In this document: positions 1-64,000 of the stretch, piece by piece
Numbering within the stretch: position 1 is the stretch's first letter
Layout: each line of letters begins with the position of its first letter
DNA from: Planctomycetota bacterium
GTDB taxonomy: Bacteria; Planctomycetota; UBA1135; UBA2386
Length of the DNA stretch: 64,000 nucleotides
Direction of reading: 5' to 3'
NCBI GenBank assembly: GCA_050181465.1
Contig: JBFXDD010000008.1
Span: 64,325 to 128,324, forward strand
The notes under the pieces: generated by a model
Seen by the model: the letters and a program-made list of their open reading frames with translations, nothing else
Told to the model about the DNA's origin: nothing
Database searches by the model: none
Program-made: the position numbers and the translations under genes

Positions 1-403
1 CGGTCGTACGACGGCTCACCGTCAGTCGATGGAGCGCAACATGATCTGCTCCATCATCAAGCATGAGCGGATCGTGACCACCCTGGCCAAGGCGAAGGCG
101 ATTCGGCGTGATCTCGAGAAGATGATCACGTTGGGCAAGCAGAAGGACGTCGCACGGGTTCGTCGCGCGGTGTCCTACCTTCGCGACCGCGAAGCGGCCC
201 AGAAGCTGTTCGACGAACTGGGCCCGCGCTATGCGTCCCGGCCGGGTGGCTACAGCCGGGTGGTGCGCCTGGCCGAGCGCCGCATCGGTGACGGCACCGA
301 GCGAGCGATCCTGGAGCTGGTGGACAACCAGGTGCTGGCCAACCAGCTCGCGGCTCGCGAAGCCGAGGCCGCCGAGACCGAGACCACCGACGACGAAGAG
401 TGA
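1..403 (+). CDS. rplQ: 50S ribosomal protein L17 (5' end outside window)
   Basis: The frame is open from nt 2 (GRTTAHRQSMERNM...) and matches the conserved L17 N-terminal region. Track ORF 29..403 is only the in-window Met-to-stop part. An acidic tail precedes TGA at 401-403. Confidence 0.93.
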   Translation, partial: GRTTAHRQSMERNMICSIIKHERIVTTLAKAKAIRRDLEKMITLGKQKDVARVRRAVSYLRDREAAQKLFDELGPRYASRPGGYSRVVRLAERRIGDGTERAILELVDNQVLANQLAAREAEAAETETTDDEE

Positions 404-410
404 GCTCCAA

Positions 411-433
411 GCGGGCCGCCCCACGCGGTCCGC
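411..433. terminator. GC-rich hairpin in the 36-nt gap between convergent rplQ and dnaE
   Basis: GCGGGCCGC (411-419) pairs with GCGGTCCGC (425-433). This gives a 9 bp stem with one G-U and a 5-nt loop. There is no U-tract, so a terminator role is only inferred from position. Confidence 0.3.
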
Positions 434-439
434 GACGGT

Positions 440-3400
440 TCAGCGCCTGGAGAATCGAAGGTTCTCCGGGCCCACGAGGGTGGCCAGATCGTCGATGAGT
501 TCGTCGTCGATCCGGACGGAGAAGCGAGAGTCGGCTCGAACAAGGTGGACTCCATCGTCCTCTTCGACTTCGAGCACCAATCGGTGGTTTCCCCGTGAGC
601 GCTTCGACGCCTCTTCCAGCGGCGTGAGGAGTCGGTCCGCAGGGATCGCGGCCGGCAGCCGGACGATCAGGTTTGCCACCTCACGAGCAGCAATGTCGTC
701 GGCGCCTTCGACCGACTCGCACAAGAGACCGATCTCTTCCCCATTGCGCTCCACCTTGCCGGTGACGAACACGATCGCGTCGTCGCTCAGGCGGTGACGC
801 ACCTTCTCGAACCCGCGTGCGAACACGACCACGGGAATCACGCCGTCGAGATCCTCGAGCTGGAACCTGGCCATCTTCTGGCCGGCGCTCCGCCCCGACT
901 TCACGACGAGGATGCGGAGTCCGCTGATCATTCCGGCGATCCGAACCTGGGTTCCGGTCTCGCGCTCTGCGAGTGCTCTCGTGGTGCAACCGGCGAGCCG
1001 CGCGAAGAACTTGCCGCGCCGCTCGAAGGGGTGGCCCGAGAGGTAGAACCCGATCGCTTCTTTCTCATTGGCGAGGCGTTCGAGCTCGCTCCACTCTGCA
1101 GCACGCTGTTCCCGACGATCCGTCGGCTTCGGCGGTGGTTCCGCCAGGTCGAACAAGCTGCGTTGTCCCGCAGCTCGATCGCGTCGCACGACGGCAGCGG
1201 CACGCATCGCAGATTCGAGGCCCGCGATCGAGCTCTTGCGGGTTGCCTCGATCGAGTCGAATGCGCCGGCCTTCACGAGCGCCTCGAGTGCCCCTTTGTT
1301 CACGTTCTGAGTGTCTTGCCGTTCGCAGAGATTCTCGATCGAGAGATACTCGCCGGACTTCCTGCGCTCACTCTCGATGCCCTCCGAGAGCCGCGAGCCG
1401 ACGCCCTTGATCGCGGACAGACCGAATCGAATCGATCGATCCTCGACCAGGAAGCGTGCTCCACTTCGATTCACGTCCGGTCCCAGCACGCGCACGTTCA
1501 TGCGGCGGGCTTCGTCAGCAAACTCCTTGAGCTTGTCCGAGTTCGAACTTTCGACCGTCATGTTCGCGGCCAGGAACTCGACTGGGTAGTGGGCCTTGAG
1601 CCAAGCGGTCTGGTAGGTGACCAGCGCGTAGGCAGCGGAATGCGACTTGTTGAAGCCGTAGCCCGCGAAGTACTCCATGGTCTCGAACAGTTCGCGAGCC
1701 CAGCGACCGTCGTGGCCCTTCGCAGTCGCACCGGAGACGAACTTCTCTTTGAACTTCGCCATCTCCTCGGGCTTCTTCTTGCCCATCGCCTTGCGAAGCG
1801 AGTCGGCCTCGTTCATCGAGAAGTTGCCGATCGCATTCGAGATGCGCATCACCTGCTCCTGGTAGACGATGACTCCGTAGGTCTCTTCGAGAATGTCGCG
1901 GGTGTCCTCGTGCGGATAGACGACCGGCTCCTCGCCGTGCTTGCGGCGCACGAACATGTCCACCATTCCGGAGCTGAGCGGCCCTGGTCGATACAAGGCG
2001 AGCACGGCGATGACGTCCTCGAAGGTATCCGGCCGCAATCGCCCCAGGAGGTCGCGCATTCCTGAGGATTCGAGCTGGAACACCCCGAGTGTCTCGCCGC
2101 GGGTGATCAGCGCATAGGTGGCCGAGTCGTCGAGCGGAAGCTTGTCGAGATCGATCTCCTTGCCGTGGATCTCGAGAATCAGTCGGCGGCACTCCTCGAG
2201 GATGGTCAGGGTCTTGAGTCCGAGGAAGTCGACCTTCAGCAGTCCGACTTGCTCCAGCTCGGTCATCTGCCACTGGGTGGTGATGTCGTCACCGTTCTTG
2301 CAGAGCGGCACGTAGTCGCGCAGTGGTCGATCAGCGACAACGACGCCCGCTGCGTGTACCGAACTGTGTCGCGCCAGTCCTTCCAGCTTGAGTCCCAGGT
2401 CGAACAGCCGTTGATTGGCTTCGCTGGACTTCCTGATCTGCTCCAGCTCGGGGTCGGCCTCCAGTCCCTTCTGTAGCGAGGCGCCCGGACCTTGGGGGAC
2501 CTTCTTCGCGATCTTGTCGATCTCGCCGAGATCGAAGCCCAGGACGCGACCGACGTCGCGCAGCACACCGCGGCTCGCCATCGTGCCGAAGGTCACGATC
2601 TGCGACACGCAGTCCTCGCCGTACTTGTCGCGCACGTAGCGGATCACCTCATCGCGCCGGTTCCCGCAGAAGTCGACGTCGATGTCCGGCATGCTCACGC
2701 GCGACGCGTTGAGAAAGCGCTCGAACAGCAGGTTGTAGGCGAGCGGATCGAGGTTCGTGATCCCGAGCGAGTAGGCGACGATCGAACCGGCGGCGGAACC
2801 TCGCCCAGGTCCGACCGGAATCCCCTTCGACCGCGCGTGCGCGATGAAGTCGGCGGTGATGAGAAAGTAGCTCGCGAAGCCGAGCTTCCTGATGACGTCG
2901 ATCTCGTACTCGAGTCGAGCACGGATGCGGTCATCGATCGCGCCGTAGCGCTGTTGTGCTCCTGCGAAGCAGAGCCGCTCGAACAGCTGATCCGGGGTCT
3001 CTTCGGTGCCGGTGTGGAAGACCGGCAGGTGGTAGACGTTGAAGGGGATGTCGACCGAGCATCGTTCGGCGATCGCGAGCGTGTTCGACAGAGCCTGCGG
3101 CAAATGGGCGAAGGTGTTGCGCATCACCTCGCGCGACTTGAACCACAGTTCGCGGGACGCCGCTCGATAACGTTCAGGATCGTTGAGGGTCTTGCCGCTG
3201 CGGATACAGGACATGATGTCCTGCGCGATCCAGTCCTGCGGACTCACGTAGTGGACGTCGTTCGTGGCGACGATCGGCACTTGCATCCGTTCGTGGATGC
3301 GAAGGAGGTCGTCGTTGATGCGTCGCTGTGCTTCGACGCCGGTCTCCTGGATCTCGAGGTAGACGTTCTCCTGGCCGAACAGATCTCTGAGCTCCCCGAC

Positions 3401-3877
3401 CGTGCGGCAAGCCTGTGCGGTGTCGCCGGCGTTCAGCAGCCGTGGGATCTCGCCGGTCAGATCGCCGGTCAACGCGATGAGGCCTTCGGCGTGCGCGGCC
3501 AGCGCGTCGCGATCCACCCGCGGCCGGTAGTAGAAGCCCTCGAGGAAGCCGATGCTCGACAGCTTCTTGAGGTTGTCCCAGCCGGTTGCGTCGCGCGCGA
3601 GCAATACGAGCTGGTAGTTCGGGTTGGTGGTGTTGGTCGGCTCCTTCCGCGTTCGGCCCGCCACGAACGTCGTCATGCCCAGGATGGGCTTGACGTTCTC
3701 GGCCTTGCAGGCGCGATAGAACTCGACGGCGCCGTAGAGGTTGCCGTCGTCGGTCAAGCCCAGTGCGCCCTGACCGTCCGCCGCTGCGGCCTTCACCAGC
3801 GCCTTCACCCGCACCGGCGCGTTGAGCAGGCTGTAGTGGCTATGCGTGCGCAGGTGAACGAAGTCGGCAACCGTCAT
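440..3877 (-). CDS. dnaE: DNA polymerase III alpha subunit
   Basis: 1145-aa ORF. It has an N-terminal PHP domain (HLRTHSHYSLL), the pol III alpha core and a C-terminal OB-fold region. Length is typical of DnaE. Confidence 0.97.
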   Translation of the reverse strand: MTVADFVHLRTHSHYSLLNAPVRVKALVKAAAADGQGALGLTDDGNLYGAVEFYRACKAENVKPILGMTTFVAGRTRKEPTNTTNPNYQLVLLARDATGWDNLKKLSSIGFLEGFYYRPRVDRDALAAHAEGLIALTGDLTGEIPRLLNAGDTAQACRTVGELRDLFGQENVYLEIQETGVEAQRRINDDLLRIHERMQVPIVATNDVHYVSPQDWIAQDIMSCIRSGKTLNDPERYRAASRELWFKSREVMRNTFAHLPQALSNTLAIAERCSVDIPFNVYHLPVFHTGTEETPDQLFERLCFAGAQQRYGAIDDRIRARLEYEIDVIRKLGFASYFLITADFIAHARSKGIPVGPGRGSAAGSIVAYSLGITNLDPLAYNLLFERFLNASRVSMPDIDVDFCGNRRDEVIRYVRDKYGEDCVSQIVTFGTMASRGVLRDVGRVLGFDLGEIDKIAKKVPQGPGASLQKGLEADPELEQIRKSSEANQRLFDLGLKLEGLARHSSVHAAGVVVADRPLRDYVPLCKNGDDITTQWQMTELEQVGLLKVDFLGLKTLTILEECRRLILEIHGKEIDLDKLPLDDSATYALITRGETLGVFQLESSGMRDLLGRLRPDTFEDVIAVLALYRPGPLSSGMVDMFVRRKHGEEPVVYPHEDTRDILEETYGVIVYQEQVMRISNAIGNFSMNEADSLRKAMGKKKPEEMAKFKEKFVSGATAKGHDGRWARELFETMEYFAGYGFNKSHSAAYALVTYQTAWLKAHYPVEFLAANMTVESSNSDKLKEFADEARRMNVRVLGPDVNRSGARFLVEDRSIRFGLSAIKGVGSRLSEGIESERRKSGEYLSIENLCERQDTQNVNKGALEALVKAGAFDSIEATRKSSIAGLESAMRAAAVVRRDRAAGQRSLFDLAEPPPKPTDRREQRAAEWSELERLANEKEAIGFYLSGHPFERRGKFFARLAGCTTRALAERETGTQVRIAGMISGLRILVVKSGRSAGQKMARFQLEDLDGVIPVVVFARGFEKVRHRLSDDAIVFVTGKVERNGEEIGLLCESVEGADDIAAREVANLIVRLPAAIPADRLLTPLEEASKRSRGNHRLVLEVEEDDGVHLVRADSRFSVRIDDELIDDLATLVGPENLRFSRR

Positions 3878-3976
3878 GGCTCGAGAGCGACGCGCAGGTC
3901 GATTCGCGATCGACGAGTCCGCATCGATCGCCTCAGCATAGGTCGGCCGCGCAGCGAAGTCAGCGCGCGCGAGCTG

Positions 3977-5365
3977 TCAGCCGTCGTTGACGGTTGCCTT
4001 CGACGGCAGCTCCTGATCGTGAGCTCGCAAGAGGCCCATGCGCCGACCCACTTTCTCGAAGGAATCGATGACCCGCTGGCACTGCGCGGGAGTGTGCGCA
4101 GCCATGTACGACGACCGAACGAGATCCATTCCCTTCGGCACGGCGGGCCCGGTGACCGGATTCGTGAACACCCCGGCTTCGAACAGTTGCTTCCAGAACA
4201 GGAAGAGTTGGTCCTGGTTGCCGATGATGACCGGGACGATGGGGGTCTCGGTGCGGCCGACCCGGAATCCGAGGTCCTCCAGGCCGTCGCGCACCATCGT
4301 CGCCCGCTGCATCACATCTGCGCGCAGGCCCGGTTCCCGCTCGATCACATCCAGTGCTGCGAGTGCCGCAGCAGCCGCACTGGGCGGGATCGAAGCCGAG
4401 AAGATCAGCGACCGCGCATGGTGCTTGATGTAGTGGATCACCGACTCCGGTCCGGCAACGAAACCGCCGAGGCTGGCGAAACTCTTGCTGAAAGTGCCGA
4501 GAACCAAGTCGACCTGCGACTCGACCTTGCAGTGTTCCGCAGCGCCGCGGCCGTGCGCACCGAGTACGCCTGCCGAGTGCGCTTCGTCGACCAGCACGCG
4601 TGCCCCATAGCGTCGCGCCAGTTCGACGATCCGAGGCAGGTTCGCGATCTCGCCCATCATCGAGAACACTCCGTCCACGATGATCAGGCGGCCGCGGACG
4701 TTGTCCTCCAGGCTCGCCTCGAGTTGCCGCTCGAGGTCGCCCATGTCCTCGTGCCGGTACTTCCGCAGTTCGGCGAAACTGAGTCGGCAGCCGTCGAATA
4801 TGGACGCGTGGTTCTCACGGTCGCAGAAGATGACGTCGTCGCGGCCGCACAAGGCGGAGATCACGCCGAGGTTGGTCTGGAAGCCGGTCGAGAAGCACAG
4901 CGCGGCCTCTCGGTCGAGAAAGCGGGCGAGCCGACGCTCGAGTTCTTCATGCAACTCCAACGTTCCGTTGAGGAAGCGTGAACCGGTGCAGGAGGTACCG
5001 AATCGTTCGACGGCATCGCGCGCGGCAGCGATGACCTCGGGCCGGTGGGTGAGCCCGAGGTAGTTGTTGCTGCCGGCCATGATCAGGCGGCGGCCGTTGA
5101 TCTCGACTTCCGTGCCTTCGCTGTCGGTGATGGGGATGAAGTACGGATACATCCCGAGCGCCTGCACTTGCCGCGCCCGTGTGAAGCCGTCACACTTGTC
5201 GAAGAGGTCCAACGTTCGAAGTCGAGAAGCCGGTCGGCGCGCGGCTGCGTTCGCAACCGAGCCGAGCAAAAACCCTACGTTAGACGTGGCCGCATCCTTG
5301 GACAATTCTTTCGCCGGACCACTCCCGACCGGCCCGGTCCTGCTGACCGGGGCGACCGGGTTCAT
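3977..5365 (-). CDS. PLP-dependent alpha-oxoamine synthase, serine palmitoyltransferase-like
   Basis: Motifs seen: GSNNYLGL, GSRFLNGT, VDEAHSAG, PLP-lysine motif GTFSKSF, IFSASIPPS, and a C-terminal AAHTPAQCQ resembling bacterial Spt. The ATG at 5365 would overlap the divergent neighbour, so the start is uncertain (alternative TTG near 5269). Confidence 0.8.
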   Translation of the reverse strand: MNPVAPVSRTGPVGSGPAKELSKDAATSNVGFLLGSVANAAARRPASRLRTLDLFDKCDGFTRARQVQALGMYPYFIPITDSEGTEVEINGRRLIMAGSNNYLGLTHRPEVIAAARDAVERFGTSCTGSRFLNGTLELHEELERRLARFLDREAALCFSTGFQTNLGVISALCGRDDVIFCDRENHASIFDGCRLSFAELRKYRHEDMGDLERQLEASLEDNVRGRLIIVDGVFSMMGEIANLPRIVELARRYGARVLVDEAHSAGVLGAHGRGAAEHCKVESQVDLVLGTFSKSFASLGGFVAGPESVIHYIKHHARSLIFSASIPPSAAAAALAALDVIEREPGLRADVMQRATMVRDGLEDLGFRVGRTETPIVPVIIGNQDQLFLFWKQLFEAGVFTNPVTGPAVPKGMDLVRSSYMAAHTPAQCQRVIDSFEKVGRRMGLLRAHDQELPSKATVNDG

Positions 5366-6341
5366 CGGTGCGGTGGTCCTGCGCCGGCTGCGAGCGCTCG
5401 GTGTCGAGGTGAGGTGCTTGGTGCGCGATTCCGCGCGCGCGGCGAGGGCGGGGATCCCGACGGAGATTCAGCGGCTCGGCGACCTGGCCGACCCAGCGGC
5501 GGTGCGCGATGCGGCCGCCGGCGTCGCCAGCGTGCTTCACCTCGCAGGAGCGACCAAGTCGCTCGACGACGCCGGTTTCGAGCGCGCCAACGCCCACGGC
5601 GTGCAGACGCTGGCCGAGGTCACTCCCGACGGCGCGCGCTTCGTTCTGGTCTCGTCGCTGGCCGCGGTCGGACCGAGCCGGGACGGCGCCGCGACGGTTC
5701 GGCCGTCGAACGAAGCCACTCCGGTCTCCCGCTACGGGGCGAGCAAGCTGCGTGGGGAGCTGAAGCTCCTCGAGCACCGGGAGCGGCTCGACTGGTGCAT
5801 TCTGCGCCCGCCGATCGTCTACGGCCCCAACGACGACGGCACGCTGCTCCTGATCAAGCAGGCGCTCGGTTGGTTGGCGCCGGTGCCGACGCCACCGCGG
5901 CCGCTGTCGCTGATCCACGTCGAGGACTTGGCGTTGGCGTTGCTCCTCGCGCTGGGGCGGCGCGGAGTGCCCGGCTACTTCCCCACCGACGGCGCGGAAC
6001 GCAGCGACACGACCGCGCTCGTGCGCACGATCGCGAGGCTGGCGGGGCGACATGCTCGCCCGCTGCCCCTGCCGATGCTGCTCGCCCGCGCGGCCGGGCA
6101 CGTCGCCGACGTGTTTCATCGTTGGCGAGGGAAGCCGTCGTTCTTCTGCGCCGACAAGATGCGCGAGGCGAGCGCACCTGGTTGGGTTGCGGATCGGGAG
6201 GCGATTCTCGCCGCGCTCGGCTTTGCTCCCAGGATCGACTTGGCGGCAGGCTTCGGTCCGCTGCTCGGGCGACGGATTGCGGCGCCGACCGGCGCGGCGA
6301 CGGTTCAGGCCGCCGACAGTCCTGCTGGGCGGAGCGCGTAG
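5286..6341 (+). CDS. NAD-dependent epimerase/dehydratase (extended SDR) family protein
   Basis: Rossmann motif LLTGATGFIGAVV lies near the N-terminus. The listed ORF start 5064 runs antisense through the neighbouring gene, so it was trimmed to GTG 5286 (TTG 5298 is also possible). The 3' end overlaps convergent DoxX by 37 nt. Confidence 0.78.
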   Translation: MAASLDNSFAGPLPTGPVLLTGATGFIGAVVLRRLRALGVEVRCLVRDSARAARAGIPTEIQRLGDLADPAAVRDAAAGVASVLHLAGATKSLDDAGFERANAHGVQTLAEVTPDGARFVLVSSLAAVGPSRDGAATVRPSNEATPVSRYGASKLRGELKLLEHRERLDWCILRPPIVYGPNDDGTLLLIKQALGWLAPVPTPPRPLSLIHVEDLALALLLALGRRGVPGYFPTDGAERSDTTALVRTIARLAGRHARPLPLPMLLARAAGHVADVFHRWRGKPSFFCADKMREASAPGWVADREAILAALGFAPRIDLAAGFGPLLGRRIAAPTGAATVQAADSPAGRSA

Positions 6342-6733
6342 CGTCCGGGGCCGAGCGCACCGAGTCCGAGTGCGACGACGGCCAGCGTCAGCGGATACTC
6401 CATCCCGCCCTTGGTGACATCGAAACCGCTGTGGGCGGTGAAGCTCGCCACCAGCATCGTGAAGGCGAGAGGCAGGGCCAGCAGCGGTTGGAAGAGGCCG
6501 GTGATGAAGGCCAGTCCGCCGAGGAACTCCGTGGCTCCGGCGAGCGTGGCGCTCACCGTCGGCATGGGAATTCCGATGGATTCCATCCAACCGGCGGTGC
6601 CGCTGATGCCGTAGCCGCCGAAGAGGCCGAAGAGCTTCTGGCTGCCGTGGAAGACGAAGACGATGCCGACGAAGACGCGCATCGCCAGGAGAGCGAGGTC
6701 CGAACGAGACGAGGGTGAGGCTTTGGAGGTCAT
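6305..6733 (-). CDS. DoxX family membrane protein
   Basis: 142 aa with four hydrophobic segments. The DoxX-like pattern RVFVGIVFVFHGSQKLFG...GGLAFITG is present. Confidence 0.85.
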   Translation of the reverse strand: MTSKASPSSRSDLALLAMRVFVGIVFVFHGSQKLFGLFGGYGISGTAGWMESIGIPMPTVSATLAGATEFLGGLAFITGLFQPLLALPLAFTMLVASFTAHSGFDVTKGGMEYPLTLAVVALGLGALGPGRYALRPAGLSAA

Positions 6734-6900
6734 GGGATCGTTGGGCTTGGTGGTTGGGTCAGGGTCGAGAAGCCGAGTTCGGCGAGCGGGTGTTGTCCCG
6801 AATGTTGTGACAACAGGTAAAGGGCTGAACTACGGCGGAGCTTGTCGTGGAGTTTCGTCGAGAACGGGAAGGTCCTCGAGTGCGATCGAGGCGGTCGCGG

Positions 6901-7362
6901 TCAGCGGTGGCCGGCGAGGGCCTCCCGAAGGCGTCGTCCGAGTTGATCGAGTGCGGTGCGGCTCATGTGTGCGAAGTGGCGGTCATGCTCTTCGAGCACG
7001 GGCGCGCGGAGTTCGTCGGCGACTCGTCGCCCTTTCGGGGTCACCCTCACCAACACGACGCGGCGATCGCTCTCCGAGCGCTCCCGCGTGACCAGTCCGG
7101 CAGCTTCCATGCGATCGAGAAGCCGTGTGACGTCCGGGACCCGATGGAGAAGTCGGTCGCCGACATATTGGCAAGGCACGCCCTCCTTGGGGCCGCCGAG
7201 CACGATTCGCAGGACGTTGAACCAGGCGGACGTGATCCCGTGTTCGGCGAAGAGGGTCGCCATCTTGGAGGTGAGGAGCTCGTGCAGGCGAACCAGGTCC
7301 AAGAAGGCGTCTCGCGCCAGCGTGTCTTCGGATGATGTCGGCACGTCCCGAATATAGGTCAA
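6901..7362 (-). CDS. MarR family transcriptional regulator
   Basis: 153 aa with a winged-helix region: VTRLLDRMEAAGLVTRERSESDRRVVLVRVTPKG. The start codon is TTG at 7360-7362. Confidence 0.9.
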   Translation of the reverse strand: MTYIRDVPTSSEDTLARDAFLDLVRLHELLTSKMATLFAEHGITSAWFNVLRIVLGGPKEGVPCQYVGDRLLHRVPDVTRLLDRMEAAGLVTRERSESDRRVVLVRVTPKGRRVADELRAPVLEEHDRHFAHMSRTALDQLGRRLREALAGHR

Positions 7363-7389
7363 CCAAAGTCTGTTGCAACAAATATTGGT
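7362..7389. promoter_or_regulatory. Imperfect 28-bp palindrome; candidate MarR operator
   Basis: ACCAA-AGTC-TGTTG|CAACA-AATA-TTGGT. The core TGTTGCAACA (7371-7380) is a perfect 10-bp palindrome. The palindrome abuts the marR-like start codon. Function is inferred only. Confidence 0.3.
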
Positions 7390-7775
7390 CTGTCTGGGTT
7401 CTCGGCCCGGCCGCCGCCGGCGACTTGGTGCGCTCTCGGCCGCCGCAGGCGGTCACTCGTCGCGGGGGGCATGGACTCACGATCGATGTCCCGCGCCTCG
7501 ATGGCTGGCGGCTGCCGGCCCCGGGAATCTCCGCCCGGTCGGCGGTAGGCCGCCAGACGGCCGCAGCGTGCCGAGGTCCGTTCGAACGGCGGCACCGATT
7601 CCACGAATCGCCCCGGCAATCGGCCAAGTTGGTGGGCGGCCGGCTCGGGACGAACCGAGGATTGGGGGCGCAGCGCGCGCGGGGAATCGGTAGGGCGACC
7701 GGAGTGCTGCTCCCGTCGCGACCAGCGATGCGCTCCAGGTTTGGCGATACGGACCGTTGCGGTTGCTCCGAGGTG

Positions 7776-8990
7776 ATGAACCCGATCCCAGCCACCGACA
7801 CGTCGGTACCCGAATGCCGCGATGGGTTCGACGGATCCTGGATTGCATCGGAGCGGTGCGATGAGACTCACCGGCCGACGGACCTCGCGCACGCATCGCA
7901 TCTGCCGCCCGCGCCGGGTATAGGTCGCGGCACTTTGGCGACCACCCCGCAGCCCTTCCTCCAGTTCCTCGCTCGCAACTACCAGAACTTCAACGCGCGC
8001 AGCACGCGTGATGCGACCTTCGCCTACTGGGATCACATCCGATCGGGTGGCCGGATGTATTGGGCGATGGCGGGTGCGATGTCCTCCGCGCGGCTCGGGA
8101 TCACGCTCGCGCCGGCGATCCGCGCCGGACTCGTGCACGGCTTGTCGGTCACCGGCGCCAACCTCGAGGAGTCCCTCTTTCGGCTGGTCGCGCACGACAG
8201 CTACAAGGACTTCCCGGACTATCGATACCTCACCAAGGCCGACGACACCGCGATCCTCGCGCAACGGATGCGGCGCGTGACCGACACCAGCATCCCGGAG
8301 GACGAAGCCTTCCGGGCGGTCGAGAAGATTCTGGTCCCGATGTGGAAGCAGGCAAGCGAGACCGGGGCGCGTCGGTTCTGGCACGAGTACTTCTACGAAC
8401 TGGTGCAGAAGCTCGGCAAGAAGCACTACAAGGGGGACCCCGCCGAGTGCTGGCTGCTTGCCGCGGCAGAGGCCAATCTGCCGATGGTGGTGCCCGGCCA
8501 CGAAGACTCCACCTTCGGCAACATCTTCGCGTCGCATGTGAAGTTCGGGGACTGCTCCGCCAGCATCGTGAAGTCGGGCATCGAATACATGACCCAGCTC
8601 TACGATGACTATGCGGTGCTCTCGAAGGGCAAGGGGATCGGCTTCTTCCAGATCGGCGGCGGCATTGCTGGGGACTTCCCGATCTGCGTCGTGCCGTCGA
8701 TCAAGTACGACCTCGAACGACCGGTGAAGCCCTGGGCGTACTTCTGCCAGATCAGCGATTCCACGACGTCCTACGGCTCGTATTCCGGTGCCACACCGAA
8801 CGAGAAGATCACGTGGGACAAGCTGACGGAGGACACGCCGATGTTCGTCATCGAGTCCGATGCGACGATCGTCGTGCCGCTCGTGCTGACCGCTCTGTTG
8901 GAATGCCAGGCCGATCCCGCCGCCGCGAATTCACTGATTCAGCGCGCCCGCGCGGAAGCCAAGAAGCGGTTGGCACGCCGATCGACCTGA
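7776..8990 (+). CDS. Deoxyhypusine synthase-like (homospermidine synthase-like) protein
   Basis: DHS-family motifs seen: NFNARS..., AMAGAMSSARLG, SVTGANLEES, VVPGHEDSTFGN, FQIGGGIAGDFP, GSYSGATPNEKITWDK. The start is uncertain: ATG 7776, or TTG 7935 giving a 351-aa product. The listed start 7332 is implausible. Confidence 0.82.
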   Translation: MNPIPATDTSVPECRDGFDGSWIASERCDETHRPTDLAHASHLPPAPGIGRGTLATTPQPFLQFLARNYQNFNARSTRDATFAYWDHIRSGGRMYWAMAGAMSSARLGITLAPAIRAGLVHGLSVTGANLEESLFRLVAHDSYKDFPDYRYLTKADDTAILAQRMRRVTDTSIPEDEAFRAVEKILVPMWKQASETGARRFWHEYFYELVQKLGKKHYKGDPAECWLLAAAEANLPMVVPGHEDSTFGNIFASHVKFGDCSASIVKSGIEYMTQLYDDYAVLSKGKGIGFFQIGGGIAGDFPICVVPSIKYDLERPVKPWAYFCQISDSTTSYGSYSGATPNEKITWDKLTEDTPMFVIESDATIVVPLVLTALLECQADPAAANSLIQRARAEAKKRLARRST

Positions 8991-9134
8991 GCGGCAGAGC
9001 GGAACCCCCCGGCGAGTCGCGTAGGGCCGGAATCGCCAACAAGGCGCTCCCGCCCGGGATTGCGTGTCGGAGATGCAATGGCCGTGATGGGCTGCGGATT
9101 CGCGCGCGGTCGAGGGCTATGGTTCGCACTCCGC

Positions 9135-10268
9135 ATGCGCACGACTCCTCCTTTTCGCGTCGCGATCGTCGGCCTTGGCTTCGGTGCCGAGTTCATTCCG
9201 ATCTACCAGCGGCACCCGCTCGCGCAGATGCAGGCCATCTGTCAGCGCACCAAGGGCAAGCTCGACGCGATCGGCGATGCCTTCGGTGTCGAACGTAGAT
9301 ACTCGAGTCTCGCGGAGCTCCTGCGCGACGACACGGTCGATGTCGTCCACATCAACTCGCCGATTCCGGACCACGCGGAGCAGTCCATCGCGGCACTGAA
9401 GGCCGGGAAGCATGTGGCTTGCACCGTGCCGATGGCGACGAGCGTCGAGGACTGTCGACGCATCGTCGAGCTGTGCGAGTCGACCGGACTCTCGTACATG
9501 ATGATGGAGACCGTCGTCTACAGCCGCGAATACCTGTTCATGGAGCAGATGCTGAAGCGCGGCGAGCTCGGCCGGCTGCAGTTCGTTCAAGCGTCGCATC
9601 AGCAGGACATGGACGGCTGGCCGAACTACTGGCCGGGTCTGCCGCCGATGCACTACGCGACGCACTGCGTCGGACCGTGTCTCGGACTCGCTCGAGCCGA
9701 CGCCGAGGAAGTGACGTGCCTGGGCTCGGGTCGCATCCGCGACGAACTGATAGCTCACTACGGCTCGCCGTTCGCAGTCGAGTCGGCGCAGGTCAAGCTG
9801 CGACGCAGCGATGTCGCCGCACGGATTTACCGCTCGCTGTTCGACACCGCACGGCAGTACCGCGAGAGCATCGACGTCTACGGCAGCAAGAAGTCGGTGG
9901 AGTGGCCGTTGATCGAGCATGAGCCGCTGATCGTGCACACCGCGAAGCGCCCCGAGTCCGACATTCCCGAGCGCGTTCGCTGCCCGGACTTCGCCGAGCG
10001 CTTGCCCGAGCCGATCCGCATGTTCACCACTAAAGGCGTCTACGACATCGCCGAGAACACGCATCTCTCGTTCACGCAAGGTGCCGGGCACGGTGGGTCT
10101 CACCCGCACATGGTGCATGAATTCCTGTCCGCGTTGGCCGAGGGTCGCTCGCCCTTCCCCAATGTGCGCCAATCGGCGAACTGGACCTGTGTCGGCATCC
10201 TCGCGCACGAGTCCGCTCTCGCCGGTGGTCGACCGATGCGTCTTCCCGATTTCACCTTCGACTCATGA
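9135..10268 (+). CDS. Gfo/Idh/MocA family oxidoreductase
   Basis: N-terminal Rossmann fold (FRVAIVGLGFGAEF) and AGKHVACTVPMA. The start was trimmed to ATG 9135. Its stop overlaps the next start in ATGA (10265-10268). Confidence 0.9.
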   Translation: MRTTPPFRVAIVGLGFGAEFIPIYQRHPLAQMQAICQRTKGKLDAIGDAFGVERRYSSLAELLRDDTVDVVHINSPIPDHAEQSIAALKAGKHVACTVPMATSVEDCRRIVELCESTGLSYMMMETVVYSREYLFMEQMLKRGELGRLQFVQASHQQDMDGWPNYWPGLPPMHYATHCVGPCLGLARADAEEVTCLGSGRIRDELIAHYGSPFAVESAQVKLRRSDVAARIYRSLFDTARQYRESIDVYGSKKSVEWPLIEHEPLIVHTAKRPESDIPERVRCPDFAERLPEPIRMFTTKGVYDIAENTHLSFTQGAGHGGSHPHMVHEFLSALAEGRSPFPNVRQSANWTCVGILAHESALAGGRPMRLPDFTFDS

Positions 10269-13200
10269 TCGCTTCGCTTCTGGTCGCCGTTGCCACGTTC
10301 GTTGCGCAGGACGCGTCTTCGCCGCAGAGCGGGACCACCGGTCCGGCACTTCGCTTCGAACGCCAGACGCTCAGCAATCGCTTCCTCTGCGAAGGTGCGG
10401 CGATCGGCGATCTCGACGGCGACGGTGACGTCGACTTCGTCGCCGGCCCGTGGTGGTACGAAGGGCCGAAGTTCGAGACGCGGCACGCGATCGAGCCGGA
10501 GAAGGTGTTTCCGCGGCTGCAGTACTCCGAGAACTTCTTCGCCTGGATCTACGATCTCGACGGCGACGGCAAGAACGACATCTTCTTCGTCGGCTTCCCA
10601 GGCAAGGAAGCTTGGTGGATGCGCAACACCGGCAATCCGGAGCAGTGGGAGAAGCACGTCATCGTCGATTCGGTCGACAACGAGTCACCGGCCTTCGTCG
10701 ACATGACCGGGGACGGCTATCCGGAGTTGGTGTGCCAGAACCAGGACCGACTCGGCTACGCGCGTGCGGATCGGAGCGACCCGACGAAGCCGTGGCAGTT
10801 CGTCACCGTGTCGACGGGTGCGGGACCGCGATTCACGCACGGTCTCGGCGTCGGGGATCTCGACGGCGATGGTCGTCCCGACATCCTCCGCAAGGAGGGT
10901 TGGTATCGGCAGCCGGCGAGTCCCGATGCGTCCTGGACGCACCATGCGGTCACGTTCTCGAGCGCCTACGGCGGCGCGCAGATGCTGGTCACCGACGTCG
11001 ACGGCGACGGCGACTCTGATGTCGTCACCGCCGACGCAGCGCACGGCTGGGGCTTGTCGTGGTTCGAGCAGACCGAGCCAGCGGTGTTCACCGAACACGA
11101 GGTGTTGGGCAAGACACGCAGCGACGGCAACGTCTCGGAACTCCATGCGCTCACGCTCGTCGATCTCGACGGCGACGGTTTGCTCGACGTGGTGACCGGC
11201 AAGCGCTGGTGGTCCCACGGCCCGACTCGCGACGGCAATCAAGACGGCGCGAACGATCCCGCGGTGCTGCTGGGCCTGCTGCTGCGCCGCGACGGCGACC
11301 GCGCCCGGTACGTGCCGGTCGAGTTGGACCGCGAGAGCGGCGTGGGAACGCAGATCACCGCAGGCGATGTCGATGGCGATGGTCGTTGCGACGTGGTCGT
11401 CGCCAACAAGCGCGGCACCTTCGTTCTGCGCCAGGTAGCCGCCGCTGCACAGCCGGCCATGGCCGCCAAAGTCGACCTCGGCTTCGAGACCGGCACCTTG
11501 CGCGGCTGGACTGCGACCGGCGAGGCTTTCCTCGGGCAACCGATCCGTGGCGACACGGTGGCACCGCGCCGCAGCGACATGACCAGCGGTCATGCCGGCG
11601 AGTACTGGATCGGCGGCTACGAGTTGCTGGGCGACGGCCCGACCGGCGTCCTCGAGTCCGAGCCCATCGCGGTCACGAAGCCCTTCGCTTCTTTCCTGGT
11701 CGGCGGAGGTGAGCACAAGAGCACGCGCGTGGAGATCGTGGCCGACGACGGCACCGTGCTGATCGACGCGAGCGGCAGCAATCACGAACGCATGCAGCGG
11801 GTGCTCGTGGACCTCAGCACGATGGTCGGGCGAGCGGTGCGCGTCCGTGTCGTCGACGAGGCGACCGGGCACTGGGGGCACATCAACTTCGATGATCTCC
11901 AGTTTCACGCCGAGCCCATCGACGGACTGGTTCCCCGGTCCAAACTCGGCAAGACACCACAGAGTGCCGCGCAGTCGATGACGGTGCCGGAGGGCTTTGG
12001 CGTCGATCTCATCGCGGGCGAGCCCGATCTGCATCAGCCGGTCGCACTCTGGGTGGATGAACGTGCGCGGCTGTGGGTCGCTGAGGCCTACAGCTATCCG
12101 GAACGTCGCAAGGACGCGGATGCCAAGGACACGATCGTGGTCTTCGCAGATGAAGATCGCGACGGCAGCTTCGAGCGCCGCACGGTGTTCTACGACAAGC
12201 TGAACCTGGTCAGCGGCATGGCGGTCGGACACGGCGGAGTATGGGTGGGCGCTGCGCCGTACCTGCTGTTCTTCCCGGATCGAGACGGCGACCTGGTCCC
12301 GGATGGGCCGCCGCGCATCGTGCTGGACGGCTTCGGTCATCAAGACACGCACGAGACGCTCAACTCCTTCATCTTCGGTCCCGACGGCTGGCTGTACGGA
12401 ACGCACGGTGTGTTCACGCACAGCAAGGTGGGCAAGCCGGGAACGCCCGATGTCGGGCGTGTGCCGCTCAATTGCGGTGTTTGGCGATTCCATCCCGTGC
12501 GGGAGGAGTTCGAGGTCTTCGCCTGGGGCACGAGCAATCCTTGGGGGGTCGACTTCGACGATCGCGGTGAGGCCTTCATCACCTCGTGCGTGATCCCGCA
12601 TGCCTTCCACATGGTGCAGGGCGGTCGTTACCAACGCCAAGCCGGTCGTCACTTCGACCCCTTCCCGTGGATCGAGATCGGAACGATCGCGGATCACCGT
12701 CACTGGGAAGGAGAGATCGGAAATCACGCATGGTGGGGACGCGATACCCCAGTCACGGATCCCGGCACCGACCATGCCGGCGGCGGCCATGCGCACTGCG
12801 GTGCCTTGCTCTACCTCGGCGAGAGCTTTCCCGCCGAGTACCGCAATGCCCTCCTGATGCACAACATCCACGGCAACCGGGTCAATCAGGATCGACTCGA
12901 GCGTCGCGGTTCGGGTTACGTCGCCCACCACGCGCCCGACCTCGTGCGGGCCAACGACCCGTGGTTCCGCGGCGTGGCGCTCCGGCAGGGACTCGCGGGC
13001 GAGGTCTACTTCATCGACTGGTACGACAAGGCGGCGTGTCATCGCCGCGACATCGAGCTGTGGGATCGAAGCAACGGCCGTCTCTATCGACTGCGCTACG
13101 GTGAGATCGATGCGCCCGAGCTGAACCTGCACACCATGTCCGCCGAGCAACTCGTCGCGGCCACGGCCAGTCGCAACGAGTTCGTCGTGCGCCATGCACG

Positions 13201-15424
13201 CCGGCTCCTCGCCGAGCGCGGTCCGCTGACCGGTGATGCGAAGCAGAGCCTGCGCAACCTCACCGAACGACACTCCGATCCCTTGGTGCGCTTGCGCGGA
13301 CTTTGGGCGATGCACGGGGTCGGCCTGCTCGATGACGCGGCCGCGGAGATGCTGCTGCGAGATCCTTCGGCGGACATGCGAGCCTGGGTGATCCGGCTCG
13401 CTGCCGAGCGACCCGAGCTGATGCCGGAGACCATGGCTCGTCTGGAGTCGATCGCCAACTCCGACGCGTCGGTGGTGGTGCGGTTGGCGCTCGCTTCGGC
13501 GTTGCAGAGACTGCCGCTCGAGCAACGGTGGCTGCCGGCGATGGCGCTCTTGCGGCATGCGCAGGACGAGTCCGACCCGAACCTGCCGACCGTGCTGTGG
13601 TACGCAGTCGAACCGCTCGCGGATTCCCATCCAGGTCGCTTCCTCGCTCTGGCAGTGGGCGCGAAGCTCGCGCCGGTGCGCCGACTGATGTGGCGTCGTG
13701 CCGCCGCCGGTAGCGAGGAACTTCGCGACCGGCTCTTTGCGGACATGCTGGTGGCCACCGAGTATCTGCAGGAGATGCTCGGCGAGTGCGTTCGCGCGAT
13801 CCGCGAGGGCGCGGTCATGGCACCGGCGGGCGGCTCGTATCAGTGGTCGTCGACCAGCCGAGAACTGCTCGTGAATCCGGACGAAGGGATCCGCGGCGCG
13901 GCTGCGCAGATCGCGCTGGCGTTCGGCGACCTGAACTTCGCACCGTTCTTCCGCCAGCGTCTGCTCGACCGCGCACTCGATCCCAAACAACGGATCGACG
14001 CGATCGGTGGTCTGGTGCGCTTGCGGGATCCCGAGACCGGCGCCTTGTTGCTCGAGGTCCTCGGCGAACCGGCACTTCGTGGGCCTGCGCTCGCGGCGCT
14101 GTCGTCGTACGACATTCCCGAGGTGCCCAACCGCATCCTCGCGGTGATCGACGAGCTCGATCCGACGACGCGCGAGATCGCGTTGTCGACGCTGTGCTCG
14201 AGGGCGAACTACGCGCGCGCGTTCCTGGAAGCGGTGATCGCTGGGAAGGCGAGCGCGCGACTGCTCGATGCGGCGTCGTTGCGGCGCCAACTCCAGTCGT
14301 TGGCGGATCCGGCGCTCGGCGAGTTACTGCAGCGAGCCTGGGGTCGATCGGTCGAGATCCGCGGGACGGCGAAGGCCGAGATCGAGCGATACAAGGTGAT
14401 CCTCACCGCGGACTCTCTCGCGCGCGCCGACCGCGAGAACGGTCGTGCGATCTTCGCGCGCACTTGCCAGGCGTGTCACACGCTGTTCGGCCAGGGCGGC
14501 AATCTCGGTCCGGACATCACCGGCGCGAACCGTGGTGATCTCGACTACCTGCTCGGCAACATCCTCGATCCGAGCGCGGAAATGGGCCGCGAGTATCAAC
14601 TGGTGACGTTGCGCCTGCGCGACGGCCGGATGCTGGGCGGCAATCTGGTGGCGGAGAACAAGAACAACGTCACATTGCGAACGGTCGCCGGCGACCAGAT
14701 CATTCCGCGGCGCGATCTCGCCGACGATGCGCCGAAGGCTCCGGCCATCGATTACGCCAAGATCTCGCTGATGCCCGAAGGGCAACTCCAAGCTCTGACC
14801 GACTCGGATGCGCGAGACCTGATCGCGTACCTGATGAGCCAGCGGCAGGTTCCCTTGGCGGCATCGCGAGAGAACATCGGCAACGCGTTCCACTTCCGCG
14901 ATCTGGCGGGCTGGGATGCCGACCCGTCGGTGTGGAGCGTCGAGAACGGCGAACTCGTCGGCCGTTCGGCCAACGGCCTGGCGCAGAACAGCTTCGCGCG
15001 CGCGCCGCTGTCATTCGGCGACTTCCGGCTCATCGTGGACGTCCGGCTGACGCCGGACACCGCGAACTCGGGGATCCAGTTCCGCAGCGAGGCGCTCGAC
15101 GGCGGCGACGTCGGCGGTTACCAGGCGGACATCGGCAAGGGCTGGTGGGGGATCCTCTACGAGGAACACGGCCGCGGCGTGCTCGCGCGTCCGAACGTCG
15201 AGCCGCATGCGCCCGGCGAGTGGAACACCTACGAGATCCTCGCTGTCGGTGAGCGGATCCAACTCGCGGTCAATGGTGTGAAGACGATCGATCTCACCGA
15301 TCCGGCGGGTCGCAAGCGCGGCATCTTGGCGCCGCAGGTCCACTCCGGCGGCCCTACCGAAGTTCGCTTCCGCAACTTTCGCATCGAACTCGATCCGCAG
15401 CCGACGCTGCGCTCGGTTCGCTGA
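10265..15424 (+). CDS. Giant multidomain secreted protein: FG-GAP/VCBS propeller, beta-sandwich, PVC-type membrane-bound dehydrogenase domain, HEAT repeats, CxxCH cytochrome c and DUF1080
   Basis: 1719 aa.
- Seven D-x-D-G-D-G repeats (GDLDGDGDVDFV, YDLDGDGKNDIF, ...).
- PEGFGVDLIAGEPDLHQPVALWVDERARLWVAEAYSYP (dehydrogenase domain).
- HEAT-like helical repeats.
- Heme site CQACH.
- C-terminal DUF1080-like WSVENGELVG...NSGIQFRS...EVRFRNFRI. Confidence 0.9.
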   Translation: MIASLLVAVATFVAQDASSPQSGTTGPALRFERQTLSNRFLCEGAAIGDLDGDGDVDFVAGPWWYEGPKFETRHAIEPEKVFPRLQYSENFFAWIYDLDGDGKNDIFFVGFPGKEAWWMRNTGNPEQWEKHVIVDSVDNESPAFVDMTGDGYPELVCQNQDRLGYARADRSDPTKPWQFVTVSTGAGPRFTHGLGVGDLDGDGRPDILRKEGWYRQPASPDASWTHHAVTFSSAYGGAQMLVTDVDGDGDSDVVTADAAHGWGLSWFEQTEPAVFTEHEVLGKTRSDGNVSELHALTLVDLDGDGLLDVVTGKRWWSHGPTRDGNQDGANDPAVLLGLLLRRDGDRARYVPVELDRESGVGTQITAGDVDGDGRCDVVVANKRGTFVLRQVAAAAQPAMAAKVDLGFETGTLRGWTATGEAFLGQPIRGDTVAPRRSDMTSGHAGEYWIGGYELLGDGPTGVLESEPIAVTKPFASFLVGGGEHKSTRVEIVADDGTVLIDASGSNHERMQRVLVDLSTMVGRAVRVRVVDEATGHWGHINFDDLQFHAEPIDGLVPRSKLGKTPQSAAQSMTVPEGFGVDLIAGEPDLHQPVALWVDERARLWVAEAYSYPERRKDADAKDTIVVFADEDRDGSFERRTVFYDKLNLVSGMAVGHGGVWVGAAPYLLFFPDRDGDLVPDGPPRIVLDGFGHQDTHETLNSFIFGPDGWLYGTHGVFTHSKVGKPGTPDVGRVPLNCGVWRFHPVREEFEVFAWGTSNPWGVDFDDRGEAFITSCVIPHAFHMVQGGRYQRQAGRHFDPFPWIEIGTIADHRHWEGEIGNHAWWGRDTPVTDPGTDHAGGGHAHCGALLYLGESFPAEYRNALLMHNIHGNRVNQDRLERRGSGYVAHHAPDLVRANDPWFRGVALRQGLAGEVYFIDWYDKAACHRRDIELWDRSNGRLYRLRYGEIDAPELNLHTMSAEQLVAATASRNEFVVRHARRLLAERGPLTGDAKQSLRNLTERHSDPLVRLRGLWAMHGVGLLDDAAAEMLLRDPSADMRAWVIRLAAERPELMPETMARLESIANSDASVVVRLALASALQRLPLEQRWLPAMALLRHAQDESDPNLPTVLWYAVEPLADSHPGRFLALAVGAKLAPVRRLMWRRAAAGSEELRDRLFADMLVATEYLQEMLGECVRAIREGAVMAPAGGSYQWSSTSRELLVNPDEGIRGAAAQIALAFGDLNFAPFFRQRLLDRALDPKQRIDAIGGLVRLRDPETGALLLEVLGEPALRGPALAALSSYDIPEVPNRILAVIDELDPTTREIALSTLCSRANYARAFLEAVIAGKASARLLDAASLRRQLQSLADPALGELLQRAWGRSVEIRGTAKAEIERYKVILTADSLARADRENGRAIFARTCQACHTLFGQGGNLGPDITGANRGDLDYLLGNILDPSAEMGREYQLVTLRLRDGRMLGGNLVAENKNNVTLRTVAGDQIIPRRDLADDAPKAPAIDYAKISLMPEGQLQALTDSDARDLIAYLMSQRQVPLAASRENIGNAFHFRDLAGWDADPSVWSVENGELVGRSANGLAQNSFARAPLSFGDFRLIVDVRLTPDTANSGIQFRSEALDGGDVGGYQADIGKGWWGILYEEHGRGVLARPNVEPHAPGEWNTYEILAVGERIQLAVNGVKTIDLTDPAGRKRGILAPQVHSGGPTEVRFRNFRIELDPQPTLRSVR

Positions 15425-15429
15425 GTCCG

Positions 15430-15453
15430 AGCGCTGCGCACCTGTGCAGCGCT
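15430..15453 (+). terminator. Hairpin after the giant gene
   Basis: AGCGCTGC (15430-15437) pairs with GCAGCGCT (15446-15453). It is followed by the T-rich TGCTCGCTCTGTGTCTC, 6 nt downstream of the stop codon. Confidence 0.4.
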
Positions 15454-15526
15454 TGCTCGCTCTGTGTCTCAGTCGTGTGCCCCGCGCGACGGCGAACCGC
15501 CCCGCGCTCGACCCTCTCTCCCGACC

Positions 15527-17041
15527 ATGCTCGAAAACCTCTCGGAATCCGCCAAGAAGCGGCTGTTCATCGCCTGTTTCGTCGCGCTGATGGCGACTTC
15601 GTTCGCCTTCATCATCCGCATCATGATCCTCGGGGATCTACAGAAGGAGTTCGGGCTCAGCGAGACCGAGAAGGGCGAGATCCTCGGCGTGGGCATCTGG
15701 CCCTTCGCCGTTTCGATCATCCTCTTCAGCCTGACCATCGATCGCATCGGCTACGGCCGCGCGATCCTGTTCGGCTTCGTCGCCCACCTCGCCTTCGCCA
15801 TCCTCACGATCTTCGCGAAGGGCTACTGGACGCTCTACGTCGGCAGCCTGTGCGGCGGTCTCGCCGCGGGTGCGATCGAAGCGGCCATCAACCCGATCGT
15901 GGCGACCATGTATCGCCACGAGAAGACGAAGTGGCTCAACATCCTGCACGCCGGCTGGCCCGGCGGCATGGTCTGCGCCGGGCTCTTGTCGATGATGCTC
16001 GGCGCCGATGCCGGCTGGCAGATCAAGGTCGGGCTCATCGGCCTTCCGGTGGTGATCTACGGCGGACTCATGCTCGGCTGTCGCTTCCCGGTGAGCGAGC
16101 GCGTCGCCGCCGGGGTGAGCCAGCGCGACATGATGCGTGAAGCCGGCATGCTCGGGATGGCGGTCGCGGCGACGATGGTGTTCCTGGAGCTGGGTCGCGT
16201 GTTCGATGCGCCGTCTTGGGTGCCGTGGGCGGCCATCGGGGTCGTCGTGCTCGGCTTCGGTGCTTTCACGGGCGCGCTCGGGCATCCCTTGTTCTTCGTG
16301 CTGATCCTCACGATGGTGCCGCTGGCGATTACCGAGTTGGGTACCGACTCGTGGATCACCGGTTTGATGGAGCCGGAGATGGTGAAGCTCGGCCTCAATC
16401 CCCTGTGGGTGCTCGTCTACACGATGGTGATCATGACGGTCCTGCGTTTCTTCGCCGGGCCGATCGTGCATCGCCTCTCACCGCTGGGCTTGTTGGCGGT
16501 TTCGGCGTTGCTCGCTGCGGTCGGTCTCTACGCGCTGTCGGGCGCGACCGGCGCGATGATCCTGCTCGCGGCGACGGTGTACGGCGTCGGCAAGACCTTC
16601 TTCTGGCCGACGATGCTTGGGGTCGTTGCCGAGCAGTGCCCGAAGGGCGGCGCGTTGACGCTCAACATGATCTCGGGAATCGGCATGCTGGCGGCCGGAG
16701 TGATCGGCAACCCCCTGCTCGGCAACCTGCAGGATCGCGAGATCGACCGCAAGCTCGCCGCCGACGTCCCGGCGATCCACGCGCAGGTCGTGGGCGAGGA
16801 GAAGCGCAGCGTCTTCGGTACCTACCGTGCGGTCTCGACGGAGAAGGTGGCCTCTTTGCCGGAAAGCGACCAGCAGGTGATCAAGGACGCCGGCAACGCG
16901 GCGAAGAAGTCGGCGTTGCGCACGGTGGTGTTGTTCCCGCTCATCATGCTCGGCGTGTATGTCGCCTTGCTCATGTGGTTCCGCGCGCGCGGCGGTTACC
17001 GACCCGTTGTTCTCGACGGTGCCGGCCGTGCTCAGCACTGA
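15527..17041 (+). CDS. MFS transporter
   Basis: About 12 hydrophobic helices. The start was trimmed to ATG 15527 (MLENLSESAKKRLFIACFVALMA...). The C-terminal third contains a soluble loop. Confidence 0.85.
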   Translation: MLENLSESAKKRLFIACFVALMATSFAFIIRIMILGDLQKEFGLSETEKGEILGVGIWPFAVSIILFSLTIDRIGYGRAILFGFVAHLAFAILTIFAKGYWTLYVGSLCGGLAAGAIEAAINPIVATMYRHEKTKWLNILHAGWPGGMVCAGLLSMMLGADAGWQIKVGLIGLPVVIYGGLMLGCRFPVSERVAAGVSQRDMMREAGMLGMAVAATMVFLELGRVFDAPSWVPWAAIGVVVLGFGAFTGALGHPLFFVLILTMVPLAITELGTDSWITGLMEPEMVKLGLNPLWVLVYTMVIMTVLRFFAGPIVHRLSPLGLLAVSALLAAVGLYALSGATGAMILLAATVYGVGKTFFWPTMLGVVAEQCPKGGALTLNMISGIGMLAAGVIGNPLLGNLQDREIDRKLAADVPAIHAQVVGEEKRSVFGTYRAVSTEKVASLPESDQQVIKDAGNAAKKSALRTVVLFPLIMLGVYVALLMWFRARGGYRPVVLDGAGRAQH

Positions 17042-18230
17042 GCGGCGGCGGTGGAGTGCGAGTCTCGTGGCGCTGCTCGCCGCGGGCTCGCTGTCGGCAC
17101 AGACGGGTTCGGCTACGCGACCGGTCCCGCAGCGCGCGCACACCGGAGCCCTGGTGTTCGACAAGGGCGTCGACACCGGGTGGGTTCGCCCGCAGTGCGT
17201 CTTCGATCCGAAGATCGCGAGCGGACGGAAGGCGGCCAAGGTGGTCGTGGTCGTCTACGACCCGATCCTCGAGGCACACGGCAACCAACGACTCACGCAA
17301 TGGCTGCGCTCGGCCGATCCGGTGGAGTTCAGCCGCATCCTCGTCGACGTCATTCGGCAGTCGAGCTGGGGCTACGTGAACTATGAGATCGTCGATGTCA
17401 TCACGGTCGACGGTTACACGAAGAAGGTCGACGGTTTTCGCTACGACGACGACAGCTACCTCGAGGCGCGTCGAACGAAGCAGTGGCAGCCGGCGACCAC
17501 TTCGTACCGTGCCGTCTTCGAAGAGAACGGTCTGATCGATCGCTTCAAGCAGGAGGGCATCACCGAACTCTGGCTGTGGGGTGCCGACGGCTTCCACTTC
17601 GACGAGTTCGCGTTCCATGTGCCTCGTCGCGACGAGCGCTTCGGCCCGACGGACAATCCGTGGCTGTATCGGCCGTACGACATCCCCGAGGAACTCGGCC
17701 GCACCACCTGGGTGATGGGCTTCAACGTGGAAGTCGGAGCGGACAACATGGTGCACAGCTACGTGCATCGCGTGGAGAGCATCATGGCGCTGGCCTTCGG
17801 TGACGGAGTCTGGGACCCCAAGACGAAGCGCGATCCCTGGAACGTGTTCACCCGACTGGAGATGGACTTTCCGGGTCAGCCGTCGATGGTGGGCAACTGC
17901 CACGTGCCGCCCAACGGCGAGCGCGGCTACGACTACGACAATCCGCGCAGCGTGATGAGCTGGGCAGACCACTGGGCGAACTACCCTGATCTTCGCGGCG
18001 AACCGCGCAGGACCTCGAGTTGGTCGTGGGGCAAGAACCAGTTCGGCTACATGCGGTGGATCCTGGATCACCTTCCCAAAGGCCCGGGAGCCACGAAATG
18101 GGGCTACGACAATTGGTGGGTCTACGTCGCGAACACCGACGGCGATCTGCCCGACTGGGTACCGCCGAACTCGAGCGAATTCCGTTTGCCCCAGGAGCTC
18201 ACGGATGACCCTCCCGCGACGCGCCGCTGA
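17028..18230 (+). CDS. Secreted hypothetical protein (no family recognised)
   Basis: GTG 17028 gives the signal peptide MLSTERRRWSASLVALLAAGSLSAQ. Codon bias is strong. Trp/Asp-rich motifs (WLWGADGFHFDEF, NCHVPPNGERGYDYDN) did not match any family I recognise. Confidence 0.7.
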   Translation: MLSTERRRWSASLVALLAAGSLSAQTGSATRPVPQRAHTGALVFDKGVDTGWVRPQCVFDPKIASGRKAAKVVVVVYDPILEAHGNQRLTQWLRSADPVEFSRILVDVIRQSSWGYVNYEIVDVITVDGYTKKVDGFRYDDDSYLEARRTKQWQPATTSYRAVFEENGLIDRFKQEGITELWLWGADGFHFDEFAFHVPRRDERFGPTDNPWLYRPYDIPEELGRTTWVMGFNVEVGADNMVHSYVHRVESIMALAFGDGVWDPKTKRDPWNVFTRLEMDFPGQPSMVGNCHVPPNGERGYDYDNPRSVMSWADHWANYPDLRGEPRRTSSWSWGKNQFGYMRWILDHLPKGPGATKWGYDNWWVYVANTDGDLPDWVPPNSSEFRLPQELTDDPPATRR

Positions 18231-18302
18231 GGCGTGTCATGGAACTGTTCCCGTGGTGGTCACGGCTGTGCAACTCCAAAAACCGGTAGCGTAGAGAGCG
18301 CC

Positions 18303-18839
18303 ATGTCTTCCTCAGTTCGTGCCGGTGGTCTGGTTGCCGGCGTGTTGTGTCTCTCGATCCTCGGTGCCTGCGGTTTGACCTCGTCGCCGTGGAAGGATGC
18401 CCGCGCGCGCAAGAGCGCAGCGCCACGGGACCCGGTCGCATCGAGGTTCGCGAATAGCGACGGCTACACCGCTCTGACGGCACGCCGTTCGCTCCCGACT
18501 TCGCCGGTGGGGAGCGCGACGGTGCAGGCCACGAGCGGCGGCAAGGTCTCGGCGCTGCTGGACGTGCGCGACTTGTTGGCGCCTCGCACCTCCTTCGCCG
18601 GTCCGCGCCTGCTGCTGCAGCAGGGGACCGAGCTCGATGATTCCGAGGGCGTCGCCGACGACGAACTGGTGCACACTCCCGACCCTGCGGAACTGCTCGC
18701 CACTCTGCGCGCCTACACCGGTCCCGGTCCCTGGGAGGGCGACAACGCCGGCTCCCTCGAGGTCACCGAGAGCGGCTTTCTCCTGGTTCGCACCGATCCC
18801 GGCACGCTGGCTGCGATCGCGCGGTTCTTGGGTCAGTGA
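18303..18839 (+). CDS. Lipoprotein, hypothetical
   Basis: ATG 18303 gives MSSSVRAGGLVAGVLCLSILGAC with lipobox ILGAC. 178 aa. Confidence 0.62.
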   Translation: MSSSVRAGGLVAGVLCLSILGACGLTSSPWKDARARKSAAPRDPVASRFANSDGYTALTARRSLPTSPVGSATVQATSGGKVSALLDVRDLLAPRTSFAGPRLLLQQGTELDDSEGVADDELVHTPDPAELLATLRAYTGPGPWEGDNAGSLEVTESGFLLVRTDPGTLAAIARFLGQ

Positions 18840-18887
18840 GCGTGCGAGGCCTGCGCTTGCTTGCGCGTGCGCTCGGCGCGCCGAAGG

Positions 18888-20531
18888 TCACATCTGATCG
18901 AGCGCGCGCCGAAGGTCCGCGATGTTGGTGATGAAGTCCTCAGGCGGCGGCGCGACCTTCTCGGACTTGACCCACACCGGTTCGATATCGTCGACTCCAA
19001 CGAAGCGGTACAGCTTGGACGCGGCTCCGCGAGGGTCGCCGAGGATGTCACTCTCGTAGTTGAGGAGCAGCACGTCGTCACGACGGTCGCGGATACCGAG
19101 CAGGAGATCGTTGAGATCTCGGCAAGCTCGTGCGTAGCCCAGGAACTCGGGTACGGACAACTCCAACTTGACGTCCTGCTTCTCCTGCTTTCGCCAGGAG
19201 TGCCACTCGTTGGTCGCCTGCGCCCGCTTCAGCGATCCGAACTGTGCGATCAGATCGGTGCGAATGGTGAGGATGAGTTTCACGTGGCGAAGCGGTCCGA
19301 GCAGCGCCTCCACGATCAGCTCTGCCTCGGCTCGATTCGAGACCGCAGACTTCATCCCACCGGCACGGGTGGCTGGAGTGGCCTCTGCGAGCGCGATCGC
19401 CTCGAACAGGCGAGGAATGTAGATCGGGCGTAGGGCCGGATTCACGTGCTCGCTGCGGGTGTAGACCAACACACCGCGATGAAAGAGCGCGACCGGGTCG
19501 ACTTCGTCCGACAGGCCACAGACTTGCGGATGATCGCGAAGCGCGACATAGGTGACGGTCGTGCCGCTTCGCTGTGGTCCGAGCACGAGGAACTGGGATG
19601 TCGTGGACTTCCCGGTGGGGGGCGATGGCTGCATGTGTGCGGTCGGTGATGGATCCGTGTCGTGCCGAACGTCGTGCGGTACGTATCCTGATGACGGTTG
19701 CGCCGGCTTCCACAGCCGAGGGCAGACGGGCGCCAGCGCAGCGGCGGCGTCTTCGTGCATCTCCGGTGATGGGTAATACCGGTTGTAGAGGAAGCCGTCG
19801 GCCTCCCGGACGGTGCCCTCGACGGCGACGTCGGCACGCCAAAGGCGCTGAGGCAGGCCGCGAGTCGTCACGCACTCGACGTAGCCTTCCGCATGGGGGC
19901 GAATCGAATCGATGGTGGCTCGATCCACCAGATGCGGAAACTCGCTGAGAAGTCCCCACATCGAGTCGTACCGCGTCACGTAGTCCGGAGTTCGCTTGGC
20001 GAACCAGAACAAGATCTTCGGGCAGTCGAGGAGATCGAACAGCTTTGAGTACTGATCGATGAAGTCACGGCGAGTTTCTGCGGCGACTCGGGTCAGATCG
20101 GCACGGCGCTTTCCCGCGAAGATCTCCTGGAACACTTCCTCTTGTCGCAGCTTGCGACCGTCGGGAAGGCTCGTACCCATGATGTCGCCACGATCGGAGC
20201 GCCAGATCGAGTTGCTGGCGCTGCGCCCCGAGAGCACTTGCGCGACCACCAGGTTCGCGCGATTCAACACTTCGAACAGCTCGGGTCGAAGGTACATCTC
20301 CGGTCCGCAACCGCCGATCGCCAGGTTCAGGACCTGGCAGCCGAGCTTCTGGCTCAACAGTTCGGGGAAGGGTGTGGGACAGAAGCGGCCGAAGGTCTGG
20401 GCTGCCCCGATGCAGGCGATGAAGGGTTTCGACAGGTCGATGCGCGGCCCCCGCAGATTGCGATCCACGCCGGGAAGCCGATAGATCTGATAGTCGATGA
20501 CCTCGCGATCAAGGTCTTGGTACAGGGACAT
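18888..20531 (-). CDS. Fusion protein: N-terminal domain of unknown function plus C-terminal sulfotransferase domain
   Basis: Trimmed to ATG 20531 (MSLYQDLDREV). The upstream 165 codons of the listed 712-aa ORF overlap the next gene and are Arg/Pro/Gly junk. The C-terminal half has a PAPS-binding-type P-loop, FLVLGPQRSGTT. An internal Met (AHMQPSPP) could give a separate product. Confidence 0.68.
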   Translation of the reverse strand: MSLYQDLDREVIDYQIYRLPGVDRNLRGPRIDLSKPFIACIGAAQTFGRFCPTPFPELLSQKLGCQVLNLAIGGCGPEMYLRPELFEVLNRANLVVAQVLSGRSASNSIWRSDRGDIMGTSLPDGRKLRQEEVFQEIFAGKRRADLTRVAAETRRDFIDQYSKLFDLLDCPKILFWFAKRTPDYVTRYDSMWGLLSEFPHLVDRATIDSIRPHAEGYVECVTTRGLPQRLWRADVAVEGTVREADGFLYNRYYPSPEMHEDAAAALAPVCPRLWKPAQPSSGYVPHDVRHDTDPSPTAHMQPSPPTGKSTTSQFLVLGPQRSGTTVTYVALRDHPQVCGLSDEVDPVALFHRGVLVYTRSEHVNPALRPIYIPRLFEAIALAEATPATRAGGMKSAVSNRAEAELIVEALLGPLRHVKLILTIRTDLIAQFGSLKRAQATNEWHSWRKQEKQDVKLELSVPEFLGYARACRDLNDLLLGIRDRRDDVLLLNYESDILGDPRGAASKLYRFVGVDDIEPVWVKSEKVAPPPEDFITNIADLRRALDQM

Positions 20532-20560
20532 GGGCAGGACTCGCTGGTGTGACCTTCGCT

Positions 20561-21292
20561 TCAGGAGTCGAAGAAATCGACCCAGTGTTGCAGCTTCGAC
20601 TTCAACTCGTCGAAGTTCGATACGACGTCGCGGAGGTCGTCTTTGCCCGACTTCTCGAACTTGACGGCCAGATCGGCGCGGGGAAGCCCGAGGAAGTCGG
20701 TGGCCTGTGCCCCCGCCGACTGGGGATCCGCCGCCATGTCCTCGTAGAGAACCGTGAGTCGCGGACTGCCGGAGAGGGCTTCCTCGACCATCACTTCCTG
20801 GCGCTCGATGTTCCTGAAGTCGTTGATCAGGTCTGCGAACGCCAGTTCGACCTTGGTCTCGGACACGGGTGGCTTCGGCGTTCCGACGGGGACTTTCCAC
20901 ACGTCGTTCTTGCGAGCGACCTCGTTCGAGACGAGCCGTCGGAGACGATTGCGTCGCAACAGGTGGATGAGCCGGACGCCTGGAACCCCGCGAATCAAGT
21001 CGACGACTTGGGGGTTCTTCAGCCACTGGTTGTAGGTGATCTTGAAACCGAAGTGGCTCTTGCCGAGGCCTTCAGCGATCTGGCCCAACTCAGCGAACAT
21101 TCGGGCGGGATCCTGCTTCCTGAGTTCGATGAGATCGAGCCGATCGGCTGCCGGTCGCCAAGGGAGGCGATCCTCGAGATGCCGTTGATTGAAGACCTCC
21201 CCCGCGCACCCGATCTTGGGGTGGGAGTCGAGCATGGAGACCAGCAAGTTCGATCCGGTTCGCTCCGCGCACGCGATCAGAAACCAGTTCAT
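20561..21292 (-). CDS. Sulfotransferase family protein (Stf0-like)
   Basis: Trimmed to ATG 21292 (MNWFLIACAERTGSNLLVSMLDSHP). This is the P-loop-like 5'-phosphosulfate-binding motif at the N-terminus. 243 aa. Confidence 0.72.
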   Translation of the reverse strand: MNWFLIACAERTGSNLLVSMLDSHPKIGCAGEVFNQRHLEDRLPWRPAADRLDLIELRKQDPARMFAELGQIAEGLGKSHFGFKITYNQWLKNPQVVDLIRGVPGVRLIHLLRRNRLRRLVSNEVARKNDVWKVPVGTPKPPVSETKVELAFADLINDFRNIERQEVMVEEALSGSPRLTVLYEDMAADPQSAGAQATDFLGLPRADLAVKFEKSGKDDLRDVVSNFDELKSKLQHWVDFFDS

Positions 21293-21512
21293 CCTCGGCA
21301 AGCCTACCACCTGATCGGGGGAACTTCGCCCGGCGACCCGAACCCGAGCCTCTCCACTGGGGTCGACGTGCAGACAGGTCCGCAACCCGCGACGACATCG
21401 CGAGTCGGTGGCCGTGAATCAGCGGGTGGAAGGTCTCGATCGACTCCGTTCCCGCATCCCGCTGCGCCAAGTCGCGCCGCAAGTCCTCAGACTCCGACCG
21501 CGAGCCTCGTCC

Positions 21513-22943
21513 ATGCAACCGAAACATCGTCTCGCAACGATCTCCGCCACGGTGTTCACCGCGGCTGTCGCAGCGCAAAGCCCGAGCTTGATCACACCGT
21601 GCCACGACTTCCGCGCGATCGACGCGCAGATGCAAGCGGTGGTCGCGAGTGCCGCCCGAAGCGGAGCCAGCCTGTCGATCGCCCGGGACGGCGAACTGCT
21701 GTTGCGTCGCAGCTATGGGGGATTCGATGAGACGACCCAGGTGGCGATCGCCTCTGCGACCAAGTGGCTGTCGGGTGCCGTCATCATGGCTCTGGTCGAC
21801 GACGGCGTTCTCGACCTCGACGCGCCGGTCTCCCGCTATCTGCCGCAGTTCACCGGCCAGAAGGGGACGATGACGGTGCGGCAGATGTTCTCCCACACCT
21901 CGGGTCTGCCCGGCAACGACCCGATCATCAGCAACGACCGCATCACACTCGCGCAAGCCGTCGACCACATCGCCGCCAACGTCGCGCTGCGCGCTGCCCC
22001 GGGCGCCGAGTTCTTCTATGGAGGCGTCTCGATGCACGTCGCGGGACGCGTGGCCGAGGTAGTCAGCGGCATGGATTGGGCGTCGCTGTTCGTCGCGAAG
22101 ATCGCGGGACCGCTCCAGATGAACGCCACCGACTATCTCGGACTCGGCTCGGCGAGCAACCCACGCATCGCCGGCGGTGCCAGGAGCACACTGGGCGACT
22201 ACGAGAACTTCATGGCCATGATCCAGTCGCGGGGCGTCTTCCGCGGCCGGCGCGTCCTCAGCGCCGCCGCAGTGGACACGATGGTGCAAGACCAGACCCG
22301 CGGCGCGATCCCGGTGTCGGTGCCGCCGACCCTCGACGTCTTCCGCGGCTACGGCATCGGCTGCTGGATGGAGCGGATCGACAATGCGGGCGTGAGCCTC
22401 GAGATCTCCTCACCCGGTGCCTTCGGCTTCTCCGGCTTCCTCGATCTCGAGCGCGGCACTCACGGGGTGTTCATGGTCGAGAGCCTCAACTCCCGGACGG
22501 ATCCCTACTTCGACTTGGTGCGCGCGCTCACCCGCGACCAGCTCCGCTACCGCGGCGTCGAGTGCTACGGCGATTCTTCTCCGGCTTGCGACGGGCGCCT
22601 GCGACTGCGCACCAACGCGGAACCGCTCGTGGGTGAAGCGGGCTTCGCTCTGCTCGGCGATCATGCGCCGGCATCGACCAGCGGCGTGTGTCTGGTCTCG
22701 CCGTCGGCAGCGTTGCCGCCGCTGAGGATTCTTGGTGTCGATCTCCACGTCCCGCTCGGCCCGACCACGATCGCCGAGACGGTCTTCGCGGCGGCGGACG
22801 GATCCGTGACCCTCGCAATCCCGCTGACCACGGTTCCCGCGGGCACCCTGGTCTTCGCGCAACTGGTGATGCTGCCGACGCCGAACTGTGCGTCACCGAC
22901 GCTATTGGCCACGACTCACGGGATCTCGATTCGAATGGATTGA
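21513..22943 (+). CDS. Beta-lactamase-related serine hydrolase with an extra C-terminal Cys-containing module
   Basis: S-x-x-K motif ASATKWLSG. Signal-like N-terminus MQPKHRLATISATVFTAAVAAQ. The last ~125 aa form a separate module. Confidence 0.85.
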   Translation: MQPKHRLATISATVFTAAVAAQSPSLITPCHDFRAIDAQMQAVVASAARSGASLSIARDGELLLRRSYGGFDETTQVAIASATKWLSGAVIMALVDDGVLDLDAPVSRYLPQFTGQKGTMTVRQMFSHTSGLPGNDPIISNDRITLAQAVDHIAANVALRAAPGAEFFYGGVSMHVAGRVAEVVSGMDWASLFVAKIAGPLQMNATDYLGLGSASNPRIAGGARSTLGDYENFMAMIQSRGVFRGRRVLSAAAVDTMVQDQTRGAIPVSVPPTLDVFRGYGIGCWMERIDNAGVSLEISSPGAFGFSGFLDLERGTHGVFMVESLNSRTDPYFDLVRALTRDQLRYRGVECYGDSSPACDGRLRLRTNAEPLVGEAGFALLGDHAPASTSGVCLVSPSAALPPLRILGVDLHVPLGPTTIAETVFAAADGSVTLAIPLTTVPAGTLVFAQLVMLPTPNCASPTLLATTHGISIRMD

Positions 22944-23514
22944 TCGCAACGTCGTCGCAGCGCGTGCCGGCACGTCCGTGCCGATGCGACGCACGCCGAG
23001 TTCGTGCAGCCCGCGCCAGACCCCGGCATGGTCGGGCGCGCCGAAGAAGCGGAGCTCACGCCCGCAGCTTCACAGCGTCTGACCAGGGCCGTGAGCTGCT
23101 CGCGCAGTGCGGTCGAGAGTTCGCCCCAGCCCTTCCAATCGCTGACCTTGGCCCATCGATCGCGCAGAGCCTTGCTGCGTCGTTCGCGACGGCCAGGCGT
23201 GGACGATCGCCGCTGAGGATCACGGTCACCGCACCGTCTCGGCGTTCACCGTCGGAGTAGCTCGAGAGCATCCAGGCGTACTCTGCGAGTTGCTCGCGAA
23301 GCCGCGCATAGACAGCTTCGCCGTCCGCCTTGATGTCGACGAGCAGCAGGAACGGACGATCGCCGTCGAGCCAGCGACCCCCGCCCGCACGCGCGGCCCG
23401 CGCGAGCGGCTCGAGATACATCGCGCGCAGCGTGCGCTCGGCCCGCAAGTGCGCACGCTCGTGGCCGACGCGGAGTTGGTCGTCGACCAAGAAGACGTCC
23501 GCCTCGACGCTCCC
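22912..23514 (-). pseudogene. PLC-like phosphodiesterase (PI-PLC/GDPD superfamily) remnant, 5'-truncated and frameshifted
   Basis: Homology-like segments lie in three different minus-strand frames:
- SVEADVFLVDDQLRVGHE...FLLLVDIKADG...VTVILSGDRP (track ORF 23056..23490).
- RDRWAKVSDWKGWGELSTALREQLTALVRRCEAAG.
- GRELRFFGAPDHAGVWRGLHELGVRRIGTDVP (ends at TAG 22912-22914).
The N-terminal catalytic region is missing, and similarity starts within 9 nt of the MITE boundary. Confidence 0.6.
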
Positions 23515-23696
23515 TAGCCCGGACTATTCGTGAACGTCGTCGCGAGATCGCCGCAGGTCGATGTCCGGCAAGGAGCTGCGTCGGTCGACGACCGAAGCGT
23601 AGCTGTAGCTACGCTGCCAGGGAGGAGCCGACGTAGCGACGCAGACGGGCGCGACTTGCGGCGATCGCAGCAGACGTTCACGAATAGTCCGGGCTA
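23515..23696 (+). mobile_element. MITE-like element, copy 1 (182 bp)
   Basis: Perfect 24-bp terminal inverted repeats: TAGCCCGGACTATTCGTGAACGTC ... GACGTTCACGAATAGTCCGGGCTA. Central hairpin GCGTAGC-TGTA-GCTACGC (23597-23614). TA at both ends. No coding capacity. Confidence 0.87.
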
Positions 23697-23876
23697 CCCC
23701 GGACTATTCGTGAACGTCGTCGCGAGATCGCCGCAGGTCGATGTCCGGCAAGGAACTGCGTCGGTCGACGACCGAAGCGTAGCTGTAGCTACGCTGCCAG
23801 GGAGGAGCCGACGTAGCGACGCCGCTGGGCGCGACTTGTGGCGATCGCAGTAGACGTGCACGAATAATCCGGGCTA
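23695..23876 (+). mobile_element. MITE-like element, copy 2 (tandem, shares the TA at 23695-23696)
   Basis: It lies exactly 180 bp out of register from copy 1, with only a few substitutions. The 3' inverted repeat carries 2 mismatches (GACGTGCACGAATAATCCGGGCTA). Confidence 0.87.
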
Positions 23877-23879
23877 GGC

Positions 23880-24029
23880 CTAGTTCGACGCGGCTTCGAG
23901 CGGTCGCCGCTGCAGGTAGTCGTTGTGACCGCGCAGGCGCGCTGCGGGGTCGGGCCGCTTCGTCGGAAGCGATCCGCACGAAGCCAGCAGCAGGAGTAGC
24001 GAGCAGCCGAAACGGGGCAGCCGGAACAT
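23880..24029 (-). CDS. Small putative lipoprotein (49 aa, below ORF-track cutoff)
   Basis: ATG 24029: MFRLPRFGCSLLLLLASCGSLPTKRPDPAARLRGHNDYLQRRPLEAASN. Lipobox LLASC. About 83% G/C at third positions by hand count. It sits 75 nt downstream of the kinase stop on the same strand. No clear SD. Confidence 0.35.
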   Translation of the reverse strand: MFRLPRFGCSLLLLLASCGSLPTKRPDPAARLRGHNDYLQRRPLEAASN

Positions 24030-24104
24030 CGGGTCGAGCCTACGCGACCCGCTCAGCCATTCCGACCGAGTCGGCGACGCCGTTCACTCTGTCCTCACGC
24101 GAGC

Positions 24105-26567
24105 TCACTTCAGCTCAACCGGCGGCTCCAGCCCTCGGCGAGCGTACTCGGCAAGGATGCGCGCTCGGCAGCGATCGGCGATCGCCACGCCGTCCTTCGG
24201 CAGCTCCGCACATTCGGCGAGCAGTCGGCGATGGAGGTCCTGTGCGATGCCGTCGTCGCCGTTGCTGAGCCGGGCGAAGCCGAGCTCCGTGCGCAGCTCG
24301 ATCATCGCGGTGATGGATGGCACGGGAGTCACCGCGAGGGGGCGTGTGTGGGACTCGATCTCGGCGATCGCAGCTGCGGCGCGGCCGTCGAGCCGCAGTG
24401 CTCGGGAGAGGACGGCGAGATTGTGGATGCGCTGTGGATGCAGCGCCGGCAGGCGAACGGCCTGCGCGTCGACGGCGCTTCGAAGTGATTCGACGGCGGC
24501 CGCGGTGTCGCCTGCCTCCAACTGGATTGCGCCGAGATTCGCCAAAGTAGCCGCGATCGTCGGATGGTCGTTGGGCAGGCGCTGTCGGTAACCAAGCAGG
24601 GCCTGCTCGATCTGCTCGACCGCGCCGCCGAAGTCTTTGCCGCGCGCCATCACGACGCCCAGATTCGTCCGCAGCGAGAGCATGACGTCGAGAGGAGGGT
24701 CCACCGCCTCGCCGCACCGTTGGAGCGTCGCCAAGGCGTTCGGGATCGCATCCGGCGTGCGCGCCGCGAGTCGACATGTGGCGAGATCGATCTCCGCTTC
24801 GAGAGTCGCGCGGTCGTCGGCTCCGCCGGAACGAAAGCGGAGGAGGCGAAGCTCCTCCGCCAGTTTCAGTGCGTCCGTTGCACGACCGCTCTCGAGGGCC
24901 AACAGCATGACCTTTCGCTGCATCGACAGCCGGATCGGCGAGGTCGGCTCCAGTTCGGCGACCGCGAGTTTCCAACCGGCCTCGAGCGCCTGAGCTGCTT
25001 CACTCGTGCGCCCGAGCTTTCGCAGCGATTCACTGAGGGCTCCATGGGCGAGGATGCCGTCGTTCGTCGCTGTCAACCCGGCGCTCGCCATCAGGTCCAA
25101 AGCGACTCGACTGAGCTCCGCGCTGCTCTGCCAGTCACCGTTCGCGAATCGCACGGCGGCGAGGTAGTTCGCGGTGAGTGCGCGCGTGCGCGGCGACAGA
25201 TCCTCCCGCGCGATCTCGTGCTCGAGTTCGTCGCAGAAGTCGGCGATCGATGCGTCGCGACCACTCGCCGTGCCGATGGCTCGCGTGACCGTCGCCCGAA
25301 GCACGTCGACGACGCCCGCGACGGTCGCCTTCTCCTCCGCCAGGGCCTCGGCGTTCCGCTCTGCGGTCGCTCGCGCCGCCCTCGCCTCGGCTTCGTTGGA
25401 CTTGGCGACGGCCTCGGAAGCACGGACGCGATCCAGTGACTTCAAGCTGACCACGAGACCGGCAGCCAACGCCAGGACGACGGCGGCGATCGCGGCGACC
25501 ATCGCACGATGGTGCGCGAGAAACTTACGCAACCGATAGCGGCGCGACGGCGGGGCGGCGAGTAGGACGTCGCCGGCGAGCCACGCTCGCAGATCGGCGG
25601 CGAACTCGGCGGCCGTGCCGTAGCGCCGTTCCCGATCCTCGGCCGTCGCGCGGGCGAGGATCCAACCCAGTTCCCGGTCGCGTTCCAGCGCGCTGTCGTC
25701 CGCACACAGTTCGGCCAGCACCTTGCCGAGCGCGAACACGTCCGTGCGCGAGTCCAGGTCCGGCAGACCGCTCCGTTGCTCGGGCGACATGTATGCCGGT
25801 GTTCCCAGCACCACTCCGGCGGCGGTGCGCGGATCCTCGGCGGCGTCTTCGTCAGAGCGCGCGATCCCGAAGTCGACGATCTTGGGCACGCCGTCGCGAC
25901 CGACCAGCAAGTTGCCCGGCTTCAGATCGCGATGGATCACACCGCGTCGATGTGCGTGCTGGATCGCGTCCGCGATCGCCGCCATCCACTCGACGCGCCG
26001 CCGCAGGCTGATGCGGTGCGCCTGTGCGTGCTTCGTGATCGCTTGGGCATCGGCGATGAACTCGAGCGCATACCACGGCAACTCGAGTGCGAACGGCCCC
26101 GTCTCCTGAGCGTGCACTCCGGCGGCGAGGACCTTGGCGATGTTCTGGTGTTCGAGGCGAGCCAGCACTCTCGCTTCCGCCTCGAAGCGACGCAACCCGC
26201 TGCCGACGCTCAACTCCGGGCGCAGGACCTTCAAAGCCACCGTGCGCGCAGGTTGCAGTTGGAGGGCCTCGTAGACGGCGCCCATTCCGCCGCGAGCCAG
26301 GAAGCGCACGATCTGAAAGCCTTCGATGCGGGCGCCGTCCGCGAGTCGCAGGGATTCGTGCTCGCGCAAGGCACGCGCGGCGGCGGTGTCGAGTTCGGGC
26401 AGCCCTTGGTCGGAATCGGCGTCGAGGAGGCGGCGCACTTCGGTCGCGATGTCCGCGTCCTCTCGTGTGAGTTGTTCGAGTGCGCTCGAGCGGTCGAGGT
26501 CCGAGAGGTCCACCAGGCGCTCGAACGTGGCACGCACACGCTGCCACTGGGTGCCGGTGTCGGTCAT
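24105..26567 (-). CDS. Ser/Thr protein kinase with TM helix and C-terminal TPR repeats
   Basis: 820 aa starting at ATG 26567. Kinase motifs GGMGAVYEA, VALKVL, HRDLKPGNLLV, DFGIA, GTPAYMSPEQ. TM helix MVAAIAAVVLALAAGLVVSL, then a long helical/TPR region. The ATG overlaps the sigma-factor stop (ATGA). Confidence 0.92.
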   Translation of the reverse strand: MTDTGTQWQRVRATFERLVDLSDLDRSSALEQLTREDADIATEVRRLLDADSDQGLPELDTAAARALREHESLRLADGARIEGFQIVRFLARGGMGAVYEALQLQPARTVALKVLRPELSVGSGLRRFEAEARVLARLEHQNIAKVLAAGVHAQETGPFALELPWYALEFIADAQAITKHAQAHRISLRRRVEWMAAIADAIQHAHRRGVIHRDLKPGNLLVGRDGVPKIVDFGIARSDEDAAEDPRTAAGVVLGTPAYMSPEQRSGLPDLDSRTDVFALGKVLAELCADDSALERDRELGWILARATAEDRERRYGTAAEFAADLRAWLAGDVLLAAPPSRRYRLRKFLAHHRAMVAAIAAVVLALAAGLVVSLKSLDRVRASEAVAKSNEAEARAARATAERNAEALAEEKATVAGVVDVLRATVTRAIGTASGRDASIADFCDELEHEIAREDLSPRTRALTANYLAAVRFANGDWQSSAELSRVALDLMASAGLTATNDGILAHGALSESLRKLGRTSEAAQALEAGWKLAVAELEPTSPIRLSMQRKVMLLALESGRATDALKLAEELRLLRFRSGGADDRATLEAEIDLATCRLAARTPDAIPNALATLQRCGEAVDPPLDVMLSLRTNLGVVMARGKDFGGAVEQIEQALLGYRQRLPNDHPTIAATLANLGAIQLEAGDTAAAVESLRSAVDAQAVRLPALHPQRIHNLAVLSRALRLDGRAAAAIAEIESHTRPLAVTPVPSITAMIELRTELGFARLSNGDDGIAQDLHRRLLAECAELPKDGVAIADRCRARILAEYARRGLEPPVELK

Positions 26568-27127
26568 GGCTGCTGCCCGTCGCGAGATGCGAGGTTGGCT
26601 CGAAGCCAAGCGCGGGCGGTGCGCCAGCCGCGTTCGACGGTGCGGCTCGACACAGCGAGAGCGACGGCCGCTTCGGCCGCCGTCATTCCGGCGAAGAACA
26701 TCATTTCCACGATGGCGACGAGTTGCGGATCCAGCGCACTGAGTCGTTCGAGGGCAGACTCGAGATCGAGCACATCGATCGGCGCGGAATCCGTGGCTTC
26801 CAGCGAAGACGTCAACTGGAGCCGTCGACCGCCATCGCGCTTGCGAGCCGATCGCCGTCGGGCGTGATCGACCAGCACCGAGCGCATGGTCCGGCCGGCG
26901 AGAGCGAACCACTCGCCGCGACTGCGATCGTCGCGCGGGTTCAGGTTCGCGATGCGCAGCCACGCTTCGTGGAGCAGAGCGGTCGGCTGGAGCGTGTGGT
27001 CGCGCCGTTCGCCGGCGAGCTGTCGAGCGGCGAGATCGTGGAGGCTCGCGTAGAGCTCGGTGTCGAGACCGTCGCCGCGCGGGGGCTCCGCGGGGCCGGA
27101 GTCGTCTTCGGGTTCGGCGTTCGTCAC
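26564..27127 (-). CDS. ECF-type RNA polymerase sigma factor (kinase-associated type)
   Basis: 187 aa with a GTG start. ELYASLHDLAARQLAGERRDHTLQPTALLHEAWLRI is the hallmark of the Sigma70_ECF (PF07638-like) family. Region 4 HTH: MTAAEAAVALAVSSRTVERGWRTARAWL. Confidence 0.92.
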   Translation of the reverse strand: MTNAEPEDDSGPAEPPRGDGLDTELYASLHDLAARQLAGERRDHTLQPTALLHEAWLRIANLNPRDDRSRGEWFALAGRTMRSVLVDHARRRSARKRDGGRRLQLTSSLEATDSAPIDVLDLESALERLSALDPQLVAIVEMMFFAGMTAAEAAVALAVSSRTVERGWRTARAWLRANLASRDGQQP

Positions 27128-27163
27128 CGCCGGTCATTGTGCCGCCGCGACCGTGCCGTGGAC

Positions 27164-27345
27164 TAGCCCGGAAACTTCGTGAACGTCGTCGCGAGATCGA
27201 CGCAGGTCGATGCCCAGGAAGGAGCTGCGTCGGTCGACGACTGAAGCGTAGCTGTAGCTACGGTGCCAGGGAGGAGCCGACGTAGCGACGCCGTCGGGCG
27301 CGACTTGTGGCGATGGCAGTAGACGTTCACGACTGGTCCGGGTTA
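27164..27345 (+). mobile_element. MITE-like element, copy 3
   Basis: 182 bp in the same orientation as copies 1 and 2: TAGCCCGGAAACTTCGTGAACGTC...GACGTTCACGACTGGTCCGGGTTA. It fills most of the 267-bp divergent intergenic region between the sigma gene and the 756-aa gene. Confidence 0.85.
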
Positions 27346-27394
27346 CCGCGACAAAGTTGTCGGTCGTCGGGCCCCGCCTGCGTCCGCCCTCGCG

Positions 27395-29665
27395 ATGAAC
27401 TCGCTGCTCACTCGTTGCCGTTCGCTGCTGGGCTTGGCCGCTGCCTGGACTCTTGGCGGATCTGCAGTCGCCCAGGATCCTGCCGAGCTCGCTCTGCCTG
27501 CCGATACGTTCCGCTTTCGTGGCCATGTCATCGACGATACGCGCGGCGACGGCTGGGTCACCGCGCGCGGCGAGACCTACAAGCTCGAGGCCACCGGAGC
27601 CGAGTTCACGGTCGTCGGACTCTTCGGTCCCGACGCTCCTTCGATGCCGGTGCGGTTCGCGCTTCGATCGGCACGGCTGGGGGAGGCCGACGCGAACCTG
27701 GGCGATCCGGCGTCGCTCCTGCGCCGAGGCGATGGTCACGAACACAGTCGTCTCGAACTGAATCACGGTGACGTTCTCGAGCGCTGGCGGGTGATGGATC
27801 GCAGTCTCGAACAGAGCTTCGTCTTCGGGCGGTCGGTGGTCGGGACCGGCGCGAGCTTGGTCATCGAGGTCGACACGCTCCTGCCCATCCTCGTCGATGG
27901 CGATGGGGTCGCGTTCCCGGCCGGCGACCACGGCACCATTCGCTACCGCGACTTCGCGGTGACCGACGCGATCGGGCAGCGCCGCTCGTTGCCGATTCGC
28001 CTCGACGGACGGCGTATCATCCTTGCGGCCTCCGCGAAGCAACTCGCCGGAATGGTGGAACCGATCGTGTTCGATCCGACGATCACCTTCGTCGGCATCC
28101 GACTCGGGACGACACGCGCGAGGTTCCCGGACGTCGCCGTGGATCCGCTGCATCGTCGGATCGCCGTGTGCTACGAAGAAGTCATCAGTGCCACCGACAC
28201 CGATGTGATGTTCGCGCACTTGAACTCGCAAGGCGGTGTGGTCACGCAGTTCGCGCTCGACAATCGGAGCGTGCGGACCGTGCGGCCGCGCATCGCGAGT
28301 TCACTGCACGGCCAGATGTTCGCGGCTGTGTGGCGGCAAGCCGCCGGGGCAGGCATCGATCGGATCGAATCGAGGCGAATCAGCACGATCGACATGACCG
28401 TGCAGTCGCTACAAACCCTGGCTCAGGCACCGAGCGGGCGGTTCGCGACGGATCCGGACATCGGCGGATCGGTCTCCACCGTGGACACTGCCTTCCTCTT
28501 CGGATTCGGCACCTTCGAGGATGGCGTCTTCCCACGGAACAGCGAGGTGATCGTCGGTGGGCTGAGTAGGGATGGTGTTCGGACCGGGTTGCGCACTCTG
28601 GATTCCGACACGGGTTGCACCTCGCAGCCGCAGGTTGCGGTCAGTCGGCACGGTGGCTCGTTCGGGCAGTTCGGAGTCGTCTACACCCACGGTCGCGGCT
28701 GTCTGTCGAATCAGACCGATATCGCGTTCGCGGTCGTGAACTCGACGACGACTCCCGTCTTCGGCCCGACGCTCGTCGCGACGAACAGCGGTGCCGACCA
28801 GCGGCCCGACGTCGCCGCGATCGACAATCGGTGGTTCGTGGTGTTCGAGCGACTGACGGGCAGCAACAACGACCTGATCGGTGCGGCGTTTCGGTTCGGC
28901 AACGGCGTGTTCACGCGCACCTTCGGGCCGGTGGTCATGAGCGCGCTCGAGCCCGGGGTGAACCTCGCACTCGCTCAGGTGAATCCGTCGATCGACTTCG
29001 ACGGTTGCCGATTCAGCTACGCCTATCGCGAAGGCACGAGCGCGCCGCGCGTGCGCACCGCGACCTTCGCGCTGGCGAGCGATGCGGGGAGCATCCAGTT
29101 CTCGGCCGGCAACGAGCCGATCGACGGCAACACTGCGGATGCCTTCGATACCCCGCGTCTGGCCTTCGGTGGTGAGGAAGTCTCGCGGGCCTTCGTGGCA
29201 TGGACCGGGGGGACCAACAACACCGATGAGGACGTGGTGGGGGCCTTGATCGATGTTGCCGCGGATGGCTTCCCGCCGTTCACCACTCTGCGAACGGGCT
29301 GCGGCACGCGGGGCATTCCGAGCAAGCGGGTGCTGCTCGGCGGTGACCTTGCCGTGATTGGCCGACCCATGACGCTCGTCGTCGATCCGGCGGCCGGATC
29401 GAACGCCATCCTGATCGGACTCGTTGCGCCTTCGCCGCTGCCGTTGTGCGGTGGTGGAGTGGCTCCTTGTCTGCTCGGCGTCGACCCGATTCTGTCGGCG
29501 ATCCAGGGCAACGGAACGCGAGTCGCAGTGCCCTGCGATCCGAACTTGGTTGGGGCGCCGATCGCCGTGCAGGTGGTCGACTTCTTCGTCGGCGGCGGCT
29601 GCGGTGCCGCGGTGTTCGGAGTGCCGCTGACGGTGTCGGACACCCTGGTCGTGCGGCTGCTATGA
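27395..29665 (+). CDS. Secreted hypothetical protein with C-terminal Cys-containing module
   Basis: 756 aa with signal peptide MNSLLTRCRSLLGLAAAWTLGGSAVAQ. Composition is beta-rich and no catalytic motif was recognised. The last ~125 aa resemble the C-terminal module of the 21513..22943 product. Confidence 0.8.
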   Translation: MNSLLTRCRSLLGLAAAWTLGGSAVAQDPAELALPADTFRFRGHVIDDTRGDGWVTARGETYKLEATGAEFTVVGLFGPDAPSMPVRFALRSARLGEADANLGDPASLLRRGDGHEHSRLELNHGDVLERWRVMDRSLEQSFVFGRSVVGTGASLVIEVDTLLPILVDGDGVAFPAGDHGTIRYRDFAVTDAIGQRRSLPIRLDGRRIILAASAKQLAGMVEPIVFDPTITFVGIRLGTTRARFPDVAVDPLHRRIAVCYEEVISATDTDVMFAHLNSQGGVVTQFALDNRSVRTVRPRIASSLHGQMFAAVWRQAAGAGIDRIESRRISTIDMTVQSLQTLAQAPSGRFATDPDIGGSVSTVDTAFLFGFGTFEDGVFPRNSEVIVGGLSRDGVRTGLRTLDSDTGCTSQPQVAVSRHGGSFGQFGVVYTHGRGCLSNQTDIAFAVVNSTTTPVFGPTLVATNSGADQRPDVAAIDNRWFVVFERLTGSNNDLIGAAFRFGNGVFTRTFGPVVMSALEPGVNLALAQVNPSIDFDGCRFSYAYREGTSAPRVRTATFALASDAGSIQFSAGNEPIDGNTADAFDTPRLAFGGEEVSRAFVAWTGGTNNTDEDVVGALIDVAADGFPPFTTLRTGCGTRGIPSKRVLLGGDLAVIGRPMTLVVDPAAGSNAILIGLVAPSPLPLCGGGVAPCLLGVDPILSAIQGNGTRVAVPCDPNLVGAPIAVQVVDFFVGGGCGAAVFGVPLTVSDTLVVRLL

Positions 29666-29709
29666 GCGGCTGCGCTGCGCGTCGACTCCTCGCCGCGTCA
29701 CCCGACTCC

Positions 29710-29891
29710 TAGCCCAGACGTTTCGTGAACGTCTGCTGCGATCGCCGTAACTCGCGACCGGCCGGATCGCTACGTCGGCTCCGCCCCGGCAGCGTAGCCA
29801 CGGCCACGCTTCGGTCCTCCTCCGACGCAGCTCCTTGTCGGGCATCGACCTGCCCCGATCTCGCGACGACGTTCACGAAGAGTTCGGACTC
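29710..29891 (-). mobile_element. MITE-like element, copy 4 (inverted orientation, more diverged)
   Basis: TAGCCCAGACGTTTCGTGAACGTCTGCTGCGATCGCCG... equals the reverse complement of the 3' end of copies 1-3. The far end reads GACGTTCACGAAGAGTTCGGACTC. 182 bp. Confidence 0.8.
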
Positions 29892-30127
29892 GGACGTTCC
29901 GCCGACGCACTTGGCCGAGCTCCGACCACCGACGTGCCCTGGGCAAAGACGTCCGCAGTCCGGGGGTGCTCCCGTGCGCCTCGATCGCCGAGCCTTGCCC
30001 GAGACGTGGCCGCGTCGAGGTGTTGCCGAGCCGCCGCGCCTGCCAGTGCATCGCCGGAGCCGCCGCGCTGGAGTTGAATCTGACGAGCGATCTGCGAGGA
30101 TTCTGCTCGGTTGGTTTGGGAGGCCTC

Positions 30128-31894
30128 GTGAGTCCGCAAGTCTTCATCAGCTACAGCCACGATTCCGCCGCCCACAAGGAGGAGGTGCGCTCCGTCGCGG
30201 ACTTCTTGGCGGAGCACGGTTTCGACGTCATTCTCGACCAGTATGAGGTCGTGCCTGCCGATGGTTGGGCGGCATGGTCGGCGCGAGCGGTGAGTCGTGC
30301 GGACTTCATCCTCGCGATTTGCTCCAGCAAGTACTGCGCTGCCTATGAACCGCTCGATGTCGGGTCGTCGACGGGCCTGGGGGCGGCGTGGGAGGCGCGG
30401 ATGATTCGAACGCGACTATACGAGGGTCGAGCGAGCGGCGGTCGGGTGTTCCCGATCGTGCTCGCCGAATCCGACGTCGACAGTCTCCCGATCGAGCTGC
30501 GTGGTCTGCGCTGGTTCCTGCTGCCGCAGCATGCGGAGGACCTCTTGTGCGCGATGGGAGTAGGACCGTCCCGCGCTGACGAGATCGAACTTCCCGGTGG
30601 TCGGCAACCCTCGACGATCGAGTCGTCCGGCGCGGTCGAGGCATCGACCGAACGAGTACCCGAAGTCGCACCCGCGACGGTGGCCCCTCTCTCCGGCGTG
30701 ACCCGTTGGCTCGCAGCAGCCGTGGTCACCGCCGGGTTGTTCGCGGCACTTGTCTGGCGTCCCGGGACGGCGAGAGAACTGGAGCTGACTTCGGCAGACG
30801 AGAGGCAAACTCCCGTTGCGCTGACGCCCAGTCCCGCGGAGATCTCGCCGCTTGGCGATCACCTGGTGACTTTGCATGCCGAGCCACCGCTACGATCCCT
30901 CGCGATCGCGGACTGTGAGGTCGAGTATGACGCAACGCGTCAGTCGTGGACGCTTCGCTGGCGTGGAGATCTCGAGCCTCGCGAACTTCGTTTGCCCTGG
31001 CATGGAACCACAGCGAGCGGATCGCCGGCATCCGGCGAGCTACGAATGAACCTTCGGTATCGCTCGCGTGCCCCGGTCGGCTTTCGGATCGAGATCGATG
31101 ATCCGATGGATCGGGGGTTCGCGCGCTGTGTCACTCACCTGGCCAGCGGCATACGCCTGCGCCTGTGCCCCGCCGGCGAGTACTCCCTGGGATCCGACGA
31201 GCGGGAAGACGAGCCCCGTCGAACGATTCGACTGGACGAACCCTTCTATCTCGGCGAGACGGAGGTCACCGTTGCGCAATGGAGGGCATTCGCCGTCGCG
31301 TCGGGTTACCAGTCGACCGCGGAACGCAGTGGTTCGGGCGGCGTGACGTTGATCGACGGCGAGTGGACGCAGCGTCAGGAAGTGCACTGGCGGACGCCGA
31401 TGCTCCATGAGGCATACGTGAACTCGGATTCTCATCCGGTCGCGCAGATCGCCTTCGACGATGCCCTGGCGTTCTGCCAGCACTACGGGCTGCGGCTGCC
31501 GAACGAGGAGGAGTGGGAGATCGCGTGCCGCGCCGGCTCCACGACCACCTTCTGGTGGGGTGACGAGGAGGTCGCGGCGTTGGATCGAGCGAACATCGCC
31601 GATGCGTCGCTGGCGCCGTTCTACCCCGCCGGCGAATTCTTCGGAGTTCGCGATCACGCACCGTTCCTCGCGCCGGTGGCCGCTTCGATGCCCAACGACT
31701 TCCACCTGTTCGACATGATCGGGAACGTGTGGGAGTGGTGCGACAACCGCGGCAGTCGATCACAACGTTGGGCGCTGCGCGGGGGCTCGTGGGCCAGCCG
31801 ACCGTCGTCGGCTCGGGCTTCCAATCGGCTGGACAACCTTCGTGAAGCCAGAAGCGATGTGATCGGATTCCGAGTCGCCGCGAATCCCGACTGA
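30128..31894 (+). CDS. SEFIR/TIR-fold domain, single TM helix, then FGE-sulfatase (SUMF1-like) domain protein
   Basis: GTG 30128 is preceded by GGGAGG (30118-30123).
- N-terminus: VFISYSHDSAAHKEEVRSVADFLAEHGFDVILDQYE...ADFILAICSSKYC (SEFIR/TIR pattern).
- TM: WLAAAVVTAGLFAALVW (about 30704-30757).
- C-terminus from about 31145: RLPNEEEWEIACRAG, GNVWEWCDN, LRGGSWAS...IGFRVA. Confidence 0.85.
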   Translation: MSPQVFISYSHDSAAHKEEVRSVADFLAEHGFDVILDQYEVVPADGWAAWSARAVSRADFILAICSSKYCAAYEPLDVGSSTGLGAAWEARMIRTRLYEGRASGGRVFPIVLAESDVDSLPIELRGLRWFLLPQHAEDLLCAMGVGPSRADEIELPGGRQPSTIESSGAVEASTERVPEVAPATVAPLSGVTRWLAAAVVTAGLFAALVWRPGTARELELTSADERQTPVALTPSPAEISPLGDHLVTLHAEPPLRSLAIADCEVEYDATRQSWTLRWRGDLEPRELRLPWHGTTASGSPASGELRMNLRYRSRAPVGFRIEIDDPMDRGFARCVTHLASGIRLRLCPAGEYSLGSDEREDEPRRTIRLDEPFYLGETEVTVAQWRAFAVASGYQSTAERSGSGGVTLIDGEWTQRQEVHWRTPMLHEAYVNSDSHPVAQIAFDDALAFCQHYGLRLPNEEEWEIACRAGSTTTFWWGDEEVAALDRANIADASLAPFYPAGEFFGVRDHAPFLAPVAASMPNDFHLFDMIGNVWEWCDNRGSRSQRWALRGGSWASRPSSARASNRLDNLREARSDVIGFRVAANPD

Positions 31895-31927
31895 GGTCGG
31901 AGTGGGCGGTATCTTCCACCCGCACCC

Positions 31928-32923
31928 GTGAAGCGTCTCCGTCGCATCATCCTACTCACGTTCGTCGGTCTGGCCGCGGCGATCGGCGTCGCCTGGCTCG
32001 CCAGCCTCGTTTCCCTCTGGCCGGTAGTCCTGCTCGTGAGGTTCACGTTCGACCGCGGTGCAATCGCCGCGAGCGAAGCCCTGCTGCCGCATGTGCCACC
32101 GAGCGTCCGCGCCGAACTCGATGTCGAGTATCGCACACACCCGCGCCGCCGTGCCCTCGACGTCTACCTGCCGCCGTCGGACGAGCGCGATGCCGAGCTT
32201 CGAACGATCGTCTGGATTCACGGCGGGGGTTTCGTCTCCGGGACGAAGGCGCAAGTCGGCAACTATGCGCGCATCCTCGCCGGTCGAGGTTTCGCGGTCG
32301 TGGCGGTCGACTACTCCATCGCACCGGAAGCGACCCATCCGCAGCCGGTCCTGGAAGTCGACGCCGCACTCCGATTCCTCGGTAGCGAGGCCCGTCGCTG
32401 GTCGCTCGATACGAAGCGGCTCGTCCTCGCCGGCGATTCGGCCGGTTCCCACATCGCTGCGCAGCTCGCGCTCGCACATGTCGATTTCGACTATCGCGAG
32501 CGACTCGGGCTGGAAGTTCTGCCGGTGGGCGTTGCGATCGCCGGGCTCGTGCTCTGCTGCGGGATCTTCGATCCGCCCGCGCTCGACTTCGAAGGCGAGC
32601 TCGGTTGGTTCCTGCGCACCGCGGCCTGGGCTTACGCCGGTCGCAAGGACTTTGCCGAGGATGCGACCTTCGCACTCACCGCACTGCCGCGGTTTCTACC
32701 GCGCGGGATGCCGCCGGTGTTCCTGACGGCCGGCAACGCCGATCCGCTCCTGCCCCAATCGCTTGCCTTCGCCGATGCCTTGCGCGCTCGCGACGGCCGG
32801 GTGGAGACCTTGTTCTTCCCGGCCCAGCGCGCACCCGCGCTCGGTCACGAGTATCAGTTCAACTTGGACGATGCCGGCCGCGAGGCGCTCGAAGCCATCG
32901 TGCGATTCGTGGCCTCGCTCTGA
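31928..32923 (+). CDS. Alpha/beta hydrolase (HSL-type esterase/lipase) with N-terminal anchor
   Basis: Oxyanion motif WIHGGGF, nucleophile elbow GDSAGS, N-terminal hydrophobic helix. GTG start. Confidence 0.88.
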   Translation: MKRLRRIILLTFVGLAAAIGVAWLASLVSLWPVVLLVRFTFDRGAIAASEALLPHVPPSVRAELDVEYRTHPRRRALDVYLPPSDERDAELRTIVWIHGGGFVSGTKAQVGNYARILAGRGFAVVAVDYSIAPEATHPQPVLEVDAALRFLGSEARRWSLDTKRLVLAGDSAGSHIAAQLALAHVDFDYRERLGLEVLPVGVAIAGLVLCCGIFDPPALDFEGELGWFLRTAAWAYAGRKDFAEDATFALTALPRFLPRGMPPVFLTAGNADPLLPQSLAFADALRARDGRVETLFFPAQRAPALGHEYQFNLDDAGREALEAIVRFVASL

Positions 32924-32938
32924 GCTGGCCCACGCGGT

Positions 32939-33947
32939 TCACCCCATCAAGAAGGTCAACAGCGCCTTCTGCGCGTGGATGCGATTCTCCGCCTGATCGT
33001 AGATCACGGAGCGGGGGCCATCCAGCACCGCATCGGTGGCGCCGACGTTGCGACGCACCGGGAGGGGGTGCATGAACAGTGCGTTGCTCGTCTTCTCCAT
33101 CGCCGCCTCGTCGATCATCCAGCCCTGGAGTGATCGCTTCACGATCGCTTCGCGTTCCGGATCTTCCCAGTACTTCGGTGAGCCCCAGGAACGCGCGTAG
33201 ACGACCTCGGCGCCCCGCACGCCGTCGTCCAGGCTGTTGACCACCGACAGCGAGCCGCCCTGCGACTGCGCATCGCGCGTCGCGGCCGCGACCACATCGG
33301 GATCGGGCTCGAAGCCCAGTGGGTGGCAGAGCGTGATCGACATGCCCAGCATGCCGGCGACGCGGAGCAGCGAGTGACACGGCCCGATGTTCTTGGGCTC
33401 CGGATTCGTGGTCCAGACGACCGACAGCTTGCGACCTTGCAGACGGGTGAGGTGATCCTGCATGGTCATCGCATCGGCGAGCGCCTGGCAGGGGTGCTCC
33501 ACCGTGCTCTCGAGATTGACCACCGGGACGGTCGCGTACCGGGCGTAGCTGCGAAGCAGGAGTTCCTGGCGATCCTTGTCCCAAGAGCCGGTGCGGCCGA
33601 GGTGACGCACGCCGAGCACGTCGCAGTAGCGCGAGAGCGTGCGCGCCGCGTCCTTGACGTGCTCCTCGGCGCGGCCGTCCATCACCTTCTGCTCCTCGGG
33701 TTCGAGGTCGTACATCTCGCGCTCGGTCACGTTGATGACGTGTCCGCCGAGTTGGACGGCCGCGACCTCGAAGCTCACGCGCGTGCGCAGGCTGCGGTCG
33801 AAGAACAGCAGACCGAGGGTCTTGCCGGCCAGGAGTTGGGAGCCGCGCTTGCCTTTCGAGCGCTGTGCCAGTTCCAAGAGGTTCTCGAACTCCACGCGCG
33901 AGAGGTCGCCGGCGGAGAGGAAATCGCGCTTCGTCAAGTGGGTGGGT
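32939..33947 (-). CDS. Ornithine/N-acyl-ornithine carbamoyltransferase family protein (ArgF'-like)
   Basis: Trimmed to TTG 33947 (LTKRDFLSAGDLS...). Motifs SLRTR, HPCQALAD and HPLP. SWGS replaces the canonical OTC DxxxSMG, which suggests an acyl-ornithine-type enzyme. The listed 620-aa ORF extends antisense over tadA and a tRNA. Confidence 0.86.
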
Positions 33948-33982
33948 CCGGGGGTTTTGGAGTTGCGCCGTAGGATAGAAGC

Positions 33983-34513
33983 GTGGTCGTGAACGACACA
34001 AGGCAGGACGTGTCCGGCTTCGAAGAATCCGCTGCGGATCGTCACTTCATGCGTCGATGCCTGGAACTCGCGGCAGCCGCGGCTCTGAACGGCGAGGTGC
34101 CGGTGGCGGCGATGGTCGTCGACGGTGAGGAAGTGCTCGCAGAGTCCGCGAACCGATGCGAAGAATGGAAGGATGCAACCGCGCACGCCGAGTTGCTCGC
34201 CCTGCGGGACGCCATCGCCAGACGCGGAGAAGGGCGGCTGGTAGGGGCGACGCTGTATTGCACCCTCGAGCCTTGCTTCATGTGTGCGGGTGCGGCGCTC
34301 CACGCTCGCGTCGCACGCATCGTCTTCGCCGCCTTCGACCCGAAGTTCGGCGCCTGCGGTTCGCTGGCGGACCTGCCGAGCGACCGTCGCTTGAACCACC
34401 GTTGCGCGGTGCATCACGGCATCGAGGCCGAGGCGAGCGCGCAGTTGCTGCGCGAGTTCTTCCGCCTGCGGCGGCCAAAGCGCTCGGCTGCGGGTCAGGA
34501 TGAGACCGGATGA
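33983..34513 (+). CDS. tadA: tRNA adenosine(34) deaminase
   Basis: Zinc-binding motifs HAELLALRDA and LEPCFMCAGA. 176 aa with a GTG start. Confidence 0.92.
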   Translation: MVVNDTRQDVSGFEESAADRHFMRRCLELAAAAALNGEVPVAAMVVDGEEVLAESANRCEEWKDATAHAELLALRDAIARRGEGRLVGATLYCTLEPCFMCAGAALHARVARIVFAAFDPKFGACGSLADLPSDRRLNHRCAVHHGIEAEASAQLLREFFRLRRPKRSAAGQDETG

Positions 34514-34579
34514 GACCGGCGGTTGAATCGCCGCGCGGAGACGGCAGAATCCCCAGCCCCCGTCGCGCGACGACCTCGC

Positions 34580-34666
34580 GGAGAGGTGCCAGAGCGGCTG
34601 ATCGGGACAGTCTCGAAAACTGTTGTGGCCGCGAGGCCACCGGGGGTTCGAATCCCCCCCTCTCCG
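34580..34666 (+). tRNA. tRNA-Ser (anticodon CGA)
   Basis: Cloverleaf: acceptor GGAGAGG/CCTCTCC, anticodon arm ACAGT-CTCGAAA-ACTGT, long variable arm, T-arm GGGGG-TTCGAAT-CCCCC, discriminator G. CCA is not encoded. Confidence 0.93.
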
Positions 34667-34670
34667 TCCT

Positions 34671-34707
34671 CGCGCCGCGCGAACGCCCACAGCGTTCGCG
34701 CGGCGCG
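34671..34707 (+). terminator. Perfect 16-bp hairpin directly after tRNA-Ser(CGA)
   Basis: CGCGCCGCGCGAACGC - CCACA - GCGTTCGCGCGGCGCG, followed by TTGCTGT and a second small hairpin CGCAGC-TTCG-GCTGCG. Confidence 0.5.
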
Positions 34708-34866
34708 TTGCTGTACGCAGCTTCGGCTGCGGCGAGCGCTGTGCGGTCCGCAAGTCCTTCTCGGCGTCGGCCTTGATCGCTGCCGTGCGGTCGGGTAACA
34801 CCCTCGCTCCCCGGGTCGGCGCAAGCTCGACCGGCCGTCCGATCGTCGCGCGTGGTCTCCCTTCGG

Positions 34867-34954
34867 GGAGAGGTGCCCGAGTGGCTTAAGGAGCTCGCTT
34901 GGAAAGCGAGTGTGGGTCAAAAGCCCACCGGGGGTTCGAATCCCCCCCTCTCCG
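34867..34954 (+). tRNA. tRNA-Ser (anticodon GGA)
   Basis: Acceptor and T arms are identical to the first tRNA-Ser. Anticodon arm CTCGC-TTGGAAA-GCGAG, long variable arm, discriminator G. Confidence 0.93.
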
Positions 34955-35011
34955 TAACCCTCCCGCCCGCGGCGGGATGGAGCCGCGCACGGCCGTCGGA
35001 CGGCACGGGGT

Positions 35012-35146
35012 CGCCTCCCGAAGCTGGGGACCGATCGGTCCCGGGCGAGGGCGCGGTGCGAACCTGGTCAGGCCGGGAACGGAGCAGCCATAAGCACTTA
35101 GCGTCTTGTGTCCGGGGCGCCGGTCGGTTCCCAGCTTCGGGAGGTG
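35012..35146 (+). ncRNA. ffs: Signal recognition particle RNA (small, 4.5S-type)
   Basis: The conserved domain IV motif CCTGGTCAGGCCGGGAACGGAGCAGCC lies at about 35063-35089. It sits at the tip of a long helix closed by CCTCCCGAAGCTGGGGACCGATCGG (from 35014) and CCGGTCGGTTCCCAGCTTCGGGAGG (to 35144). The position upstream of dnaX is a classic synteny. Ends are good to +/- a few nt. Confidence 0.85.
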
Positions 35147-35261
35147 ACGGCTCTTGGTCGGTCCCGAGCGCAGGCGGCGCCGAGGCGGCGTGTTCGCTTC
35201 GCGATAGTCTGACGCGAAGGATCGGCCCTCGGTGGCGGTCCCGTGTTCTCCGCAGCTCGCG

Positions 35262-36869
35262 ATGGCGAACGGCTCCCAACCCTATCAGGTCGTCGCGCGC
35301 CGCTTCCGGCCGAAGAGCTTCGTCGAGCTCGTGGGGCAGGAGGCGGTCGTGCGCTCGCTCAGCAGCGCTCTCGAGAGCGGGCGCGTTCCCCACGCCTTCC
35401 TGTTCTCCGGCAGCCGCGGGGTCGGCAAGACGACCTCGGCGCGCATCCTCGCGCGCGCGCTCAACTGCGAAGTGGGCATGTCTGCGAGTCCCTGCGGAAC
35501 CTGCGCGACCTGCGTCAGCATCCTCGCCGGGTCGAACGCCGACGTCGTGGAGATCGACGCGGCGTCTCACAACCTGGTCGACGACATCCGCGAGCTGTGC
35601 GAGCGCGTCGGCGTGGCCTCGATGGGTTCACGCTTCAAGGTCTACATCCTCGACGAAGTGCACATGCTCACGAAGAACGCGTTCAACGCGTTCCTCAAGA
35701 CGCTGGAGGAGCCGCCGCGAAACGTCGTGTTCATCCTGGCGACGACCGAGCTGCACAAGGTCCCCGAGACGGTGCGGTCCCGTTGCCAGTTGATCCACTT
35801 CCGTCGCATCGACGAGCGCGACGTGGTCGCCCGACTGAACGAGCTGTGCGCGCACGAGCAGGTCGACATCGATCCGGCGGTCCTCGACGAGATCGCGTTG
35901 AGCTGTCGCGGCGGCATGCGCGATGCCGAGAGCATGCTCGAGCGGATCCTGCCGTTGGCGCGCGCACGCCAGGCGACCTTCGATCTGCCGGCCTATCGCG
36001 AATTGATGCAGAGAGTCGGGCTCGATCGCGCCGTCGAGGTCGTCGAGCACATGCTGGACGGCGATGCCCGCGCGGCGCTCGCCTTTGCCGATGAGGTCGT
36101 CGGCGGCGGCAGCGATGAACGTGAGGCCCTGGCCGAGGTGCTCGATGTGCTGCGCGCGGCACTCCTGTGCGCGGTGGACGGCGCGGAATCGACGCTGGTC
36201 GCGATCCGCGGAGCGCTGCGCGAGCGCGTCGTCGCGATCGCTGCCCGGGCGGAGGTCGGGCGGCTCGACGCGATGATCCAAGCCGGGCTCGCCGGACGCG
36301 AGCGCATCCGCCGCACGGACGATCGCCGCTTGGTGTTGGAGGTGAGCCTGGTCCGGATGGCGCAGGCGGGGAGTTTGCCGACGCTCGCCGAACTGGCGGC
36401 GGCGGTCGCCTCGGGCGCGCCGATCGAGGCGCCCTCCAGGGTCCCGCTCGTCGCCGTCGGCGGTGGCTCGGTCGCGCCGTCGCCGACCTCGGCAGGGAAC
36501 GACTCCGGACTCGCGGCTCGCTTCGTTGCGCGGGTGCGTCAGGACAAGCCGATGCTCGTCGCGACCGCCGCGGCCTGCGTGCTCGAGGGTCCGAACGAAG
36601 CCGGTGTCGTGCGCATCCGTTTGGCGACGCCGCAGAAGATGCACGCCGACCGGCTGGCGTCGCCGGAGGTGATCGGCATCTTCACCCACGCGCTGTCCGA
36701 GTTGTGTGGCCGGCCGGTGCGGTTGGAGGTGAGCGCGACCCCTGCGGCGGCCGGTCCGACCGCGTCGGCGCCGGCCAAGCCGCCGGGTCCGCGGACCCAA
36801 GCCGTGCTCGATCGCTTCGACGGCGACCTCGTCCAGCCAGAACCGGACGACGGCCCACCTCGTTCGTGA
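35262..36869 (+). CDS. dnaX: DNA polymerase III gamma/tau subunit
   Basis: YQVVARRFRPKSFVELVGQE, Walker A GSRGVGKTT, zinc module CGTCATC, box VYILDEVHML. Start chosen at ATG 35262. Confidence 0.95.
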   Translation: MANGSQPYQVVARRFRPKSFVELVGQEAVVRSLSSALESGRVPHAFLFSGSRGVGKTTSARILARALNCEVGMSASPCGTCATCVSILAGSNADVVEIDAASHNLVDDIRELCERVGVASMGSRFKVYILDEVHMLTKNAFNAFLKTLEEPPRNVVFILATTELHKVPETVRSRCQLIHFRRIDERDVVARLNELCAHEQVDIDPAVLDEIALSCRGGMRDAESMLERILPLARARQATFDLPAYRELMQRVGLDRAVEVVEHMLDGDARAALAFADEVVGGGSDEREALAEVLDVLRAALLCAVDGAESTLVAIRGALRERVVAIAARAEVGRLDAMIQAGLAGRERIRRTDDRRLVLEVSLVRMAQAGSLPTLAELAAAVASGAPIEAPSRVPLVAVGGGSVAPSPTSAGNDSGLAARFVARVRQDKPMLVATAAACVLEGPNEAGVVRIRLATPQKMHADRLASPEVIGIFTHALSELCGRPVRLEVSATPAAAGPTASAPAKPPGPRTQAVLDRFDGDLVQPEPDDGPPRS

Positions 36870-36887
36870 GGTTATTCTCCCGCCGCG

Positions 36888-37643
36888 ATGCGTGCCTCCG
36901 CCCTCACCTCCGTGCTGTTCCATGCCTGCCTCGTCGGCGGTGCGTGGTGGTGGAGCGGCGCCGGCTCGGCTCGCACTCCCCAGTCGCCGCTGGTCGTACA
37001 GGTGATGCTCGCCGCGCCCGGCGTCGCTTCGCTCAGTGAAGCTGCCTCCGCGGACGCTTCGACCGAAGCGCCCGCGGACGGCGCAGCTGATGGCTTCGAT
37101 CCGCGACTCCAGTGGAGCGAGTGTTCCCCATCGATCACGGCGGCGCCCCCGCCCGACCTCGAGCCCGTGCCCTTCGAAGCGCCGTTGCGGCAGTCGCATC
37201 GACTCGCGGCCGCGGATCCGGCTTCGCGCCGAGCGACCCTCGAGAAGGAAGCCTCGCAGGCCATGGTGGTCGTCCGTCACCTTCCGATGCCGGCACCGTC
37301 GGCGGGCCCGGCCGGCGACGGCGGCAGTGACCCGACCGCGGCCAAGTCGAAGGCGGGGGGCGAGACCCGCGCGCCGCGTCCTCTGACCGAGCGCAACCTC
37401 GCACCGCGCTACCCCGGACTCGCGCGCCGCCGTCACCTGGAGGGGGTCGCCGTGGTGGAGATGCTGGTCGATGCCGAGGGGGAGGTTTGCGATTGCCGGC
37501 TGCTCGCTTCGAGCGGCCACGACCTCTTGGACCAATGCGCGCTGCGTCAGCTCCGGCTGTGGCGATTCGATCCCGCGCTCGAGAACGGCACACCGGTGCC
37601 CTCCGCCTATCGACAAGAGGTCGAGTTCCGTATCGTGGACTGA
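36888..37643 (+). CDS. TonB-family energy transducer-like protein
   Basis: N-terminal anchor SVLFHACLVGGAWWW, a Pro/Ala-rich linker, and a C-terminal TonB domain (APRYPGLARRRHLEGVAVVEMLVDAEGEV...LRLWRFDPALENG). Confidence 0.8.
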   Translation: MRASALTSVLFHACLVGGAWWWSGAGSARTPQSPLVVQVMLAAPGVASLSEAASADASTEAPADGAADGFDPRLQWSECSPSITAAPPPDLEPVPFEAPLRQSHRLAAADPASRRATLEKEASQAMVVVRHLPMPAPSAGPAGDGGSDPTAAKSKAGGETRAPRPLTERNLAPRYPGLARRRHLEGVAVVEMLVDAEGEVCDCRLLASSGHDLLDQCALRQLRLWRFDPALENGTPVPSAYRQEVEFRIVD

Positions 37644-37687
37644 GCGACGGCGGCGCACGAAAGGTCGCGGCCCCTGCGATACCGAAC

Positions 37688-37999
37688 ATGACGCACGACA
37701 TGAACCTGCTGAAGCAGGCCCAGGAGATGTCCCGCTTGGTCCGCGAGGTGCAGCGCGAGCTCGCCGAGCGCGTGCTCGAAGGAAGTTCCGGCGGGGGCGC
37801 GGTTCGGTGCACGATCACCGGCCAACTCGAAGTGCGCTCGATCCGAATCGATCCCAAGGTGGTCGATCCGGAGGAGGTCGCGATGCTCGAGGACCTGGTG
37901 ACGGCCGCGGTTCGCAACGCGGTGAAGGCCGCGCTCGATCTGCGCAAGGCCAAGACCGATGAAGTCACCGGCGGCATCCTCCCCGACCTCGGTCTGTGA
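37688..37999 (+). CDS. ybaB: Nucleoid-associated protein YbaB/EbfC
   Basis: 103 aa from ATG 37688: MNLLKQAQEMSRLVREVQRELAE...GGGAVRCTITGQLEVRSIRIDPKVVD. Lies in the conserved dnaX-ybaB-recR context. Confidence 0.92.
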   Translation: MTHDMNLLKQAQEMSRLVREVQRELAERVLEGSSGGGAVRCTITGQLEVRSIRIDPKVVDPEEVAMLEDLVTAAVRNAVKAALDLRKAKTDEVTGGILPDLGL

Positions 38000-38063
38000 G
38001 TGACGCTGCGGTGGCGCCGCTTCCGCATCCAAGGGACGCCGCGCGCCGATCGGGCGCACCGTC

Positions 38064-38663
38064 ATGGTGAGTCGCTCGCGCGCCGTCGAGCGACTGATCG
38101 CGCTGCTCGGTGAGTTTCCGGGCATCGGTCCGAAGACCTCCGAACGACTCGCCTACCACGTGCTGCAGTCCGAACCGAGGTTCGCGCGCGACCTGGCGGC
38201 GGCGATCGTGGGCGCCCGCGAGAGCACCAAGGTGTGTTCTCAGTGTTTCCAGCTCGACGAGACCGACCCGTGCGCGATCTGCAGCGATCCCGCGCGCGAG
38301 CGCAGTCGCGTGCTGGTCGTCGAGGATCCCCGTGACGTCGCTGCCTTCGAGGCGGCCGGCTACCGTGGGCTCTACCACATCCTGCAAGGGCGCATCTCGG
38401 CGCTCGACGGGATCCGTCCCGAAGACCTCACCTTGGCTGCCCTGACGGCGCGCATCGCGAAGGGCGAGATCCGCGAGGTGTGCCTGGCGACGAATCCCGA
38501 TCTCGAAGGCGAGGGCACGGCGAACCTGATCGCCGAGCGACTCGCTGGCAAGACCGTCACCGTGACGCGCATCGCGCGCGGTATCCCCGCCGGCTCCACG
38601 ATCACCCAGGTCTCGAGTGCGATCCTTGCCGACGCGATCGAGGGACGCCGCCCGCTGTCGTGA
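38064..38663 (+). CDS. recR: Recombination protein RecR
   Basis: HhH motif FPGIGPKTSERLAYH, zinc finger CSQCFQLDETDPCAIC, Toprim domain. 199 aa. Confidence 0.95.
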   Translation: MVSRSRAVERLIALLGEFPGIGPKTSERLAYHVLQSEPRFARDLAAAIVGARESTKVCSQCFQLDETDPCAICSDPARERSRVLVVEDPRDVAAFEAAGYRGLYHILQGRISALDGIRPEDLTLAALTARIAKGEIREVCLATNPDLEGEGTANLIAERLAGKTVTVTRIARGIPAGSTITQVSSAILADAIEGRRPLS

Positions 38664-41206
38664 ACGGCGCCCGACCTCCGCTGTCTCCGCTGCCGATCGA
38701 CGCTGTCCTCGGTGACGCGGTCGCTGCGCTTCGAAGAACGCGCGCTCTCGTGCTGATCGCGCCGCCGGGCAGCGGCAAGACCACGCGACTCCCGCCCGCA
38801 CTGCTTCACGCGATCGAGGGTGACATCGTCGTACTCGAGCCGCGTCGGCTTGCTGCACGTGCGGCCGCGCAGCGCGTGGCGTCCGAACTCGGCGAACGGG
38901 TCGGCGACACGGTCGGCTACCAGGTTCGACACGAGCGAGTCGGGACCGCCGGCACGCGCATCTGGTTTCTGACCGAGGGCGTGCTCGTGCGTCGCATCGT
39001 GAGAGCCCCTTTCCTCGAAGGGGTCGGCGCGGTCGTGCTCGACGAGTTCCACGAGCGACACGTCGAGACCGATCTCGCGCTCGCGATGCTTCGCGAAGTG
39101 CGCGAGACGGTGCGCGACGATCTCTCGATCGCGGTCATGTCCGCGACCCTCGATCCGCTGCCGATCTCACGTTTCCTCGGCGATGCGCCGATCGTGCACG
39201 CCGAGGGCCGCAGCTTTCCGGTGCACGTCGAACACCTCGGCAGCATGGATGTGAAGCGTGAGCTCGAGCACGAGGTGCGCCGCGCCGTGCAGAAGGCACT
39301 CGTGGACACGGCCGGTCACGTGCTGGTCTTCTTGCCCGGCGTCGAAGAGATCCGGCGCGCGGCCGGCGCACTCGGCGACGTCGCCCGACGCGGGGATCTC
39401 GCGGTCGTGCCCTTGCACGGCTCCTTGTCGCCGGCCGAACAGGATCGCGCGATCGCACCCTCGGCCCAGCGCAAGGTGGTGTTGGCGACGAACGTCGCCG
39501 AGAGTTCGGTGACGATCGACGGGGTGACGGCGGTGGTCGACAGCGGCCTCGCGCGCATCCTGCGAGCCGACCCCGCGCGTGGTCTCGACGTGCTCGCCGT
39601 CGAACGCATCTCGCTGGCGTCGGCGACCCAGCGCGCCGGTCGTGCCGGCCGCACGTCGAGCGGCGTATGTCTCCGCTTGTGGTCGGAGGGGGAGGAGCGC
39701 GGCATGGCAGCCTTCGAGACGCCGGAACTGCGCCGCACGGATCTCGCCGGACCGACTCTTCTGGTGCGCGCGTTCGCGGGCCGCGATCCGGCTGAGTTCG
39801 GCTGGTTCCAGGCGCCGGAGTCCTCCGCGCTCGCCGTCGCCGATCGTCTGCTGCGTGCGCTGGGCGCGCTCGACGACCGCGGCCAACCGACCCCGACCGG
39901 TCGGCGCATCCTGGAACTGCCGCTGCACCCGCGTCTCGGCCGCGCGCTGGTCGAAGCACAACGGCTCGACTGTCTGCCGCTGGCGGCCATTGCCGTGGCG
40001 ATCCTCGCCGAGCGTGACTTCGTGCGCCGTCGACCGCGCGAGGAAGGCGATCCGCCGATCGACCTCTCGCATCGATTGAATACCTTCATCAAGCTCGCCG
40101 CCGCCGGCTTCACGGCTTCGGCGTGTCGTGCGCACGACGCGGAGGTCGGCGCCGTGGCGGCCGTCGAGCGTGCGCGGCGGCAGTTCGCGAAGAAGTCCGC
40201 GGTTCCGACCGCGCTCGATCCGCGCAGTGAGGCTCGCGTCGCGCGCGCGCTCGTGTGCGGCTTCTTCGATCGCGTGGTCTTGCGACGATCGCCGACCGCC
40301 GACGAAGGAGTGATGGTGGGAGGGCGGGGCGTGCAGTGGGCGAAGGGCAGCTTTCACGACGAGAGCGAACTCTTGCTCGCACTCGAAGTCGGCGATCGCG
40401 GCGCGCGCACGCAGAGCCGACAGTCGATCGTCCGAATCGCCGTCGGAATCGAGCAAGAGCACCTGCCACGCCACCTGTGCAGTGTCGAGCGTGCCGTCGA
40501 ACTCGATGAAGAGCGTGGACGTCTGCTGGTGATCGAGCGCGAACGCTACTGCGATCTTGCGCTTGCCGAGCGCCGACTCCAGCACGCGGAGATTCCGGCG
40601 CATTCGCGTTCCCAGCTCGTCGAGCTACTCGCGCGCGATCCATGGCGCTGGATCGGGGAGCAGCCGGCCCTGCGGTCGATCCTCGAGCGTCTGGCGTTTC
40701 TGCGCCGAGTCCTGCCGGAGCGCGACATTCCGGCGCTCGACGATGCACAGCTCGCGGCGTTGCTGGTCGAAGCCCTCGGCGAGCGAGCGGATCTCCTGGC
40801 CTTGCGGCGTGCGGATCTCGTGTCGCACCTCTCGAGTGTCGTCCCGCACGCGCTCCTACGCGACTTGGATCGTCTCGCGCCCGAACGAGTCACGCTGCCG
40901 TCGGGACGTCGTGCGCGCATCGAGTATCCGTCGCACGCCGATCCCTTCCTGGCGTCGCGGATCCAGGACTTCTTCGGCTGGCAGAGTGCGCCGCGCATCG
41001 CGGAGGGGCGCGTGCCGCTGGTCCTGCACCTGTGTGCGCCGAACCAGCGACCGGTGCAGATCACCAGCGACCTGGCGAGCTTCTGGCGCAGCACCTGGAG
41101 CAGCGTGCGCGCCGAACTTCGTCGTCGCTATCCGCGCCATGCCTGGCCGGAGGATCCGACCACGGCAAGGGCATCAGAGCGACCGGTCAAGAAACCGCCC
41201 GGCTGA
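38660..41206 (+). CDS. hrpB: ATP-dependent RNA helicase HrpB
   Basis: Trimmed to GTG 38660, which overlaps the recR stop as GTGA. Motifs APPGSGKTT, DEFH, SATL, TNVAESSVTI, QRAGRAGR, plus a long HrpB-type C-terminal extension. 848 aa. Confidence 0.9.
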   Translation: MNGARPPLSPLPIDAVLGDAVAALRRTRALVLIAPPGSGKTTRLPPALLHAIEGDIVVLEPRRLAARAAAQRVASELGERVGDTVGYQVRHERVGTAGTRIWFLTEGVLVRRIVRAPFLEGVGAVVLDEFHERHVETDLALAMLREVRETVRDDLSIAVMSATLDPLPISRFLGDAPIVHAEGRSFPVHVEHLGSMDVKRELEHEVRRAVQKALVDTAGHVLVFLPGVEEIRRAAGALGDVARRGDLAVVPLHGSLSPAEQDRAIAPSAQRKVVLATNVAESSVTIDGVTAVVDSGLARILRADPARGLDVLAVERISLASATQRAGRAGRTSSGVCLRLWSEGEERGMAAFETPELRRTDLAGPTLLVRAFAGRDPAEFGWFQAPESSALAVADRLLRALGALDDRGQPTPTGRRILELPLHPRLGRALVEAQRLDCLPLAAIAVAILAERDFVRRRPREEGDPPIDLSHRLNTFIKLAAAGFTASACRAHDAEVGAVAAVERARRQFAKKSAVPTALDPRSEARVARALVCGFFDRVVLRRSPTADEGVMVGGRGVQWAKGSFHDESELLLALEVGDRGARTQSRQSIVRIAVGIEQEHLPRHLCSVERAVELDEERGRLLVIERERYCDLALAERRLQHAEIPAHSRSQLVELLARDPWRWIGEQPALRSILERLAFLRRVLPERDIPALDDAQLAALLVEALGERADLLALRRADLVSHLSSVVPHALLRDLDRLAPERVTLPSGRRARIEYPSHADPFLASRIQDFFGWQSAPRIAEGRVPLVLHLCAPNQRPVQITSDLASFWRSTWSSVRAELRRRYPRHAWPEDPTTARASERPVKKPPG

Positions 41207-41258
41207 CTCGGCGACGCGCTCACGCTGCGTCGCGATTGTGACGATCCGCGGGTCGAGC

Positions 41259-42527
41259 ATGCACAAGCCCGCACTGACGACGCGCATGGCCCCCGTGGCC
41301 GAGATGTCGTTGACACCCGGCTTCCTGCTCGGCGTGCAGATCTTGCAGATGAGCGCGCTCGAGCTGGTGACCGAGATCGAGGCGGAGTGCGCGCGCAACG
41401 AACTGATCGTGGCGCGGCCTCGCGAGCGCGCGTCGGGCGGCGATCCGACGGAGCGTCATGCGATGCTCGGTCAACTGCCCTCGCGACCCGTCGATCTCCT
41501 CGAGCACATTCGCCGGGAGGTGAGTCTCATGGACCTCGAACCGGCCGTTGCGGCAGCGGTCCTCGTCCTCGCCGAGCAGCTCGATGACCGTGGCTACATC
41601 ACCGAACCGCCCGACCGACTCGTCGAGATCGTCGGGGACTCGTGTCTTGGGGAGGCGCTCGCGGTGTTGCGGTCCATTCCGCCAGGCGGCTTGGGCGCCA
41701 CCGGCCCGATCGAGGCAATGCTCGCGCAACTCCTGCCGGGGGATCCCGACCGGGCTCGGCTCGAGCAGATCCTTCATCGACACCTCAGCGAGTTGGCGGG
41801 CGGCGGTCATCTGCGCGTCGCGACAGCACTCGCGATCTCGCCCGGCGAGCTGACCCGTCTACTCAATCGGATTCGCGATCTTGCACCCCGACCGGCCGAA
41901 GGCTTCGCGCCCATGGCACCGCAGGTGCGGATCCCGGATCTGACGGTAGCACTCGACGGCGCGCAGCTGACGGTTCACGTTGCGAACGAGGCGCTCCCTG
42001 CGTTGAGGATCGATCGGCGACTGCTGCGGCTTGCGAGTGCATCGGTGATGCCTGCCGATTCGCGACGTGAGATCGCCGGCAAGCTGCAGCGCGCGCGTGC
42101 GGTCATCCGCGCGATCGATTCACGCGGCGCGACGCTCGAGCGGATCGCGACTGCGGTGTTCGCGCGGCAGCTCGCCTTCCTCCGCCATGGTCGGCCGGCG
42201 CTGCGCAAGCTCTCGATGGCCGACGTTGCCGCCGAACTCGGGTTGCACGTCTCGACGGTCAGCCGCGCCGTGCGTCACAAGACGGTCGCGACGCCGCACG
42301 GCTGGATCGCCCTGCGTGAGTTCTTCCTGCCGGGTGGGGCGCGCAACGGCTCGGCTGATCGGGGCGCGATGCTCTCAGCCCTCCGCGCGCTGCTCGCAGC
42401 GGATCCGGGCCAGAGCGATGAGTCGTTGGCGCAGCGGCTCGCCGAGTCGGGACTCGCGGTGGCGAGGCGGACGGTCGCGAAGTACCGTGCGGAACTCGTC
42501 GGTCGTCGACGGACGCCGCGAACCTGA
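41259..42527 (+). CDS. rpoN: RNA polymerase sigma-54 factor (short form)
   Basis: Trimmed to ATG 41259. N-terminal LQMSALEL, C-terminal HTH, and the RpoN box ARRTVAKYRAEL. 422 aa. Confidence 0.9.
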   Translation: MHKPALTTRMAPVAEMSLTPGFLLGVQILQMSALELVTEIEAECARNELIVARPRERASGGDPTERHAMLGQLPSRPVDLLEHIRREVSLMDLEPAVAAAVLVLAEQLDDRGYITEPPDRLVEIVGDSCLGEALAVLRSIPPGGLGATGPIEAMLAQLLPGDPDRARLEQILHRHLSELAGGGHLRVATALAISPGELTRLLNRIRDLAPRPAEGFAPMAPQVRIPDLTVALDGAQLTVHVANEALPALRIDRRLLRLASASVMPADSRREIAGKLQRARAVIRAIDSRGATLERIATAVFARQLAFLRHGRPALRKLSMADVAAELGLHVSTVSRAVRHKTVATPHGWIALREFFLPGGARNGSADRGAMLSALRALLAADPGQSDESLAQRLAESGLAVARRTVAKYRAELVGRRRTPRT

Positions 42528-42534
42528 ATCGACC

Positions 42535-43341
42535 TTGCACACGTACTTGCTCGAGGTGGCCTACGACGGGCGCGACTTTCGCGGCTGGCAGCGCCAGGAA
42601 GGCTTCGATTCCGTTCAGGAGCGTCTCGAAGAGGCGTGCCTGCATATCTTCGGCGAGCCGGTGATCGTCCATGGTGCTGGGCGCACCGATGCCGGAGTGC
42701 ATGCCCTCGCCCAGGCGGCGCACGTGCGCATCGAACGGTCGATGCAAACCTCGAGCTTGCTGCGCGCGTTGAACGGGAATCTGCCGCCGACGGTTCGAGT
42801 GGTCTCGGTGCGTGAAGCTCCCGCCGATTTCCACGCACGCTTCTCGGCGATCGGCAAGCGTTACGTCTATCGGTGCCTGCTCGGCTCGATCGCACCGGTC
42901 TTCGACCGCGGACGCAAGCATTGGATCCGCCGCGCCTGCGCGCTCGAGCCGATGCGGGCCGCCGCTCGACATCTGATCGGCGAACACGACTTCGCGGCGT
43001 TCGCGACCAATCCCGGCTACGAACGGAAGTTCGGGACGGTGAGGACGGTGAGTCATGTCCACCTGATCCGGCGGCCGCGGGGATTCGACATCGCCGTCCA
43101 GGGCAGCGGCTTCCTGTACAACATGGTGCGTGCCATCGCCGGCACGTTGATCGAAGTCGGCGTGGGCAAGCGGCGCCCGGAGGAAGTCGCGGAGATTCTC
43201 GCATCCCGGGACCGCCGACGCGCCGGTGAGAATGCGCCTGCGGAGGGCTTGTATCTCCTCCGCGTGCTGTATCCTCGGACTCTCTTCAAGTGCTCGTCTC
43301 GGACTGCCGATCGCCCGGACGAAACTTCCAACCTCCGCTGA
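42535..43341 (+). CDS. truA: tRNA pseudouridine(38-40) synthase
   Basis: TTG 42535: LHTYLLEVAYDGRDFRGWQRQ and the catalytic motif GAGRTDAGVHA. The listed ORF start 42067 overlaps rpoN. Confidence 0.9.
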   Translation: MHTYLLEVAYDGRDFRGWQRQEGFDSVQERLEEACLHIFGEPVIVHGAGRTDAGVHALAQAAHVRIERSMQTSSLLRALNGNLPPTVRVVSVREAPADFHARFSAIGKRYVYRCLLGSIAPVFDRGRKHWIRRACALEPMRAAARHLIGEHDFAAFATNPGYERKFGTVRTVSHVHLIRRPRGFDIAVQGSGFLYNMVRAIAGTLIEVGVGKRRPEEVAEILASRDRRRAGENAPAEGLYLLRVLYPRTLFKCSSRTADRPDETSNLR

Positions 43342-43355
43342 GTTAGTTCTTCGCG

Positions 43356-43682
43356 ATGAGCCATCACGACGCCGTCCAAATCGATGTCACCTCGCGCCAC
43401 GGTCACGTGTCCGACCGCATGGCCGACTACGCCCGCAAGAAGGCGGAGCGGTTGCCGCGCTACAACGATCAGATCTCTCGGATCGAGGTCGTGATCGATG
43501 GTCCGCACGATTCCCCGGAAGTCGAGTTGATCGTCCACATCGACAACCACGACCACATCGTCGCGAAGGCGCGCAGCCAGCACTTCAATTCGGCGATCGA
43601 CGAGATCGTCGAGAAGGTGGAGCGACAGCTCATCAAGGCCAAGGAGCGTCTCAAGGACCACCGCGGCGAACCCCGAGTTTGA
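43356..43682 (+). CDS. hpf: Ribosome hibernation-promoting factor (sigma-54 modulation protein family)
   Basis: 108 aa: VQIDVTSRHGHVSDRMADYARKKAERLPRY...AIDEIVEKVERQLIKAKERLKDH. Lies downstream of rpoN, as in many bacteria. Confidence 0.9.
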   Translation: MSHHDAVQIDVTSRHGHVSDRMADYARKKAERLPRYNDQISRIEVVIDGPHDSPEVELIVHIDNHDHIVAKARSQHFNSAIDEIVEKVERQLIKAKERLKDHRGEPRV

Positions 43683-43718
43683 GCGACTCGAGATCGCCGG
43701 ATCCTGGCCGCTTCGATC

Positions 43719-44198
43719 GTGATCGAACTTCAGTCCAACATGCGTGACACCATCGACGCTGCCGTCCTGATTCCAGACCTCTCCGCGGACGCTCGGGATG
43801 CGGCTCTCGACGAGCTCTTTGGGGAGTTGCGTGCGACGATGTCCCTGCCGAGTGCGGTGAGCGAGGAACTTCGCGCTGCGATCGCCGAGCGCGAGCGCAA
43901 GGGCAGCACCGGGATCGGCAACGGGGTTGCCGTGCCGCACGTGAAGTCGGATGACGTGTCGCACTGTCAGCTCGTGATCGGGCGGTCCGCGGCCGGGATC
44001 GATGACTGGAACGCGATCGATGGCCGCCCCGTGCATCTGGTATTCCTGATCGTGTCGCCGAAGCGAGAGTCTGATCGTCACTTGGCGATCTTGCGGTGGG
44101 TGTCCACGCTCGCCCGACAGGCCGACTTCCGCCGCTTCGCGAAGGATGCCGACACTGTCGAGTCCCTGCGTGATCTGCTGCACGAGATGGGTGGCTGA
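43719..44198 (+). CDS. ptsN: PTS IIA-Ntr-like regulatory protein
   Basis: Phosphorylatable-His motif GSTGIGNGVAVPHVK. 159 aa. ATG 43740 is an alternative start. Confidence 0.87.
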   Translation: MIELQSNMRDTIDAAVLIPDLSADARDAALDELFGELRATMSLPSAVSEELRAAIAERERKGSTGIGNGVAVPHVKSDDVSHCQLVIGRSAAGIDDWNAIDGRPVHLVFLIVSPKRESDRHLAILRWVSTLARQADFRRFAKDADTVESLRDLLHEMGG

Positions 44199-44225
44199 AG
44201 CAGTCGGCGACGACGAGACACGCAG

Positions 44226-44495
44226 ATGATCGAAGCCACCGTCAAGTTGGTGAATCGTCACGGGATGCACGCTCGCCCGGCGCATCTCTTCGTGCAGACC
44301 GCGAATCGTTTCGAGTCGACGGTGCAGGTCGGTCGTCCAGGGCAGTCGAGCGTGAACGGCAAGTCCATCATGAGCATGTTGATGCTCGCCGCCGAGTCCG
44401 GCGCGGAGTTGGTGTTGCGCGCCGAGGGACCGGACGCCGAAGCGATGATCGCCGCATTGAGCGAACTTGTGGGCGGCGGCTTCGGCGAAGAGTGA
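44226..44495 (+). CDS. ptsH: HPr/NPr phosphocarrier protein
   Basis: 89 aa with His-15 motif NRHGMHARPA and Ser-46 motif VNGKSIMSM. Confidence 0.92.
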   Translation: MIEATVKLVNRHGMHARPAHLFVQTANRFESTVQVGRPGQSSVNGKSIMSMLMLAAESGAELVLRAEGPDAEAMIAALSELVGGGFGEE

Positions 44496-44714
44496 GCGGT
44501 TGAGGGTGGTGCTCGGTTGGGGCGGTGTGATCGCGTAGGCGAAGACTCGCGAGTGTCACCAGTGAATCGGGCGGCGGCCCCCCTGGTTGTCGGCTTGCCG
44601 AATCGCGAGTAGCCTTCTCTTGGTCCGCGGCGATACGCGGCGGTGAAGGCATCCTGGCGTTCTCTGCTTCTGCGTTCGCCGGGATTGGATTCGACCTGAA
44701 TCCGGCAGTCGTCC

Positions 44715-45314
44715 ATGAGCAGCGATGAGGAGTTGGCCCACGCACTCGATGCGTTGCGGATCGCGAAGCGACGAAGATTCCGCGATCCGGCGGACCTGGA
44801 GGACATTCTCCAGGATGTGGCGATGCGATTCGTTCGGGCCGTTGCGAGGGGAGTGATCGTACGCTCACCCCTCGCGTTTCTCCGGGAAGCGTGGCCGACG
44901 GAGTTCGCGCGCTGGTTGCGGTCGCGGATGAGGTCGACTGGACGAGCCTCTCGAGGTCTGGATGAACTTCCGGAGTTCGTGGTCGACGACTCACTGGAGA
45001 GCCCGACCGAGTCGCGGATTCGAGCTGCGGGGTATCGGCTACCCGAGCCGCTTCGAAGCTGGTTCGACGACCTCCTCTCCGGCAGGAGTGATGCTGCGCT
45101 CGCGGCAAGAGATGGCGTGAGTGAAGCGGCGATTCGCCGGCGTTGGCGGCGACTGCGCGCGCACTTCGAGACGGCGAGCACCCTGGAGGATTTCCTAGAA
45201 CTACCGCTTACAAATCCGGCGACAAGTGCATCTATGGGGGTGGAAGCGACCGATTCGCAGTCGATCGTCGAAGTCCCCAGTCCCCAGTCCCCAGTCCCAG
45301 ATCCCGAGCCGTGA
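44715..45314 (+). CDS. Divergent sigma-70/ECF-like protein
   Basis: Region-2-like DPADLEDILQDVAMRFVRA...FARWLRSR and region-4-like LPEPLRSWFDDLLSGRSDAALAARDGVSEAAIRRRWRRLRAHF. Pro/Ser-rich tail. The assignment is tentative. Confidence 0.55.
   Translation: MSSDEELAHALDALRIAKRRRFRDPADLEDILQDVAMRFVRAVARGVIVRSPLAFLREAWPTEFARWLRSRMRSTGRASRGLDELPEFVVDDSLESPTESRIRAAGYRLPEPLRSWFDDLLSGRSDAALAARDGVSEAAIRRRWRRLRAHFETASTLEDFLELPLTNPATSASMGVEATDSQSIVEVPSPQSPVPDPEP
45273..45299 (+). repeat. Heptanucleotide tandem repeat (GTCCCCA x3 plus a 6-nt partial unit)
   Basis: GTCCCCA GTCCCCA GTCCCCA GTCCCA lies inside the last 14 codons of the sigma-like gene (encoding VPSPQSPVP). Confidence 0.85.
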
Positions 45315-45726
45315 ATTGCCCGCAGACTGATGCCCGCCGTCATCCAGCCCGTCTCGGGCATGGCTCGTCGCGACGCTTCGGGCTCTGCGAGAGTTCGCCA
45401 ACGGCATCGGGTCGCTGGAGAATCGGATCGAAGTTCGCAGGGAAGCGGTCGATCCGCGCTCGCCACACTTGCCCGGGCCTCGTTCCAGTCGGGGCTGGCC
45501 GCTTCATGGCATCCGTCGGACCTGTCGGGTCGATTGGTCCGCTCGTCACGACAGGATGTCCGGAGCCTGTCCTGGGGCATTCTTCCAGCAGCTCACCTTC
45601 GAGCCGTTGTCGGAAGCAACCGGACGATACCGAACACAGTCGGTGCGAATCTGGCGCGAACGCGAGTGATCATGCGTTGGCAGGACGCCGGATCGACTCA
45701 ATGCCGCGTGGAGGAGGTCGGAAACC

Positions 45727-46608
45727 GTGAAGGCAACCACCATCGCGTGGAGGCTTGTCGCTGCCGGCGCCGTGATGATCGCGCTCGCGCTAGCTGTGGC
45801 TGCTGCTCTTCAAGGCGACAGGGCGGGCTCGGATCCAAACGCGGTGCGGGTCGCGGAACACGCGGAAGTGGGATCACAGGGCGCGAGCCATCCCAAGGAA
45901 CATGAGCGGTCGAGACCTCACGTGTTGGGCCGATCTGAACTCCCGGTAGAGGGAGCGGTGACGCCCGCGAATCCTCTGGAAGGAACGCCCCCCGCGGAGA
46001 TGCCTCCAGTTGCCGCGGGCTCCAAGTCTTCGGACGAAGCCTCGGAAGATGGAATCGAGGAAGCGCTGGCTTGGATTCGAGAGAGCTGGCGCTGCGATGA
46101 GTTCGCCCGGTGGGTTCTGGAGAATCACCCGGTGTCGAGCGATTCTGCGTACGCGATTTCGGAGTCAGACGCCAGATTTGCTCACGAGTGCGCGACGTTC
46201 GCCCTCTCAGGAGTCTACCGTACTTTTCTCCTCAGCGATCGCTTCCTTCGCGAGAGCGAGACCGAGATCCAGGAAAGCAACTACAGAACTCCTCGTCAGA
46301 AGGAGGCAGCCCTCGCGCATATTCGTAGTCAATCCGATGCGTATATAGCGCTTTTCTCGATGCTTCCGTCGATCCAATCCAAGATTGAATCGGGGGAAAT
46401 CGTTGCCAAAATACGACGAGTCTCGTTGACGTCCGGGAGGTTTCCCGACAAGGTTGGAGCGAAGGTAAACGTCGTGGATATCGACGTGAGAGCGAGAATG
46501 GCTTTATTTGCTCAACGATCGGGCAGTTGGGAGGTGTCCTTTCTCATTCCTGCTCAACTCTTCGATTCGGTCCATCGAGAGCGGCTGTTCCCCTTATCCG
46601 GCAGGTAG
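45727..46608 (+). CDS. Membrane-anchored hypothetical protein, paralog 1
   Basis: GTG start with N-terminal helix WRLVAAGAVMIALALAVAAAL. The conserved C-terminal ~175 aa (ALAWIRESWRCDEFARWVL, ARFAHECATFALSGV, GRFPDKVGAKVNVVDID, RERLFP) are shared with 47412..48299. The 3' half is visibly AT-richer. Confidence 0.7.
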   Translation: MKATTIAWRLVAAGAVMIALALAVAAALQGDRAGSDPNAVRVAEHAEVGSQGASHPKEHERSRPHVLGRSELPVEGAVTPANPLEGTPPAEMPPVAAGSKSSDEASEDGIEEALAWIRESWRCDEFARWVLENHPVSSDSAYAISESDARFAHECATFALSGVYRTFLLSDRFLRESETEIQESNYRTPRQKEAALAHIRSQSDAYIALFSMLPSIQSKIESGEIVAKIRRVSLTSGRFPDKVGAKVNVVDIDVRARMALFAQRSGSWEVSFLIPAQLFDSVHRERLFPLSGR

Positions 46609-46702
46609 TAAGCCGCCGCAGAGGGATTATCCCGAGGGCGCGTTCTTTGTGCAAAGCACAGAGTTTGCGTCCTCATTCACCAGTCAGACAAGGAGTACCG
46701 AA

Positions 46703-47281
46703 ATGCTAACCAAAGTGATAATTACTTGTGTGCCGATCGCCTTGGCTCTCCCAGACGTGAAGCCATCGACCAACCCGCGGCTTGCAACCGAGATCATGCA
46801 GCAGGATTGTGGCTGTGCCTTGCAAGGATGGTCTTCGGGCAGCTTCTCCAACGGATACTCAATTGATATCACGGAATTCGGGGCTTCCGCTGGAGTTGAG
46901 ATCACTTTCGGTAAGAGTGTGCAACTTTCGGAGGACAGGTGTAACTCCGAGTGTGTGCCGTCCGGCCAGGGGTGTGGATTGATCGCAAAGTTCAACATTA
47001 CGGACTTCGGCTCCTTGCCGGGTGGGAAGATATGCGTACCACTTGCGTCGCCGGCCTTCTTCCCCCTTTGTACAACCTCAAGCGTCGGCTCGCTTTACGA
47101 GTGCTGTCGGAGCGGTCAGGACACCGTGGGGCTCGAGTGGCACCTCGAGACGGGGTGCGGCGGTTCGCTGTCTGGAAACGCGCAGCTCTCGGCGGAGATC
47201 GATGGGAACGGGTTCCAGCCGCTCGTCGCGAGTGTCGCATTCGGCTTCGACTGCACCCCGTGTGTGGTGACGCCGAACTGA
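46703..47281 (+). CDS. Cysteine-rich secreted hypothetical protein
   Basis: ATG 46703 with a strong SD, AAGGAG (46690-46695). 192 aa with 13 Cys and a hydrophobic N-terminus (MLTKVIITCVPIALALP). It lies in the lowest-GC part of the window (104/200 G+C for 46681-46880 by hand count). Confidence 0.7.
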   Translation: MLTKVIITCVPIALALPDVKPSTNPRLATEIMQQDCGCALQGWSSGSFSNGYSIDITEFGASAGVEITFGKSVQLSEDRCNSECVPSGQGCGLIAKFNITDFGSLPGGKICVPLASPAFFPLCTTSSVGSLYECCRSGQDTVGLEWHLETGCGGSLSGNAQLSAEIDGNGFQPLVASVAFGFDCTPCVVTPN

Positions 47282-47411
47282 TGCCCTGCAGGTGGGGTGT
47301 GCGGGAACCCTCGGGAAATCCGGCCAGCTCAGGTGCGGGTTGGCCGGCTTCAGCTCCAGGCTGGGGATCGATGCCTGGTCGCGGTCGGCTCACCGAGGTA
47401 CCGTAACGAAG

Positions 47412-48299
47412 GTGAGTGCATCCGCTGGTAGTCACCGGGCACTGGTTGCGGGCATCGTGCTTGCGGCCGTCGCCGCGGCCTTGGGACACGCCTTCGGAAC
47501 GGGCTCGGAGAGCGGAGTTCCCATCGCTGTTCCGAGCGTGGTACTGATGGCGCCGATCGCGGCGGAGGCCCTGCCTCAAAGGGTGAGACTCGAGCCGGAG
47601 AAAACGCCATCGGTCCAAGAAGAGGTCGACGCCGAGGAGCGTCCGAGCGACGAGATCTGCACCGTGGCTACGGCGGACGAGACTCAGACTCCGGACACCG
47701 ACGAAGTGTCGTCGATCGCTGAGGAGCCGGAAGTGGCGCCGGAGGATGTGCTGGCTTGGGTCCGCGAGAGTTGGAGTTGCGATGAATTCACCAAGTGGGT
47801 GCTCGATCACCGTCCGGTTGCTGATCTTCCCGAGGGATACCCCATCACGGCGGTTGATGCACGGTTCGCCCATGAGTGCGCGACGTTCGCGCTGTCGGGG
47901 GTCTTCCGGCGCTTTGTGCTGAGCGAGCGACTGTTCGCGGAAATGGTCACCGATGCCGTGCAACGCAACATCGATCGGCCACGCGTCCGGGAGCTTGCGC
48001 TCTCGTTACTTCGCGAAGAGGCCCTCGCCTACAAGGCGCTTGCCGCGATCCTGCCAACCCTCCAAGCCGGCATTCGTTCTGGGGCTGTAGAAGTACGACT
48101 CCTACGAAGGCCTTTGTTGTCCGGGCGTTACCCCGACAAGGTCGGGGCCAAGATCAATAGTGTGGACGTCGATCCCAGACGACGGACGGTCTTATTTACT
48201 GCGCGGTCGGGCCCCTGGGAGATCTCTCTCCTTGTTCCCGCGCTGCTGTTCGACCCTGCCGATCGGGAGCGGTTGTTTCCGGCGTCGACGCAGAAGTGA
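47412..48299 (+). CDS. Membrane-anchored hypothetical protein, paralog 2
   Basis: GTG 47412 with helix ALVAGIVLAAVAAALGHAF. The C-terminal domain aligns with paralog 1 (VLAWVRESWSCDEFTKWVL, ARFAHECATFALSGV, GRYPDKVGAKINSVDVD, RERLFP). GC is host-like. Confidence 0.75.
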   Translation: MSASAGSHRALVAGIVLAAVAAALGHAFGTGSESGVPIAVPSVVLMAPIAAEALPQRVRLEPEKTPSVQEEVDAEERPSDEICTVATADETQTPDTDEVSSIAEEPEVAPEDVLAWVRESWSCDEFTKWVLDHRPVADLPEGYPITAVDARFAHECATFALSGVFRRFVLSERLFAEMVTDAVQRNIDRPRVRELALSLLREEALAYKALAAILPTLQAGIRSGAVEVRLLRRPLLSGRYPDKVGAKINSVDVDPRRRTVLFTARSGPWEISLLVPALLFDPADRERLFPASTQK

Positions 48300-48568
48300 G
48301 CCGGTGTCGGGAAGCTGCAAGAGGGAACCTGCAACCAGAAATCACTGCCGGAGTCCGTTCGACCAGGGTAGGCCGGTTTGGATGGGAGGTCGTCTCGGGT
48401 AGCTCGAGAGGTCCTGGCGCGCAGGGGTTGCGTCCGAACCGCCCGGCCTTCGCCCGACATCGAGGACCGGCGGGACTCCGGTGCGACCATGCGGGGCGGT
48501 TCGCGTCCGTGCGGCACCCCTCGGCGTGAGGCGCCCGGGGAAGTCAGGGCACCGGCCCTCTTCCTCCG

Positions 48569-48949
48569 ATGAAGGACGGCGTGAGACGCATCCTTCGGTC
48601 CTGGTCGCTCGGGAGCGCCGTGCTCGCCCTCTTGGCCGGCTGCGCGATCGAGCCGCAAGACCCCCGATCGGGCGTGCGTTCTCGCAATCCGATGGCTTGG
48701 AGTACGACGCCGCTGCCGAGTGCCGCGAGCGTCGCGGCTTGGGACGGGACTGCCGTGCGTCTGCTCGAACTCCTGGAGGGTGCGACCCTCGCCGGCGAAG
48801 ACTTCGTCGCCGGGCTGGCCTGGGAGCGGCTGCGGCGAAGGCTCGTGACGGAGCCGCGCCTCGCCGCCCACTGGGAGGACCGCCTCGCCCGCTCGGCACC
48901 GCGCGACCTTCCGGAGCCGGTCTCGATTCCGGCCGCGCCGAAGCGCTGA
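48569..48949 (+). CDS. Lipoprotein, hypothetical
   Basis: MKDGVRRILRSWSLGSAVLALLAGC with lipobox LLAGC. 126 aa. Confidence 0.6.
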   Translation: MKDGVRRILRSWSLGSAVLALLAGCAIEPQDPRSGVRSRNPMAWSTTPLPSAASVAAWDGTAVRLLELLEGATLAGEDFVAGLAWERLRRRLVTEPRLAAHWEDRLARSAPRDLPEPVSIPAAPKR

Positions 48950-49051
48950 TGCCCACAATCGGGACCAGCCCTCAACCTTCCGGCCGGCCGACTCCGATAC
49001 AGCCGATGGTGCGGACGCCAGGCGGCACGCAGCCACGATCTCAGGAGAACC

Positions 49052-50083
49052 ATGCTCAAGCAGCGACGGAGCATCGTCGGACTCGACATCGGCAGCAGCT
49101 CGATCAAGGCGATCGAACTGACGCGTGACAAGTACGACTACATCATCACCGCGTTCGCGCAGATGGACGTTCCGAACGAGCAAGCTCGACGGGATGCCCT
49201 CGCCGACATGTTCCGTTCCGGTGGCTTCCGCACGAAGCGCATCAGCACGGCGGTCAGCGGCAAGAACGTCATCTTCCGCTACATCAACATGGCGCAGATG
49301 TCGAGCGACGAGATGCGCAACGCGGTCCGATTCGAGGCCGACAAGTACATCCCGTTCGACGTCGATGACGTGACGATCGACACGCAGAAGCTCCTGGATC
49401 TCCCGGGCAGCGGCGACGCCGCGTCCTCGGAGATGAAGGTGCTCTTGGTCGCGGCCAAGAACTCGCTGGTCGTCGATCAGGCCGAGATGCTCCAGCAGCT
49501 CGGTCTGCAGCCGTTCAGCACGAGCGTCGACGCGTTTGCGCTGGGCAATGCCTACGAGCTGTCCGACATCGTGAGCCCGGGTCTCCAGGGCAGCGATCAC
49601 ACGATCGCGCTGGTCGACATCGGCGCGGTGAAGACCTCGATCAACATCCTGCGCAACAACGTCACCTACTTCGCCCGCGAAGTACCGGTCGGCGGCCAGG
49701 ACATCACCTCGGCGATCACCCGGCGCTTCGGGCTCGAGGCCTTCGAGGCCGAGGCGCTGAAGCGAGACGCCGGCGAGCAGGTGACCGACGTGCACGACGC
49801 GGTCTCGCCGGTGCTGGACGATCTCGGCAACGAGATCAACCTCTCCTTCGACTTCTTCGAGAACCAGTTCGAAGGCGAGGTCCAGGAAGTGTTCCTCTCC
49901 GGAGGATCCGTGCTGCTGCCATTCCTCGAAGAGAGTCTCGAGAAGATCTTCGAGAAGCGCACGCGAGTTTGGAACCCGATCGAAGGCCTGAAGGTCCGAT
50001 CGGACAACGTCGACATCGATGCCCTCAACGGCGCGGCGCCGCAACTCGCGGTCGCCGTGGGCTTGGCCGCCATCGTGGGCTGA
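49052..50083 (+). CDS. pilM: Type IV pilus assembly protein PilM
   Basis: Actin-like ATPase fold: IVGLDIGSSSIKAIEL, VDIGAVKTSINI, LSGGSVLLP. 343 aa. Confidence 0.93.
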   Translation: MLKQRRSIVGLDIGSSSIKAIELTRDKYDYIITAFAQMDVPNEQARRDALADMFRSGGFRTKRISTAVSGKNVIFRYINMAQMSSDEMRNAVRFEADKYIPFDVDDVTIDTQKLLDLPGSGDAASSEMKVLLVAAKNSLVVDQAEMLQQLGLQPFSTSVDAFALGNAYELSDIVSPGLQGSDHTIALVDIGAVKTSINILRNNVTYFAREVPVGGQDITSAITRRFGLEAFEAEALKRDAGEQVTDVHDAVSPVLDDLGNEINLSFDFFENQFEGEVQEVFLSGGSVLLPFLEESLEKIFEKRTRVWNPIEGLKVRSDNVDIDALNGAAPQLAVAVGLAAIVG

Positions 50084-50109
50084 GGCGAGAGAGCGCGGAC
50101 AGGTAACCC

Positions 50110-50745
50110 ATGATCAGGATCAATCTTCTTCCCGAAGGCATGCGGCGCGCGGAACGCGCGTCGATGAAGGTCTTCGCCGCGACGATGCTCGCGGTCCTAG
50201 TGAGCTGCTGCACACTGGGGTGGTTCGGCTACATGTACTTCGGCGAACTGGAGGAGGCGGAGCGGGAGCGCACTCGCATCGCCGAACAGCTCGCTTCGCT
50301 CAAGGATCGCGTCGCGTATCACGACGCGCTGGTCAAGGAGCAGAAGGACTTCGAGCACCGCAAGCAGACGATCCAGGAGATCGGAAAGTCGCGGGTGCTC
50401 TGGACCAAGATCCTCGACGAGCTCGTCGACGTCGTGAACAACGACGGCGACATCGATCGGCACCGCACCTGGTTCCGCAGCCTCCAGATCCGCGACGGCA
50501 AGGGCGCGAAGGACGGCCCGGCGCTGTCGATGCCCGGTTGGGTGCAGGGTGACTCCGTGAGCCGCGTGGCGGACTTCCACGACGATGTCCAGCGCGCACC
50601 TTTCTACAACAACGTGAAGAAGAAGTCGGTGCCCAACAGCAAGAAGCAGGAAGACCCCACCCGGAAGCCGGCGGAGTCGCTCTACTTCAACTTGGATCTC
50701 GAATTCGTCGCGCCCGAACAGTGGACCGTCGTCGGTCGGAAGTGA
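50110..50745 (+). CDS. pilN: Type IV pilus assembly protein PilN
   Basis: Canonical N-terminus MIRINLLPE followed by one TM helix. 211 aa. Lies directly after pilM. Confidence 0.88.
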   Translation: MIRINLLPEGMRRAERASMKVFAATMLAVLVSCCTLGWFGYMYFGELEEAERERTRIAEQLASLKDRVAYHDALVKEQKDFEHRKQTIQEIGKSRVLWTKILDELVDVVNNDGDIDRHRTWFRSLQIRDGKGAKDGPALSMPGWVQGDSVSRVADFHDDVQRAPFYNNVKKKSVPNSKKQEDPTRKPAESLYFNLDLEFVAPEQWTVVGRK

Positions 50746-50757
50746 GGCCGGATCAAC

Positions 50758-52176
50758 ATGGCGAAACTCAACGAGAAGCAGAGGATCTGGGTCACGATCG
50801 GCGGCGGATTGCTGCTGTCGGCTGCGGCCGGCGGCGGCATCTGGTGGACGCAAGGCTTGATCGAAGAGGTCAAGTCGGCGACCGCCCAGGATCAGACCAC
50901 CATCACGGAGGATCAGAAGAAGATCGAGCGCATCAACGCCCTCGAGTCTTCGGTGATCGTGCTCCGCGAGAACATCGATACGTACTCGAAGATCCTCCCC
51001 AACGACACGGAGGTGAACGACTTCGTCCGCGTTCTCAATCGCTTCGCGACGGCGGCGGACATCGAGTTCAGTGAGACTCAAGTCGGTCAGTCCGGCAAGG
51101 GCGCAAAGGGCAAGTACAGCCACTACAGCTACCGGATCGAGCTGACGGCGAGTCTCTGGCAGTTCCTGAAGTTCACGAACCTGCTGGAGAGCCATGACCG
51201 CTTCATTCGCATCGTGAGCTTCAACCTCAAGGGTGCGGAGCGCGATGAGATTCAGAACGCGTCCCAGCGCGGCAGTGACGCTCGGCACAAGATCTCGATG
51301 GTCATCGAGACCTTCGTCTACGCTGGCGCTGCGGCTGCCAAGAACGTCGAGATCCCGGGTTATGGCCGCAAGCGGGACCGCCTCGAGGCGGAGATCGCTC
51401 GCGGCACGCAAGCCGTCTCGCTCGAGCGCTACGATTACATCGAGAAGATCGGGCGTCGCGACATCTTCGTCGATCCTCGTCCGACGGTCGGCGGTGGCGC
51501 GGGCGGCGACACAGGTCGACACTTCCAGAAGCAGAAGATCGACGAGTACCTGGTGCGGGTGAATGCCGCGAAGGAGATCTTCGAGCGCTGGAAGCAGCCG
51601 GACCTCGACTACGTCTCCAAGGAGACCTTCGCTCGTCGGCTCCGCGAATCGCTGACCGCCCTCGACCAGGAGGTCGCAGCGGTGACGCCGCGGATCTCGA
51701 ACCCGCAACTCGTCGCCGAGTGGAGCAACTCGATCGTGCAACCCATGCGCGAGATGTGGCGTGGTCTGCGCGGTGACCAGCGAGAGGTCCAGCAGAACAT
51801 GATGACAGAGGAGCGGATGCGAGCGCTACTCGGCGAGATGTCCGGAGCGGTCGCACGCGGAGAGATCGAGTCGGCGATGAAGCTGTTCGACGACAACGCC
51901 GATCGACTGCGCTTCCCGGAAGACGATCCGCGCTACGTGACCAGCCTCGAGATCCGCAAAGTCCGCGAAGCGATCCAGATCGCGCGCGAGTTCAGCGACA
52001 TCCCGATGAAGATCGAAGGCGTGGTCGTCGTGGCCGACGGCCGGTCGGGCATCCTCATCAACGGTCGCGTGTTCGAGGAAGGTGAGTACCTCGACAACGA
52101 CCTGTTGGTGAAGACCGTCGGCGCCGAGCAGGCCGACTTCGTGTTCAAGGGCTTCGTGCTTCGCCGCAAGTGGTGA
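50758..52176 (+). CDS. PilO-like protein with long extension and PilP-like C-terminal beta domain
   Basis: N-terminal TM helix IWVTIGGGLLLSAAAGGGIWW and a coiled coil (PilO-like position and topology). The C-terminus, PMKIEGVVVVADGRSGILINGRVFEEGEYLDNDLLVKTVGAEQADFVFKGFVL, resembles PilP. 472 aa. No separate pilP gene is present. Confidence 0.65.
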   Translation: MAKLNEKQRIWVTIGGGLLLSAAAGGGIWWTQGLIEEVKSATAQDQTTITEDQKKIERINALESSVIVLRENIDTYSKILPNDTEVNDFVRVLNRFATAADIEFSETQVGQSGKGAKGKYSHYSYRIELTASLWQFLKFTNLLESHDRFIRIVSFNLKGAERDEIQNASQRGSDARHKISMVIETFVYAGAAAAKNVEIPGYGRKRDRLEAEIARGTQAVSLERYDYIEKIGRRDIFVDPRPTVGGGAGGDTGRHFQKQKIDEYLVRVNAAKEIFERWKQPDLDYVSKETFARRLRESLTALDQEVAAVTPRISNPQLVAEWSNSIVQPMREMWRGLRGDQREVQQNMMTEERMRALLGEMSGAVARGEIESAMKLFDDNADRLRFPEDDPRYVTSLEIRKVREAIQIAREFSDIPMKIEGVVVVADGRSGILINGRVFEEGEYLDNDLLVKTVGAEQADFVFKGFVLRRKW

Positions 52177-52470
52177 AGCGATCGCGCGACGCGCGCCTCG
52201 GTGCGCGTCGCCCCCTTCGCGTGACCTCGCCGTGACGGCTGGAGGACCGCAACACGGCCCGCATCGGGCCCAGTCGCTCGTCTGCGGTGCCTGATCCCCG
52301 GCATCGCCCCTGCGCGCGGCGACGGCAGAGCGCGAGCGCGAAGGAATCCGTGTCACCGAAAGATCAAGCCGCCGCCCCACGGATGCCGATGAACCGAAAG
52401 CAGGATCACGGGTCCGCGAAGTGACCCATCGGCGAAACGCCAGCCCGCGGTGACGGGCAAGAGGAAACCA

Positions 52471-54312
52471 ATGCAGGCAAGGATCACGAAGTTCTTCGGA
52501 ACGCTCACGCTGGCCATCGGCTTGGCGGCGATCGCTCCGAGCCAGGAGCCACAAGTCGGCGGGGAACCGCAGGAAGGTGGCGTGAACAGCACGACCCAAC
52601 AGGGGGATCGGAGCTCGCGGCTGACGCTGCGGCTGCGCGATCGACTCCTGCGGGACGTCGTCCAGAGCATCCGTCGTCAGGCGGGCGTGAACATCGTCAT
52701 CGATCAGTCGATCGAAGACCGCGTCACGATCGATCTCGATGACGTCGAGTGGCGGCGTGCCCTCGAGCTGATCGCGGAGGCCGCGGGCTGCGTGGTCCTC
52801 GAGAGTGCAGGCGGCATCATCAAGGTCGAGAAGCCGGCCCGCGTGTTCTTCTCTTTCGAGAACGTGGATGTGCAGCGGGTGATCGACGCGATCGCGAAGA
52901 TCTCCGGCGCGAACATCGTCGTGGGTCCGGAAGTGCAGGGCACGGTGACGGTGCGGCTGCGAAACATCCCCTGGCGGGATGCACTCGAGGCCACCGCGAA
53001 GACGCTCGGCTACGTCGTCGTCGAGGAAGAGCGCGGCATCCTGCGCGTCGTCCCGCCGTCGAACATGGTCCAGGACCTGGTGTCGCGTGAGTTCCAACTC
53101 CGCTACGTGCGACCGCCGTCGGCATACATGCCGTTCCTCCAGTCGGAATACGTGCAGTACATCTTCGCGCGCCAGCAGCTCGATCCGCGTCAGAACAACT
53201 TCACTCTGATCGATGCGCTGCAGAGCCTGATCACGCCGGAGGTGGGATCACTCCAGTATCACGCCGAGCAGAACGTGATCTTCGTGAAGGACACGAAGCT
53301 CGTGGTCGAGCAGATCGCCCGCATCATCGAGAAGATCGACGTCGAACCCGCCCAGGTGTTCATCGACGTTCAGTTCGTGACGACCAGCGACTCGGACGTG
53401 CTCGACGTCGGCGTGTCCCCGGGCAGTGACGGTTGGACGGCGTCGATCGGCCTCGGCCAGATCCCGCACCGTCTGCCGTTCAACCTCGGCGCGGGCGGCT
53501 GGGACGACAACCTGATCGCCAACGACACGGGGACCGGCCCCTTCGCCGACCTCGACAGCAACCCGACCGGTCGCACGACCATGCCGGACGTGGTGTTCGG
53601 TGCGCTCAACTTCCAGCAGGTGACCGCGGCATTGCGGCTGCTCAAGCGCGACACCAGCAGCGAGATCGCCCAGGCACCCAAGCTGATCGCACTCGATCAC
53701 CAGATGGCGACGATCTTCGTCGGCGAGACGATCCGCTATGCGCAGGCTCGATCCGAACAAGGTCAGGCCGGTGGTCTGCAGCTCGTCGTCGAGGAAGCGC
53801 CGAACTCGCCGGTCAGCGTCGGTTTCCAACTGCTCGTGATCCCGCACGTGGTGCCGGGCACGGACAAGGTGGTCATGGACGTGATCCCGAAGGCTGACTC
53901 GTTGTCGGGCGCAGGCAGCGCCAGCACGCTGGCGCCGGCCGGCTTCGACGTGTTCACCGTCGGTGCGGGTCAGGGCGAAGGCACGATCGCGCTGCCGCGC
54001 ATCTCGTCCAGCACGATCGCGACCAAGGTGCTGTTGCGGTCGGGTCAGACCGCCGTGCTCGGCGGCCTGGTCACCGACTCCGACACCGTCACCGAGACTC
54101 GCCTGCCCTTCGTCGGCGACATCCCGGTGCTAGGCTGGTTGTTCAAGAACCGTGTCGAGTCGCGCAGCAAGCGGACCCTCATCGTCTTCATCCGGCCTGA
54201 CATCATCCGCAGCCCGGAGCAGGTGGAGGAGACCCGCAACGAGATCTTGCGCCAGCGCGCCGAAGCCTTGCAGCGTGCCGAGTTCGAGGCGATGGGCGGC
54301 GTTCGCCGCTGA
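52471..54312 (+). CDS. pilQ: Type IV pilus secretin PilQ (GspD superfamily)
   Basis: ATG 52471 follows GAGGA. Signal peptide, N-domains, and a secretin C-domain (TIFVGETIRY...LPFVGDIPVLGWLFKNRVESRSKRTLIVFIRPDII). Confidence 0.9.
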   Translation: MQARITKFFGTLTLAIGLAAIAPSQEPQVGGEPQEGGVNSTTQQGDRSSRLTLRLRDRLLRDVVQSIRRQAGVNIVIDQSIEDRVTIDLDDVEWRRALELIAEAAGCVVLESAGGIIKVEKPARVFFSFENVDVQRVIDAIAKISGANIVVGPEVQGTVTVRLRNIPWRDALEATAKTLGYVVVEEERGILRVVPPSNMVQDLVSREFQLRYVRPPSAYMPFLQSEYVQYIFARQQLDPRQNNFTLIDALQSLITPEVGSLQYHAEQNVIFVKDTKLVVEQIARIIEKIDVEPAQVFIDVQFVTTSDSDVLDVGVSPGSDGWTASIGLGQIPHRLPFNLGAGGWDDNLIANDTGTGPFADLDSNPTGRTTMPDVVFGALNFQQVTAALRLLKRDTSSEIAQAPKLIALDHQMATIFVGETIRYAQARSEQGQAGGLQLVVEEAPNSPVSVGFQLLVIPHVVPGTDKVVMDVIPKADSLSGAGSASTLAPAGFDVFTVGAGQGEGTIALPRISSSTIATKVLLRSGQTAVLGGLVTDSDTVTETRLPFVGDIPVLGWLFKNRVESRSKRTLIVFIRPDIIRSPEQVEETRNEILRQRAEALQRAEFEAMGGVRR

Positions 54313-54313
54313 G

Positions 54314-54365
54314 GCGATCGCCCCCGCGATCGCGGCGACGACCCCCCGTGATCCGGGGTCGTCGC
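54314..54365 (+). terminator. Two tandem GC-rich hairpins after pilQ
   Basis: GCGATCGC-CCCC-GCGATCGC (54314-54333), then GCGACGACCCC-(9 nt)-GGGGTCGTCGC (54335-54365). There is no U-tract, so function is inferred from position. Confidence 0.4.
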
Positions 54366-54861
54366 GCCAAAGGCCATGCGCCGCCCGGCGGCTGGATCGG
54401 GCTGGGCGAGGGGATCGAGTTCGAGCGGTGCGTCCTGGTGACCCGCTCGCTATGCTCCCGCGACCTTTCGCCGCGCAGTCAGGAGACAGCGTGGCGGACC
54501 CTTTCCGATCGCGCCCTCCGATGCGCCCCTTCGCGAGACCCTGCGGCAGTCCAACTTCGCTCAGCAAGGCGCTGGGTGCACGGCTGTCGCATCCTTGGTC
54601 TGCGACTCGGGTTGGCTCGGTATCGGTGCGATCCACGCCATTCCGGGCGCAGGGCGGTGCGGCGATGCCACGGGCGTCGTCGTCAGCAGAATCGGCGGGC
54701 GAGCGGCGCGAATGTGCGGCCGCGTCCCCGCACCAGGAACGAACCGGAGACCGGCTGCGGAATCGCGTCGGGCTCGCGACTCTGGACTCGATGACCTGCA
54801 TGCCGCGCTCCTCTGCGTCCACCCCCGTCTTGGGGGCCATGTCACGCAGAGGAACAGATTC

Positions 54862-56865
54862 TTGAAGCGCATGCTCATCAACGCCACCGATGCCGAGGAA
54901 GCGCGCATCGCGGTGGTTCAGGACGGAGTGCTCGCGGAACTCCATGTCGAAGTGGCGGGTCGCGAGGCCTACCTCGGCAACATCTACAAAGGCCGCGTGG
55001 TGAACGTCGAGCCGGCGATCGGAGCCGCCTTCGTCGCCTTCGGTGGACGGACCAACGGATTCCTCCACGCTTCCGACATCCTGCCGGCTTACGCGCGCGA
55101 TGAGTTCGTGCTCGACGACGTCGTCGAGGGGCGAGCCAAAGTCAGCGGCGACGAAGGACCGGAGGCCGTCCGCGCGATCTTGGCCGACGCCGCCGGGGAC
55201 GAGGACGATGACGAGGACGACGAGCCGGCACCCAGGGGCGGCAAGTCCGCGCCTGCCGCCGCGCGGGGTGCCGCGACGGACACCGATGAGGGCGATCAAG
55301 GCAATGCCCAGTTCGCGGGCGAATTCGGTGGTGCGCCCGACGATGAGTTCGGTGCCCACGTCGGCTCTTCGTCGGATCACGGCGAAGCCGGCGATGACGG
55401 CGACGCCGACGACGACGGTGAGGGCGACGGCGAGTCCGGGGACGAGGCCGACGGTGGGTCGGAGCCGGAGCCCGAGTCAGGCCAGGACGCCGGAGCCGGC
55501 GCTGGCGCGGCGGTGGTCGACGGCGGCGTCAGCGCGCCGCCGCGGGCGCAGGCGCGTCGCCGGCGCGGTCGTCCCAAGGAGAAGAGCGGCCGGCAGCGGG
55601 TCCCGGTGGATCAGCTCCTGCGCAAGGGCCAAGAGGTCATCGTGCAGGTCACCAAGGAGGGAATCGGCGCCAAGGGACCGACGCTGACCACCTTCGTATC
55701 GCTGCCCGGTCGCAGTCTGGTGCTCATGCCCTCGCTGCCCAAGTGCGGGGTGAGTCGCAAGATCGAGGACGCGCGCGAGCGTCGCCGTCTCAAGCGGATC
55801 GTGCGCGAACTCGACGAGACCGGGCAAGGCGGCGTCGGATTCATCGTGCGCACGAACGGCGTCGAGAAGAGCAAGCTCGATCTGCAGCGCGATCGCGACT
55901 ACCTCAAGAAGATCTGGGAGTTGATCGCGCAGCGCGTGAAGGTCACCCGCGCGCCGGCGCTCCTCTACCAGGAATCCGACCTGGTGCTCAAGGCGATGCG
56001 CGACTTGTTCTCGCCTGAGATCGAGGAAGTGGTCGTCGATTCGCGCGACGTCTGGCTGCGAATCCGCGACTTCGCCGAGAAGTTGATGCCGCACATGGCG
56101 GAGCGCATCAAGCTGCACGAGTCGCACACGCCGATCTTCCACAGCTTCGGCATCGAGAAGGACGTCGAGAAGCTCTACCAACCCAAGATCGAGTTGCCCA
56201 ACGGGGGCTCGATCGTCATCGAGCAGGCCGAGGCACTCGTCGCGATCGACGTGAACTCCGGCCGCTTCAAGCCGGGCACCGAGCTCGAGCAGACTGCCTA
56301 CCGCACCAACCTCGAAGCGATCCCGGAGATCGTTCGGCAGCTCCGGCTCCGCGATCTCGGCGGTCTCATCATGATCGACTTCATCGACATGAACGAGGAG
56401 CGGCACCGGCGCAGCATCGAGCGATCGATGGTCGATGCGCTGCGTGGCGATCGCGCGCGGATCAAGGTGGGGCGGATCAGCGCGTTCGGACTGTTGGAGG
56501 TGACCCGCCAGCGGGTCGGTCCTGGCCTCAAGCACACCGTGTTCTCGGCCTGCCGCCACTGCGGCGGTTCGGGCATGGCTCGCACCGTCGTCAGCAAGGC
56601 GCTTGCAGTGCTGCGCGAGGTGCGCGCCATCATCCATCTGAAGGGCTTCTCGGTGCTTCAGGTGTTCGTCGCCCCGGCGGTGAACGACTACCTCGTCAAC
56701 TACAAGCGGCGGCAGCTCCTCGATCTGGAGGAGGCGATCGGGAAGACCGTGGTCATTCGCGGCGAGCCCAGCTACCCGGTCGACATGGTGCACTACCGTT
56801 TCCTGACCGCGGACGGTCAGGAAGCGCGGGTTGCGATCCCGGCCGGGCTGGGGGTGAAGGCCTGA
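54862..56865 (+). CDS. rne: Ribonuclease E/G family endoribonuclease with a large acidic insertion in the S1 domain
   Basis: TTG 54862 gives the canonical (M)KRMLINAT N-terminus (ATG 54871 is an alternative). S1 motifs YKGRVVNVEPAIGAAFV and GQEVIVQVTKE are separated by ~170 low-complexity residues. Catalytic core GGSIVIEQAEALVAIDVNSG and GGLIMIDFIDM. Zn-link CRHCGGSG. Confidence 0.92.
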   Translation: MKRMLINATDAEEARIAVVQDGVLAELHVEVAGREAYLGNIYKGRVVNVEPAIGAAFVAFGGRTNGFLHASDILPAYARDEFVLDDVVEGRAKVSGDEGPEAVRAILADAAGDEDDDEDDEPAPRGGKSAPAAARGAATDTDEGDQGNAQFAGEFGGAPDDEFGAHVGSSSDHGEAGDDGDADDDGEGDGESGDEADGGSEPEPESGQDAGAGAGAAVVDGGVSAPPRAQARRRRGRPKEKSGRQRVPVDQLLRKGQEVIVQVTKEGIGAKGPTLTTFVSLPGRSLVLMPSLPKCGVSRKIEDARERRRLKRIVRELDETGQGGVGFIVRTNGVEKSKLDLQRDRDYLKKIWELIAQRVKVTRAPALLYQESDLVLKAMRDLFSPEIEEVVVDSRDVWLRIRDFAEKLMPHMAERIKLHESHTPIFHSFGIEKDVEKLYQPKIELPNGGSIVIEQAEALVAIDVNSGRFKPGTELEQTAYRTNLEAIPEIVRQLRLRDLGGLIMIDFIDMNEERHRRSIERSMVDALRGDRARIKVGRISAFGLLEVTRQRVGPGLKHTVFSACRHCGGSGMARTVVSKALAVLREVRAIIHLKGFSVLQVFVAPAVNDYLVNYKRRQLLDLEEAIGKTVVIRGEPSYPVDMVHYRFLTADGQEARVAIPAGLGVKA

Positions 56866-56892
56866 CCCGGCGCGCGGCGACCTGCCGCCTTG

Positions 56893-56955
56893 GCCCGCAG
56901 TCTTCGTGAGCGGCGTCGCGAGATCGCCGCAGACGTTCACGAATGGTTCGGGTTA
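56893..56955 (+). repeat. Internally deleted derivative of the 182-bp MITE-like element
   Basis: GCCCGCAGTCTTCGTGAGCGGCGTCGCGAGATCGCCGCA joined directly to GACGTTCACGAATGGTTCGGGTTA. Both element ends are present and the central ~120 bp are absent. Confidence 0.72.
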
Positions 56956-56961
56956 GGGAGG

Positions 56962-56977
56962 CCCCGAGAGGTCGGGG
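56962..56977 (+). terminator. Short hairpin downstream of rne
   Basis: CCCCGA-GAGG-TCGGGG followed by TTGATTCTCT. A weak intrinsic-terminator-like structure. Confidence 0.3.
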
Positions 56978-57056
56978 TTGATTCTCTCCGGCTGCGCGCT
57001 ACTGTCCTCGCCCCCTCCGGACTCGGTCCGCCGGGGGCCGAAAGGAAACGTCCTGC

Positions 57057-57377
57057 ATGTTCGCCGTCGTCGAAGATCGCAAGCAACAGTACCGCGTCGC
57101 GGCGGGGGAGAAGCTCCTCATCGCCCTGATCGACGGCCTCGAAGCGGGAAGCTCTTATGAGTTCTCGCAGGTGTGCCTGATCGGTGGGGTCGCCTCACCG
57201 AAGGTGGGTGCACCCTTCCTCGATGGTGCTTCGGTGCGCGCGAAGATCGTGCGCCAGGACGTGCCCGGGCCGAAGTTGGTGGTGCAGAAGTACCGCCGCC
57301 GCAAGAACTACCGCCGTCGCACGGGCTTCCGCGCGCGGTACACGGAGATTCAGATCGAGGCGATCCATGGCGCATAA
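57057..57377 (+). CDS. rplU: 50S ribosomal protein L21
   Basis: [20 protein letters not shown]...[23 protein letters not shown]. 106 aa. Confidence 0.95.
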
Positions 57378-57615
57378 GAAGGGTCAAGGCTCGACCAAGA
57401 ACGGTCGAGACAGCAACGCCCAGCATCGGGGCGTGAAGCGTTTCGGCGGCTCGCGGGTGACCGCGGGCACCATCATCGTGCGGCAGTGCGGCACGCCGTT
57501 TCGGCCCGGTCACAACGTGAAGCGCGGCAACGACGACACCCTGTTCTCGCTGATCGAGGGCACGGTGCTGTTCCGCGCGAATCGCCGCGTGGACGTGGTC
57601 CCGCTCTCGAGCTGA
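57367..57615 (+). CDS. rpmA: 50S ribosomal protein L27
   Basis: ATG 57367: [28 protein letters not shown]. 82 aa. Overlaps rplU by 11 nt. Confidence 0.95.
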
Positions 57616-57873
57616 GCAGGCTGCGCCCCGGCAGTTGGATCTTCGTTCCGAGCCGGTGTTCGCGCGCCACCCGGCACGATGCAGGTTTCTCCGCGCCGTT
57701 TCCGGCGCCGCCCGGACAATCGCAGGAAGTCGGGCTGGTAGCCCTCCGCGCCTGACCTGCCGCCGTCTTCGATGGTCCTCGGGGACGGGTCCCCGCAACT
57801 CCCGGCATGCGTGGCCGGCTCGAATGGCTCCCGTCGAGGTCCGCTTCGCGCAGGCCGACTTGTTCAGCGTCCC

Positions 57874-58890
57874 ATGTTCCTCGACGAGATCGAACTGACC
57901 TTCCGCGGCGGCAAAGGTGGGGACGGCTGCTCGTCCTTCCGGCGCGAGAAGTTCCAGATGCGCGGCGGCCCCGACGGCGGCGACGGCGGCGACGGCGGCA
58001 ACGTCGTCCTGCGAACCACCAGCCACGAGAACACCCTCTATCACCTCGCCGGGCGGCGGGTCTTCGAGGCGCGGGGTGGGCAGCCTGGGCGCGGGTCCGA
58101 CATGACCGGGGCATCGGCCGAGGATCTCGTGCTCGACGTACCGGCCGGCACCGCGATCTTCGATGCCGAGCGGGGGCATCTCCTGAAGGATCTCGACGAC
58201 GTCGGGCTCGAGTTCGTGATCGCGCGCGGTGGGGCCGGCGGCAGGGGCAACGCGCGTTTCGCGACGGCGACCAACCGCGCGCCGCGCGAGTTCGAGGCCG
58301 GTCAGGCAGGGGAAGAGCGTCGTGTTCGACTGAGCTTGAAGCTGATCGCCGACGTCGGTCTGGTCGGTCTTCCGAACGCCGGCAAGTCCACCTTCCTCGC
58401 GTCGATTTCGCGCGCGCGACCGAAGATCGCATCCTATCCGTTCACGACGCTCGAGCCGGTCCTCGGCATCGTTCCATTCGGGGACGCGGGAACGCTGGTC
58501 GTCGCCGACATTCCGGGCCTCATCGAAGGCGCCAGCGAAGGGCGCGGCCTCGGCGTCACCTTCCTCAAGCACATCGAGCGAACTCGCGTGCTGCTGCACC
58601 TGGTGGACTGCTCGAGCGCAGCGGACGTCGACCCGGCGGTCGCCTGCCGCACGGTGAGCGCGGAACTGGCGAGTTACTCGGCGGAACTCGCGCGCCGTCC
58701 CCGGCTCATTGTCGCGACCAAGGTCGAAGACGACTTGGCTCGGGCCCGCGCGGACGCGCTCGAGTCGGACTCGCGCGAACGGATCTGGCGGATCTCCGCA
58801 GCCACCCGTGAGGGGGTCGCGGCGCTCCTGGCCGAGGCCTATCGCCGTTGCCATCCCGATTCGGGATCGAGCGAGTCCTTGTCGCCCTGA
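57874..58890 (+). CDS. obg: GTPase Obg/CgtA
   Basis: ATG 57874: MFLDEIELTFRGGKGGDGCSSFRREKF...GGPDGGDGGDGGNVV (Obg fold). G domain: GLPNAGKST, DIPGLIEGAS, TKVE. Confidence 0.95.
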   Translation: MFLDEIELTFRGGKGGDGCSSFRREKFQMRGGPDGGDGGDGGNVVLRTTSHENTLYHLAGRRVFEARGGQPGRGSDMTGASAEDLVLDVPAGTAIFDAERGHLLKDLDDVGLEFVIARGGAGGRGNARFATATNRAPREFEAGQAGEERRVRLSLKLIADVGLVGLPNAGKSTFLASISRARPKIASYPFTTLEPVLGIVPFGDAGTLVVADIPGLIEGASEGRGLGVTFLKHIERTRVLLHLVDCSSAADVDPAVACRTVSAELASYSAELARRPRLIVATKVEDDLARARADALESDSRERIWRISAATREGVAALLAEAYRRCHPDSGSSESLSP

Positions 58891-58985
58891 GGCGGCGGGA
58901 CCGCCGGTCGCGGGATCGCTGGGCGACACAGATCCGACTCAACGGGTCGTGACAGAACGGTCGATGAAGGGGCGAAGGGCCCACC

Positions 58986-60134
58986 GTGAATCAGCCGTCA
59001 CTCCACGATTTCCTGCGCCTCATGGTCAAGGAGCATGCCTCCGACCTGATCTTGAAGGCGGGGAGCTGTCCTGCGATCCGGCTCGCCGGATCGATTCGAT
59101 TCCTTGGCGACGAAGCCCTGGGACAAGCCCAGATCCAGGAGTGGATCGACACAGTAGTGGATCCGCGCGGGCGAGAGGACATGGCGCGCACCGGCGCGGT
59201 CGACTTCGCGCTGTCGATTCAGGACGTCGGCCGATTCCGTTGCAACGTCTTCCGACAGTGCGGCGAGAACGGCTTCGTGTTCCGCCGCATCAACTCCGAG
59301 ATCCCCTCGTTCAAGGACCTCAATCTTCCCGTTCAGCCGCTGAAGCAACTCGCGTCGCTGAAACGCGGACTGGTCTTGGCAACCGGAACGGCCGGTTCGG
59401 GCAAGTCGACGACGCTGGCGTCGATGATCGAATACGTCAATCGCAACCAGCAGAAGCACATCGTCACCATCGAAGACCCGGTGGAGTTTCGCTTCGAGGA
59501 CCGCTTCTCGATCGTCAACCAGCGGGAGGTGGGACAGGACTGCGAATCGTTCGCGGCGGCGCTTCGGCAAGCAGTGCGGCAGTCCCCTGATGTGATCCTG
59601 ATCGGCGAGATGCGCGATCGTGACACCGTCGAGGCGGCGATCTCGGCCGCGGAGACCGGGCACCTGGTGTTCTCGACGCTGCACACGGTGAATGCCGTGC
59701 AGACCGTGGAGCGCATCATCTCCTTCTTCCCGCCCCATCAGCACGATCTGATTCGTAGCCAGCTCGCACTCAACCTCGCCGGCGTGGTCTCGCTGCGTCT
59801 CATCAAGAACAAGGAAGGTCGCTCGCTCGTGCCGGCCGTCGAGTTGCTGATGAACACGCCGACGGTCCGCGATCTGCTCGAGAGCGGGCAAACCAAGGCG
59901 CTGCCGAAGGCGCTCGCCGAGGGCGCGTTCTACGGCACGATGACCTTCAACCAGTCCCTGATCCGCCTCTTCGAGGCCGGCAACATCACCCTGGAGGACG
60001 CACTCGGCGCTTCGGACAACCCCGAGGAGCTGAAGATGCAGATGCGCGGGATCACGCAGGGTGGGCAGCAGGCGATCGGTGTGGGCGGCAATCCGGCGTT
60101 CGGGATGCCGACGACCCAGAAGCGACGGAGCTGA
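58986..60134 (+). CDS. pilT: Type IV pilus retraction ATPase PilT family
   Basis: GTG start, ASDLILKAG, Walker A GTAGSGKSTT, Asp/His boxes (TIEDPVEF, ILIGEMRD, GHLVFSTLHT). 382 aa. Confidence 0.9.
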   Translation: MNQPSLHDFLRLMVKEHASDLILKAGSCPAIRLAGSIRFLGDEALGQAQIQEWIDTVVDPRGREDMARTGAVDFALSIQDVGRFRCNVFRQCGENGFVFRRINSEIPSFKDLNLPVQPLKQLASLKRGLVLATGTAGSGKSTTLASMIEYVNRNQQKHIVTIEDPVEFRFEDRFSIVNQREVGQDCESFAAALRQAVRQSPDVILIGEMRDRDTVEAAISAAETGHLVFSTLHTVNAVQTVERIISFFPPHQHDLIRSQLALNLAGVVSLRLIKNKEGRSLVPAVELLMNTPTVRDLLESGQTKALPKALAEGAFYGTMTFNQSLIRLFEAGNITLEDALGASDNPEELKMQMRGITQGGQQAIGVGGNPAFGMPTTQKRRS

Positions 60135-60245
60135 TCGCCGGCAGTCGGGTTGCGCGCGCCGGGAAGATTCCGAGGGGCGGTGCCGTCCTTGTCTCGGCAT
60201 CTGTTCCGCTCCGTAACGTCCGGCTGCTAAGCTCTGTCCCCCGAC

Positions 60246-61451
60246 ATGCGACTGCCGATCAACTTCCTCTTGTGGGTCACCGCCCTCGGCCTCGGTGGGG
60301 CGAGCGGCTGGCAGTTCTGGCAAGCGTTCCAGGAGCGCAAGGCCTTCACCGGCAACGCCAGTCACAAGCGCGCCCTAGAGCAGGTCGAGCGCTTTGTGGA
60401 GAGCGGCAAGTCTGCTGCCGGCGAGGTCGCGACCGGCCCTAACTATGGTGCCTCGCAGAACTTCTGGAACTCTCTGCGGGATGCCAACTTCATCGGCAAG
60501 GAACCGCCGAAGCCGGTCGTACCGGTAGCCACCACGCCGGTGGAAACGACCCCGACCATCGCACCCAAGACGCCGCTGGACGACATCGTGGTGCTTTCCC
60601 TGCTGGTCGCGGACGGGCCCGATTCCCGCGCGGTGGTTCGCTATCGGCCGACCGCCAACGTGACGCCGCCGCCCGACGCCGTCCCGCCGGCGGCAGCCGC
60701 CGAGGACACGGTCGGCGTTCCGAGCACACTGCCCGGGGGGAAAGCGGGCGCGCGGCCGGTCGTGGCGCTGCCGACCGCCGGCGACGGTCTTGGGCCGGTG
60801 CATCACCTGAGTTTGGGTGACCGCCTGTGGGCACCGCACGACAACATCAAGCTGCTGCGGGTCGACGTGTCGGGGGACTTCGCGGTCTTCGTGCGGGTCG
60901 TCGACGGTGTCGAGGAATCGAAGTTGGAGGAGGAGCGGCTGTTCAAGGCGGTGCTCGAACTGCCTCAAGACGTGCTTGCGAAACTCGCCGAACTGGGGGT
61001 TGCCGCGAGTCCTGCCGAGGTTCGCGGCGCCGCCGATCCGTTCGAGGCGAACGATCCTTCGCGATCGCCGAACACACCGCTCTCGCCATCTGGTTGGGTC
61101 GCGGGCGTGGAGACTCGCGAGGTCGACGGCCGCTTCCATATCGGCACCAACGATCGCGAGGTGTTCCGCACCGATCCGCGTGTGTTCAGCGAGCGACTTG
61201 GCACTGCGAGCTACAACAGCAACGGCGTGCGCGGCGTTCGGGTGACCCGGATCCCTTCCGAACTCCGAAACTTCGGTTTGCAGCAGAACGACATCGTGAT
61301 CGCGGTGAACGGCGAGCCGGTCTCCGGCAAGTCCGAGGCGTTCACGCTCGGGCGTCGCCTGTACGACCGTGGCGTGCGGCTGTTCGAGATCAAGATGCTG
61401 CGCTTCGGCAGCGAAATCACGCGCACGTACGTCGCGCCGGACGAGCGCTAG
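60246..61451 (+). CDS. Membrane-anchored PDZ-domain protein (GspC/PilP-like?)
   Basis: N-terminal helix INFLLWVTALGLGGASGW, a Pro-rich linker, and a C-terminal PDZ-like segment (GVRVTRIPSELRNFGLQQNDIVIAVNGEPV). The functional class is inferred from architecture and the pilT neighbourhood. Confidence 0.6.
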   Translation: MRLPINFLLWVTALGLGGASGWQFWQAFQERKAFTGNASHKRALEQVERFVESGKSAAGEVATGPNYGASQNFWNSLRDANFIGKEPPKPVVPVATTPVETTPTIAPKTPLDDIVVLSLLVADGPDSRAVVRYRPTANVTPPPDAVPPAAAAEDTVGVPSTLPGGKAGARPVVALPTAGDGLGPVHHLSLGDRLWAPHDNIKLLRVDVSGDFAVFVRVVDGVEESKLEEERLFKAVLELPQDVLAKLAELGVAASPAEVRGAADPFEANDPSRSPNTPLSPSGWVAGVETREVDGRFHIGTNDREVFRTDPRVFSERLGTASYNSNGVRGVRVTRIPSELRNFGLQQNDIVIAVNGEPVSGKSEAFTLGRRLYDRGVRLFEIKMLRFGSEITRTYVAPDER

Positions 61452-61455
61452 AGAC

Positions 61456-62220
61456 GTGCGCGGCTCGTCGCAACGACGCGGCGGCCTGCTGACGGTCGAT
61501 CGCGGCAACAGCACCTTCGATCTTCGTTTCGATCCATCGACCGACGGTCCGCAGGAGCGCGCGCGCTTCGACCGCGAACGCGTGCCCGAGGTCCTCGAGT
61601 GGTTGGCAGCTCGGGAGGTCGTGCGTTGTCACGCGGCTTCGGTGGTGCGCGGCGGGTTGGACGAACTACGCGCGGCGCTACGGTCCCGAGGTGTCGAGAT
61701 GCTCGTCGCCGGCGAGGAGTTGCCTTGTCCGCTGAAGATCAGCTACGACGACCCCCGTGAGCTGGGAGTCGATCGATGGCTGGCAGCGACTGCGGCGCAT
61801 GCCGTCGTGGGCACCGCGGCGATCGTCGACTGCGGCACGGCGACGACGTTCGGGGTGGTGCGCGGCGACGGCACGTTCTTTCCCGGACCGATCGCGCCTG
61901 GACTGGATGCGCTGGCGGTCGGGTTGGCGATCCGAGCTCCGGGTCTGCCGCGTTTCGACATCGGCGGGAGCTGGCAGTTTCCGCCGCGCGGCACAAAGGA
62001 TGCGATCGCCGCAGGCGTACTCCTCGGCGCGGCCGCCGCCATCGACGGCGTTCTGACCAGGTTGTTCGATGCACTGCACGACCGCGGTGAACTCGATGCG
62101 GAGCCGACGGTGCTGGTCACCGGAGGCCGAGCGGAACCCATCGCGGCACACCTGCGGCGGACCGTCGCACTCGCTCCCGACCTCGTTCACGACGGACTCG
62201 CATGGCTCACGAGCCGGTGA
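61456..62220 (+). CDS. coaX: Type III pantothenate kinase
   Basis: GTG 61456. Motifs [13 protein letters not shown] and [15 protein letters not shown] (the DxGNT and GTA motifs of CoaX). 254 aa. Confidence 0.87.
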
Positions 62221-63251
62221 CCGTGCGGCTGGCGACGCGCCGCGGGGCCGGTGGGGTCGCGGTCGTTGTGATCGCTGGAACCGATCGATGGCAGCTCCTC
62301 GCGGGCTGCCTTGGTGATCTCGGCGGCTGCTCACGCGGCGGTTCTTCGGTGCGTCGTGATCGACCCAGCCGGGCGGTCCTGTTCGGTCGAGATGGCGTGA
62401 TCGACGACGTGCTCGTCGTCGATCGTCCAGAGCACGGCTGCACGGAGATCCATGCGCACGCTTCCGACGCGGTGCTTGGCGAACTCGAAGCGGTCTTCGG
62501 CGGCGTGGCGGACGTCGCACCGGCCGACGCATGGGACCGGCTGCTTCGCGACGCGGCGAGTGCGCCGCAATTGGCACTCGCGCTCGAACAGCTCGCACTC
62601 GGTGGCGAGGCGGCGTCGCGACGAGCGTTCGAGGCCGCCGAACTCGATGCGACGGCTCGCGATGTCTTGCGGGCGCGGTCGATCGTGGCGGCAGCGTTGT
62701 GTCGACCGCACACGGTCGTCTTGGTCGGCCGCCGCAACGCCGGCAAGTCGACGCTCTTCAACAGTTTGCTCGGGCATGAGCGTGCGCTGACGAGCGAGTT
62801 TCCCGGAGCAACGCGAGATCCGGTCGACGCGCTCGTGTTTCTCGACGGCTATCCCTGCCGATTGGTCGACACCGCAGGTGAGGGCTCGCCCGCGGACGTG
62901 CTCGAGGCGATGGCGCAGCGGCGAGCCGAGTTGGTGGCGACGAAGGACTGTACGATCGTTCGCGTCGTCGACGCGAGCCGAGCACGCGGCGAAGGAGACC
63001 TGGCCGGAATCGAGCGTGCGCACATCGTCGTGTGCAACAAGCACGACCTGGGGGTGCACGTGGACTGGCGATCGGTCCCGATGGCTGCGTTGAGGGTGTC
63101 GGCGAGTTCGCGCGAGGGTCGCGGTCGACTGCTGAACGAGTTCGGGACGCGACTTCGAACCCTTCGCGGATTGCCGCCGGTACCGGTGTCGGGTGTCGGC
63201 GGCTTGGCTTGCCCGAGCTGGCGCGATCCCGAGGATCCTGCGAGCGACTGA
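62202..63251 (+). CDS. MnmE-like GTP-binding protein (short, no C-terminal CxGK motif)
   Basis: MnmE-like N-terminus ([14 protein letters not shown]). G domain: [25 protein letters not shown]. Only 349 aa. Overlaps coaX by 19 nt. Confidence 0.68.
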
Positions 63252-63290
63252 TTGGCGAGCTTCATCGCCAGCGGCTAAGGTTCGCACCGA

Positions 63291-64000
63291 ATGCGACCGC
63301 CCAAGCGGGACCTCGTCTCGATCGACGATCTCTCGACCGAAGAGATCATGGATCTGTTTCGACACGCCGAGGGGTTCCGCGAAGACCTTCGGGCGTGGTC
63401 AACATTGTGTCGTGGCTCGATCATGGCGACGCTCTTCTTCGAGCCGAGCACACGAACGCGGCTGAGTTTCGAGTCGGCGATGCTCCGATTGGGGGGTGGT
63501 GTGATCTCGGCGGCCGATCCCCAAACGACGAGTTTCGCGAAGGGGGAGTCTCTGGCCGACACCGTGCGAGTGGTCGGCGGTTCCTACGCCGACATTCTGG
63601 TGGTGCGTCATCCCCAAGACGGAGCCGCGCGCGTCGCTGCGCACTATGCGAAAGTGCCCGTCATCAACGGCGGCGACGGCGCACACGAGCACCCCACGCA
63701 GACGCTCTGCGATCTCTACACGCTGTGGCGGGAGAAAGGGGGCTTGGCCGGTCTGGACGTCGTCTTGTGTGGCGATCTCCGGTACTCGCGCACGGTTCAC
63801 TCCTTCGCCTACGCACTCGCGCGTTTCGGTGCGAACATCATCACGATGCCGTATCCGGGATTCGAAATGCCGCAGTTCGTGCTCGACCGCTTGCATCGCG
63901 AATTCTCGGTCTCGGCGCAGACGGCGAATGTCGGTCAGTTGCCGGGTCTCGCGTTCGGTGAGAACGCTGCTGCATACCTGACAGCGAGTCGTCCGCATCA
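63291..64000 (+). CDS. pyrB: Aspartate carbamoyltransferase catalytic subunit (3' end outside window)
   Basis: It is absent from the ORF track because no stop is reached. ATG 63291 gives MRPPKRDLVSIDDLSTEEIMDLF...LFFEPSTRTRLSFE...RHPQDGA...INGGDGAHEHPTQTLCDLYT...GDLRYSRTVHS. The frame is open to nt 64000. Confidence 0.93.
   Translation, partial: MRPPKRDLVSIDDLSTEEIMDLFRHAEGFREDLRAWSTLCRGSIMATLFFEPSTRTRLSFESAMLRLGGGVISAADPQTTSFAKGESLADTVRVVGGSYADILVVRHPQDGAARVAAHYAKVPVINGGDGAHEHPTQTLCDLYTLWREKGGLAGLDVVLCGDLRYSRTVHSFAYALARFGANIITMPYPGFEMPQFVLDRLHREFSVSAQTANVGQLPGLAFGENAAAYLTASRPH

Follow-up and report, generated by a model that had tools for sequence, protein, structure and literature searches.

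The window, by which we mean the whole 64,000-nucleotide stretch that was analysed, belongs to a landfill Planctomycetota metagenome-assembled genome (MAG). It carries a sigma factor and a receptor-like kinase, a divergently transcribed secreted protein of 756 residues (hereafter p756), two further plus-strand genes and several copies of a palindromic element, arranged as follows:

22902..23514, minus strand: C-terminal remainder (pseudogene) of a gene for a 277-aa lipoprotein, recognized by blastn and alignment to positions 4481-5314 of the sister-genome contig L003
23515..23876, plus strand: tandem element pair, TA-E1-TA-E2-TA, inside the 277-aa gene; the homologous site in L003 lacks the pair
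23517-23694, plus strand: element copy 1 (repeat search, alignment, blastn)
23697-23874, plus strand: element copy 2 (repeat search, alignment, blastn)
23880..24029, minus strand: N-terminal remnant of the same 277-aa gene, 49 codons, with signal peptide and lipobox
24105..26567, minus strand: Hanks-type Ser/Thr kinase, 820 aa (Pfam and NCBIfam matches to Pkinase and TPR_12; hydropathy)
26564..27127, minus strand: ECF43-like sigma factor, 187 aa (PF07638, 2.1e-40; TIGR02999, 161.8 bits, cut-off 126.15)
27128..27163, minus strand: leftover spacer of 36 nt between sigma start and element, with a 15-nt block shared with L003
27166-27343, plus strand: element copy 3 (27164..27345 with its TA flanks), inside an ancestral 84-nt divergent intergenic region
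27358..27386, plus strand: promoter-like motif TGTCGGTCG-N12-TGCGTCCG, ending 8 nt before the p756 ATG
27395..29665, plus strand: p756, 756 aa, secreted (signal peptide, predicted structure; no Pfam or NCBIfam match)
29712-29889, minus strand (inverted): element copy 4 (29710..29891 with flanks TA and TC), the most diverged copy (81-86%)
30128..31894, plus strand: SEFIR/TIR-TM-FGE-sulfatase protein, 588 aa (Pfam; bSEFIR by PADLOC)
31928..32923, plus strand: membrane-anchored alpha/beta-hydrolase, a hormone-sensitive-lipase-type esterase (profile match, hydropathy)
56893..56952, plus strand: mini-copy of the element, the fifth copy by blastn, with an internal deletion and both ends kept

The first-pass annotation had recognized the same repeat at three sites, and we find there four full copies of 178 nt, which together with their TA flanks are the 182-bp units it described. 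These copies are 81-95% identical to one another, and a 24-nt core occurs exactly in four places against none expected from shuffled sequences. Copy 1 has perfect terminal inverted repeats of 22 nt, and the element is predicted to fold into a single long hairpin (-103.6 kcal/mol, z = -6.3). All flanks are TA, save for the TC on the SEFIR side of copy 4. In the source metagenome (the sequencing runs that contain the stretch are DNA runs only) the summed contig depth over elements is 15-600x the single-copy depth, dozens of distinct element flanks were recovered, with more than 60 per end in run X1, and further contigs at genome-like depth also bear copies. The element is thus short, non-coding, bounded by terminal inverted repeats and present in many dispersed copies, as expected of a MITE; it has no match in Rfam. 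TA-duplicating MITEs are short non-coding elements of high copy number with terminal inverted repeats and TA flanks, which insert in intergenic regions and promoters and are transcribed as long hairpins. We take the 178-nt element to be comparable to bacterial examples of this kind, for instance Correia elements in Neisseria or the MITEs derived from IS630/Tc1-mariner transposons, although its sequence family is unrelated to theirs.

The history of these insertions can be read from the one sister genome compared as a close relative (contigs L003 and L004). Contig L003 is 82-90% identical to the window at the nucleotide level and is collinear with positions 21591-41881, the sole gaps being the three element sites and the SEFIR gene, which is the only presence/absence difference between this close pair of genomes. 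L003 has precise empty sites for the two simple insertions, that of copy 3 being ggacCAgcgcgacaaag; it reads CA and GA at the matching dinucleotides, and a duplication of TA is thus suggested by the flanks. The tandem pair splits a gene that is intact in L003, where it encodes a 277-aa protein with a lipobox and an HGHNDY motif and without a match in Pfam or NCBIfam. Accordingly, what had been described as a gene truncated at the edge of a MITE and as a separate 49-aa lipoprotein are two halves of one gene: the 49-codon reading frame is real, but it is the N-terminal remnant, closed by a TAG at a position that is a sense codon in L003, and the pseudogene differs from the intact gene by one 53-nt and one 1-nt deletion. 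A high-copy, TA-targeting element would thus have landed at this locus three times in the window lineage: as a nested double landing in the lipoprotein gene 3' of the kinase, which would have decayed since; in the 84-nt divergent intergenic region, apparently sparing the core promoter of p756; and downstream of p756, beside the lineage-specific bSEFIR-TM-FGE gene. These insertions may also have affected the expression of the genes around them.

This comparison bears directly on the earlier description of the locus as a MITE-partitioned island in which the repeats delimit or assemble a module. The synteny comparison that the annotation had proposed returns an element-free sister with the same gene order, in all except the SEFIR gene; therefore the elements are neither partitioners nor assemblers of the module, and we regard them as recent incidental insertions that organise nothing. 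There is a variable segment, with its borders elsewhere. In STL-PLA50, a more distant relative, the whole of 6.3-32.9 kb is without a counterpart between the epimerase and OTCase genes, which means that the elements are not the borders of the variable segment; L003 retains the portion between 21.6 and 32.9 kb. The core genes hence seem to sit in an accessory segment of ~26.6 kb. Its GC and GC3 do not stand out from those of the neighbours, the ORFs scanned include no integrase, and there is no tRNA gene at its border, two tRNA-Ser genes lying 1.6 kb beyond with conserved genes between. Within the segment, dN/dS against L003 is 0.09 for the sigma factor, 0.15 for the kinase and 0.15 for p756, which indicates purifying selection on all three.

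Sigma factors of the kinase-gated ECF43 type abound in the Planctomycetota and related phyla, and by sequence the sigma-kinase pair of the window resembles them. Both proteins match their profiles, and the ATGA coupling noticed earlier corresponds to a 4-nt overlap of the two genes, the sigma gene itself starting with GTG. The kinase retains the VALK, HRD, DFG and SPE motifs (Pkinase match, 3.8e-30) and combines an N-terminal extension of ~84 residues, a kinase domain at 85-296, a transmembrane segment at ~349-381 and C-terminal TPRs. Scans of the neighbouring genes from 21 to 33 kb returned no anti-sigma domain, whether zf-HC2 or another. In region 2.2 of the sigma factor the position of the acidic DAED motif is taken by QPTA (HTLQPTALLHEAW), which includes Thr49. 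Replacement of DAED/DxxD in this region by uncharged residues with a conserved threonine (consensus QTTA) is a hallmark of ECF43 (PMC13147305, PMC8999054), and a threonine rather than a serine acceptor speaks for ECF43 over other kinase-linked groups such as ECF59-62 and ECF217 (PMC8103513). By its PF07638/TIGR02999 matches, the QPTA with Thr49 and the adjoining Hanks kinase, the sigma factor is ECF43-like, and its activity is predicted to require phosphorylation of Thr49.

Two characterized systems offer close parallels. EcfK/PknS of Xanthomonas citri likewise pairs an ECF43 sigma factor with a transmembrane Hanks kinase (PMC13147305, PMC8999054). The two sigma factors share PF07638/ECF43 membership and an uncharged Q-x-T-A in region 2.2, though this reads QATE in EcfK against QPTA here, and the kinases share their layout, PknS having 833 aa with an extension of ~83 aa and periplasmic TPRs compared with the 820 aa of the window kinase. 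In both, the presumed output is the neighbouring genes, which there encode a type VI secretion system and here a single secreted protein predicted to be a propeller; moreover, the present host is a planctomycete. In EcfP/PknT of Vibrio parahaemolyticus, for which the polymyxin signal and the regulon are known (PMC8999054, PMC8103513), EcfP is intrinsically inactive because its DAED motif is replaced. The replacement (STTA there, QPTA here), the threonine phospho-acceptor (predicted in our case) and the co-encoded Hanks kinase are common to the two pairs, which differ in the ectodomain of the kinase.

The AF2 model of the divergently encoded protein (pLDDT 86.9, pTM 0.83) shows a beta-propeller between two beta-sandwiches, of which the C-terminal one contains Cys. 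Foldseek places sialidase-type propellers at the top of its matches, at 7-12% identity, and no match to a catalytic family was found. We recovered 719 representative clusters of homologs at E<=1e-3, defining a family of ~700 clusters at 50% identity that is without a Pfam model. In seven of the 12 informative contexts, which were taken from the top hits rather than drawn at random, the family member adjoins a Ser/Thr kinase, an ECF sigma factor or both; these phyla have many kinases, and so the background expected by chance is not negligible. The other five contexts (L005, L008, L010, L012 and L014) have no kinase or sigma gene nearby. One of the seven is a distant trio, L018/L019, with a divergent sigma factor 57% identical to that of the window and bearing the same HTLQPTAL, and with a kinase of 44% identity directly downstream. 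In L020 the order is kinase(-FGE), sigma factor, p756 homolog; L013 has an STK-TPR kinase and L011 a TPR-rich kinase remnant directly 5' of, or 5' of, the homolog, respectively; L009 has an ECF sigma factor and two kinases near it; and L016 has an ECF sigma factor with a zf-HC2 anti-sigma factor 5' of it.

A second line of evidence comes from the divergent intergenic region. As the annotation had it, 267 nt separate the sigma GTG from the p756 ATG, and the middle element with its TA flanks accounts for 182 of them. One of its ends lies 12 nt 5' of the -35 block of the motif at 27358..27386, and the other 36-37 nt from the sigma start. The motif comprises two blocks with the consensus TGTCGGTCR-N12-YGCGTYC across loci; it occurs once in the window against 0.00 expected, and it lies directly 5' of p756-family genes in L003, L004, L005, L007, L018 and L019 (five lineages in all), and at no other place in the 19 loci searched. 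We infer that TGTCGGTCG-N12-TGCGTCC is an ECF-type promoter of p756, which would make p756 a nearly leaderless gene. What ties the motif to the window sigma factor is their co-location, and that sigma factor would recognize it. The sigma/kinase operon has no copy of the motif on its 5' side and thus shows no sign of autoregulation; a CACAAT in the leftover spacer is a candidate -10.

Taken together, the family neighbourhoods and the shared promoter motif lend support to the link that had been proposed between the sigma/kinase pair and the divergent secreted protein, and the pair probably controls p756. The reading that we favour, and hold to be rather probable, is that an ECF43-type sigma factor, a Hanks kinase and divergent p756 form an ancestral core unit, to which the elements are incidental and the SEFIR gene an add-on. 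An envelope signal would act through the extracytoplasmic TPR sensor of the kinase, the sigma factor would be phosphorylated, and p756 would in turn be transcribed. This type of regulatory switch is already known, and the p756 family is undescribed. To our knowledge, signals and outputs of ECF43 factors are known for two proteobacterial cases only; the locus offers a concrete promoter motif for testing, a conserved Pfam-less family as candidate output or partner of a kinase-gated ECF43 sigma, and a natural comparison of the core unit with and without a mobile element between its back-to-back promoters. If the family-wide link is true, it gives several hundred proteins that lack annotation a place in a functional setting.

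Compatible with such sigma control, p756 may additionally partner the kinase ectodomain, and it is a serious if less probable possibility that this is its main role, as a periplasmic or secreted ligand-binding co-sensor. The homologs in L013, L011 and L018 are co-directional with the kinase and 24-173 nt from it with no sigma gene between, and the predicted structure, a propeller of the generic ligand-binding kind plus sandwich domains, matches no catalytic family; against this, the partner in L016 is a classical sigma/anti-sigma pair with no kinase. More speculatively, and with somewhat less confidence still, both roles might be joined: the family would be the extracytoplasmic part of a widespread, undescribed three-part system, at once co-sensor of a receptor Hanks kinase with a TPR or FGE ectodomain and product of a leaderless gene that the kinase-gated ECF sigma factor activates directly, closing a sense-and-amplify loop via TGTCGGTCG-N12-TGCGTCC. 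As a weaker corollary, the SEFIR-TM-FGE protein may share an extracellular cue with the FGE-type kinases of such modules in other lineages, which, if true, would couple an immune-type effector to that cue.

We think it unlikely that the adjacency is simply inherited synteny, with the targets of the sigma/kinase pair elsewhere and p756 an unrelated neighbour. The contexts that have neither kinase nor sigma gene fit this account, L005 in particular, whose 7.9-kb contig lacks both beside a p756 homolog 67% identical to that of the window, as does the extension of Vibrio ECF43 regulons beyond neighbouring genes (PMC8999054). However, L005 keeps the motif 12 nt before the start codon, sigma and kinase genes recur in divergent, co-directional and sandwiched arrangements beside homologs only 25-33% identical, and the region-4 recognition-helix sequences of the window and L019 sigma factors are identical.

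Unlike these three genes, the SEFIR-TM-FGE gene lies outside the conserved unit as a lineage-specific add-on. The domain assignments made earlier for its product and for the anchored esterase hold, whereas the start proposed at 29966 most likely gives way to the GTG at 30128, which is preceded by GGGAGG. The SEFIR domain occupies residues 3-130 (PDLC03957, 2.2e-28; PF08357, 9.3e-12) and the transmembrane segment residues 191-213. The bSEFIR protein is a single-gene anti-phage defence protein. The window protein resembles it in this N-terminal SEFIR/TIR-fold domain and departs from its full architecture, since positions 39-161 of the 412 of the model are aligned and the rest here is a transmembrane segment and an extracytoplasmic FGE-sulfatase domain. 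The SEFIR-TM-FGE combination recurs in databases (P0008-P0013), and we found no description of it in the literature searched; there is no close homolog, the best one sharing 38% identity across 47% of the query. Copy 4, 46 nt past the p756 stop, marks the left edge of a 2261-nt stretch missing in L003, where the esterase gene follows the p756 homolog by 50 nt; the difference is either an insertion here or a loss in the sister.

It is improbable, in our judgement, that the elements are recombination joints of one envelope or defence module in which sigma factor and kinase control p756, SEFIR receptor and esterase together. In favour of such a module are three insertion sites within 6.4 kb, denser than in the rest of the window with its one mini-copy, the abutment of the SEFIR gene on copy 4 at the flank that is TC and not TA, the FGE-sulfatase ectodomain of the kinase in the L020 kinase-sigma-p756 operon, and the existence of kinase-SEFIR-FGE fusions (P0027). 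Yet the sister has the order without any element or SEFIR gene; neither the SEFIR gene nor the esterase gene is preceded by the promoter motif; the former comes with a separate Shine-Dalgarno sequence and 236 nt of upstream region and is set apart from p756 by a hairpin of -100 kcal/mol; and the esterase adjoins p756 homologs in no other lineage sampled. We thus see no evidence for the membership of the SEFIR gene in the sigma/kinase unit, as had been suggested.

Least probable by far is a misjoining of MAG blocks through the repeat: Logan short-read contigs do end inside each element copy through which the MAG contig runs, and the p756-SEFIR join is a 28-nt overlap within a terminal repeat, but the pseudogene-kinase-sigma-p756-esterase order is reproduced in the element-free L003 and L004, the SEFIR and esterase genes are contiguous in single contigs from two runs, and the junction of copy 4 with the SEFIR upstream region is present in a third run as well.

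An ECF43 sigma factor paired with a Hanks kinase is an already known regulatory kind; what is new in this region is the family of secreted proteins associated with such a pair (the p756 cargo family) and its recurrence beside kinase and sigma genes, a promoter-like motif, and the exact layout of three sites at which a high-copy element has inserted. The genes concerned are the following:

24105-26567, minus strand: Ser/Thr kinase with TPR region, overlapping the sigma gene by ATGA
26564-27127, minus strand: sigma factor (PF07638, TIGR02999)
27395-29665, plus strand: 756-aa ORF (p756), no family match
30128-31894, plus strand: TIR/SEFIR and FGE-sulfatase protein (Pfam)
31928-32923, plus strand: esterase (Pfam)

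The sigma factor scores 161.8 bits against TIGR02999 (cut-off 126) and matches PF07638 at 2.1e-40. Its region 2.2 reads HTLQPTALLHEAW, with Q-P-T-A at the position of the canonical acidic DAED motif; in the kinase-activated ECF43 group (EcfK/PknS, EcfP/PknT) the consensus is QTTA, with a phospho-acceptor Thr, in place of the canonical ECF DAED (PMC13147305, PMC8999054, PMC8103513). The kinase has the VALK, HRD, DFG and SPE motifs, and its layout, namely an N-terminal extension of ~84 aa, one TM helix (about 349-381) and a C-terminal TPR region, is the same as that of X. citri PknS, a protein of 833 aa with an 83-aa extension and a periplasmic TPR region (PMC13147305). Against the counterparts on L003, a JGI metagenome contig of a close sister genome (L004 being a second copy), the sigma factor gives a dN/dS of 0.09 and the kinase one of 0.15, and a kinase protein identical letter for letter is encoded on GCA_050249675.1 contig JBFWQB010000001.1 and on landfill-metagenome Logan contigs. 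Judged by its sequence, the pair shows every feature of ECF43 membership that could be checked, and the background adduced in the first-pass annotation, that such sigma factors can be controlled by a co-encoded Ser/Thr kinase, is correct. A Thr-Ser-Ser cluster in the linker between sigma2 and sigma4 (residues 106-108, 26807-26815, LQLTSSLE; LELTTGV in L019, a locus with a p756 homolog) recalls the second phosphosite set reported for EcfK, T104-S110 (PMC13147305). Matches of the kinase to PADLOC PD-T4-6, MADS and similar systems are generic kinase-domain matches and were rejected as evidence of defence. Likewise, a 1010-aa ORF from the ATG at 27137 (24105-27137, minus strand) was rejected as a fusion, since in GC-rich DNA the kinase frame runs on without a stop for a further 570 nt beyond its start codon, through the entire sigma gene.

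A word-indexed protein search returned only three homologs of p756, with a profile search there adding almost nothing, and a metagenome scan with an 8-sequence alignment yielded 3 loci only. Exhaustive phmmer against 1.84 billion representatives recovered 719 matches at E<=1e-3 and 474 at E<=1e-10, most of them full-length, 700-800 aa long and 25-39% identical; Pfam matched neither p756 nor any family member whose record was checked. An AlphaFold2 model from a 40-sequence alignment (pLDDT 86.9, pTM 0.83) predicts a signal peptide followed by an N-terminal beta-sandwich (about 45-220), a beta-propeller (about 229-620) and a C-terminal Cys-containing sandwich (about 645-755). The best Foldseek matches are sialidase-type propellers at only 7-12% identity, which on the predicted structure we regard as a generic fold match. 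A C-terminal module proposed to be common to p756 and a serine hydrolase gave no significant BLASTP alignment.

The neighbourhoods of p756-family genes elsewhere are as follows, two loci (L007, L017) having been left out of the count as their contigs are too short:

L018 and L019: PF07638 sigma gene divergent 107 nt upstream of the p756 homolog, its product 57% identical to that of the window with HTLQPTAL kept; kinase 24 nt downstream of the homolog, 44% identical to that of the window over residues 6-220
L020: kinase with FGE-sulfatase ectodomain, then ECF sigma, then p756 homolog
L013: 1024-aa STK-TPR kinase 86 nt upstream of the p756 homolog, same strand
L011: 5'-truncated TPR_12-rich ORF upstream of the p756 homolog, homologous to the kinase juxtamembrane segment
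L009: p756 homolog flanked by kinase on both sides, plus ECF sigma
L016: ECF sigma and zf-HC2 anti-sigma factor directly upstream of the p756 homolog
L005, L008, L010, L012 and L014: no kinase or sigma neighbour of the p756 homolog

A p756-family gene stands beside a kinase and/or an ECF sigma factor in 7 of 12 informative contexts, the genus of the window counted, in a small and non-random sample. The gene orders differ, and on these neighbourhoods the association is hard to explain by inherited synteny alone. In L020 (1-5401) the kinase is 5'-truncated, with a TM helix before its C-terminal FGE-sulfatase ectodomain, and the sigma factor has a canonical acidic region 2.2 (TAEDLVQ), indicating that the family also pairs with a sigma factor outside ECF43. 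In L012 (413-4958) two tandem paralogs of 760 and 749 aa adjoin FG-GAP repeat and DUF4915 proteins; this 12-kb locus contains no kinase or sigma factor.

Comparison of the upstream regions of the window, L003 and L018 yielded the motif TGTCGGTCG-N12-TGCGTYCG, which has one match in the 64-kb window (0.00 expected). In relaxed form, TGTCGG-N15-17-GCGTY, it occurs in 7 of the 19 loci searched (L001, which is the window's own contig, L003, L004, L005, L007, L018 and L019), once in each and always directly upstream of a p756-family gene, including L005, where no sigma gene is nearby. The window has two other matches to the relaxed form (58483-58510 and 63929-63955), which we attribute to chance (~0.9 expected); the second lies within coding sequence, and no gene starts after it. 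Between the window and L003 both motif blocks are invariant, whereas of the 17 nt that separate TGTCGG from GCGTCC 4 differ, and the region-4 recognition helix of the sigma factor, VSSRTVERGWRTARA, is identical in the window and L019. From this co-location we infer that the motif is a sigma-dependent promoter of p756. The ATG of the family gene lies within 6-10 nt after the second block in four of five lineages, which suggests that the mRNA would be leaderless or nearly so in these; by eye, none of the four has a Shine-Dalgarno sequence. The motif has no copy upstream of the sigma/kinase operon, the SEFIR gene or the esterase gene, and a sigma-70 consensus scan gave no promoter between 23.4 and 30.2 kb.

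The region had been described as an island partitioned by one 182-bp element at three sites. The element itself is borne out by repeat search, four-way alignment and blastn, which give four full copies of 178 nt (182 with the flanking dinucleotides), a fifth, deleted copy also being found:

23517-23694: copy 1
23697-23874: copy 2, in tandem with copy 1 (TA-E-TA-E-TA)
27166-27343: copy 3, the middle site
29712-29889: copy 4, inverted, between the p756 and SEFIR genes
56893-56952: fifth copy, internally deleted, ~60 nt

The full copies are 81-95% identical pairwise and flanked by TA throughout, except for TC on the SEFIR side of copy 4. Copy 1 has a perfect terminal inverted repeat of 22 nt, a 24-nt core occurs exactly 4 times in the window (none in 100 shuffles), and the predicted fold is one long hairpin (-103.6 kcal/mol, z = -6.3). 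No Rfam family matches the element, or anything else in 22.5-33.5 kb.

The partitioned island, and the module assembled from it, did not survive comparison with the sister genome, which keeps the gene order without any element. By blastn, window 21591-41881 is collinear with L003 at 82-90% nucleotide identity with exactly three gaps, corresponding to the tandem pair, copy 3, and 29667-31927 (copy 4 plus the SEFIR gene; 2261 nt in the window against 50 nt in L003); the p756 homolog on L003 is 86% identical. A search with the element core found no occurrence in L003, L004 or L005. The middle site corresponds in L003 to an intergenic region of 84 nt, in which the empty site is ggacCAgcgcgacaaag; the window there reads ggacTA, the element and then TAccgcgacaaag. 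The alignments indicate that the copies are recent insertions into an older gene order.

Counting its TA, copy 3 extends to 27345 and stops 12 nt short of the -35-like block of the motif (27358); the p756 core promoter would have remained intact. The sigma gene is left with 36-37 nt of native upstream sequence, which includes a 15-nt block conserved in L003 and containing CACAAT. Should CACAAT be a -10, its -35 partner would lie right at the insertion point, with the element in the ~13-nt gap between back-to-back core promoters; if it is not, transcription of the sigma operon would now have to come from inside the element or pass through it. In that respect the earlier argument that at least one promoter must lie in or across the middle element is sound. 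A palindrome, GACAAAGTTGTC (27350-27361; L003 8454-8465), lies in the middle of the 84-nt region that originally separated the divergent genes, overlapping the -35-like block. It could serve as an operator or belong to both promoters, and the insertion point of the element is 5 nt away. In L018 (872-890) the sigma gene is preceded by CCGGACTATAGCCGG, in which TATAGT may be the -10 of that gene; 9 nt of it (CCGGACTAT) are common with the terminal repeat of the window element, probably by coincidence.

In L003 the left site falls within an intact 277-aa gene, which follows the kinase gene in the same direction at a distance of 74 nt. The 49-aa ORF of the window (24029-23880) is the N-terminus of such a gene and not a separate lipoprotein gene, as had been supposed; the truncated pseudogene reported at the left border is indeed a decayed gene, namely the remainder of the same one, split by the tandem pair. 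Compared with L003, the window copy lacks 53 nt at one place and 1 nt at another, and has a TAG in place of a sense codon. It appears that the tandem pair destroyed this lipoprotein gene, which may once have been the third of the sigma-kinase operon. A lipobox and an HGHNDY motif are recognisable in the product of the intact L003 gene, which by eye resembles a PLC-like phosphodiesterase but matches no Pfam or NCBIfam model.

The SEFIR gene probably starts at the GTG at 30128, five nt after GGGAGG, and its product consists of an N-terminal SEFIR/TIR domain (PADLOC bSEFIR, 2.2e-28, model positions 39-161 of 412), one TM helix (191-213) and an FGE-sulfatase domain. A search of 5.8 billion proteins gave a best homolog with 38% identity across 47% of the query. 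The combination of SEFIR and FGE recurs (in the homologs P0008-P0013), as do kinase-FGE and caspase-FGE proteins and one kinase-SEFIR-FGE fusion, and a literature search found no paper on SEFIR plus FGE-sulfatase. Control of divergent genes by the sigma/kinase pair, as first proposed, gains comparative support and a candidate promoter for p756; its extension to the SEFIR receptor does not hold, the gene being absent from L003 and L004 and the motif from its upstream region. One hint of a link between this gene and the sigma/kinase/p756 module is the FGE ectodomain of the L020 kinase, but FGE-type kinases are common among the matches of the SEFIR-protein search. A GC3 of 0.75, lowest in the set yet within range, does not mark the gene as foreign. 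No outgroup with this neighbourhood was found that could tell insertion in the window from loss in the sister; composition is uninformative on the point, and the imperfect TA/TC flanks of copy 4 are only suggestive. Copy 4 puts a predicted hairpin of ~-100 kcal/mol 46 nt beyond the p756 stop codon; it and the SEFIR gene part p756 from the esterase, which in L003 follows p756 by 50 nt.

Alignment of landfill short-read (Logan) contigs from two metagenome runs (X1, X2) to window 22800-32600 gave single-copy depths of ~85 and ~165, respectively, and summed depths of 50,994 and 108,732 for the tandem pair, 5,960 and 12,860 for copy 3, and 1,378 and 2,544 for copy 4. The runs that contain the stretch are all DNA runs, with no RNA run among them. 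The element is clearly a high-copy one, the summed depth giving no exact copy number. Among the loose contig ends of X1 (at least 71 left-end and 61 right-end contigs) the flanks are mutually unlike (consensus agreement <0.5), and diverged copies are present on further contigs at genome-like depth. In both runs contigs terminate within each copy, implying that assembly of the MAG contig passed through a high-copy repeat; claims resting on joins across copies need long-read support. The gene order is backed by the element-free sister contigs, and the SEFIR and esterase genes share one contig. Three insertion sites within 6.4 kb are a local excess relative to the rest of the window, which fits tolerance of accessory DNA towards insertions, or local hopping, and does not fit a structural role.

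The true variable segment (6.3-32.9 kb) appears on comparison to be larger than, and not bounded by, the element sites. A scan of genome contigs with OTCase found one relative only, "MAG: Planctomycetota bacterium STL-PLA50" (L006), the nearest named relative found, where OTCase is directly convergent with the epimerase, followed by the aminotransferase and dnaE; the last three lie at 443-6272 in the window. Window 6272-32939 (~26.6 kb) is missing between the epimerase and OTCase of L006 (10975-10980), and thus constitutes a large accessory segment, which contains an oxidoreductase, a 1719-aa FG-GAP/cytochrome protein, an MFS transporter, sulfotransferases, a beta-lactamase-fold protein and the sigma/kinase unit. 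The ORFs that were scanned include no integrase, and the composition of the segment is unremarkable. Between the two genomes the epimerase shares only 55% identity, against 79-86% for neighbouring genes. A tRNA-Ser pair (34579-34669 and 34867-34954, anticodons CGA and GGA), located between the deaminase and dnaX genes and conserved in L003, lies 1.6 kb outside the segment border with conserved genes in between.

Follow-up and report, generated by a model that had tools for sequence, protein, structure and literature searches.

The locus of interest in the 64-kb stretch of Planctomycetota DNA analysed here (hereafter, the window) is a single complete gene at positions 30128–31894 on the plus strand, where all the features described below also lie unless stated otherwise. 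It is delineated by its ORF, Pfam matches, a contig gene call and an AF2 model, and encodes a protein of 588 aa (plus stop) in which profiles and the AF2 model reveal, from the N- to the C-terminus, a SEFIR domain, a linker, a predicted transmembrane (TM) segment, a beta-rich spacer and an FGE-sulfatase domain devoid of its catalytic cysteines. The ORF extends from stop to stop over 29966–31894, and its best-backed start, upon direct reading of the sequence, is the GTG at 30128, which lies four nt downstream of a Shine-Dalgarno-like GGGAGG (30118–30123). This start fits the N-termini of SEFIR homologues, and gene prediction run separately on the contig of the source MAG agrees with it and yields the same 588-aa product. 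The GC3 of the gene (0.75 vs. 0.77–0.88 in its neighbours) is slightly low, too little to decide the matter, and an origin in foreign DNA was not retained. The 5′ intergenic region harbours, 234 nt upstream of the start and on the minus strand, one copy of a palindromic repeat of roughly 185 nt (29707–29894), which has no match in Rfam and can be considered only as a candidate context element.

The N-terminal 150 residues form a bacterial-type SEFIR domain. The preliminary description of this gene, made from the sequence, had proposed a SEFIR/TIR (STIR) fold at the N-terminus, which is borne out by significant profile and fold matches over residues 1–150, and the motifs that it quoted are all found where it had placed them. 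The Pfam SEFIR profile (PF08357) matches residues 4–140 (30137–30547) with E = 8e-12 and 46.1 bits (the cut-off is 23), covering profile positions 2–147 of 150, while TIR_2 matches residues 5–133 with a slightly better E value (9.5e-15) but covers 109 of its 122 positions. The PADLOC bSEFIR profile gives E = 2.2e-28, with only positions 39–161 of its 412 aligned. Sequence matches in the PDB are led by the crystal structure of the Bacillus cereus SEFIR domain (5y8e, E = 1e-8), followed by the SEFIR domain of Act1 (0.04) and the best TIR domain (0.38). Structural comparison points the same way, since the AF2 model of this predicted cytoplasmic domain (pLDDT 84.6) finds in Foldseek seven SEFIR structures as its top seven matches, the best being 5y8e and the IL-17RA/RB/Act1 SEFIR assembly (9ot1), and TIR-STING, SPARTA and SARM1 rank below. 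SEFIR is thus a better fit than canonical TIR. Every residue that is invariant in the SEFIR subfamily is kept, including D37 (30236–30238, in an LDQYE motif) and E89 (30392–30394, in a G-x-G-x-x-W-E motif), both of which are invariant in an alignment of 16 subfamily sequences. A Glu occupies the E89 position in the B. cereus SEFIR domain (GVGTE) but not in human Act1 (GLHTKYIH), and its presence in bacterial but not human signalling SEFIR domains is consistent with a catalytic role specific to bacteria. E89 may therefore be regarded as a candidate catalytic Glu, which is based on conservation and on its place at the start of helix alphaC rather than on structural alignment with an enzyme of proven NADase activity. 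A SEFIR-subfamily profile search returned 992 relatives, the best 120 of which are all short SEFIR-only proteins, and three matches were obtained when the SEFIR region was used by itself in a word-indexed search.

The C-terminal domain (residues 335–588, 31130–31891), which adopts the C-type-lectin-like fold of FGE-sulfatase proteins and is predicted to be extracytoplasmic, is just as clear-cut. Its assignment to this family, already made in the preliminary description, is upheld by a Pfam match (PF03781, residues 347–584, E = 2.1e-44) and by superposition on bona fide formylglycine-generating enzymes (FGEs). Solved FGEs match it at 2e-18, the closest structures being true FGEs (28–30% identity), and the AF2 model of the domain (pLDDT above 90) gives Foldseek TM-scores of 0.72–0.77 to human, Streptomyces and Thermomonospora FGE. 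Where true FGEs have a catalytic Cys-x4-Cys loop, however, this protein has GGSWASRPSSARASNR (residues 552–567, 31781–31828). In a residue-level alignment with Streptomyces FGE (6muj/2q17), the query reads RGGSWASRPS---SARASNR, with WASRPS--- opposite YLCHDSYCN, so that the first catalytic Cys is replaced by Ser and the second falls within a three-residue deletion. The orthologous loop, GASWGSRPSTARAANR, also lacks both catalytic cysteines, and the absence of the Cys pair noted earlier from the sequence is genuine. Since it is this pair that binds copper, formylglycine cannot be made. The protein joins a very large company: 101,641 relatives of the FGE domain are found in a representative library at E ≤ 1e-3, a population of non-catalytic domains that is for the most part unexplained, and FGE-fold proteins also include enzymes other than FGE. 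Diversification of the sensor by a DGR was considered and rejected because nothing in the 64-kb window matches the last 494 nt at the 3′ end of the gene as a template repeat would, and neither a reverse transcriptase nor a paralogue was found there.

Between these two domains lie a predicted disordered, low-complexity cytoplasmic linker (residues 141–193, 30548–30706; AF2 pLDDT below 50), the sequence of which is unlike that of the orthologue, i.e. not conserved, then the hydrophobic segment, and finally a beta-rich spacer (residues about 247–330, 30866–31117) that is predicted to be extracytoplasmic. The spacer, modelled by AF2 as strands with a pLDDT of 50–70, has no match in a Pfam search at E ≤ 1 and is assigned to no family; it can be aligned with its counterpart in the orthologue, with which it shares an RYRSRAP motif. 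As for the hydrophobic segment, a TM helix had been placed at 30704–30757, which corresponds to residues 193–210 (RWLAAAVVTAGLFAALVW), and a hydrophobic segment is indeed present, single and in that position. Its predicted membrane-spanning part, WLAAAVVTAGLFAALVW (residues 194–210, 30707–30757), is the protein's sole Kyte-Doolittle peak (1.82 over 19 residues, the usual threshold being 1.6), with a rough insertion-energy sum of about −0.4 vs. more than +10 in soluble SEFIR-FGE proteins. Its hydrophobic core is Ala-rich and only 17 residues long, the Arg residues on its flanks (one on the N-side, two on the C-side) leave the positive-inside rule neutral, and AF2 models no helix at residues 190–210, where pLDDT is around 30. 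The orthologue has a stronger TM segment of 19–20 residues at the same aligned position, LGLWILAISIPAILLVAVL, preceded by RR on the N-side. Additional support for a topology with one domain on each side of the membrane comes from the affinities of the FGE domain, which is closest to FGE domains that follow a signal peptide or are anchored by a kinase-TM module (37–42% identity, 160–191 bits) and more distant from those of soluble SEFIR-FGE proteins (27–29%, 84–96 bits). The protein is therefore predicted, from sequence features, to be a type-II single-pass inner-membrane protein with the SEFIR domain inside and the FGE domain outside. The two-sided arrangement originally suggested is thus favoured by a single segment between the domains, by its stronger equivalent in the orthologue and by the FGE affinities, while the AF2 model speaks against it.

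The gene lies in a core chromosome setting (dnaX, recR, tadA, OTCase, rpoN), among housekeeping genes and not in a defence island. PADLOC was run on 41 window proteins and gave, besides the bSEFIR match of our protein, only generic PD-T4-6/Stk2 kinase and mad6/MkoA-type matches, reported as counts rather than by protein; the former presumably correspond to the neighbouring Ser/Thr kinase and the latter to a helicase, and a defence-island location was rejected on these grounds. The whole 64-kb window contains no STAND NTPase, Argonaute, ThsA-like, vWA-MoxR or GTPase NTP-dependent core gene, which extends to its full length the earlier remark that STAND, Argonaute and ThsA-like partners are missing nearby. 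It contains no second SEFIR or TIR gene and no sulfatase gene either. Sulfatase genes are also absent beside the orthologue and beside the seven relatives whose neighbourhoods were examined, an adjacency that would have pointed to a maturation enzyme. Immediately downstream (33 nt after the stop) and on the same strand lies a gene for a membrane-anchored alpha/beta hydrolase (BD-FAE/Abhydrolase_3 in Pfam; 31928–32923), with its own N-terminal anchor. No terminator-like site separates the two genes, which may be co-transcribed, the hydrolase being only a possible member of the system. Among secreted fusions of an esterase with an FGE domain, P0062 has an esterase half with 29% identity to this hydrolase (7e-20), a second fusion of the same hydrolase family being P0078. 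The orthologue contig lacks the pairing, which recurs at one of 126 other FGE loci, and the hydrolase was therefore rejected as a conserved operon partner. No conserved neighbour common to the window, the orthologue and the relatives was found in the neighbourhoods examined.

How widespread is this architecture? A single orthologue was found (P0083), which is 42% identical over its full length and has the same layout, with an in-frame TGA within its SEFIR domain. These two are the only SEFIR-FGE proteins with a predicted membrane span that were found. Nine other SEFIR-FGE clusters (P0004–P0009, P0018, P0019 and P0023) all lack a TM segment, which suggests that the pairing also works inside one compartment. 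Scans of GTDB-representative genomes and JGI metagenomes returned only relatives of the FGE domain, because the usable patterns lay in that domain. Proteins carrying a C-terminal FGE domain, often preceded by a TM helix, are common among kinases, caspases, NACHT and TIR proteins; in a sample of 39 long FGE proteins, there were kinases in 11, caspases in six and NACHT domains in two, and 11 of 14 kinase-FGE matches have an internal TM segment. An effector followed by a C-terminal FGE domain, with or without a TM helix in between, is an already recognised recurrent format of which the TM-bearing SEFIR version is a rare variant, and the novelty of our protein is less than it first appeared. In the literature searched, we found no paper joining SEFIR with FGE-sulfatase or formylglycine.

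Our preferred reading, which we hold tentatively and would place a little short of probable, is that of an outside-sensing receptor in which ligand-driven clustering activates a cytoplasmic SEFIR NADase. The SEFIR domain, which has no signal peptide, would stay in the cytoplasm, while the spacer and FGE domain would reside in the periplasm, with the latter acting as a ligand-binding sensor for a molecule derived from a phage, a competitor or the envelope. Clustering of ectodomains by the ligand would draw the SEFIR domains together, and this proximity would switch on NAD+ cleavage, as has been reported for TIR domains and for the bSEFIR defence protein, which protects B. subtilis from phi29 (preprint 10.1101/2022.05.11.491447) and for which NAD+ depletion via the N-terminal SEFIR domain has been described (preprint 10.1101/2024.02.11.579819). 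The cell would thereby lose its NAD+ or gain a signalling nucleotide, and growth arrest or abortive infection would follow; no partner gene would be required. The one-polypeptide receptor of the preliminary description stands as far as its domains, their order and the cysteine-less FGE domain are concerned, while its topology and its immune or NADase function are still predictions drawn from sequence.

Four other readings have to be weighed against this one. The protein might be a non-enzymatic transmembrane adaptor, in which SEFIR serves as a homotypic interaction module, as in IL-17R/Act1, and ligand binding recruits a stand-alone SEFIR protein of roughly 200 aa or another cytoplasmic partner. 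This would make it the SEFIR counterpart of the Ser/Thr-kinase-TM-FGE receptors, which are the commonest format for its FGE clade, with an output that need not be immunity. Such a role would suit the housekeeping setting, the many short SEFIR-only relatives would provide possible partners, and bacterial SEFIR domains were indeed first proposed to be general interaction modules, the D40A substitution in bSEFIR having been picked as an interface mutation (10.1101/2022.05.11.491447). We nevertheless consider it unlikely, given that no candidate partner with a SEFIR or TIR domain is encoded in the window, that the invariant Glu, which human signalling SEFIR domains lack, is kept in the bacterial ones, and that bSEFIR is now described as an NAD+-depleting effector. 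Alternatively, attention could shift to the downstream esterase, the FGE-like domain being a periplasmic module that binds, or like PvdO, EgtB and CalU17 chemically acts on, an envelope or extracellular polymer processed by the BD-FAE hydrolase, with SEFIR as an anchor or regulator. The close spacing of the two genes, the membrane anchor of the hydrolase, the secreted esterase-FGE fusions and the existence of non-FGE enzymes with this fold are all compatible with this scenario, but it is improbable in view of the poor conservation of the pairing and the lack of a DinB/iron-site domain as in EgtB or OvoA; moreover, FGE domains are promiscuously fused to many partners, which makes a single esterase-FGE fusion weak evidence.

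That the hydrophobic stretch forms no helix in the membrane, and that the protein is a soluble sensor-effector with both domains in the cytoplasm like the SEFIR-FGE proteins of Acidobacteria and cyanobacteria, appears very improbable to us. It would account for the short hydrophobic core and for the helix missing from the AF2 model, and it has nine precedents in the clusters without a hydrophobic segment, but it is at odds with the unambiguous TM segment of the orthologue, with a Kyte-Doolittle value above the usual threshold and with an FGE domain that belongs to the secreted/TM-anchored clade rather than to that of the soluble SEFIR-FGE proteins. Finally, a genuine FGE that matures sulfatases, despite the resemblance to true FGEs (TM-score about 0.75), is practically out of the question, as it is refuted at the sequence level by the loss of both copper-binding cysteines here and in the orthologue, and by the lack of sulfatase neighbours.

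If the receptor reading is pushed to its logical end, the protein could be a pattern-recognition receptor by which a bacterium senses from the outside in. Molecules of a phage, predator or competitor would be detected at the cell surface, before genome entry, by an ectodomain with a lectin fold, which would signal by clustering, through one TM segment, to a SEFIR NADase. In function the protein would then be the prokaryotic equivalent of IL-17R and Toll-like receptors (TLRs), put together independently out of SEFIR and a clade of extracytoplasmic FGE domains. We regard this possibility as doubtful at present. To our knowledge, the bacterial defences characterised so far that deplete NAD+ through TIR, SEFIR or SIR2 almost all perceive infection from within the cell, and the protein would, if the proposal is correct, (i) allow one to test whether sensing at the surface can be linked to an effector of the abortive-infection type and (ii) provide a function for the non-catalytic FGE-sulfatase domains that kinases, caspases and TIR proteins carry outside the membrane. 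Should it instead be a simple adaptor in signalling, or an enzyme of the envelope, it would be an ordinary member of a planctomycete-style receptor repertoire.

Among known systems, the single-gene anti-phage system bSEFIR (Millman et al., 2022; PADLOC PDLC03957) likewise begins with a bacterial SEFIR domain in which the conserved motifs are the same, in a single polypeptide whose non-SEFIR C-terminal region is the presumed sensor and which needs no partner gene. It differs by its size (roughly 400 aa), by its location in defence islands and by its C-terminal two-thirds, which are here replaced by the predicted TM helix, beta spacer and FGE domain. The soluble SEFIR-FGE proteins (P0004–P0009 in Acidobacteria, P0019 of cyanobacterial type) have the same pair of domains in the same order, with SEFIR domains 36–42% identical to ours. 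However, these proteins of 420–520 aa have neither TM helix nor beta spacer, and their FGE domains form another, shorter clade (27–29% identical) that keeps a CRSA cysteine, which suggests that the fusion arose independently. The TIR_2-TM-FGE proteins (P0035, P0049, P0080 and P0024) and the Ser/Thr-kinase-TM-FGE proteins (P0099, P0155 and others) have the topology that is predicted for our protein, with a C-terminal FGE domain outside, and P0155 and P0099 bear the FGE domains nearest to its own (37–42% identity), but their cytoplasmic module is a canonical TIR domain or a kinase rather than SEFIR. No experimental characterisation of these receptors was found in the literature searched.

C-terminal FGE/FGS domains have been proposed to bind invaders, their partner domains all lying on the N-terminal side (Kaur et al., 2020; PMC7159879). 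A sensor role has also been described for them, in the cytoplasm or the periplasm (Dore et al., 2024; PMC10907252) and in STAND proteins (PMC13581612). Our protein shares with the NTP-dependent conflict systems and DGR targets of the first two studies, in which the FGS domain is a sensor or 'neutralising effector', a non-catalytic C-terminal FGE fold and an N-terminal partner, with TIR, caspase and NACHT partners as well as cytoplasmic and periplasmic placements on record. These two papers do not name SEFIR as a partner, and our protein departs from such systems in that the window encodes neither a vWA-MoxR/STAND NTPase partner nor a reverse transcriptase of a DGR, and contains no template repeat. 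With IL-17R and TLRs, to which the preliminary description had likened it, the protein shares a predicted ligand-binding domain outside, one TM segment and, inside, a STIR domain of a kind that works by oligomerisation, and its SEFIR model superposes on the IL-17RA/RB/Act1 SEFIR domains with TM-scores of up to 0.77 in Foldseek. This part of the comparison holds, but the polarity is opposite (type I in animals, type II here), the ectodomains are unrelated (FnIII or LRR vs. an FGE/CLec fold) and Act1 lacks the invariant Glu kept in bacterial SEFIR domains. The likeness is best viewed as an architectural analogy, which gives no evidence of orthology, and this SEFIR-FGE protein allows the SEFIR receptors of bacteria and animals to be compared more sharply.

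The SEFIR-FGE gene (30128-31894, + strand) is a single gene with a 588-aa product. Its frame is open upstream as far as 29966, it starts at GTG 30128 with GGGAGG four nt before it, and the gene call on the source contig yields the identical protein. This start agrees with SEFIR homologues, in which the VFISYSHD strand lies 5-10 residues after the N-terminus. Pfam detects SEFIR (residues 4-140, E=8e-12), TIR_2 (5-133, 9.5e-15) and FGE-sulfatase (347-584, 2.1e-44), and the PADLOC bSEFIR match (2.2e-28) is restricted to profile positions 39-161 of 412. NCBIfam matches over the FGE domain (EgtB, GldK, SenA, PvdO) are all sub-threshold. In a whole-protein AlphaFold2 model built from an 81-row alignment, residues 1-145 and 335-588 have high confidence, residues 150-246 low confidence, and a beta-rich region (~247-330) a pLDDT of 50-70. 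The FGE part superimposes on human, Streptomyces and Thermomonospora FGE (TM-score 0.72-0.77, 27-30% identity), with PvdO, CarF, EgtB, OvsA, TvpA and PorK ranking lower. Residues 2-151, modelled on their own (pLDDT 84.6), match the B. cereus SEFIR crystal structure best and then SEFIR domains from the helical IL-17RA/RB/Act1 assembly, ahead of TIR-STING, SPARTA TIR-APAZ and SARM1. Within the STIR superfamily, SEFIR is thus the more fitting label. The preliminary description, which had proposed an outside-sensor/inside-TIR-fold receptor, is confirmed in its observation of both domains, and its architectural reading is supported, none of the four outcomes it named as refuting having turned up.

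The single TM helix predicted there between the domains corresponds to the one hydrophobic peak of the protein (residues 191-209, Kyte-Doolittle 1.82). A rough, approximate biological-hydrophobicity sum puts WLAAAVVTAGLFAALVW at about -0.4 kcal/mol, which is close to kinase-TM-FGE proteins, while soluble SEFIR-FGE proteins score at least +10. An orthologue over the full length turned up once in an exhaustive search of representatives: P0083, 42% identical in a single alignment spanning residues 35-584. Where it aligns with the hydrophobic segment it has a clear TM, LGLWILAISIPAILLVAVL, with RR just before it. The FGE domain is closest to that of this orthologue (52%), followed by signal-peptide proteins P0185, P0174 and P0002 (39-41% identity, 179-191 bits); those of kinase-TM-FGE proteins P0155 and P0099 are 37-42% identical, and those of soluble SEFIR-FGE proteins just 27-29% (84-96 bits). 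Since there is no N-terminal signal peptide, N-in/C-out is favoured and is the most likely predicted topology. Against it count a short hydrophobic core, a neutral positive-inside rule and an AlphaFold2 model that builds no helix at the segment; given the clear TM of the orthologue, we consider a soluble cytoplasmic protein very improbable.

As for the enzymatic potential of the C-terminal domain, RGGSWASRPS---SARASNR aligns with the catalytic-Cys loop of Streptomyces FGE: the first copper-binding Cys is replaced by Ser, the second position falls inside a deletion, and P0083 reads RGASWGSRPSTARAANR. The missing Cys pair reported previously is thus borne out and, judging by these residues, the domain is ruled out as a formylglycine-generating enzyme; despite its fold, there is next to no chance that the protein is a true FGE. 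On the SEFIR side, F6, S8, Y9, S10, D12, D37, P43, Y69, G85, E89, P109 and P121 are invariant in an alignment of 16 subfamily members. TIR NADases carry a glutamate in alphaC, and helix alphaC begins at E89 in the predicted models, making E89 a candidate catalytic residue by likeness; the equivalent Glu is kept in B. cereus SEFIR, but human Act1 SEFIR has another residue there. The interface Asp behind the defence-abolishing bSEFIR mutation D40A (10.1101/2022.05.11.491447) may be the counterpart of D37. From the anatomy shown here we infer a mechanism, in all its steps, in which the cytoplasmic SEFIR effector would rest inactive as a monomer or dimer, the periplasmic non-catalytic FGE-fold domain would bind an external ligand on its beta-sandwich stalk, and ligand-induced clustering would assemble SEFIR oligomers, the output being NAD+ cleavage or adaptor signalling. 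NAD+ cleavage has been described for bSEFIR (10.1101/2024.02.11.579819), and we give an NADase-receptor somewhat less than an even chance. A pure adaptor or signalling receptor, which would share the clustering step and in which the SEFIR domain would be non-enzymatic, is unlikely. A periplasmic role linked to the esterase encoded downstream is improbable. The gene for this membrane-anchored BD-FAE/Abhydrolase_3 esterase (31928-32923, +) begins 33 nt past the SEFIR-FGE stop, and the pairing is not conserved elsewhere in the loci examined. In P0062 (29% identity, 7e-20) and P0078, esterases of this family are fused to FGE domains in secreted proteins.

The window is core chromosome. Its genes include L17 and dnaE along with those for an aminotransferase, a large DUF7133/FG-GAP/cytochrome-c protein, an MFS protein, sulfotransferases and a beta-lactamase-fold protein. 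Between these and the SEFIR-FGE gene lie a Ser/Thr kinase paired with a planctomycete-type ECF sigma factor and then a secreted protein of 756 aa; the BD-FAE esterase, OTCase, tadA, two tRNA-Ser genes, SRP RNA and dnaX follow; TonB_C protein, ybaB, recR, hrpB, rpoN, hpf, PTS components and pilM/pilO lie farther on. As first described, no ThsA-like, STAND or Argonaute partner is found in the 64 kb, nor are SIR2, other recognisable defence genes or the sulfatase genes whose adjacency had been named as the mark of a maturation enzyme. The tRNA at 34579-34669 (+) scores 51.3 bits as Rfam tRNA-Sec (gathering threshold 47), is called tRNA-Ser(CGA) by ARAGORN and adjoins tRNA-Ser(GGA) and SRP RNA; most probably this is a normal tRNA-Ser with a long variable arm. 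A stretch at ~44500-48900, between PTS genes and pilM, has lower G+C (0.60 at 46-48 kb) and long ORFs (45727-46605, 46508-47278, 47292-48296) with no Pfam match.

An intergenic repeat of ~185 nt occurs at 23513-23698, 23693-23878 and 27163-27347 (+) and at 29707-29894 (-), with a mini copy at about 56900-56960. It is one long imperfect hairpin (ends CTAGCCCGGA..TTCGTGAACGTC and GACGTTCACGAA..TCCGGGCTAG; RNA fold -102 kcal/mol, z=-6.6), copies are about 85-95% identical, a repeat 12-mer is present 10 times where 0.65 would be expected, and there is no Rfam match; the element resembles MITE/REP sequences. All but one of the five copies cluster, in a span of 6.4 kb, around the kinase/ECF operon and the genes for the 756-aa protein and SEFIR-FGE, and a pair of them flanks the 756-aa gene in inverted orientation. 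The protein encoded by this 756-aa gene (27395-29665, +) has an N-terminal signal-like sequence but neither a Pfam match nor a homologue among the loci examined.

SEFIR-FGE and TIR-FGE relatives likewise stand alone. The orthologue's 3.7-kb contig has neighbours unlike those here; its SEFIR N-terminus (VFVSYSHDS...) lies in frame 5' of the called start (L048 1477-1577, ENA ERZ17174936), interrupted by a TGA at 1563-1565, which in a contig of 5x coverage reflects a sequencing error or else marks a pseudogene. Soluble acidobacterial SEFIR-FGE genes (L049 8001-9269; L050 5456-6724; L056 6424-7707) share the same variable site, flanked by tsaD and a beta-CASP RNase. The small genes beside them (XisH/XisI pairs, a UPF0175 antitoxin-like gene) differ, which is suggestive of an insertion hotspot. 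A cyanobacterial-type SEFIR-FGE gene adjoins glycosyltransferases, a TIR_2-TM-FGE gene belongs to a cluster (L052 3549-11606) with two more TIR proteins, a RyR-domain protein and an RHS-like protein, and downstream of another TIR-TM-FGE gene come a second FGE protein and a PDDEXK_9 ATPase.

How widespread is this design? The first homology search gave 81 clusters: 10 combine SEFIR and FGE (besides the query, seven soluble of ~420-520 aa, one SEFIR-NACHT-FGE and one SEFIR-kinase-FGE), 13 TIR or TIR_2 and FGE (four with a strong internal TM: P0024, P0035, P0049, P0080), and 14 kinase and FGE (11 with an internal TM). A sample of 39 long FGE-domain ORFs from genome and metagenome loci includes protein kinases (11), caspases (6) and NACHT (2). 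P0024 (903 aa) is a TIR-TM-caspase-FGE protein with the caspase predicted outside, and P0012 (966 aa) has an N-terminal anchor, a caspase and two FGE domains. An N-terminal effector with a C-terminal FGE/CLec sensor is a recurrent theme that has been recognised before: Kaur et al. 2020 (PMC7159879) gave a syntax rule for FGS domains and proposed them as invader binders, the membrane-associated ones intercepting at entry, Dore et al. 2024 (PMC10907252) predicted cytoplasmic and periplasmic CLec/FGE sensors, and STANDs with FGE-sulfatase sensors were shown in a 2026 Nature paper (PMC13581612). Profile search shows a large SEFIR subfamily (992 matches, the best 120 of which are all short, SEFIR-only and without TM), SEFIR + TM + FGE is the rare part of the design (two proteins found), and the literature searched holds no mention of SEFIR jointly with FGE-sulfatase or formylglycine. 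Both in its C-terminal region and in its genomic context the protein differs from bSEFIR, so it falls outside that canonical system and is best classed as a TM-coupled SEFIR variant, new within the known class of N-terminal effectors with C-terminal FGE/CLec sensors.
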